Virus record (IMG/VR): IMGVR_UViG_3300033121_001188
Reading direction: 5' to 3' (one strand)
DNA length: 20,000 nt
Source of the DNA: an uncultured virus (IMG/VR IMGVR_UViG_3300033121_001188)
Taxonomy: Duplodnaviria > Heunggongvirae > Uroviricota > Caudoviricetes
Shown here one piece after another: positions 1-20,000 of the stretch; positions within the stretch are counted from its first letter, which is position 1; each line of letters starts with the position of its first letter. Under the pieces are notes generated by a model that worked only from the letters and a program-made list of their open reading frames with translations, was not told where the DNA came from and did not search any database. Position numbers and translations under genes: made by a program.

Positions 1-1
1 C

Positions 2-703
2 TTGGATGTAATCAGAAATTTGGTCGCCGCTTTCGTTGTGGTATCTATGTCTATCGAGGTTAAGATCACAGATAGTGAAGTCGATACATACAGGAATTCT
101 AGTGAAGTAAGAATTTTTCTTGATACTCTTGTAAGTGTATCTTGAAGTAGAGCAGTAAGTGTTTGTACAGTCACCAATAACACCAGTTTTACCAACCTTA
201 GTAATTGTGTCTCCTGCTGCCAAAGTTACAGCGCTGTCAAGAACGATTGTAGTTGGAGCAATTGCATCTGGAGTAAGATTTGATACTACTCTGAAGCTGA
301 TTGTTCCATCTGCTTTCTTGATTCTAACTTTGTCTCCAATGCTTAAACCGTTGAAGTTGTCATAAGAATCGATTTTTGATACTAGTACATTCGCAGTTGC
401 TGAGATTGTAGCAGTAACAGTTGCTTTAGAGAACATAGGTGTGTATGGTCTTTCGTACCATGTAAGTGCACAACATTTGTTAACCATCCATTCTGCTTTT
501 GCGTCAAATGGAAGTCCTCTCATTTTAATTGTAAACATTGTTTCGCCGTTTTCCATAACTTCTGCATACGGATCGAATGCAAGATAGTTAATGTCTGGGA
601 AAAAGCTTTGTGTAAGCGTAAATAAAGGCAAGCCTTCCTCTTGGAACGAATTCTGTAACTCGGTCCAGTCAAAACTTGCTACGCAGCTTTCGTTTGCTGA
701 CAT
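2..703 (-). CDS. Putative major capsid protein, N-terminal 234 aa (3' end outside window)
   Basis: ATG at 703, open to the window edge: MSANESCVASFDWTELQNSFQEEGLPLF...CCALTWYERPYTP...GLSIGDKVRIKKADG...YFTRIPVCIDF. It follows portal and scaffold. A W-x-E motif precedes a beta-rich insertion, as in SU10-type capsid proteins. The call rests on synteny and motif resemblance. Confidence 0.72.
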   Translation of the reverse strand, partial: MSANESCVASFDWTELQNSFQEEGLPLFTLTQSFFPDINYLAFDPYAEVMENGETMFTIKMRGLPFDAKAEWMVNKCCALTWYERPYTPMFSKATVTATISATANVLVSKIDSYDNFNGLSIGDKVRIKKADGTISFRVVSNLTPDAIAPTTIVLDSAVTLAAGDTITKVGKTGVIGDCTNTYCSTSRYTYKSIKKNSYFTRIPVCIDFTICDLNLDRHRYHNESGDQISDYIQ

Positions 704-741
704 ATTAGTTTGTATAAATAATTATAAATAAAGATGATTTG

Positions 742-757
742 CATCTCTCGAGAGATG
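742..757. repeat. Perfect 16-bp palindrome CATCTCTCGAGAGATG between the scaffold and capsid genes
   Basis: Self-complementary sequence; can fold as a 6-bp stem with a UCGA loop. No U-tract follows it. Confidence 0.85.
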
Positions 758-764
758 GTAGCTA

Positions 765-1463
765 TTATGCTACGTATGCTTTTTTCTTGATTACGTTGCC
801 GTAATACTTGAATTCTGGTTTTTGTGTTTTATTTGTGTCTTGAATATTAGCACTGAGTTTTTCTTCTGGGGCGATGATTTGCTTTCCGGCGAATAGTTCC
901 AATACTTTAGATGCCCTAACTCATAGATTTTCCTCTGCGTATTCTGCTATATATGACAGAAACTTTGTTTTTGTTGCTTCGTCTCTTTCTTTTTCAAAGT
1001 TATAGAGAGCCCTGATAAACAACTTGTGTTCTGGTAATACTTGCACAGATGATGATTTTAGTTCAAGGTTTTCTTGTAATAGCTCGACGTTCTTAGCTGT
1101 CAGTAGTTCTACGGTTTTCTTTAATCAGACATTTTCAACCTGTAGTTGTGCCTTTTCTGCGGCGTGTTGCTTTAGTGCGGGCAATAGGTCTACGTCTGCA
1201 TTGTCTAGTTGTTCTTCCAATTCTTTTTGGATCTCTTCTTCAATTTCTTGTTTCGCTTCTTGTACGTGTTCTTCTACCTTCTTTTCAATTTCTTGTTGGA
1301 TCTCTTCTTGCGATTCTGTTACGGCTTCTTCCGTAACTGTTGGTTCATCTGTTGTAGTGGTTTCTTCCTGTTGGTCTGGTTGTGTAACCTGTGTTTCTTC
1401 TGTTGTTGCAGTTTGTTCAGCGTTATCGATAACGCCAGCTGCCTCTAAAATGTTTTGTGACAT
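765..1463 (-). CDS. Putative capsid scaffolding protein, 232 aa (code 25)
   Basis: Extends ORF 1125..1463 through two TGA codons to TAA at 765-767. Acidic E/Q/T-rich N-terminus, coiled-coil middle and basic C-terminus (KYYGNVIKKKAYVA). Located between portal and capsid. Confidence 0.75.
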
Positions 1464-1513
1464 TTAATATAATGTTAATGATAATCTGAGGCATCTATAC
1501 CTCTTTCGATTAG

Positions 1514-1542
1514 ATAATACAGCGCCTAACATATATTTGCAA
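1514..1542 (-). promoter_or_regulatory. Sigma70-type promoter for scaffold and capsid genes
   Basis: TTGCAA-N17-TATTAT on the minus strand, ~50 nt upstream of the scaffold ATG and just downstream of the portal terminator. Confidence 0.6.
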
Positions 1543-1554
1543 AAAAGTTCGTTA

Positions 1555-1577
1555 TTTGACATTTTTTTGACATTTTT
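1555..1577. repeat. Tandem direct repeat TTTGACATTTT x2, 11-bp period
   Basis: TTGACA at 1556-1561 and 1567-1572, immediately upstream of the predicted -35 box on the minus strand. Confidence 0.6.
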
Positions 1578-1583
1578 GCGCAC

Positions 1584-1606
1584 AAAAAAAGAGCAAATGC
1601 CCTTTT
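1584..1606 (-). terminator. Intrinsic terminator after the portal gene
   Basis: Minus strand AAAAGGGC-ATTT-GCTCTTTTTTT: a short stem with one G-U pair and a U7 tract, a few nt after the portal TAA TAA. Confidence 0.6.
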
Positions 1607-1612
1607 ATGTTA

Positions 1613-3619
1613 TTATATTGCTTGTCAAGATACAAGCGGTTGTGGTAGCTGTTGTTGCTGTGCCTGTTGTTGCGGTTGATACTGTATCCCAACTTTTTCA
1701 AATAATTGCGCTCTAATATTTTCGTCTCATACGGCCAATATATCCTCTAGCCTCATTGTAAGAGATATATTAACTGGTTTAACCTCTGGTCATTCCACTG
1801 GAGGTATATACTTATTCCTTATCTCTTCTGATTCTTTTAGATATTTATATCTTTCTTCTTGTTCCGCTTTTTTATCTGCTGGAGTTTGAATAAGCTCTGA
1901 TATTCCAGCAAGCTCATATATCTTATCTACAAGAGCTCTATAGTTCGTTGGGTTCTCTCATGTTACTGGATCTGGTGGCAATCCCTGCACGTATTGTATG
2001 ACGCTCACGAGCTGCTCTAATTTATCCGCGTTTCCTCCTATAAGGTCATCTGTGCGGAATGTTATGTTATATCAGTTAGATATATCTTTGACAGTAATTG
2101 ATTGTATTTCGTCATCAGACATCGAATCGTCTAGCTCTATGTCTTGACCATGAGCTTTTATAAGCAATACACACTTCTCAGCTGCATTTGAAAGGCTTGA
2201 AGATATGTTGTTAACCAAGGATACTATCTTGTTGCTGCTTGCCTCGTATTTCAGCGATGCTCACTTTGAACTCCTTTCGATACCTCATGTTCCGCCCTCA
2301 GTATATGGGTTTAATCACACCTTCGCATTAAACTTCGTTTCAACTCTGTCTAGCTCGCTAGATAGGGCCGCTATTTGACTTGGCTCTATCACTCTGACTG
2401 GCGATATTCATGCATTTGATTGTCATGGTGCAGCCTCAATGAATCATCGTGCCTTGTATGAAAATACTTGGCTATTATTCTTATTTCTTCATATCTCTGT
2501 TTCCTTAGAGAACATTGGATTACCAAGCATATTGATCGCTATCATCTTTGTCTCTTGAAGTCTATCGGCCTCTGCCTGATACGATGCTCACATGTCTCAT
2601 AGTCCTGATCAGTACACTACTCATGGTATTATCTTGTTCCTAAAGTGGACTATTGGCGATCACTCAAACGCATATTGCGATGGTCACCGATAGATCATCT
2701 CTTGGTTAATAATAACGCAATTATATGTAACATATTTTCCGTTGGTCTCTTTTATGTCAACAAATAAGTCAATAACTTCAAAACTATCATCACTAATAGA
2801 ATAGAACTCTTTTTCACTTTGTATTTGTCACCTTTGTATTGCAGATAGTAGTGAATCTGTAGTGCGCTGCGCGTCACATATTACCTTGTTCTGATATGAT
2901 TTAATGTCCTTGACTCTGTTATAATCGTATAGATAGTATCATTCCTTATCTTTAATGAGATCTCGCTTTGTTGGTTCAATTGTATACAGCTCTCTTATCT
3001 GCTTCTCTGTCATGAAGCATCTGTCTCCTGATATTCTATTTAGTCAATACGGATCTATGATGGCGTCAAATACAGATACATATTTTAATACTGGATAACT
3101 CATAGAAACATCATGAGATACGACTTCCGTAGATCAATCCTTTTTCTTTTTATAGTTATCTACAATAGACAAGTTCTTGTTTTTCCACATGATCTTTAGG
3201 AATCCATTTCCCGTTAACAGTGCTTCGTCAATAGCTTGGTTGATGGCAAGATTATTGTCCTCTCTTGAAAATATCCACTGGCAAGCCTTTTCGTACATCT
3301 TTGCCCCCTTGTTGTTTTTTTTACCAGCATACGAAGCGGCCCTTACCCTTTTTAGATTGAGCTTACTGAGCATTCAAGAAAATGTATTGTGCGCTCTTTC
3401 GATAAGATCTGTCTTGGAGTCAGGATTATACTGCCGCTCCAATCAAAGCTCCTTCAGCACAAGAAATCTTCTTGCGTTATATCACAACAAGTTTTCATAG
3501 TCCCTTATCCAGCATGGAACGTATTTGCTTTGTATGTACGAAGTACAAGAACTTGCCCGCGCAAGCATTTGGTCTCTTACTTCTTCTGGAGTGAGATTGT
3601 CTATTTTTTCGATATTCAT
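1613..3619 (-). CDS. Portal protein (P22-like), 668 aa (code 25)
   Basis: Single frame with no TAA/TAG. Motifs typical of P22-like portals: AIDEALLTGNGFLKIMW, YVSVFDAIIDP, IPGVVYGSGLGDMGASYQ, VGLNPYTEGG...SKGASL, GYNITF, DPVTG, and a Q/P-rich C-terminal tail. Confidence 0.88.
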
Positions 3620-3638
3620 TTATTGTATAATACAGCTA

Positions 3639-4070
3639 CTAAAAGAATGTTCAGCCATCCGTGTTTGATTTTACTCTAGGTAATTCCCTTTTATCTATAA
3701 CGACAGGGTCTTTCCCTCTGCTTATCCTAGTTATATCAGCCAAGGCCTTGAGTCACTTCAGCATTGCTCATTTTTCATCGAACATGTAATCTCTTTCCGT
3801 GTAGCTAACTAGTTTTTCCAGAAGATAGTCTACTACATTAGTAGAGTCTCAATCTGTTTTGTCACTTATTTTTTCAGACGCCTTTTGTCTTATTGCTGCT
3901 GTCAGCTCTTTTTCACTTCGGAATGCTGATTGATCTAATATTACTACTTCATTTTCTTGAGGGAGTATACTGGTCGACTGAGATTGCTGCTGTTGCTCAT
4001 TTGATAACTCCTCTGTAGTAGTTTGTTCTGTTGGTTTCGGCTCTTGTGAGCGCTTTTTCTTTACCGCCAT
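3639..4070 (-). CDS. Hypothetical protein, 143 aa; possible terminase small subunit
   Basis: Extends ORF 3849..4070 through TGA to TAG TAG. The C-terminal half (VVDYLLEKLVSYTERDYMFDEKGAMLKGLKALADI) resembles the TerS oligomerisation helices. It sits directly before the portal and overlaps the upstream gene by 233 nt. Confidence 0.6.
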
Positions 4071-7000
4071 TTAGTGTCCATGCTGTTGATAAAAGCTCGT
4101 AGTTACGAGTTACAAATTTTTTCATATCCAATGCATCTTTGAATATATCTATTGGGTCATATTTACCTCATATTTTCTTTCATGACACTCTTCCTGATGT
4201 TCATCATGACTTTGGAAGCGAATCGTCTTGCACTGTTTTTATTATGTATTCCTTTGCCCGATCGTTTATATAGTTAGATGATGCGAACAACTCTCACAAA
4301 GCCCTGTCTCCAAATTCTCTAAGCTCTGGGTATTTTCATGGGTTATTAGTGTATTCTAACAATGCATCGTAGTTATTTTTGAACATCTCTGTCATCACAA
4401 CCGCCTTTGCATCTTCAGATATTGGCATTCATCTCACTGTTGACAATTCATCTCCCATAAATGCAAGCTTGAATCTAGCGGTTAACGAGTCCCTATCTCT
4501 CTTCTCTTTTTCGTTTTTGGGTTTTACGCCATCGTTGATATATATTTTGCTTGCCATAAGAGATAGCTCGGACAGCTCTCATGTTTTTGGAAGCTCTCAC
4601 TTGGAAAGTCTTCAAAACATTTCTAGCCTTTTTTGTACATAGGCCTCTTCTCATGGCGTCGGCGTAATTCATACTACTCCTTCTTGGTATTTGTTTACAA
4701 CTGTCATATAAGCTGGATTGTTAGCGGCCTGCACCAATGGTAGAAGCTTTTCCGCAATAGCTAATTTTACATTTCTTCTGTATAGCTCGCTGGACGATTC
4801 TGATTTGTCAATTACGTCTATATACATTGTTCAGTCTGGGTTTAACCCTATTTCATGTTTCTTTTTCAACTGCTTGGCAGACAAACCAAATTCAGACTCT
4901 GATATAAAGTCTCATTTTTTAACTTCTTTTATTCAGTTGACAGTGGCTATATATCAGTTTGCTGGTACATATACAATGTCTCATTTTGTTGCGCTATCTA
5001 CTAATTGGTTGGCCATATATGTTAACAACGCATAAGATGTTCATGGTCCTCAGTTTTTCAATAGACCAATTGCCTCTCAGTGTGCCTTCATAAGCTTATC
5101 TGTTTGGCTTCCAGCAACCTCCAAGAATTTTGCATACACGTCTCATCATCACATTGATTTCGCAAGAGTGGCTTTATAGAGATCTGTTATCTCGTCGTTT
5201 ATTACTGATCACTCTCCCTCAACTGCGGCCGTATTAAACACAACCTTAAACACAGCATCCTCAAACTTTTTCTCGTCCTTCGTATTACGATAGAGCTGCT
5301 GTCGTTTTTGTATTGCCGATTGGAGTACGTTGTCTCATGCGTAGAATCATCTGATTACAGTATCTGAGTTCAGCTTATCGACCTTCTCGTCTACTTTTTG
5401 CGCAAATGGTAAAATAGACGCATAATCCTTTGTGTTGGATATAATAGTCTTGAATGCCTTTGTAATTGGGCTGTTTTTCCACAATAAGAATGGATAGTAT
5501 ATTCACTTAGTCTCTGCGTTTAGTAATACATTGTTGTAATCCGCCCTTTCTCTTGCATTTGTTCTCATGATCGCTTGTTGTGACTCTAGGTTTAACGCTT
5601 CGTTGAACTCCCAGTTTTTTTCTGAGAATAGCGCATCTCAAAGAGTTCCTTCATCATCAATTGCGATGTTTCTTTTAATTGTATTTACGTTTGCGAAAAA
5701 AGTCTGTGAAATAGCTTCTGTGAAGTAATCTCGTCCTTTGCCGTCTGTGGTCGCAGCGGCTCATACGAGTCCAGTAACTAATCTAGATACGGCTGGTAGC
5801 AATCTAATTTGTCTGCCAAACTCCCTAATAGACTGGTTAAGTCACTTATATAATGCGAACTTTGTTCAAGCGTCTAGGTATCAGTCTATTGTCTCAACCA
5901 CTACCCTTCAGTATGAATTCGCCATCACTCAAGCACTCAGTAAAGAAAAGTTCGCTAGATTGGATAATCTATCAATATAGTTCTTGTCTGGCCTTCATTG
6001 TATCCTATTTATTCTCTGCTCTCGTAGCAATCAGTTCAAAAGCATTGCCATTGCAGCTTGAAACTCTAGCGCTCAAAGTCCATCTGTAAATTGTGATAAC
6101 GCTTCCTTTACTCAGCCGTTCCTAAATCAGTTCACGGCTCATACGAACGGCGTTGCAAAGTTTCTGGCATGGGCTTTCATGACGGCCAATCACCATCATC
6201 CCATATACATTCGTAGCCTATTAGCGGTAGCGGCGATAGACTCATTTTGAGCCTCTTGTGCAAACTTAGCAGCGCTGAATCATCTTAGTGTTGGCATAAA
6301 AACATTTTCTGCCCTATCTGCTATCTTCTGTAATAGATCTGCTTTTCAAAGTGCGTCTGCCTGTCTATATTGTGTCAAAAATGCCTTTACTCATCAGAAC
6401 TTCTCGGCTGCGGCTTGGAAGGCAAGCTTCTTTACTTCTGGATCGAACACAGCTTCTGCAATATCTCACGTGTTAGATACGTTTGGCTGAAACTTGCTAT
6501 TCAACAGATTATTTTTATACGATCTTATAACGCTGCCTATTTGCCTCCAAGCCTGTACTCATTTTTGATATGTGTCCTTATTTAGGCCAGTTGTTGTAAA
6601 CTCGTCTAACTCTAAGAACGCCGTATTGTTACGTATGTATCCTTCGTTGATCATTAACTCTAGCATCTCAGAAACATCTTGATCGGAGTCAAACAACAGT
6701 CTGGAAAATGTTGCATACTGTGTTTTTGATTGAATGGCTTGTGGTATAAACTGATAATGGCTTAATATGGGACCAAATATTTTCGCAGCCTTACTAATTC
6801 GCTTAACCCCCCTATAAACCCCCCTTTGCACTGCTCACCACGCTCATGCAAGTTCCTCTAGGCTCTTTCATCATAAGTGCTCTAGTATGCCAGTTAGTTC
6901 GTTTACCTTTACGTTCCAAAATTCGTTTGTTTGTATATATCTTGCAAGGTCTGGAGATAGTTGCTCGTAGCTTGCGAATATGTCATTTCACGTAAAGAAC

Positions 7001-7527
7001 TTCTCCAGCGCCATTGGTTCTTTGCTAGAAGAAAGCACGTCCTTTACTTTTTCTGATGCCTGTATAAACATCTTTTGTACTGCTGGATCGAACTCTGATC
7101 TTTTCGAGTTAACTTGTAAGTACTTTCTTGTATTTCTAAGAGAGCTTTCAATGTCAACTATATACTTGGGATTCGATCTTGCCCATCTGAGATATTCAAG
7201 AGACGTATTGTCTCATATTGACAATCACGACTTAATCCTATCAATATCAAACTCTACTGCGTCTTGTGGTCTTTCAACATAGTCAAATTGTCATACGGAT
7301 TCTTTTATAAATGTTCAAACCTTTCATGCCTTACTTTGCTTCTTTGGTTTTTCGTAGAACAATTGTTTAATTGACTGCTCTATGTCTATTTTGCCAATAA
7401 ACGGCTGCACAATGCTATTGTATTTGTTTTGCGCCGCTTTTGGTAATTTTTTCAAGAATCATCCAAACAAGGCTTGCGTTTCCTCTGTGATGTCTTTATC
7501 TAGTTGCTTGATGTCGCAGTATGTCAT
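3838..7527 (-). CDS. Large putative virion ejection (internal) protein C, 1229 aa (code 25)
   Basis: ATG at 7527 (MTYCDIKQLD...), one frame without TAA/TAG to 3838, containing ORF 6559..6831. Helical composition, Gly/hydrophobic segments and a basic Gly/Lys-rich C-terminal tail. Function is inferred from size, composition and context. Confidence 0.78.
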
Positions 7528-7528
7528 G

Positions 7529-10500
7529 CTAATTACATGGATTATTGATAGATTGTATCTGTTCGTCTATTTCTTGCACTATTTCGTTAGACTGCTTATA
7601 CGTTGGTGTTTTCTTTATCTTCTGTTGATAAAACATACTGTCTGGCGTCTTATCAATTAGTTCTATAGCAGATGGCCTTGACACAATATCCTCTATAGCA
7701 GATAACTGTTGTTGATTTCATCAAAGCGCAGCTATTACCGTTTCTCATATATTGGCATCCGCAAATTCTCTTCTAAGATTATCTTGTATCAGTTTTATTG
7801 CATCTGCAGACGGAGATCATGACAATAAGTCAGTAACCCTTATTCCGTCTATCGTTGCTTCTTGTATTACGGACATATCATTAACATAAGCGTTGAATGA
7901 GGTCTGGATGTCGGCATCTGCCGATATACTATATGTTCATAATCTTTGACCTTTTTTGATAGATGATACTACATCTTGGTATCATTTGATTATATTTTCT
8001 ATTGTTTGTGGGTCTGCTCATTGAGCGAGCTCTATCAGTTGTTTTGGAAGAGCGATCTCTCATTCGTATCCATTGATAGTACTGAACACTGGCATATTTC
8101 TTCTAATCAGATCTACGTCACCTATTTTGAATCATATATAGTCTGACAAGTATTTTGTAGATAGATTCTCGGCTATGTTTTTATCAAGTACTACCAATAA
8201 ACTTCAAAGAATGTATTGCTTAGTCTCGAACGGTAAAGTCTTCAGTTCGTTTGGTATATCTCTAATCGGAGCCGCATCTCACAGCTTGTTTGCATAATAT
8301 CTTATTGCTGTGTCAATATCGAATTTGTAAATCTTTCATCTAAATGGTATAGTTGTATATCCATTTTCAAGTAGATTTTTTATAATATCTGATTTTGGGT
8401 TGTTGGCTCTTTGTTCTATGGCTGTTGATATGCCCTCAAACCATGACTTTATATTTTGCTTTGCATCTGTAGATAATTGTTGCTCGTTTCAGAAACTAGG
8501 TACTTTCAATAAGCTTTCTTTCGCTAAGACAGTCTGGACAGTCGGCTGAGTAGATGAGGCTATCTTAATAGTGCTAAACAGATCTCAGTATTCATTCACA
8601 ATGCTTTGTAATTCCGATCTTAGTTTAGACCTATATTCTGAATTTACCTCTTGTGCGCCGACTCACGATAATCACTTAGATGCTCTGTAATAATCATCTA
8701 TCAATGACTCTATCTTATTACCAGCTTCCTCTAGCCCATATTGTATTTGTTTGTACCTTGTTGGCATGTTGCCGTCCGCAAGGGCTGCATCAAATTGCTC
8801 AAACAATGAGTCAGACGCTCAGTCTAAGTCTATGTACCTATTACTCAATCACAATGTCCTCAACGCTCATTCATTTATTACTCATGAGACAGGAGAAGAC
8901 TTCCAAACGCCTGATGCTTTGCTGTCGCGAATTGCCTCATATGCCGTTCATACGACTTTTTGTAGTAATAGAGCAGACCTGTAATCATATTGCAAGTTCT
9001 TTCTTTCCATGCTTGCCACAACTGTTGGATTTGCAGCGGCAAACGCATTAACGGTTGCAAGCATCTGATACTTTCAACTCTCTCATATTGTATTCGAAAC
9101 GTCCAACAGTATCTCTTGGTATTGCGCTTTTGTGGCCTTTCATTCCTTTGCATCTGCAACAAAATCAGATAGCTTGTTCAGAAACTTTGGTATATATCAT
9201 TCGTTTGCAACAACGAAATCGACTATTTCAGATAGCCCGTATGATCAATATGGTATTGATAGTGATTTACTTATAGAATCAGCTAGGTACTCCATTGCCC
9301 TATAATCTGTTTTATTGAACGCCTGTACTGCTGATACGTCCACTCATAACAACAGCTGTGCTAACGGAGCTGGATCTGATTCATATATGTAGGAATAGAT
9401 TTTACCAGCCATGTCCTTTTCTGTTTTTGTCGTCATGCTCTCAACCAATCATGCTATTGATTGTTGTGGTATTCAGCCGAAGTGGAATATATCAGAAGCA
9501 AGTTTATCTGCCAAGGACAATAGCAAAGCTGACGCATCTCATGAGCGCAAAATTCACTTTATTCCAGATAGCGCCTCTTCTTTATCTACGGTTCATTGTC
9601 TCAGCTGGCTTGTGTATTCTACAACGTCTGCTGTTTTTTGGATGTCATAAAAGTTGGCTGGAGTGACGCTCAATCATACGTTCATGTCGCTCTGCACCTT
9701 TGGGTATCTTATGGATACAACCTCATTTATTAACTTTTGCGTCTCTTGCTCTGGTAAACCCGTTTGCAAGACTCTGTCGAATACTTGATCGAGACCAGCA
9801 AATAGTTTGCTAAGTCTTGAGGCGCTCGGAGCATTCACGGTGAGCCTATCGGCACTAATGCCAAACCTATATCCTATTATAGGCATTACCAGTTTCACAT
9901 CTAATTGCTTTGCTTTCCTTTCTACTTCCCTAGGTAGTTTTTGATAACTCGAAAGAACCAATGTTGACCCCTTATGCTGTTCTATTATAGACATAAGATC
10001 AGATCAGCTTGCTTTAACAGCGCTAAATCATGAGTCCACTGAATTTTGTTGGTATAGCGCGTCGTATAATTTTCCATCAGCAGTGTCTATTGCTATGTCG
10101 TTTTCAACTAATATAATTGGTCTTTTCTTTTTTCACGATACCTTTAGCTTTCAAGCGGTTATGTTTGAGATCAAGGATTTTCTTACAGATGCCTCTAGGC
10201 CGTTTTCACGTATTTGATTACTTATTTCGCTTATGTACTTAGGTTTATTCGCCTGTATAAACTTATATATGTCAGAATCAATTGATCACGATATATCTAT
10301 ATAGTCTTTATATATTTGCTTTTTTATTGCGTCGTATATTGCTAATACGTCTTTATCGTCTGACAGCGCGTCAATCTGGCTCTTTGCTCATAATATCAGG
10401 TCAATACGCTCGTTGCTGAGACCAAACACTCATGCTATATCGCGCACTGGCACAATTGTGCTTGATCACTTGATTTGATCTGCTATAATATTGGATTGCA

Positions 10501-11494
10501 ACTCATTATTAGTGTATTGTATATTGTTTCTATACTTTATAGATTCTATGTTGTCTATAACAAATCATTCGCTAACGGTGGCCGCCTGCCTTTCTGATAA
10601 CGCAAATCTTAGTGCCTCAATGTGATCGTTCACGCTAAGTCATTTCCTTTTCGGTAACTTTCTGGCTAAAAATGCGTAATAATCGTCTTCACTATTGATG
10701 CTCAGCTTATCTTCAAGGATCTCATCAACAAACCTTGCTAGTCTGGCAACTACTGAAAAATTAACAGTACCCATTCAAAGCATGCTATATGCCACTATTT
10801 TTGATATTGAGCTTGGAAAATCATCTGCAAATTTTTTTGACGACACTATTGATTTCACAAAATCGTCGCTTACTCATACAGAGAAAATTCTATTTAATAT
10901 TTTATCAACATACGCCTCTTTCTCTGCCATAGACTTTCCATCTAACGACTTAGCTATGTGGTCTTGAACGTCATTTATCAGACTAAACTCCTTATCGGAA
11001 TTGTACTTTGTTATAAGATCGTCTATATCTTGTACGCTTCAAAAGATCCTATTTATTCATAGGTTAAGTTTTTCTGCTTCGTAAAACATCATAGCCGCTA
11101 ACCTGTTGAGCGATTCTCATACTGCTTTTTCGTCTCACAGTATTGCTGCGCCTCATTTTATCTTCTCGAAATTTTCAAGTGCATAAGCAAATCAATTCGC
11201 TATTGATCTGTTGAATAAACTATTCTTTCAAGTCTTCATAGACTCTATTGCTTTCGCAACGAATACTGGGCTATCGACAACGAAATTTATGCTTCAATAA
11301 AATATATTATTGGCTGCGTCTCATACCATAAGGGCAGATTGCCTTGACGCATCTACAAAAGACATATTATCTTTGTATATGTATGATTGCTCCGCAAGAA
11401 AATCCAAAAACTGTTGGTCTGTCGACTTACTAGCTCCATCAATAACACTTGTTATTATATCGTTTAATAGTGATTTGCCTTCGTAGCAGGACAT
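7529..11494 (-). CDS. Large putative virion ejection (internal) protein B, 1321 aa (code 25)
   Basis: ATG at 11494 (MSCYEGKSLL...), open to TAG at 7529-7531 (...QSINNPCN*), containing ORF 9674..9994. No catalytic motif recognised. Confidence 0.78.
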
Positions 11495-11501
11495 ATTGTA
11501 A

Positions 11502-14500
11502 TTAGCATCATAAATTCTTCAGCGGGCTTAGTACCTCATACATAGTATTGATTAGATCAGATTGTTCTATCTTTTGAGCTACGTCTTGCGTAATCTCTCA
11601 GTTAGATACCGCCTTTTGTATTCTTTCGTTTTGTAGGTTTTGTAGTTCTGTTGTAATATTGGTATTCTTTTTATTCTTGAGGTATGTTGCTGCGTCTTGC
11701 ATCTTTGCGCCGTCTGATATACTAGATTTAAGCGCATATACCTCTCACGGTCTCTCCTCGAATAAAGAGCGTAGGAATGGCGTATCATACCTATCAGACT
11801 CTCTTACTCAGTTTGCGGCAAACCACTCTGTCGTAGGAGCTTCTAGTGCATCGAATTCCTCTTTATTCAGGATTGTTCATTTGTCGTACAATCTTGTTCA
11901 TCATTCAAATTTGCTTTGTATGTCAGTTGTTTTAATCGTTATTGCTTGCGCTCCTCATCACTCTTGTATATTTAATGTCACGTTATATTTGAATTGGTCA
12001 GAAAAGTCTCATACCTTCATTGGATTGAAATCGGTTATCTTGTTTCACAGATCATCATATTTTGGTTGCTGAATAGAAACCTTGCTTGAAGCGGCACTTG
12101 AAAATCAATATGTTATTTCCTGACCATTATTTCTAGCAATAAAGTATCATAATACATCATCTGCCGTTTTTGAGTCGTCCTCTACTAGCTTTGCAAGCAA
12201 ATCTGTTCTACTCGAAACTACTCAGATATTATTTAATCACTCCTCTAGCAGCCTTATGTTCAATCATCAGTTAACGGTACTTTGCTTTACAACCGTGGAT
12301 ATATCTGTTGATATGTCGTCAACAATTGAATATTCGAACAGCTTCGTCTTAATCACTTTGTTTAACTCTTGTTCTGTAATAGATCATGCTTTGACGGCGT
12401 TTTGCATAATTAACAATGACTCCTGTCATGCCTGTCTTATTTGGTCTATGTTTTCAAGGTTGAAATTTCCTACCCCAGCATCAAATCATAATTGTTCTAT
12501 CCTCTTTGCAAGTATAGATGACGTAAGGTCGTCATAATTAGCCACCCTATCCACAAGGAACTTTCATGTTTGCGCATTTTTGAGTTTTCCTATTGCTTGT
12601 CGTCAGTCTATTGGTAATCAGAAGAATATGTCTGCCACGGCGTCTGCTTTAGAATAATCTATGCCAGCTATGCTTCATATCGTTCAGTTTATTACTGCAT
12701 TAAGCGGTAATGTTTCTCACAACAGATTTCAAACCGCAGCAACTCTGTCAAGAGTCTGTATTCTAGATATCGCCGTAGTTGCTGTACTGGCGCCACGCGT
12801 TGCAGCCGTTCCAATCCTTCATAGTGCCCCACCAACTAACATACTTGCCACAACAGACACAACGTCGTCTGCATTTATGTAAAGTCAGTTTTTAGCCTTC
12901 TCTATGATTCCTCTGCTCTCATCTGCCTGTATCAGTCTAGTTCCTACGGATCATAATCAAAGTCTATCCATATCGTAGAACCTTTGCGGTCCGACCGCCC
13001 TAGCTCATCATATATATGCCTCTCTTAGTAGATTGAACTTGTTTTCGGTCAGAGTGATTAGGTCTGACGCAACTCATATAGGTGTTGCGATAGGCGAAAG
13101 CCATCCAAAATTATATCATCCAAGTTTCAGTTTGTTCTTTATTTTGAACGACATTAGCATGTCTCATATGTTTGTCTCTGGTGTCTCTCACATATAACGT
13201 ACCTTCAGCACATCGGAGAAGTCTCATTTTCCAGACTCGAGTCTTTGCCTAGCTTCAGCAGCTGGTGCTATTTCAGAGCTCCAATAATTCTGTGGTATAT
13301 TTTTTCTCATATACTCTATTGGCGTAACCCCGTATTTTTCAATGAATCTATCTGTCGCTATCTTTTCTGATTCTTTCGTTGACTTTCAATTTATTACCAA
13401 GTTTTCAAATTGGTTTCATATTAACTCGCTGAAGGCTGGCATTATAATATCCAAAGACGTCCTCAACTTATCTGCCTCCGCAAGTACTTCTTTTCTGGTC
13501 TCTGCGTCTGCTCATGATTCATCAAGAAGCTTCACCGTCGCCTCTATTGTTCCATAGAAATCTCTTACTTTTGCGGTATGTTCATTCTGTAACGCCCTAA
13601 AAGAAACTAACGTTTCGGTTTTCATTCACGCGAGCTTTTTAGCTCACTCATCGCTCAGCTTAATCGCACCAAATGTTTCCGCCTTCTTTGAAATATCTTC
13701 TGACGGCTCTAGATTAGAGAATATTGGTTTTGCTTTTTCTAAATATTTTTGTGTTTTTTCGGCAGATTTATATACCGCTGTTACGTATGACTTGAGTCAT
13801 CAGTACGTTATGTTTATTCAGTCTGGACGTAATGATTTTAATTGGTCATTTATATATGTGTCCCTCATCTTATCGATTGAGTCTAGTCATGCTATATATT
13901 CATCTGCGCTTAGCTTTCAATTGAAAAAACTGTCTCTGAGCGACACAAATGAATCTGTATATGCTTTAGACGCATTATATAGCACCTCTTGTGCTATTGT
14001 CTTCGTAGCCCTAGATGTTGGGTCGCTAAACATCGGCATAGCGCCAGAACTGCTTGTTCAATATTGTCAGCTGTTAGCTTTGAACGCATTGAATTGATTT
14101 AGCTCATTACGCTCCGCTATTCATGTTTGATATGCCAGCCCAGCAACCGCAGCTGATCAAGAAACCGTCTCTTTGAGTCATTGGAAAAAATTACGAGTTC
14201 CGTCTATATATTCTCTTGGATTAGAGATGAGCTCTGCGGCCTGTAGGATAGCGTATCACGTAGGGTTGGTGAATGAGTCAAAAACAACAGATGCTATGCT
14301 GGATGCTTTCTCAGCAATACCGTCATATATTGACTTTACTACGCCAGAATCTGGCAGTGCGTCTGGAAGATTTGCTGCTACAACGGCATCTTGTGCAACT
14401 TGTTGAGCAGCTATAGGTGCAGCCGCTGCTATTGCGGCTTCGGTTGGCAATTGTTGTTGCGCTATATTTACTTTTTGCGCTGCCTCAAAAGCAGAGTCTA

Positions 14501-15002
14501 CTGCTGATTGTAGTTGTCATGCGGCGTTAGTGTCTGGAGCCGGTAATTCAACACCAGCCTGTTGCGCTATATTGTTTGCAAGTTTGTCTGCTTCTTGGGC
14601 GTTGACGGACTGCAATATATTCTGTGCGGCGGTTGTAGCTGCCTCTGTCGATATTTTTGACAATTCTTCTTGTGCGGCTTGTCTCTGTCATTCGTTAATT
14701 ATATTTTGTGCAGCCTGTAGCGCAGCATCAGTTGTCTCGTATGTCGGTGTTCATTGTGCTGCCTGTGTAGCAATATCCACAGCAACCTGTGGAACATACG
14801 TCTGAGCGGCTGCTGTTTCGGCAGCGGTGACTGCCTGTTGTTCAGGAGTGTATTGTAAAGCCTGCTTGGCTACATCAACAGCAACATTTGCAGGTTGTTG
14901 TGCGGCTTGTTGTGCAACAGAAATAGCGGCATTAGCCGCTGCTTTATCGTTTCATCAGAAAAGATTTTTTACATAATCGTAAGCTCTGCTTAGAAAGTCC
15001 AT
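11502..15002 (-). CDS. Large putative virion ejection (internal) protein A, 1166 aa (code 25)
   Basis: ATG at 15002 (MDFLSRAYDYVKNLFGGN...), open to TAA at 11502-11504 (...LKNLGC*), containing ORF 14256..14450. Ala/Gln-rich N-terminus and a Gly/Ala hydrophobic segment (VVSVVASMLVGGALGRIGTAA). Confidence 0.8.
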
Positions 15003-15036
15003 TTGAAGTGCATGATAATCAATTTAATAATACAGT

Positions 15037-17301
15037 CTAGTATCGGTTAGCATTCCATGGAAGCTTTGTTGTTTTTTCTTTCATTTTATTCTCATGCATC
15101 TTCATCAAGAACTCTACTGTATTCATTTCTGCTAAAGTTGGTTTCCTTTGACTCGTGGTCTCTCTTGAAAGAATGTCTCATCTGGTACCAAACAATACAT
15201 ACATAATATATACTCAGAACATCATAGCAAATGCCTTATCGTCCTTTCACACTCATACAAGCCTCTTGTATCCGTTTTTCTGTTCCTTCAATTGCAGGTT
15301 TTCGATTTCATACAAGAGCGTTGTCTGTTCCTGTCATGATGTTTTTGTTGCCAGCTCCCTATTTATTCTTACATAAAATCACTCGAATGCCTCTTGGTTA
15401 TATTTGAGTACTTTTTTAGGAGCTATGTAGAATACTCAGCTGTCTCTATATTCTTTCTGCGTATCGGTTGGCAGAGAGTACATTGGGAAGTCTATCGTAA
15501 GGCGCTGTGATTCTGCGTTGTCTATCCAAGATTTGTCTGAGGTAATATCAGCTCATACGTATACCTCGTTGTCGTAATCTATAAGTCTATCGTGCCATAT
15601 TTCCTTGAGTTGCTTTATTTGGCTTATTTGTCACTTTCTGTCGGTGTTTGCGGTAAAGGAGTCTATCACATATATTCTGTCTCACAAGATTCATAAGATA
15701 CATACTCACGGATCGTCAGATTCTGTCGCCCTGTCGAGATATATCAATATATCATCGAACTTGTCTGGTATATCGTCAAAAGCACCAGCCACATCAAGCG
15801 TTTTTTGCTTGTCCATAAGGGTCGAGAAAAATTCTGCTAACACATATGCATCTCATCTTTGGCGCCTTGCATCTTGTATATTCTTTTTAATATTGTCTAA
15901 TCAAAACCTTTTAATTTGGCTTTCAGAATCATATATGGTGTATCTCTTGCAAACAAACGGCCTTGCGTTGAAATACTCTTCTCTCAGCTGTTCAAGCTCT
16001 CTAAGACTGCTTTCTACCTGCTCTTTTGTTTTTTTGTCTAGTCAATATTTCCTCCATAGCCTTACGATTAGATCTTCGTTCTGTTCATAATCAAATTGTC
16101 TCAACTCTGCAAAAGTGGCCTGTTGATAGAACCAGTTCTTTTGTGTTGAGCTGTCTACGGTTGATATACAGAATAACAGTGTACCATCTGCAATAAGGTT
16201 ACCCTTTAGGGCGTCATAAGCTGCACGATTGCAAATGGCAGCCTCGTCTATAATTGCCGCGAATGGTCTCATACCCCTAATAGACTTAGAATCCGCCGAC
16301 ACAAACACAAGCTCTCACACGATTATCTCCTTTCACATAACTACAGTTTTGAAGTAGAGAGATTTCTTGCTCTCGACAAACTCCAAGTAATACTGTCAAT
16401 AGGATTGTATACTATTTGAGATATACGGAAATATAGAGTTCACAATTGATTCTTCTGTTGGTCCTACATATATCACCTTTCTGTGGGACAATTTATTTGA
16501 GTGGTCTTGTCACAATGTAAAAAGCTCTGCGAGCAGAGTACATATCAATGACTTTCATCATCATCTCGTCATCATTAGATAATTCTCTCTTCCATAGTCC
16601 AGCAAGAACTCTCTTTGCCATCTTTCTAGTTTTTGCTCATTTGGATCATCATGGAATCAACCAAAAAGCGACTGCACGAATCTAGGCGCATACGATCAGT
16701 AAAGAGGCGTAGTAAATGTTCAGCCGTTGTACTTGTAGGCAATGGACGTGTAATCCTCTCATATACGTGTTTTTTCTATGTGTTTGGTCTTTGATCAGCC
16801 CTCTCTCTTATAATATGATATTTCATCGAACCTATACAATCAAGACATAAAAAGCTTCATAGCCAAGAGTCAGTCGTCTATAATTCTTTCTGTTCTTTGT
16901 TTTTTCTTGAATATAGGTATTCCACTTCTGCCATATATGTCGAACTCCTTCAAGAATGATATAAGCCAGTTCTTGATCTCATCAGAAACCTTTCAGTCTT
17001 TTACCTGTAGGTATAGTCGTTTGCGAAACTCTGATGTAATGTCCTCGTATCAGTCTGTCTCAGTAATTGCTGGCACAGATATTTCTATGGGATCTAATCA
17101 ATTGTCATAGTTGAATGTTTCCCAATAGTCAAAATCGCCATACCAGTCTATAGCGAGTTGCGGATCGATACAGAATTTGGCGTTTTCTTCGTTTCAGTCA
17201 TAAAAGGCAGACCCGTCAATTGCTTTTTTATATATAAAGCCAAAATTGTATCTGTTATATTTAGCCTGTGGCGAATAACTATATCTTCAATCATTAACCA
17301 T
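15037..17301 (-). CDS. terL: Terminase large subunit, 754 aa (code 25)
   Basis: Q motif (LERWQ), Walker A TRGGGKS (three TGA codons), VIYVGPT, Walker B SIRGMRPFAAIIDEAA, coupling motif CIST followed by NWFY, and nuclease motifs IYLDRATESDD and GVGKDDKAFA. Confidence 0.93.
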
Positions 17302-17668
17302 GTATCTCTTTTATTAGTTGCTTGATAATTTTGTTTTTTTCCTTAAGTTCATTTATCTCGGACGCGTTCTTCTTCAAAGCAGACTTATATGACGCTATTA
17401 TATTTGCCTTTATTCTTTTGGCAGACTTTGGGTATAGTTTCTCCGCCTTTGCAAGTGCTTTTTCTGGATCTGAAAAACAGTGCTTTTGGTCATATTTTCC
17501 GTTGATTAGTGTTGTTATCTTTCAGTTCGAAACCTCTTTATGGATCGACTGCACGATAATCTTTTCTATAGAGTCTTCTGGACACTTTGTAAAGTCAACC
17601 TTCTGAGTAGCTAGGTCGCTAACTCGTGTTCTTACGCGGTATGCGTACATTTCTTGTCATAGTTTCAT
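17294..17668 (-). CDS. Hypothetical basic protein, 124 aa, with C-terminal coiled coil
   Basis: MKLGQEMYAYRV...KKNASEINELKEKNKIIKQLIKEIHG*. Open under code 25; its stop overlaps the terL start by 8 nt. Confidence 0.7.
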
Positions 17669-17669
17669 T

Positions 17670-18020
17670 TTATAGCGATTGTTTAATAATTCATTCTCCA
17701 AATATTCAATAGTCCAATAGCACCAGAGCTAGCTCGCATATTCATAGGTGTATGTTCTCCGCGACAGTCGGTTGTCATCACAGTATCTCAAAATCAGATG
17801 ACAGATAGCAACAGAATATGTTTCAGTCGGTCTGCTGTAATAACTGTAGATCGTATGTCACTCACTTGTGCATTACTACCGCGGGTAGTTGCCTAATGGT
17901 TGTGAGTATATCAAATTCAAACTTCTTATCTGACTGAATAATGCTATTTTTTTGATCAGATTTGCTTTGTTTTGTAAAAATATTGAAAAATCAACTGTCT
18001 TTTTTGCTCTGTTTTCACAT
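17670..18020 (-). CDS. Hypothetical protein, 116 aa
   Basis: MGKQSKKDSGFFNIF...LLDYGIFGEGIIKQSL*; the second codon is TGA. It tiles exactly between its neighbours (1-nt gap downstream). Confidence 0.65.
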
Positions 18021-18035
18021 TTTTATAATATATTT

Positions 18036-18470
18036 TTAATTAAATCTATTTTTAACCGACTGTATTGCGTCGTATATAGCTGCAGACTTTTTCATATATC
18101 AGTCAAATTCCTTGTGCAGCTTCAATACAATTCACATTGCCTGCAGCCTAAAAATGATGTCGTACCACGACAAATATAGTCTTTTATCTATTGGCCCTTT
18201 TCATATAGCACAAAATACCTTATGTATTGGTATTCTTTGTTTACCATTTTTTGATAATTTCTTTATAACCAACTCGGCCTCTTCATGCGTCAATGGCTCA
18301 AAGATATTTATAAACTCTCATACTATCGCTGGTGACTGGCGTAATGTATGTAATCATGCTTGTTTTCGAACACTACGCTTGCGGTAAACCCTCTCAAAAG
18401 AATCTAGCTGTTCTTCCAAGTCACCCACTCATAGCTCAAATGCTAAGTCATCTGTTATTTGCAATTTCAT
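18036..18470 (-). CDS. Hypothetical protein, 144 aa
   Basis: MKLQITDDLAFELGVGDLEEQLDSFERVY...IQSVKNRFN*. Open under code 25, directly downstream of a predicted promoter. Confidence 0.7.
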
Positions 18471-18476
18471 GCCCAC

Positions 18477-18504
18477 ACTATAGCAAGAGTATGGTTATTT
18501 TCAA
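18477..18504 (-). promoter_or_regulatory. Sigma70-type promoter with extended -10; predicts a leaderless mRNA
   Basis: TTGAAA-N16-TATAGT with TG-N before the -10 (TGCTATAGT). The ATG at 18470 follows the -10 box after a 6-nt spacer. Confidence 0.62.
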
Positions 18505-18508
18505 GTGT

Positions 18509-18532
18509 AAAAAAAAATCTACGTGTGTAGAT
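18509..18532 (-). terminator. Intrinsic terminator closing the tRNA array
   Basis: ATCTAC-ACAC-GTAGAT followed by T8, immediately 3' of tRNA-Cys. Confidence 0.75.
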
Positions 18533-18533
18533 A

Positions 18534-18604
18534 AGCATCTGACTGGAATCGAACCAGCGTACACGGCTTTGCAGGCCGCCATCTAACCACTTGATTACAG
18601 ATGC
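18534..18604 (-). tRNA. tRNA-Cys(GCA)
   Basis: GCATCTG/CAGATGC acceptor stem, anticodon loop CT-GCA-AA, T loop GGTTCGATTCC; CCA not encoded. Confidence 0.92.
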
Positions 18605-18734
18605 ATATTTGCAACCGTTGATTGACTGATGACTTTCCCAGCATGAATATATCATATAAATGATACCACATATTTATAAGGCACACAGTGTGGTAGACTG
18701 CAATACCACGCACTATACAGTACGTTTTTATATA

Positions 18735-18808
18735 TGGCGGTCCGTACGGGTAACGCTCCCGTGTTACCACAGTGACAATGTGGCGTCCTACTATTGAACG
18801 AACGAACC
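18735..18808 (-). tRNA. tRNA-Asp(GTC), atypical T loop
   Basis: CCACA-TT-GTC-AC-TGTGG anticodon arm, T loop AGCGTTA, encoded CCA. Confidence 0.8.
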
Positions 18809-18811
18809 AAT

Positions 18812-18884
18812 TGGATAGGGTTGGAATTGAACCAACTTATCTGGCTTTTCAGACCAGCGCCTATACCTCTTCGGCCTCCTATCC
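18812..18884 (-). tRNA. tRNA-Phe(GAA)
   Basis: GGATAGG/CCTATCC acceptor; CTGGT-CT-GAA-AA-GCCAG. Confidence 0.88.
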
Positions 18885-18891
18885 ATACGTT

Positions 18892-18981
18892 TGCGCCAAA
18901 AGGGATTCGAACCCCCACAACAATCTTTCAGTTGACGGGATTTACAGTCCCGCTCCGCCTACCCATATCGGACTTTGACGC
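18892..18981 (-). tRNA. tRNA-Tyr(GTA)
   Basis: CGGGA-CT-GTA-AA-TCCCG, long variable arm, GGTTCGAATCC. Confidence 0.9.
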
Positions 18982-18987
18982 ATAAAG

Positions 18988-19062
18988 TGGAGCCTCCTAA
19001 TGGAATCGAACCATTATCTCATCTTTACAAGAGACACGTAATAACCACTATACTAAGAAGGC
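18988..19062 (-). tRNA. tRNA-Thr(TGT)
   Basis: GCCTTCT/AGGAGGC acceptor, loop CT-TGT-AA, encoded CCA. Confidence 0.85.
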
Positions 19063-19064
19063 AT

Positions 19065-19136
19065 TTGCGGGAGACGGAATCGAACCGTCCTGTTCGGCTT
19101 ATGAGACCGACCTCTGACCCAGTCGAGTTTCCCGCA
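19065..19136 (-). tRNA. tRNA-Met(CAT), initiator-like
   Basis: TGCGGGA...TCCCGCAA acceptor resembling tRNA-fMet; TCGGT-CT-CAT-AA-GCCGA. Confidence 0.82.
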
Positions 19137-19141
19137 TAATA

Positions 19142-19214
19142 TGAGGACAGTAGGGGTCGAACCTACAACCACGTGCTCCCAAAGCACGCATTCTACCATT
19201 TGAAATATATCCTC
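19142..19214 (-). tRNA. tRNA-Pro(TGG)
   Basis: CGTGC-TT-TGG-GA-GCACG; GAGGATA/TGTCCTC acceptor. Confidence 0.88.
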
Positions 19215-19218
19215 TAAA

Positions 19219-19287
19219 CAGGCTGTCCTAGAATCGAACTAGGCCTAGCGGATTTGGAGTCCGCCGTAAAGACCAACAATACAGCCT
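19219..19287 (-). tRNA. tRNA-Trp(CCA), reduced D arm
   Basis: AGGCTGT/ACAGCCT acceptor with G73; GCGGA-CT-CCA-AA-TCCGC; only 69 nt long with a weak D stem. Confidence 0.78.
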
Positions 19288-19298
19288 ATGCTATATTA

Positions 19299-19371
19299 TG
19301 TCCATGGAAGGAGTTGAACCTTCGACTTGCAGATTAAGAGTCTGCCACTCTGCCAGCTGAGTTACATGGAC
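19299..19371 (-). tRNA. tRNA-Lys(CTT)
   Basis: GTCCATG/CATGGAC acceptor; GCAGA-CT-CTT-AA-TCTGC. Confidence 0.92.
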
Positions 19372-19377
19372 TTATAG

Positions 19378-19451
19378 TGGGCCCGTTAGGGATTGAACCT
19401 AAGTATCTCTGTCTTATGAGGACAGCGCCTTTACCGCTTGGCTACAGACCC
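19378..19451 (-). tRNA. tRNA with CAT anticodon (Ile2/lysidine type or elongator Met)
   Basis: GGGTCTG/CGGGCCC acceptor; CTGTC-CT-CAT-AA-GACAG. Isotype cannot be fixed by eye. Confidence 0.85.
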
Positions 19452-19452
19452 A

Positions 19453-19527
19453 TGGGGTGTACGAGGAGTATCGATCTCCCGTCTCCTGCGCCACAAGCAG
19501 GCGTTCTACCATTGAACTACATACAAC
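19453..19527 (-). tRNA. tRNA-His(GTG)
   Basis: CCTGC-TT-GTG-GC-GCAGG; G-1 opposite C73; encoded CCA; 1:72 mismatch and T loop ATCGATA. Confidence 0.83.
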
Positions 19528-19533
19528 ACAAAG

Positions 19534-19608
19534 TGGCGTATACGGTTGGACTCGAACCAACAACCAACAAATTAACAGTTTGTCGCTCTACCTTTGAGCT
19601 ACGTACAC
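19534..19608 (-). tRNA. tRNA-Asn(GTT)
   Basis: ACAAA-CT-GTT-AA-TTTGT; G73; encoded CCA. Confidence 0.92.
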
Positions 19609-19614
19609 ATAGTA

Positions 19615-19686
19615 TAACTCTGGCTGGAATCGAACCAACATCAGTCGGGTAGAAGCCGAGTGCCTTATCCGTTGGGCTACAGAGTC
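19615..19686 (-). tRNA. tRNA-Arg(TCT)
   Basis: GACTCTG/CAGAGTT acceptor; TCGG-CT-TCT-AC-CCGA; D loop CGGATA with A20. Confidence 0.88.
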
Positions 19687-19687
19687 A

Positions 19688-19764
19688 TGGTACTTATGGA
19701 AGGACTTGAACCTTCAGATCGCCAATGTATCAGATTGGTGCTTTAACCATTAAGCTACATAAGT
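19688..19764 (-). tRNA. tRNA-Ile(GAT)
   Basis: ACTTATG/CATAAGT acceptor; CCAAT-CT-GAT-AC-ATTGG; encoded CCA. Confidence 0.9.
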
Positions 19765-19771
19765 TTATATT

Positions 19772-19845
19772 TGTCTCATGTTGGACTCGAACCAACCGCC
19801 TTCAGGTTAAAAGCCTGTTGCTCTAACCAGATGAGCTAATGAGAC
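19772..19845 (-). tRNA. tRNA-Lys(TTT)
   Basis: GTCTCAT/ATGAGAC acceptor; CAGG-CT-TTT-AA-CCTG. Confidence 0.9.
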
Positions 19846-19848
19846 ATA

Positions 19849-19921
19849 TGCACAAGGTCAGATTCGAACTGACAACCAACGCCGTGTAGGGACGCTGCTC
19901 TCGCCATTGAGCTACTCGTGC
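19849..19921 (-). tRNA. tRNA-Val(TAC), C33 variant
   Basis: GCACGAG/CTTGTGC acceptor; GCGTC-CC-TAC-AC-GGCGT. Confidence 0.83.
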
Positions 19922-19922
19922 G

Positions 19923-19998
19923 TGGGAAGGTCAAGGGGATTTTAACCCTCGTCTCCTGCTTGAGAAACAGGTATGTTATTCCATTACACCATGACCTC
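19923..19998 (-). tRNA. tRNA with CTC anticodon (Glu by anticodon), atypical T loop and discriminator
   Basis: GAGGTCA/TGACCTT acceptor, C73, encoded CCA; CCTGT-TT-CTC-AA-GCAGG; T loop TTAAAAT. Confidence 0.7.
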
Positions 19999-20000
19999 AT

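Follow-up and report, generated by a model that had tools for sequence, protein, structure and literature searches.

Phage genes apparently written with UGA as glycine and with CGG, probably also CGA, as tryptophan

Codon-level comparison with related phages suggests that the genes in the analysed stretch of DNA (20,000 nucleotides, hereafter the window) follow an Absconditabacteria-type genetic code. In this code, UGA would stand for glycine, CGG and CGA would stand for tryptophan beside UGG, and the other arginine codons would be kept. We give this reading a probability of roughly 80%. For CGG alone the tryptophan assignment is nearly certain, and for CGA it is probable; the data on CGA are fewer and less direct than those on CGG. 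The earlier note had proposed this double recoding, and the proposal is supported by codon swaps with a strain variant, by codon pairing with a more distant relative (L001) and by columns 62 and 391 of the portal family.

Gene block, UGA and codon usage

The window, part of a 76-kb contig, is a phage packaging and structural block with a GC content of 36–44%. Its gene order runs from the large terminase (TerL) through three giant proteins and the portal to capsid-side genes and a tRNA array. All window features located below lie on the minus strand. The portal gene (1613..3619; 668 aa, with 25 TGA, 3 CGG, 2 CGA and 3 TGG codons) matches Pfam SU10_portal (E=1.5e-9) as well as PHROG 332 and 1216, and TerL (15037..17301; 754 aa, two CGA) matches PHROG 9 over aa 222–385 (E=1.3e-8). 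Searches with Pfam/PHROG-type profiles gave no family match for protein C (3838..7527; 1229 aa, with 64 TGA, 5 CGA, 1 CGG and 8 TGG), protein B (7529..11494; 1321 aa, devoid of CGA and CGG) or protein A (11502..15002; 1166 aa, one CGA). Three small ORFs (3639–4070, 17294–17668 and 18036–18470) carry one CGA each.

UGA is a sense codon here and, judged from several alignments and ORF calls, it specifies glycine. The ORFs are open only with TGA readthrough, as seen when calls with and without TGA as a stop are compared. The portal profile returned glycine at TGA with a posterior of 1.0 over 22 columns, and the three glycines of the TerL Walker A motif GGGKS (G247–249) are encoded as TGA TGA TGA. 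In the strain variant, 11 of 52 GGA codons became 'W' (i.e. TGA) and 8 of 255 TGA codons became G. The 196 partners of TGA in L001 comprised 66 TGA, 26 GGN and not a single TGG.

All ten CGA and CGG codons cited by the earlier note (10/10) were found at the given place and in the given context on the minus strand, each position being the lower coordinate of its codon. The list was, however, incomplete, as 11 ORFs with 6154 codons contain 17 CGR codons (13 CGA and 4 CGG). The same ORFs hold 13 CGT, 14 CGC, 142 AGA, 71 AGG, 29 TGG and 259 TGA. The rarity of CGA and CGG was also borne out, with 14 among 5143 in-frame triplets of the five large ORFs against 91 and 142 of 5138 in the other two frames. 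Usage per 10,000 codons amounts to 21 for CGA, 6.5 for CGG and 47 for TGG, and both CGR values fall within the ranges published for Absconditabacteria (CGG <7, CGA <37; Shulgina & Eddy, PMC8629427). TGG alone accounts for 0.47% of codons, and the Trp-type codons with CGR added for 0.75%. That these codons read naturally as Trp had been a judgement from context; it is replaced here by comparisons at the codon level.

NCBI translation table 25, in which only UGA departs from table 11, does not describe the window, where CGG and probably CGA differ too. On the reading preferred here, table 25 would wrongly turn 17 window residues into Arg, and standard annotation would mistranslate the phage.

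Codon exchange and codon pairing between relatives

A 32,929-nt contig from run X2 served as the strain variant; along 18,794 nt it shows 1215 differences from the window (6.5%). The comparison took in nine proteins with 5754 codons; apart from place 4260, the variant's codons are known solely through code-4 protein letters.

Three of the four CGG codons appear as W in the variant: portal aa 21 (3557..3559), portal aa 62 (3434..3436) and protein C aa 1090 (4258..4260). At the last of these the exchange is seen directly: contigs of runs X1 and X2 carry A for G at plus-strand place 4260, which turns the coding-strand CGG into TGG. The fourth, portal aa 311 (2687..2689), is R. Among CGA codons, 1 of 12 became W, namely protein C aa 243 (6799..6801), where the protein letter may mean TGG or TGA (TGA being Gly); the other 11 were unchanged. 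By comparison, none of the 224 CGT, CGC, AGA and AGG codons turned into W (Fisher p=1.35e-5 for CGR versus these); R was kept in 219 of them and the rest became K, H or S.

Exchange was also observed in the opposite direction. The variant has R at 4 of 26 TGG codons versus 8 of 5488 other non-Arg codons (p=1.9e-7), at TerL aa 228 (16618..16620) and aa 569 (15595..15597) and at protein A aa 574 (13281..13283) and aa 1060 (11823..11825). Altogether, 8 R/W swaps were found in 42 Trp-type codons (19%), and all amino acid differences besides G/W and R/W affect about 3% of codons. CGG and TGG exchange between the strains at an approximately synonymous rate; as far as sequence can tell, CGG acts as a synonym of TGG.

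In the relative L001, whose portal is 37% identical to that of the window, TGA is read through as well. In the portal alignment, CGR faces CGR three times and TGG twice and never faces AGR or CGY, and ordinary Arg codons face each other eight times. If CGR were a plain Arg synonym, the probability of at least 3 CGR-CGR among these 11 pairs would be 1.3e-4. Two of the CGR-CGR pairs join a window CGG to an L001 CGA (portal aa 21, which the variant turns into W, and aa 311), and an L001 CGA also faces the window TGG at aa 145.

When all five aligned proteins are taken together, CGR faces 15 codons other than CGR, namely TGG (2), F/Y (4), LIVM (4), K (3) and others (2), with no Arg. For ordinary Arg codons the corresponding figures were 50 Arg and 6 F/Y partners in 175, and at these rates the CGR pattern would have P=0.006 and 6e-6. 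CGA taken alone has Arg partners in 0 of 11 cases (P=0.025) and aromatic ones in 3 of 11 (P=0.005). On this evidence, CGR codons are not interchangeable with ordinary Arg codons.

In protein C, whose L001 homologue (1241–5122 of that sequence) is 22% identical, the variant keeps R at aa 439 (6211..6213), 502 (6022..6024), 599 (5731..5733) and 742 (5302..5304). The L001 codons there are TAT (Tyr) in this weak 22%-identity alignment, AAA (Lys), TTT (Phe) and ATG with a TGG one column on, respectively; the CGG at aa 1090 faces ATA. The CGA at aa 51 of ORF 3639–4070 (3918..3920) faces CTA, and this ORF has no counterpart among the variant proteins. R is likewise kept at protein A aa 801 (12600..12602) and TerL aa 95 (17017..17019), both without an alignable relative, at TerL aa 753, the last codon but one (15043..15045), and in the small ORFs 17294–17668 (17624..17626) and 18036–18470 (18366..18368).

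The earlier note had named Arg or Lys at CGA/CGG columns as a sign against its reading. Arg is absent from such pairs with L001, and Lys occurs at three CGA: portal aa 219 (2963..2965; R in the variant), protein C aa 502 and L001 aa 102 of the o3639 homologue, each a CGA-AAA pair. Among 99%-identical variants within the L001 lineage no swap was seen, CGA being R in 203/203 cases and TGG being W in 137/137.

Conserved columns of the portal family

The portal family comprises 242 matches, and the residues of individual columns were read among the 33 closest homologues. A comparison with portal homologues had been proposed as a check. In it, sites 62 (CGG) and 391 (CGA) lie on conserved Trp/Phe/Tyr columns, 21 and 219 on hydrophobic ones and 311 on a polar one.

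Site 62, which faces TGG in L001, belongs to the family motif [DE]-W/F-Q, and its HMM column is enriched 12-fold in W and 1.1-fold in R. Site 391 (2447..2449) lies in the family column P-[F/Y/W]-K, where 25 of the 31 residues from the closest homologues are F, Y or W. Four related portals have CGA, CGA (L001), W (P0007) and R (P0010) in this column; at column 37 the four have TGG, TGG, W and R. Column 21 is mostly L/V/I and the HMM column of site 219 is L/I/V/F/K. The column of site 311 is D/T/E/S in the wider family and thus not one that favours Trp.

A small Codetta-style test with the portal profile called neither W nor R for CGR, giving F/L/I/V for CGA (2 columns) and D for CGG (3 columns); because W had to be masked in 62 of the 100 sequences used for training, even genuine TGG was called Y>W>F. 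The same profile gave R/K for AGA and R for AGG. CGU, CGC, AGA and AGG remain arginine codons by these comparisons.

At aromatic columns, a family-wide portal test found R only modestly enriched relative to K (odds ratio 3.2, p=6e-7), and the 'normal' set shared this trend (odds ratio 2.1, p=0.07).

Host, alternative readings and known codes

We assume that CGA and CGG would be decoded by host tRNAs with UCG or CCG anticodons and Trp identity, marked by G73 and the lack of A20, in line with the description of Absconditabacteria by Shulgina & Eddy (2021); a code of this type would further call for a tRNA-UCA of Gly identity. The host would be a bacterium of the Absconditabacterales type or a closely related code-25 organism that shares the reassignment. 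Such a host is proposed because the window code matches the published one, and this match is its sole basis. Scans of 185,579 species genomes with the portal profile and with a 35-nt tRNA-Cys core gave no match.

The strongest alternative, possible though clearly less probable, keeps the code and changes its bearer. The host might belong to Gracilibacteria or be an undescribed UGA=Gly relative sharing the CGR change, or the phage might have its own decoders in the unseen part of the tRNA array. The array does continue past the window end, and for some Gracilibacteria CGG=Trp has been predicted (PMC8629427). Against this, the combination of CGA=Trp, CGG=Trp and UGA=Gly is, in the literature cited here, reported for Absconditabacteria only.

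An unlikely reading would restrict the change to CGG, leaving CGA as Arg, unassigned or ambiguous in a phage of a Gracilibacteria-like code-25 bacterium, for which the predicted CGG=Trp of some Gracilibacteria (Shulgina & Eddy, PMC8629427) would be a precedent. The concentration of variant swaps on CGG (3/4 versus one ambiguous case of 12 CGA) speaks for it, as do the three CGA-Lys pairs in L001. It is at odds with CGA391 on an aromatic column shared by CGA in L001, W in P0007 and R in P0010, with the L001 CGA codons opposite window TGG (aa 145) and CGG (aa 21, W in the variant), and with CGA partners in L001 that are never Arg (0/11) and aromatic in 3/11. In addition, CGA and CGG share one decoder, tRNA-UCG, in CPR bacteria, so that separate meanings for them would be hard to achieve (Shulgina & Eddy, PMC8629427).

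That CGA and CGG still encode Arg and are simply rare, with R/W as a tolerated polymorphism at transition-prone CGG/TGG sites, is highly improbable: CGG<>TGG indeed takes one transition, variable regions contain several of the CGR sites and W was not called by the portal profile test, but swaps occur at 4/16 CGR and 4/26 TGG versus 0/224 other Arg codons, CGR-AGR/CGY pairs number zero in L001 despite the 86–93% share of AGR/CGY among Arg-translated codons, and aromatic residues are conserved at sites 62 and 391.

The preferred reading, with both CGR codons as tryptophan, has its closest known counterpart in the Absconditabacteria (SR1). Their code of UGA=Gly and CGA and CGG=Trp was predicted with Codetta (Shulgina & Eddy 2021, eLife 10:e71402, PMC8629427) and restated later (PMC13092985); in the former source the reassignment is computational. 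The window resembles them in the same three codons with the same new meanings, in CGR usage level, in AGA as dominant Arg codon and in low GC. It differs in that the carrier is a phage and in the kind of support, which comes from CGG<>TGG swaps between strains and codon pairing and not from Pfam columns.

Phages are known to follow a sense-codon reassignment of their hosts in the case of AGG=Met phages from the baboon gut (Shulgina & Eddy 2021, PMC8629427). There too, a host's reassigned Arg codon was adopted with apparent reliance on host tRNAs, no matching phage tRNA having been found; the codon, amino acid and host phylum are different, and here a stop codon has been reassigned as well. Code-25 phages predicted to infect Gracilibacteria and Absconditabacteria (Liu et al. 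2023, mBio, PMC10746230) share in-frame TGA as Gly and predicted CPR hosts with the window phage. In contrast to the present case, a second recoding is untreated in their main text, from which CGA, CGG and arginine are absent. CGG=Trp has been described in Anaerococcus and in RFN20 Bacilli/Onthovivens (PMC8629427; PMC13092985), likewise an Arg codon turned to Trp in AT-rich genomes, but with only CGG changed, CGA as Arg and UGA as stop. A code of this type does not fit the window, since UGA is Gly there.

In the literature we found the doubly altered code for bacteria and no report of a phage using CGA/CGG=Trp together with UGA=Gly. It is a speculative, rather improbable proposal that this is the first phage lineage with the bacterial Arg-to-Trp reassignment, that the swaps are its first non-profile confirmation and, most boldly, that the array carries tRNA-Trp(UCG/CCG) and tRNA-Gly(UCA). 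Were this true, the phage would carry the altered code along, beyond obeying its host, and the CGG<>TGG swaps would confirm, without profile columns, an Absconditabacterales code that is so far purely computational.

The tRNA array (18534..19998) runs off the window end and has 17 genes, 15 recognised by ARAGORN and two more by Rfam; relaxed ARAGORN confirms tRNA-Asp-GTC at 18735–18808. A Trp-identity tRNA with UCG or CCG anticodon had been suggested as a check; among these 17 tRNAs, neither program revealed a UCG, CCG or UCA anticodon, and the window part of the array holds no CGR decoder, a further difference from Absconditabacteria. A tRNA-Trp(CCA) missed by ARAGORN was detected at 19219..19287 with the Rfam tRNA model (31.4 bits, gathering score 29). 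Its anticodon loop is CUCCAAA, and by eye we read an A1:U72 pair and the discriminator G73. ARAGORN also identified a tRNA-Arg(TCT) at 19614..19687, whose codon AGA is the one used most for Arg.

The window's genes and their UGA and CGR codons

The minus strand carries all substantial genes of the window, and these have open frames only with TGA as a sense codon. In order, these are the large terminase (TerL; 15037-17301, PHROG 9, E=1.3e-8), the very large proteins A (11502-15002), B (7529-11494) and C (3838-7527), the portal (1613-3619; Pfam SU10_portal, E=1.5e-9, and PHROG 332 and 1216), and the ORFs 765-1463 and 2-703. Proteins A, B and C matched no family in Pfam or PHROGs. Three small ORFs are located upstream of the terminase, and six small ORFs in all had no PHROGs family. 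The source contig, as recorded in the protein database, is 76,195 nt long.

In this phage UGA encodes glycine, not tryptophan. With a profile of portal homologues, the posterior of Gly was 1.0 over 22 TGA columns, and three glycines of the TerL Walker-A motif GGGKS are written as TGA. A scan of metagenomes with the portal alignment yielded two related loci, L001 (17.3 kb, portal 37% identical, the same gene order and TGA read through) and the far relative L002 (portal 22% identical). The 196 window TGA codons aligned with L001 are matched by TGA in 66 cases, by GGN in 26 and by TGG in none. A close variant of the window has 'W', the table-4 letter for TGA, at 11 of 52 window GGA codons and G at 8 of 255 window TGA codons.

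The earlier note had proposed that CGA and CGG (together CGR) are rare and encode Trp. The ten codons it listed were all found exactly where it had placed them, and their rarity was borne out: the five large ORFs hold 14 CGR in 5143 in-frame triplets, compared with 91 and 142 in the 5138 triplets of each of the other frames, so CGR is truly avoided. Across 11 ORFs (6154 codons) we counted 13 CGA, 4 CGG, 13 CGT, 14 CGC, 142 AGA, 71 AGG, 29 TGG and 259 TGA. TGG alone makes up 0.47% of the codons, which is low for Trp, and 0.75% is reached with CGR added. The corresponding counts in L001 (5251 codons) are 27 CGA, 2 CGG, 4 CGT, no CGC and 24 TGG.

Exchange of CGG and TGG between close variants

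A word-index search yielded a protein 98% identical to protein C, encoded on a 32,929-nt contig; such searches with protein C and TerL gave nothing beyond the window's own cluster and that of this variant. Mapping of public sequencing runs onto the window placed this contig in a wastewater metagenome, run X2. It spans window positions 1-19071 and differs at 1215 of 18,794 letters (6.5%). We compared nine proteins of equal length as table-4 translations, 5754 codons in total.

At the four window CGG codons, the variant has W three times and R once. The 12 CGA codons correspond to R in 11 cases and to W in one (protein C aa 243, where both TGG and TGA are possible). None of the 224 CGT, CGC, AGA and AGG codons is matched by W (R 219, K 3, H 1, S 1), so that changes from R to W occur only at CGR codons (Fisher p=1.35e-5). 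In the opposite direction, 22 of 26 window TGG codons are W in the variant and 4 are R, against 8 R at 5488 other non-Arg codons (p=1.9e-7). One swap was seen as DNA: at place 4260, contigs of both X1 (another public run) and X2 carry G>A, which changes CGG to TGG at protein C aa 1090. The DNA-level check drew on 40 listed differences out of 1534, and the remaining swap sites are known as protein letters only.

In total, 8 of 42 Trp-type codons (19%) are swapped. With 6.5% DNA divergence, a rough estimate is that about one codon in six has changed synonymously; apart from G/W and R/W, amino acid differences are found at about 3% of codons. The swap rate is thus close to the synonymous one, which indicates that CGG and TGG replace each other in the manner of synonyms. 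This evidence is independent of the earlier prediction of the reassignment. We conclude that CGG encodes Trp in this phage, with a probability of roughly 0.95. In the L001 lineage, variants at 99% identity show no swap in either direction, with R at CGA in all 203 cases and W at TGG in all 137.

CGR codons in distant relatives and in the portal family

Comparison with L001 provides a second view of these codons. In the portal, CGR is paired with CGR three times, at aa 21 and 311 (window CGG, L001 CGA) and at aa 391 (CGA in both), and never with AGR or CGY, next to 8 pairs of ordinary Arg codons. If CGR simply made up 6.6% of the Arg codons in the window and 14% in L001, chance would give at least three CGR-CGR pairs among 11 with a probability of 1.3e-4. 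At aa 62 window CGG faces TGG and at aa 145 window TGG faces CGA, while the other CGR codons pair with AAA (aa 219, window CGA) and TAC (aa 28, L001 CGG).

The earlier note held that alignment of CGR with Arg or Lys in homologues would speak against Trp. Across the five proteins aligned, CGR faces a codon other than CGR 15 times: TGG 2, Phe/Tyr 4, Leu/Ile/Val/Met 4, Lys 3 and other 2. Arg is absent, but Lys stands opposite CGA all three times. Ordinary Arg codons, by comparison, have an Arg partner in 50 of 175 cases and a Phe/Tyr partner in 6 of 175, and the CGR pattern differs from theirs both in the lack of Arg partners (P=0.006) and in its six aromatic partners (P=6e-6). It is similar to the profile of TGG, whose 22 partners are CGR 2, TGG 6, F/Y 7, LIVM 4, other 3, and neither K nor Arg. 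Single pairs from protein C are weak, since its alignment is merely 22% identical.

For CGA taken alone, Arg partners number 0 of 11 (P=0.025) and aromatic partners 3 of 11 (P=0.005). A reading of CGA as Gly, one step from TGA, was ruled out, as none of the 11 partners is GGN or TGA. We regard Trp as the probable meaning of CGA as well.

An exhaustive profile search gave 242 portal relatives, most of which are W-rich and G-poor, which marks them as proteins of UGA=Gly phages translated by table 4. In 62 of the 99 full-length relatives (P0010-P0158), W exceeds 3% and G is very scarce; public databases store these as table-4 translations, with Trp in place of each UGA-encoded Gly. In the alignment of this family, aa 62 (CGG) falls on a conserved [DE]-W/F-Q motif and aa 391 (CGA) on a P-[F/Y/W]-K column that is aromatic in 25 of 31 residues of the closest homologues; aa 21 and 219 fall on mainly aliphatic columns and aa 311 on a polar one. 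Four related portals show CGA, CGA, W and R at column 391, and TGG, TGG, W and R at column 37. The column of window W115 is W/Y, with R in 8 UGA-recoded relatives.

A Codetta-style test with the portal profile, which excluded the window and L001 portals from training and masked W in 62 of 100 training sequences, was underpowered. It recovered the controls (TGA as G, AGA as R/K, AAA as K, TAT as Y, TGG as Y/W/F) and returned F/L/I/V for CGA (2 columns) and D for CGG (3 columns), calling W or R for neither codon. Aromatic columns across the family show a modest preference for R relative to K (odds ratio 3.2, p=6e-7). This is not specific to the UGA-recoded set, as the non-recoded set follows the same trend (odds ratio 2.1, p=0.07).

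Searches of a viral contig collection with TerL, portal and three portal alignments gave no confirmed relatives. The portal and TerL had no tblastn match among GenBank phages, nor did the portal profile in a PDB sequence search.

Code, tRNA array, host and other features

The window is written in the known Absconditabacterales-type code. CGA and CGG were predicted to be Trp on top of UGA=Gly in Absconditabacteria, in which CGG stays below 7 and CGA below 37 per 10,000 codons and Arg is mostly AGA (Shulgina & Eddy 2021, PMC8629427); the code is restated in PMC13092985. The former paper ascribes decoding to tRNA-UCG/CCG because CPR bacteria lack tRNA-ACG, notes CGG=Trp for some Gracilibacteria, and describes phages following AGG=Met (PMC8629427). 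Code-25 phages were described by Liu et al. 2023, but CGA, CGG and arginine are absent from the text covered by a term search (PMC10746230). No phage reported to use CGR=Trp came up in the literature searched.

The window phage joins the phages written in sense-recoded host codes. CGA/CGG=Trp has so far been only a computational prediction for uncultivated bacteria, and the essential portal and terminase genes of a phage in this code are independent evidence for its use in vivo. The recoding also provides a host marker for an uncharacterised phage clade (the 242 portal relatives, most of them UGA-recoded). For annotation, both table 4 and table 25 mistranslate the proteins: public translations of the window contig use table 4, so every UGA-encoded Gly is stored as Trp, and table 25 would still place Arg at 17 Trp positions of the window.

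The tRNA array (18534-19998) runs off the window end. ARAGORN called 15 tRNAs and Rfam added two that it missed by default, which makes 17 genes within 1.5 kb. The first, tRNA-Asp-GTC (18735-18808, minus strand), was confirmed by relaxed ARAGORN. The second, tRNA-Trp-CCA (19219-19287, minus strand; Rfam 31.4 bits), has the anticodon loop CUCCAAA and an unusual D-arm region. Read by eye, it carries A1:U72 and G73, used as Trp identity marks by Shulgina & Eddy (PMC8629427). A 'tRNA-Arg(acg)' of relaxed ARAGORN on the strand opposite tRNA-Asp was dismissed as spurious (89 nt, mismatched stems, overlap with a good tRNA). UCG, CCG and UCA anticodons do not occur among the 17 window tRNAs, so CGR and UGA are read either by host tRNAs or by array genes past the window end.

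An Absconditabacterales-type host is a reasonable and fairly probable inference from the code. A 54-nt pattern from the window end had no match in the viral contig collection, and genome contigs scanned with the portal alignment and a 35-nt tRNA-Cys core gave none either. Between 18901 and 19888, some contigs of X2 and of a further public run, X4, join or skip parts of the array; 19142>19218 is one case, and another is 19686>19772, where 83 other letters lie between. The array either differs between strains or assembles poorly.

ORF 2-703 (minus strand), which has no family match and follows the portal and an acidic coiled-coil ORF, probably encodes the major capsid protein, as does its L001 counterpart (8088-9398, plus strand). 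It contains 0 TGA against 11 GGN (0 against 28 in L001), whereas about 64% of Gly codons in the adjoining genes are TGA. It lacks CGR in the window, with a single such codon in L001; the L002 homologue uses TGA 11 times. It seems that the most highly expressed gene avoids reassigned codons.

An ORF of 143 aa (3639-4070, minus strand), for which the protein database has no gene call, shares the final 233 nt of protein C, in a different frame. The arrangement is the same in L001 (4806-5276 over 1241-5122), where the overlapping ORF shows weak similarity to that of the window (E=9e-4). Possible explanations are a conserved overlapping gene, a frameshift site and an incorrectly placed end of protein C.

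Protein A holds 78 of the 188 amino acid differences between window and variant. Two of its stretches, 12782-12901 (118 nt) and 13997-14157 (159 nt), have diverged too far in the X2 variant to be aligned, with their length kept. As a virion protein, A is hypervariable, and it may face the host.

Follow-up and report, generated by a model that had tools for sequence, protein, structure and literature searches.

Facing terminal cysteines in three giant proteins of an uncultured code 25 phage suggest a disulfide-linked cargo chain

The A-B-C gene block and its surroundings

The window analyzed here is a stretch of 20,000 nucleotides from an uncultured virus (IMG/VR record IMGVR_UViG_3300033121_001188). 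It encodes three giant proteins, here called A, B and C, whose genes form a tight co-directional block with the terminase on one side and the portal on the other. The main features, in gene order, are:

15037..17301, minus strand: large terminase, directly upstream of A
15027..15035, minus strand: the 9-mer CTGTATTAT, candidate promoter, 33 nt upstream of the A start
11502..15002, minus strand: gene A (table 25 ORF), 1166 aa, 59 TGA codons read as Gly, net charge -31
12804..12878, minus strand: candidate membrane-inserting stretch, residues 709-733; no other 19-25 aa segment of A is strongly hydrophobic
11495..11501, minus strand: A/B spacer of 7 nt, from the A stop to the B ATG; B is read in the +1 frame with respect to A
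7529..11494, minus strand: gene B (table 25 ORF), 1321 aa, 54 TGA codons, net charge -28
3838..7527, minus strand: gene C (table 25 ORF), 1229 aa, 64 TGA codons, net charge +25
3841..3960, minus strand: basic C-terminal tail of C; the final 40 aa carry a net charge of +11, higher than in any other 40-aa window of A, B and C
1613..3619, minus strand: portal protein by family matches (SU10_portal PF23899, phrog_332/1216), 218 nt downstream of C

The reading of TGA as Gly (code 25) is evident from the Walker A motif of the terminase, R-G-G-G-K-S, encoded by AGA TGA TGA TGA AAG TCA, and from GGN/TGA swaps between the window and a close variant of it (described below). The host of this code 25 phage is uncultured and probably a member of the Absconditabacteria or Gracilibacteria, and the phage is present in samples of sludge type. 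Only 1 nt separates the TAG stop of B from the ATG of C, and C is read in the +1 frame with respect to B. The start codons are secure: after the ATG, no in-frame start-type codon occurs in B before a TTG at residue 30, and none in C before a TTG at residue 20. The 9-mer CTGTATTAT recurs ahead of the portal gene (3627-3635) and of a scaffold-like gene (1514-1522), and it is absent from the junctions of A, B and C; based on this sequence pattern, it is a candidate promoter that would mark A-B-C as a single transcription unit. No terminator-like site was found on the coding strand of the gap between C and the portal gene. The first ~230 aa of A are rich in Ala and Gln, a region in which tandem repeats were looked for and none found, and the basic tail of C is, judging from its charge, a possible DNA-binding trailing end.

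Searches of A, B and C against the Pfam, PHROG, NCBIfam and PDB sequence families gave no match. A weak similarity of B 66-215 to PepO (E 5e-4) is not credible alone, and the possibility that A, B and C are paralogues was ruled out (BLASTP E > 4). An AlphaFold2 model of A built without an alignment had a mean pLDDT of 37.6.

The sole relative of A, B and C that was found is a variant with 93-98% identity, which carries the four Cys at the same places. It was the only match of B and C among 5.8 billion proteins and the only match of B residues 1-1200 among 1.84 billion representatives (HMMER). In read data from four runs, one contig of 32,929 bases corresponds to the variant and the remaining short pieces are 90-99% alike; 1038 differences were counted in the read comparison. 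Neither B nor the portal matched GenBank phages by tblastn, and no relative was confirmed when viral contigs were scanned with B, with the portal or with an alignment of 3 portal sequences. With degenerate portal patterns, viral contigs yielded 0 and 12 loci, metagenome contigs 8 and genome contigs 3, and 0 of these 23 loci encode a relative (tblastn, code 25). For the portal, two relatives were found, P0004 (on an ENA contig of 4,435 bases) and P0005 (on an NCBI contig of 10,137 bases), that are 35-36% identical and have TGA recoded in both cases. Public data contain almost no relatives of this code 25 phage lineage.

Position and depletion of cysteine

In the computed table 25 translation, the three proteins contain four Cys in all, encoded at the following positions:

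11505..11507, minus strand: Cys1166 of A, TGC, immediately 5' of the TAA stop
11486..11488, minus strand: Cys3 of B, TGC
7535..7537, minus strand: Cys1320 of B, TGT
7516..7518, minus strand: Cys4 of C, TGC

The only Cys of A is its C-terminal residue (...KNLGC*), those of B are residue 3 (MSC...) and residue 1320 (...NNPCN*), and that of C is residue 4 (MTYC...), so that internal Cys amount to 0 across the 3716 aa of the three proteins; the outer ends, the N-terminus of A (MDFLSR) and the C-terminus of C (NRLRLY), are free of Cys. A first-pass annotation had derived this arrangement by reading the codons manually. Its list agrees exactly with the computed translation, including the codon coordinates, the absence of further internal Cys in A, B and C and the Cys-free outer ends, and its statement that Cys is not depleted throughout the genome also holds. 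Four neighboring proteins contain 20 Cys in 1888 aa (TerL 6/754 aa, portal 7/668, a partial capsid-side ORF 7/234 and a scaffold-like ORF 0/232), as compared with none internally in A, B and C.

The in-frame TGY codons of A, B and C number 1, 2 and 1, respectively, whereas 12.1, 16.7 and 17.0 are expected from position-specific base frequencies, and the two other frames of these genes contain 26-61. As the observed TGY counts fall far below both the position-specific expectation and the other frames, base composition does not account for the depletion of Cys. At the rate of the neighboring proteins, the probability of zero internal Cys in A, B and C is 8e-18, and that of four randomly placed Cys falling one per inner end is 3e-11; with ends spared by selection and a neutral Cys frequency of 1-5% there, the value is 1e-6 to 7e-4. 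All of these estimates are post hoc. Cys, His and Trp are alike low in the three proteins, which resemble in this respect SU10 gp20-24, T7 gp15/16 and the N4 vRNAP. Between the window and the variant all four Cys were kept and 0 were gained in 152 substitutions, although their preservation at 93-98% identity is expected at such a distance anyway.

It could be argued that these Cys are tolerated leftovers, neutral and without meaning, in the last few and probably disordered residues that selection spares; this is considered quite unlikely. Such an explanation would fit with the fact that the pattern was chosen post hoc among very many windows and that the conservation data consist of one near-identical variant, and also with the study of phage DEV, where the few Cys of gp72 homologues fall in regions that are not conserved or close to ends that are truncated (PMC11445570). 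Against it, even when the ends are taken as exempt from selection with a neutral Cys frequency of 1-5%, the probability that all inner ends and no outer end carry Cys is only 1e-6 to 5e-4 (post hoc), and the layout is found again in three unrelated phages, with a solved bond in one case. In addition, SU10 gp20-24 and T7 gp15 and gp16 are without any terminal Cys, which shows that protein ends are not generally Cys-permissive.

A predicted chain and other roles for the terminal cysteines

Based on this layout and on the comparisons given below, A, B and C are probably injected cargo proteins joined head to tail as A-SS-B-SS-C, a reading to which we assign a probability of about 0.6. According to this model, the three would be carried inside the virion of a podovirus-like phage as ejection or cargo proteins, a packaging to which the depletion of Cys, His and Trp and the position within the head-gene block lend indirect support, and would have been purged of Cys like other proteins that leave the capsid through the narrow channel of portal and tail. 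In the mature particle, residue 1166 of A would most probably be disulfide-bonded to residue 3 of B, and residue 1320 of B to residue 4 of C, so that A and B would each be tied by the C-terminal end to the N-terminus of the protein that follows. Since the links would run end to end, the product would be an unbranched thread of 3716 residues with a 1:1:1 ratio. A is predicted to exit first, followed by B and then by C, whose basic tail would lie beside the DNA, and the links would presumably be reduced in the host cytoplasm. It counts against the model that the disulfides would need to form after release from the reducing cytoplasm. A co-fold prediction of the last 63 residues of B with the first 67 of C gave a score of 0.00 (variant translations, with one TGA read as Trp), which speaks neither for nor against the link.

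The first-pass annotation had proposed this chain and knew of no established description of such a mechanism, though it allowed that homologues in other podoviruses might share the pattern. The proposal itself has gained from the comparison, as it has a structural precedent in cyanopodophage A4 and its layout recurs in A-4L, phi14:2 and crAss001, but the claimed lack of precedent has to be abandoned. The cryo-EM structure of A4 has the C-terminal helix of gp27 fixed to gp26 through a Cys1715-Cys5 disulfide (PNAS 2025, PMC12002296). The authors assign to the bond the stabilization of a layered ring and describe no threaded chain (PMC12002296).

Our own counts in the A-4L genome (KF356198) locate the sole Cys of gp27 at 1715 of 1717 residues (...DNPCQF*) and the sole Cys of gp26 at residue 5 (MSKHC...), and the gp27 gene ends 5 nt before gp26. 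As in the window, the two genes are adjacent and co-directional and encode giant, mostly helical proteins, the upstream partner being otherwise Cys-free with a C-terminal Cys (...DNPCQF* in gp27, ...NNPCN* in B) and the downstream partner otherwise Cys-free with a Cys within its first 5 residues (MSKHC as against MSC and MTYC). The two systems differ in that a single link joins two proteins in A4 and two links among three are predicted in the phage studied here; furthermore, the A4 genes come after the tail genes and use the standard code. No similarity of A, B or C to gp27 or gp26 was detected (phmmer --max, full-sequence E 0.49-0.78, negative bit scores).

An alternative is that the terminal Cys are functional with other partners and build no chain, either in homotypic A-A, C-C or B-B rings or dimers, by bonding to the portal or some other protein of the virion, or in a shared metal site that bridges two ends. 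One Cys per end fits like-to-like pairing equally well, as the partners are not fixed by sequence; the portal offers 7 Cys, and in T7 the sole Cys of gp14 is at residue 2, yet gp13 is without a facing C-terminal Cys. The variant has a His beside Cys3 of B (Y4H), a substitution that is absent from the window, and thus there is no fixed Cys-His site. The Cys-free outer ends of A and C fit a chain better than homotypic pairs, and the bond of A4 is heterotypic, joining an upstream C-terminal end to a downstream N-terminus (PMC12002296). Considering also that each N-terminal Cys is matched by one C-terminal Cys at every one of the 7 junctions counted across four phages, such alternative pairings are regarded as unlikely.

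The TGY codons might likewise be by-products of a junction signal in the DNA or RNA that serves, for example, translational coupling or frameshifting or that forms an RNA structure. This would be in line with the presence of TAATTA a few bases 5' of the ATG at both junctions and with the +1 frame of B and C relative to the preceding gene. However, the folds computed for the junction RNAs are less stable than those of shuffled sequences (z +2.25 and +0.71), the downstream frames are open for just 11 and 13 codons upstream and contain no slippery site, and TAATTA occurs 7 times on the strand of A, B and C, with 5 of the 7 copies away from the junctions. Moreover, phi14:2 and A-4L share the Cys layout and have different junction DNA. 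A signal of this kind is consequently highly improbable, and the disulfide-linked chain remains the preferred reading; as the junction DNA differs between phages, the facing-Cys rule acts on the protein.

Comparison with ejected proteins of known phages

The occurrence of terminal Cys had been suggested by the first-pass annotation as something to verify in the large cargo proteins of other podoviruses, and the outcome was divided: A-4L, phi14:2 and crAss001 have the layout, and T7, SU10 and N4 are without the tether. Facing Cys were found at 7 of 7 junctions and Cys at 0 of 8 outer ends in this phage, A-4L, phi14:2 and crAss001, the comparators being a selected and not a random sample.

Among the crAss-like phages, the layout is shared by Cellulophaga phage phi14:2 (KC821624), with Cys at the last residue of gp078 (1797/1797), at residues 3 and 2179 of the 2180 of gp077 and at residue 3 of gp076, that is, at the last residue, at 3 and the last-but-one, and at 3, as in A, B and C, including an MSC start. 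Bacteroides phage crAss001 also has three giant proteins with Cys at facing ends, namely at 2339 of 2341 in gp47, at 5, 1334 and 2404 of 2412 in gp50 and at 5 in gp49, in a chain order that is assumed, gp47 being encoded on the opposite strand. The crAss-like proteins are 1.2 to 2 times larger than A, B and C, and the middle one of phi14:2, gp077, has the polymerase motif DFDID at 1361, whereas B is without DxDxD; the sole DxDxD in the three proteins is at position 280 of C, with ~0.8 expected by chance. No similarity of A, B or C to the crAss-like proteins was detected (bit scores <= 2.8). A literature search found no paper describing the facing-Cys rule in phi14:2 or crAss001, and the disulfides discussed in the crAss001 paper concern gp57 and the tail.

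In the Schitoviridae (N4 gp50-52; DEV gp71-73) Cys is likewise suppressed over ~3500 aa of injected protein. Homologues of DEV gp71 contain 0.00075% Cys as compared with 0.865% in the proteomes, and N4 gp50 contains none (PMC11445570); we counted 0 Cys in the 3492 aa examined of the N4 vRNAP. The total length is also similar (3716 aa here vs 3398-3500 aa), and both share a hydrophobic stretch within the first third. The difference lies in that the Schitoviridae have one fused polypeptide, wholly devoid of Cys. Between A, B or C and the N4 vRNAP the best BLASTP hit had an E of 0.032 over 42 aa, and no match to an RNA polymerase family was found in Pfam.

T7 gp14-gp15-gp16 and SU10 gp20-gp24 resemble A-B-C in being products of consecutive ejected-protein genes, Cys-free or nearly so and low in His and Trp; gp15 and gp16 of T7 contain 0 Cys, and SU10 gp20-24 contain 0 in 2956 aa, with His and Trp equally low. 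The portal of the phage studied here falls, in addition, in the SU10 portal family. Facing terminal Cys, in contrast, are missing from both (T7 has just Cys2 of gp14 and SU10 none), and A-B-C lies between terminase and portal, whereas the counterparts in T7, A-4L and SU10 come after the tail genes. A, B and C showed no homology to T7 or SU10 proteins, and the largest of the three has no match to a lytic transglycosylase domain.

Since T7, SU10 and N4 do without it, the tether is not universal. It can nevertheless be hypothesized, tentatively and with somewhat less than even odds, that a lineage-independent rule exists by which the threaded cargo of podophages is purged of Cys and facing Cys join the products of separate genes into an unbranched, reducible thread. 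If this rule is true, it would represent convergent evolution or a very ancient trait, given that there is no detectable kinship to the cargo of A4, crAss or N4. If the links are real, they would turn separately translated proteins into one linear cargo of fixed order and ratio, and would explain how several giant proteins exit the capsid in sequence via one narrow channel. The signature, Cys-free giants with Cys at facing ends only, could help to find injected proteins and their order when no family is recognizable. Altogether, the purge of Cys from injected proteins has already been described for the Schitoviridae (PMC11445570), and the case presented here is that of a known facing-Cys pattern in an unrelated code 25 phage lineage, where the signature is now found outside the cyanophage with the solved bond and outside the crAss-like phages.

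Genetic code and gene block

Under table 11 just two ORFs of at least 150 aa are found in the window, and under table 25 an unbroken run of minus-strand genes opens up. The terminase Walker A motif R-G-G-G-K-S (16558-16575 region) is written AGA TGA TGA TGA AAG TCA, with three TGA codons in a row as glycines, and of the 152 differences that separate the giant proteins A, B and C from their variant (P0001, the one relative set found for them), at least 18 are G/W swaps in its code-4 translation, i.e., GGN/TGA exchanges. Thus, TGA is read as glycine, the Walker A motif being a clean internal proof; in A, B and C, TGA accounts for 4-5% of codons and GGN for only 2-2.7%. Code-25 phages of Absconditabacteria and Gracilibacteria have been described (PMC10746230), and the use of this code suggests a host from these groups. 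At least 15 tRNA genes, tRNA-Cys(GCA) and two each of tRNA-Met and tRNA-Lys among them, stand in an array (18534-19998, minus strand) that reaches the window end; no UCA-anticodon tRNA for TGA is present within the window. The table 25 ORFs are as follows:

15037..17301, minus strand, terminase
11502..15002, minus strand, giant protein A (1166 aa)
7529..11494, minus strand, giant protein B (1321 aa)
3838..7527, minus strand, giant protein C (1229 aa)
1613..3619, minus strand, portal
765..1463, minus strand, scaffold-like ORF
2..703, minus strand, capsid-side ORF, partial

The A stop is 7 nt from the B ATG and the B stop 1 nt from the C ATG, B being in the +1 frame relative to A and C in the +1 frame relative to B. 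The 9-mer CTGTATTAT, expected at ~0.08 copies per strand, has three copies on the coding strand (15027-15035, 3627-3635 and 1514-1522, minus), all intergenic and preceding the starts of A, the portal gene and the scaffold-like gene. Its wider context is TAG-n2-3-CTGTATTAT-nn-AAT, and its candidate function is that of an extended -10 type phage promoter. Since copies lie outside A-B-C and none within, the three genes look like one transcription unit. A 218-nt non-coding gap from C to the portal gene (3620-3837), in an otherwise tightly packed block, holds one copy; no terminator-like hairpin was found on its coding strand.

Cysteine layout and its odds

Computed table 25 translation bore out the layout described in the first-pass annotation: over 3716 residues, Cys occurs only at A 1166, B 3 and 1320, and C 4, and the codon positions it assigned to them match those read from the DNA. 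Its claim that neighbouring genes use Cys normally also held (20 Cys in 1888 aa). A, B and C contain 1, 2 and 1 in-frame TGY codons, far below the 12.1, 16.7 and 17.0 predicted from position-specific base frequencies and the 26-61 found in the other two frames, which argues that Cys depletion is selective and not compositional. Calculated post hoc, the probability of zero internal Cys at the neighbours' rate is 8e-18, and that of four randomly placed Cys falling one per inner end is 3e-11. It is doubtful that the terminal Cys are tolerated leftovers: with the ends exempt from selection and neutral Cys at 1-5%, the post hoc probability is 1e-6 to 7e-4. His (0.1-0.4%) and Trp (0.2-0.7%) are likewise very scarce. 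All three giants are purged of Cys and encoded in one tight operon, and each facing end carries a single Cys.

Relatives and injected-cargo reading

No convincing match to A, B or C was found among Pfam, PHROG and NCBIfam families and PDB sequences, and among the 5.8 billion proteins and 1.84 billion representatives searched there was one relative set only, the variant, from a 32,929-base contig (identity 93.3% for A, 96.4% for B and 97.8% for C). It retains all four Cys and gains none over 152 substitutions, which is little informative at such closeness. The portal has two relatives (35-36% identical), TGA being recoded in both. At B residue 4 (11483-11485), adjoining Cys3, the window has Tyr where the variant has His, and likewise at residue 38; B otherwise contains very little His (0.3%). 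Within A, 12782-12901 and 13997-14157 have equal length in the variant contig and are too diverged to align, their flanks being ~92% identical; both are local hypervariable patches. The first ~230 aa of A (14300-15002) are Ala/Gln-rich, low-complexity and predicted helical, with no tandem DNA repeat detected there, and this start lies in the GC-richest part of the block (46% in 14001-15000 vs ~38% elsewhere). The single strongly hydrophobic stretch of A is residues 709-733. A and B are acidic (net charge -31 and -28) and C is basic (+25; final 40 residues, +11); mutual comparison ruled out that the three are paralogues.

Cys suppression is a known signature of injected phage proteins, with the crossing of the host envelope as proposed cause: gp71 homologues of 191 Schitoviridae contain 0.00075% Cys vs 0.865% in proteomes, and N4 gp50 has none (PMC11445570). 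By our own count, no Cys is present in the 3492 aa of N4 vRNAP that were read. T7 (V01146) gp15 and gp16 have none and gp14 a single one at residue 2 (MCW...), the 2261 aa of these core proteins thereby containing one Cys, at an extreme terminus, and gp13 is without a facing C-terminal Cys. SU10 gp20-24 have 0 Cys in 2956 aa and equally low His and Trp, the remaining SU10 virion proteins containing Cys. A, B and C share this purge with N4 vRNAP, T7 gp15/gp16 and SU10 gp20-24. Together with the location among head genes, the Cys signature suggests that they are packaged, ejected cargo, for which a position from terminase to portal is unusual.

A putative disulfide tether and its precedents

As the first-pass annotation proposed, A-1166 is probably bonded to B-3 and B-1320 to C-4 (probability roughly 0.6, judged from the layout and its precedents). 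The bonds may arise when the particle encounters an oxidising milieu; being end to end, they would leave the product a linear thread passable by a channel. The basic tail of C may adjoin the DNA, and the host cytoplasm would reduce both links. The annotation's further statement that no established description of the mechanism is known did not stand: Cys purging had been described before, and in cyanopodophage A4 cryo-EM has shown two ejection proteins joined end to end by one disulfide, gp27 Cys1715-gp26 Cys5, a possible chain reaction upon ejection being raised there (PMC12002296). That the terminal Cys pair otherwise, or form a metal site, is an unlikely reading, if less so than leftovers.

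In A-4L, the adjoining genes of gp27 (1717 aa) and gp26 (1114 aa) encode one Cys each, at 1715 (...DNPCQF*) and 5 (MSKHC). Three consecutive giants of phi14:2 (Cys at 1797/1797; 3 and 2179/2180; 3) match A-B-C in layout, even in the MSC start. In crAss001, Cys occurs in gp47 (2339/2341), gp50 (5, 1334 and 2404/2412) and gp49 (5), the pairing order being assumed; where the crAss001 paper discusses disulfides, they are in other proteins. Over the window phage and these three comparators, chosen and not sampled, facing Cys occur at 7/7 junctions, and 0/8 outer ends have any Cys.

It is very improbable that the TGY codons reflect a DNA or RNA junction signal. Both junction RNAs fold less stably than their shuffled versions, the reading frames of the downstream genes extend open for just 11 and 13 codons upstream, the TAATTA common to both junctions is a frequent word on the coding strand, and phi14:2 and A-4L junction DNA differs; the facing-Cys rule therefore acts at the protein level.

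No homology of A, B and C to the A-4L, crAss001, phi14:2, T7, SU10 or N4 proteins was found. The tether, absent from T7, SU10 and N4, is not universal. Neither a three-protein chain nor a facing-Cys rule in other lineages was found in the literature covered, subscription journals being mostly outside it. Compared with the A4 pair, what is new here is two putative links and three proteins, in orphan sequences, under code 25 and at a different genome position.

Follow-up and report, generated by a model that had tools for sequence, protein, structure and literature searches.

TGA as a glycine codon in the probable packaging and head module of a divergent tailed phage

The window analysed here, a stretch of 20,000 nucleotides from an uncultured virus (IMG/VR record IMGVR_UViG_3300033121_001188), carries on its minus strand a large terminase subunit (TerL), three giant ORFs, a portal protein, a probable capsid gene, several smaller ORFs and an array of tRNA genes. 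The TerL gene at 15037..17301 encodes 754 residues and contains 34 TGA, 16 GGN and 9 TGG codons. Its product matched phrog_9 (E 1.1e-8), and the profile of the TerL family matched PDB entry 6m5r in the ATPase (E 5.8e-7) and 5tge in the nuclease (E 9.4e-5). The 754-residue ORF has the hallmarks of a large terminase, namely the GK[ST] of Walker A, the acidic pair of Walker B and the acidic residues of the nuclease. Among 21 aligned sequences the residues K250, D352, E353, T381, D523, D529, D687 and D688 were invariant, and the Walker B pair D352/E353 sits inside the motif IIDEAA.

The Walker A motif (P-loop) of the terminase ATPase, T-R-G-G-G-K-S, is spelled at 16549..16569 on the minus strand, a strand that the preliminary description left unstated, by ACG AGA TGA TGA TGA AAG TCA, in frame within the TerL ORF, and corresponds to T245, R246, G247, G248, G249, K250 and S251. 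The preliminary description had drawn attention to a P-loop whose three glycines are three consecutive TGA codons; this is true of the sequence, but only the last of them, G249, is the conserved P-loop glycine. At column 249, 25 of 33 TerL relatives carried G and 8 carried W, the latter miscalled, so that every relative had one or the other, and columns 247 and 248 varied among the relatives (R, W, G or E and S, W, A or I, respectively). In the related contig L002 the three codons are TGA TGA GGT, as against TGA TGA TGA in the window. The herpesvirus terminase (6m5r) aligned its RRHGKT on the family sequence sResGKS, which anchors the last Walker A glycine. In the nuclease motif GVGKDD, TGA encodes residues 683 and 685, as had been described.

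The three giant ORFs are located at 11502..15002 (1166 aa, 59 TGA, with an Ala/Gln-rich N-terminus), 7529..11494 (1321 aa, 54 TGA) and 3838..7527 (1229 aa, 64 TGA), and no family match was obtained for any of them. The glycine of the motif NPDGT in the last one, G896, is encoded by TGA, and the same ORF holds a second in-frame run of three TGA codons at residues 793-795. The portal protein (1613..3619, 668 aa, 25 TGA) matched the Pfam family SU10_portal with 37.1 bits (cutoff 30, E 1.8e-9) over profile positions 80-139 only, as well as phrog_332 (E 3.5e-16) and phrog_1216 (E 1e-6), and its relatives P0005 and P0006 shared 36-38% identity with it. TGA was found at residues 333, 337 and 341 in its motif IPGVVYGSGLG and at residue 554 in DPVTG, in agreement with the motifs listed beforehand. 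An acidic, Glu/Gln/Lys-rich ORF of 232 residues (765..1463; 2 TGA, 3 GGN) occupies the position of a scaffold gene and, by this position and its composition, may encode the scaffold. The interval 2..703 encodes the N-terminal 234 residues of the 524-residue protein P0062, probably the major capsid protein, with 0 TGA and 11 GGN. On the other side of TerL, three small ORFs of 135, 116 and 146 residues (17294..18476) contain 2, 9 and 6 TGA and gave no family match. Taken as a whole, the window probably represents the part of a tailed phage genome that serves packaging and head formation, with its genes in the code-25 dialect.

The tRNA array occupies 18534..19998 on the minus strand and runs off the end of the window, so that its 17 genes (15 from ARAGORN and 2 from Rfam) are a lower bound. 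The two genes added by Rfam lie at 18738-18808 (46.3 bits) and 19219-19288 (31.2 bits with the tRNA-Sec model, below gathering). With anticodons read from the anticodon loops, the genes in ascending order, the reverse of transcription, are Cys-GCA, Asp-GUC, Phe-GAA, Tyr-GUA, Thr-UGU, Met-CAU, Pro-UGG, a Trp-CCA-like gene, Lys-CUU, Met-CAU, His-GUG, Asn-GUU, Arg-UCU, Ile-GAU, Lys-UUU, Val-UAC and Glu-CUC. The visible part of the array lacks tRNAs for Gly, Ala, Leu, Ser and Gln. Large as it is, the array shows no reader of UGA among its 17 visible genes, neither an anticodon UCA nor a tRNA-Gly, and it continues past the window. No RNA family other than tRNA was found in the window.

TGA is a sense codon in the window. 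Under table 11, ORFs of at least 150 residues covered 3.6% of the minus strand, and opening TGA raised this value to 86.7%; with TAG or TAA as sense in its place, the coverage was 3.6% and 6.7%. Chance falls far short of producing such a pattern. The related contigs L001 and L002 behaved alike, with coverage rising from 0% to 92% and from 0% to 87%, respectively. In-frame TGA amounted to 255 per 6000 codons (4.25%) in the ORFs of the window. In the window 9 of 10 genes had at least one in-frame TGA, a count that omits one spurious ORF overlying tRNAs; L002 had 19 of 20, and in L001 all 10 of 10 genes had it. Of the nine complete ORFs, 7 stop at TAA and 2 at TAG, which is forced once TGA is read through, and the C-termini of TerL and its relatives line up. 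Selenocysteine was ruled out as the residue at TGA, since TGA makes up 4.25% of codons and occupies glycine columns.

The meaning of the codon was examined in the columns of related proteins. When the TerL query was translated with TGA as X and compared with 33 full-length relatives, its pooled TGA columns contained W at 20.0% and G at 14.2%, which resembles the columns of its GGN codons (W 23.6%, G 18.8%); the columns of its TGG codons contained W at 33.7%, Y at 12.4% and R at 11.3%. Since the relatives themselves are composed of 2.3-7.2% W and 1.0-4.6% G, they appear to be code-4 miscalls in which glycine is written as tryptophan. Across the TerL family, the log2 odds of sharing a column with G were +2.09 for W, -0.17 for Y and -0.64 for F, and seven columns were at least 80% W plus G while no column was at least 80% W alone. 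Seven TGA columns of the portal likewise split its two relatives, one having W and the other G. Codon pairs between the TerL genes of the window and L002 comprised 7 TGA-TGA, 9 TGA-GGN (5 plus 4) and 0 TGA-TGG, and 20 of the 32 aligned window TGA codons paired with non-glycine codons in the L002 gene, which has only 26% identity, so that conservation is lacking at many TGA columns. In nine TGA-free TerL fragments with W at 1.6% or less, the 53 cells at the window's TGA columns included 18 with G and none with W, and the controls gave G in 18 of 29 cells at GGN columns and W in 9 of 17 at TGG columns. Tryptophan or another non-glycine residue at TGA columns had been named beforehand as the result that would overturn the glycine reading; at these columns the TGA-free fragments have no tryptophan, and the W of the other relatives is marked as code-4 miscalling. 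Most relatives are recoded themselves, so the 33-relative, codon-pair, family-odds and portal-column results retain some dependence on the clade. Anchoring from outside the recoded calls comes from the TGA-free fragments, the PHROG profiles and the PDB terminase.

Two other readings of the codon were weighed against glycine, which public gene callers did not choose. The database copy of the portal (P0004) and most relatives were translated with W, and coding density is blind to the difference between code 4 and code 25. Composition is against tryptophan: glycine would stand at 2.35% and tryptophan at 4.7%, and with TGA as glycine the share of glycine becomes 6.6%. When all 20 meanings of TGA were tried on the portal against phrog_332, glycine came first with 59.7 bits, alanine gave 52.4, the masked X gave 40.0, and tryptophan, at 23.3, was at the bottom of the meanings listed. 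With TGA as glutamine the portal had no PHROG match at E<=1e-3; our guess is that a composition filter acted on the Q-rich tail. The methyltransferase of L002 against phrog_11619 again put glycine first of 20 (187.7), with glutamine at 177.1, X at 171.8 and tryptophan, third from the bottom, at 162.5. The consensus of the P-loop is GK[ST], which a 'WKS' reading contradicts, and the only Trp-type tRNA in view has the anticodon CCA and not UCA. Together with W in 0 of 53 cells of the TGA-free fragments and the lack of TGA-TGG pairs, these results leave the tryptophan reading already refuted, at a probability close to nil. If TGA were a true stop, the region would be a remnant, either decayed or non-coding, or else a product of faulty assembly; the near absence of open frames under table 11 would agree with this, but read-through yields five ORFs of 668-1321 residues, the terminase and portal profile matches extend across many TGA codons, TGA alone is tolerated in frame while TAA and TAG are not, and related contigs from other assemblies do the same; this reading too is already refuted and is the least probable of all. 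The glycine meaning proposed in the preliminary description was therefore upheld by composition, relatives, TGA-free fragments, codon pairs, profile scores and the PDB terminase, and TGA almost certainly stands for glycine in the window. TGA then accounts for most glycine codons, 255 out of 396 (64%), and its share was 0.63 in the window, L001 and L002 alike in a second ORF calling.

UGA is read as glycine in code 25, the code of Absconditabacteria (SR1) and Gracilibacteria. Because 9 of 10 genes contain TGA and TGA supplies 63-64% of glycine codons, the host is likely to be a bacterium of the Absconditabacteria/Gracilibacteria group, as the preliminary description had proposed. TGA was also present in the small ORFs of the window, and the non-structural methyltransferase of the relative L002 contains 10 TGA in 174 codons. 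The Borges preprint puts the proportion of genes with in-frame TGA at about 90% where phage and host both use code 25 and at 26-71% for phage clades in standard-code hosts; the benchmark of about 90% was reached in the window (9/10), L002 (19/20) and L001 (10/10). In such a host, UGA would be decoded by the cell's own tRNA-Gly(UCA) where release factor 2 has no activity on UGA, the codon usage of the phage would have drifted toward the AT-rich TGA under mutation pressure, and termination would use TAA and TAG only. On the glycine reading, the three TGA at 16549-16569 encode Gly-Gly-Gly before the Lys-Ser of the terminase P-loop, the last of them providing the conserved glycine of GK[ST].

The recoding could instead be the work of the phage itself, in a host with the standard code, by a tRNA-Gly(UCA) encoded in the unseen part of the array; interference with release factor 2 may switch such a cell to TGA = Gly. 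The array of at least 17 tRNAs does leave the window with the Gly, Ala, Leu, Ser and Gln tRNAs still missing, and the code-25 phage RSA-ATP1 bears a tRNA-Gly(UCA) (PMC13059738). One relative, the only one with a source name, lay in a bin labelled Candidatus Dojkabacteria. Dojkabacteria is not known as a code-25 group, which speaks for autonomous recoding, but the assignment of a phage contig, here the 68-kb NCBI contig with MCK9369844.1, to a MAG says little about its host. TGA makes up 4.25% of codons and 64% of glycine codons, with about 60 in each giant gene, and residual termination at UGA would presumably abolish the full-length products. The proportions of genes with TGA (9/10, 19/20 and 10/10) also exceed the 26-71% given for phages of standard-code hosts in the Borges preprint. 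Phage-autonomous recoding is therefore rather unlikely. Still less likely is a wider version, in which three claims are held jointly: that the TerL clade is a broad TGA-to-Gly phage family tied to neither of the two known code-25 lineages, that a near-complete phage tRNA set with a UGA-reading tRNA-Gly lies beyond the window and imposes glycine on a standard-code cell, and that the capsid gene has been kept free of TGA so as to be translatable in either state. Decoding by a code-25 host, as set out above, remains the preferred reading.

The probable capsid gene was characterised by what it avoids, being purged of TGA and of other non-optimal codons. Since this gene, expected to be the most highly expressed, has no TGA at all, the codon seems to be second-rate in translation, and this suggests that decoding of UGA is slower or scarcer than that of GGN even if such decoding is the norm in the cell. 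The tRNAs of the phage gave a mixed picture against the codons preferred in the capsid gene when compared by eye (about 8 cognate codons enriched and 6 depleted). In the atlas the nearest neighbours of P0062 were the SU10_MCP clusters, with 146-161 of 256 features shared, where 170 is typical of the same family, and this is a lead only. P0062 had no Pfam or PHROG family, no homologue in the word search and no sequence match in the PDB, and an AlphaFold model built from the sequence alone was too poor to use (mean pLDDT 34.7).

The relatives of these proteins are scattered through public collections in damaged form. TerL had 55 relatives in a representative set of 1.84 billion sequences, whose apparent TGA usage varied widely. 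Pattern scans of IMG/VR confirmed no relative of TerL or the portal, tblastn of both against 50,697 GenBank phage records gave no match, and two pattern-seeded scans found none across 185,579 species genomes. The public TerL of the window is P0013, an 88-residue code-11 fragment, and the public portal, P0004, is a code-4 copy with 25 false tryptophans, so that the expectation of shredded genes under standard annotation was borne out. Nearly the whole protein family is stored publicly with false tryptophan (code 4) or as fragments (code 11), and these mistranslated copies harm homology searches and structure prediction for such phages.

Several known systems are comparable. In the Borges preprint and Liu et al. 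(2023, PMC10746230), code-25 phages also have dense in-frame TGA in almost all genes, low GC, next to nothing annotated under code 11, and TerL columns pairing TGA with glycine, and the window phage differs from them in that its tRNA array is much larger. Coding density was the basis on which Liu et al. chose the code, and it does not tell glycine from tryptophan (PMC10746230). RSA-ATP1, a tailed phage of Absconditicoccaceae (mBio 2026, PMC13059738), shares code 25, and only with TGA as sense can its portal and TerL be read; it has 39 kb, internal UGA in 39 of 65 ORFs and four tRNAs including tRNA-Gly(UCA). The contig of the window's portal in the database has 76,195 bp, and the window has TGA in 9 of 10 ORFs and at least 17 tRNAs, none of which, as far as they are visible, reads UGA. 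Gut phages of standard-code bacteria that recode TGA to Trp (code 4) or TAG to Gln (code 15), described by Borges et al., likewise use stop codons as sense in structural genes, bear tRNA genes and are mislabelled by gene callers; in the window the meaning is glycine, nearly every gene is affected rather than mainly late genes, and the probable capsid gene avoids the recoded codon. A head module of SU10 type (Kuravirus-like) is suggested by the SU10_portal match above the cutoff and by SU10_MCP clusters nearest to P0062, with the match restricted to profile positions 80-139 and the capsid link a lead from feature similarity; no SU10 chain in the PDB was matched in sequence by P0062 or the portal profile, and the portal profile gave only chance-level matches in the PDB. 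The preliminary description called such phages poorly sampled, which was only partly right, as code-25 phages have already been described in the Borges preprint, by Liu et al. (PMC10746230) and for RSA-ATP1 (PMC13059738). Earlier surveys leaned mostly on coding density or terminase alignments alone, and the present work offers a multi-test demonstration of TGA as glycine in a phage lineage without relatives among deposited phage genomes. The phage of the window is a very divergent further case of a TGA = Gly dialect described before in a small number of tiny bacteria and in viruses that infect them.

The minus strand of the window was nearly closed under the standard bacterial code (table 11), with a longest ORF of 240 aa and only 3.6% of the strand in ORFs of at least 150 aa. 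With TGA opened, such ORFs spanned 86.7% of the strand and reached 1332 codons, while opening TAG or TAA as a control gave 3.6% and 6.7%, respectively. These values showed that TGA is a sense codon in the genes of the window. The preliminary description had read TGA as glycine and the Walker A motif of the large terminase (TerL) as spelled with three TGA codons. The reverse complement of 16549-16569 is indeed ACG AGA TGA TGA TGA AAG TCA on the minus strand, the TGA triplet lies in frame in the TerL ORF (15037-17301, minus strand), and the Gly reading gives T245-R-G-G-G-K-S251. Codon inspection showed that the other motifs cited there were also written with TGA.

On the minus strand, a tRNA array is followed by three small ORFs and by TerL (754 aa); next come giant ORFs of 1166, 1321, and 1229 aa, then the portal (668 aa), a 232-aa acidic ORF, and the start of a 524-aa protein. 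TerL was identified by its match to phrog_9 (E 1.1e-8) and by profile matches to solved terminases, namely the 6m5r ATPase (E 5.8e-7) and the 5tge nuclease (E 9.4e-5), and its residues K250, D352, E353, T381, D523, D529, D687, and D688 were invariant in an alignment of 21 sequences. The portal (1613-3619, minus strand) matched Pfam SU10_portal above the cutoff (E 1.8e-9) and phrog_332 (E 3.5e-16). The three giant ORFs adjoin one another between terminase and portal (3838-15002, minus strand) and matched no Pfam or PHROG family. The 1166-aa protein has an Ala/Gln-rich low-complexity N-terminus, where GC rises to 0.46. A 218-bp gap (3620-3837) separates the 1229-aa ORF from the portal and is partly filled by a 143-aa ORF (3639-4070), which overlaps the giant ORF in a different frame.

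Since coding density cannot separate code 4 (TGA as Trp) from code 25 (TGA as Gly), the meaning of TGA was tested by several routes. The ten ORFs, with 6000 codons, contained 255 TGA, 141 GGN, and 29 TGG; Gly made up 2.35% when TGA was left out and 6.6% when it was counted, and the Trp reading would bring Trp to 4.7%. A search with TerL, in which TGA was masked as X, found 55 relatives among 1.84 billion representative proteins; the 33 of at least 550 aa were aligned, the shorter ones were kept for a fragment test, and the window's own stored fragment (P0013) was excluded. Nearly all of the 33 contained 2.3-7.2% W and 1.0-4.6% G, which indicated that the relatives, too, come from genes rich in TGA that had been translated with code 4. 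The proteins of the window have fared likewise in public collections, where the portal carries 25 false Trp residues from a code-4 call and TerL is an 88-aa fragment from a code-11 call. TerL and portal proteins are thus stored wrongly there (P0004, the portal copy; P0013; and P0007-P0061).

At the TGA columns of the window the 33 relatives showed 20.0% W and 14.2% G, the same profile as at the GGN columns (23.6% W, 18.8% G) and different from that at the TGG columns (33.7% W, 12.4% Y, 11.3% R). Position 249 was G in 25 of the 33 and W in the other eight. Across the family, W shared columns with G (log2 odds +2.09) as with W itself (+2.26), and not with Y (-0.17) or F (-0.64); seven columns were at least 80% W plus G with both residues present, and none was at least 80% W alone. 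Genuine Trp shows the opposite column behaviour in substitution matrices. Nine short relatives with at most 1.6% W were pooled, eight with higher W being listed and left out; these nine are apparently stretches that gene calling recovered between TGA codons, and their G and W should accordingly represent true GGN and TGG, and two of them visibly stop right before a TGA or a miscalled W. The residues at TGA columns, to which the preliminary description had looked for a check, agreed with glycine here: the 53 cells held 18 G, 8 A, 4 N, 4 D, 4 T, and no W, with controls of G in 18 of 29 cells at GGN columns and W in 9 of 17 at TGG columns. At the 25 TGA columns of the portal, two relatives (50 cells) contributed 18 W, 11 G, 4 gaps, and 17 other residues, and at seven columns one relative had W and the other G.

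A metagenome scan provided TerL genes from two further contigs, L001 and L002, which were identical to each other and 26% identical to the TerL of the window. Both contigs were likewise closed with table 11 and became 87-92% open once TGA was read as sense. They carry different record names, their TerL DNA sequence is identical, and their ORF statistics match over the shared stretch; giant ORFs (1558 and 1738 aa) also follow TerL in them, and BLASTP found no similarity between these and those of the window. When the TerL codons of the window and L002 were paired with TGA masked on both sides, TGA met TGA seven times, TGA of the window met GGN five times, GGN of the window met TGA four times, and TGA never met TGG in either direction. 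The Walker A codons were TGA TGA TGA in the window and TGA TGA GGT in L002. As counter-evidence, 20 of 32 aligned TGA codons of the window paired with codons for other residues, which is expected from the divergence of the two proteins.

PHROG profiles, which presumably derive mostly from standard-code phages, were scored under all 20 meanings of TGA. The portal scored highest against phrog_332 with Gly (59.7 bits), followed by Ala (52.4), Ser (52.2), and X (40.0), with Trp lowest of those listed (23.3). All meanings matched at 23-60 bits except Gln, with which the portal (1616-3619, minus strand) had no PHROG match at E<=1e-3; this may reflect a composition filter acting on its Gln-rich C-terminus. 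A DNA methyltransferase gene of L002, which matches phrog_11619 at E 2.8e-55, holds 10 TGA in frame, and its scores were again highest with Gly (187.7 bits; Gln 177.1, X 171.8, Trp 162.5), only Phe falling below Trp. In addition, RRHGKT of the solved, standard-code herpesvirus terminase aligned with sResGKS of the family, which identified the third TGA as the P-loop glycine; the first two aligned with R and H and were variable in the TerL family. Composition, homologue and portal columns, low-W fragments, codon pairs, profile scores, and the herpesvirus P-loop thus showed that TGA means glycine, as had been proposed. The sole Trp-type tRNA in view agreed with this, carrying a CCA anticodon, whereas a system with TGA as Trp would be expected to have UCA, and the probability left to code 4 is negligible.

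That tRNA belongs to an array of 17 genes packed in about 1.5 kb up to the window end (18534-19998, minus strand), 15 of them detected by ARAGORN and two by Rfam only, namely Asp(GUC) at 18738-18808 and the Trp(CCA)-like gene at 19219-19288, both on the minus strand. Fifteen amino acids were covered, with Met(CAU) and Lys each present twice; none of the 17 had the anticodon UCA to read UGA, and none was a Gly, Ala, Leu, Ser, or Gln tRNA. The RNA search of the window found no RNA other than tRNAs, and the array, at base 19998, may continue past the window. The Trp(CCA)-like gene has an anticodon stem of 5-6 bp and perfect T and anticodon arms, but just 16 bases from the acceptor to the anticodon stem, so its D arm is reduced; it was missed by ARAGORN, scored 31.2 bits on the tRNA-Sec model, and is possibly a degenerate tRNA or one of unusual form.

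In the simplest mechanism, UGA would be read by an extra tRNA-Gly(UCA), as reported for SR1 and Gracilibacteria (Kantor et al. 2013, PMC3812714), the decoder itself lying outside the view. The phage likely lives in a code-25 host and relies on such a tRNA, and the Absconditabacteria or Gracilibacteria host named in the preliminary description is plausible. Indirect support for such a host came from gene counts: TGA occurred in 9 of 10 ORFs of the window, 19 of 20 of L002, and 10 of 10 of L001, and in the Borges et al. preprint about 90% of genes carry TGA when a code-25 phage has a code-25 host, against 26-71% in clades whose hosts use the standard code. Under the ORF calling used for these counts, TGA made up 63% of Gly codons in the window, L001, and L002 alike, and residual termination at any level would presumably be ruinous for giant genes that each hold about 60 TGA. 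The main rival, autonomous recoding by a phage-borne tRNA-Gly(UCA) past the window edge, is kept in play by the large tRNA array, by the tRNA-Gly(UCA) reported for phage RSA-ATP1 (PMC13059738), and by a TerL relative on a 68-kb contig, the NCBI fragments of which bear the label Candidatus Dojkabacteria; we consider it unlikely, and prefer decoding by the host. The labelled relative (P0033, P0067, P0068) comprises two NCBI hypothetical proteins of 226 and 50 aa on a 67,964-bp contig, which stop exactly at W of the code-4 call in the same cluster. It resembles a recoded phage contig that was placed in the bin of a CPR lineage for which code 25 is not known.

One gene departed from this codon usage. 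ORF 2-703 (minus strand), which supplies the N-terminal 234 residues of the 524-aa protein, had no TGA against 11 GGN (P = 1.9e-5 for a TGA share of 0.63, without correction for the 11 ORFs), and its full-length 524-aa form (P0062), with 32 G and 8 W, can have at most five TGA outside the window (P = 7e-10 for the full-length deficit). Its place after the portal and a scaffold-like ORF, together with an atlas comparison in which 24 of 30 matches were SU10 major capsid clusters (scores 0.94-0.95), suggests the major capsid protein. ATA, AGG, and G-ending codons were avoided and ATC, TAC, AAC, and AGA preferred: compared with the other genes, ATA made up 0 of 17 Ile codons (0.64 elsewhere), ATC 0.53 (0.12), TAC 0.73 of Tyr codons (0.37), AGA 8 of 8 Arg codons (0.56), and third-position G 9% (about 20%). 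Codon heterogeneity without Gly was significant for this ORF (p = 6e-7; five large genes, 0.06-0.36), and a bias of this sort typically marks genes with high expression. We lean towards TGA being a Gly codon favored by mutation and second-rate in translation; the alternative, recent acquisition of the gene from a standard-code phage, appears less likely.

Code-25 phages have been published, so the phage of the window belongs to a known kind. The Borges et al. preprint describes a subset of terminases with TGA aligned to Gly and Absconditabacteria among the hosts, and Liu et al. 2023 (PMC10746230), who assigned codes from coding density, report code 25 for 4 of 38 predicted Gracilibacteria phages above 20 kb and for every prophage. 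No relative was found among GenBank phages or by pattern scans of IMG/VR, and the supplements of the code-25 phage papers may list some. The phage is very divergent and represents a new lineage of this known type. In its published account, the 39-kb code-25 phage RSA-ATP1 has four tRNAs only (PMC13059738), whereas the phage described here carries 17 in the array up to the window end.
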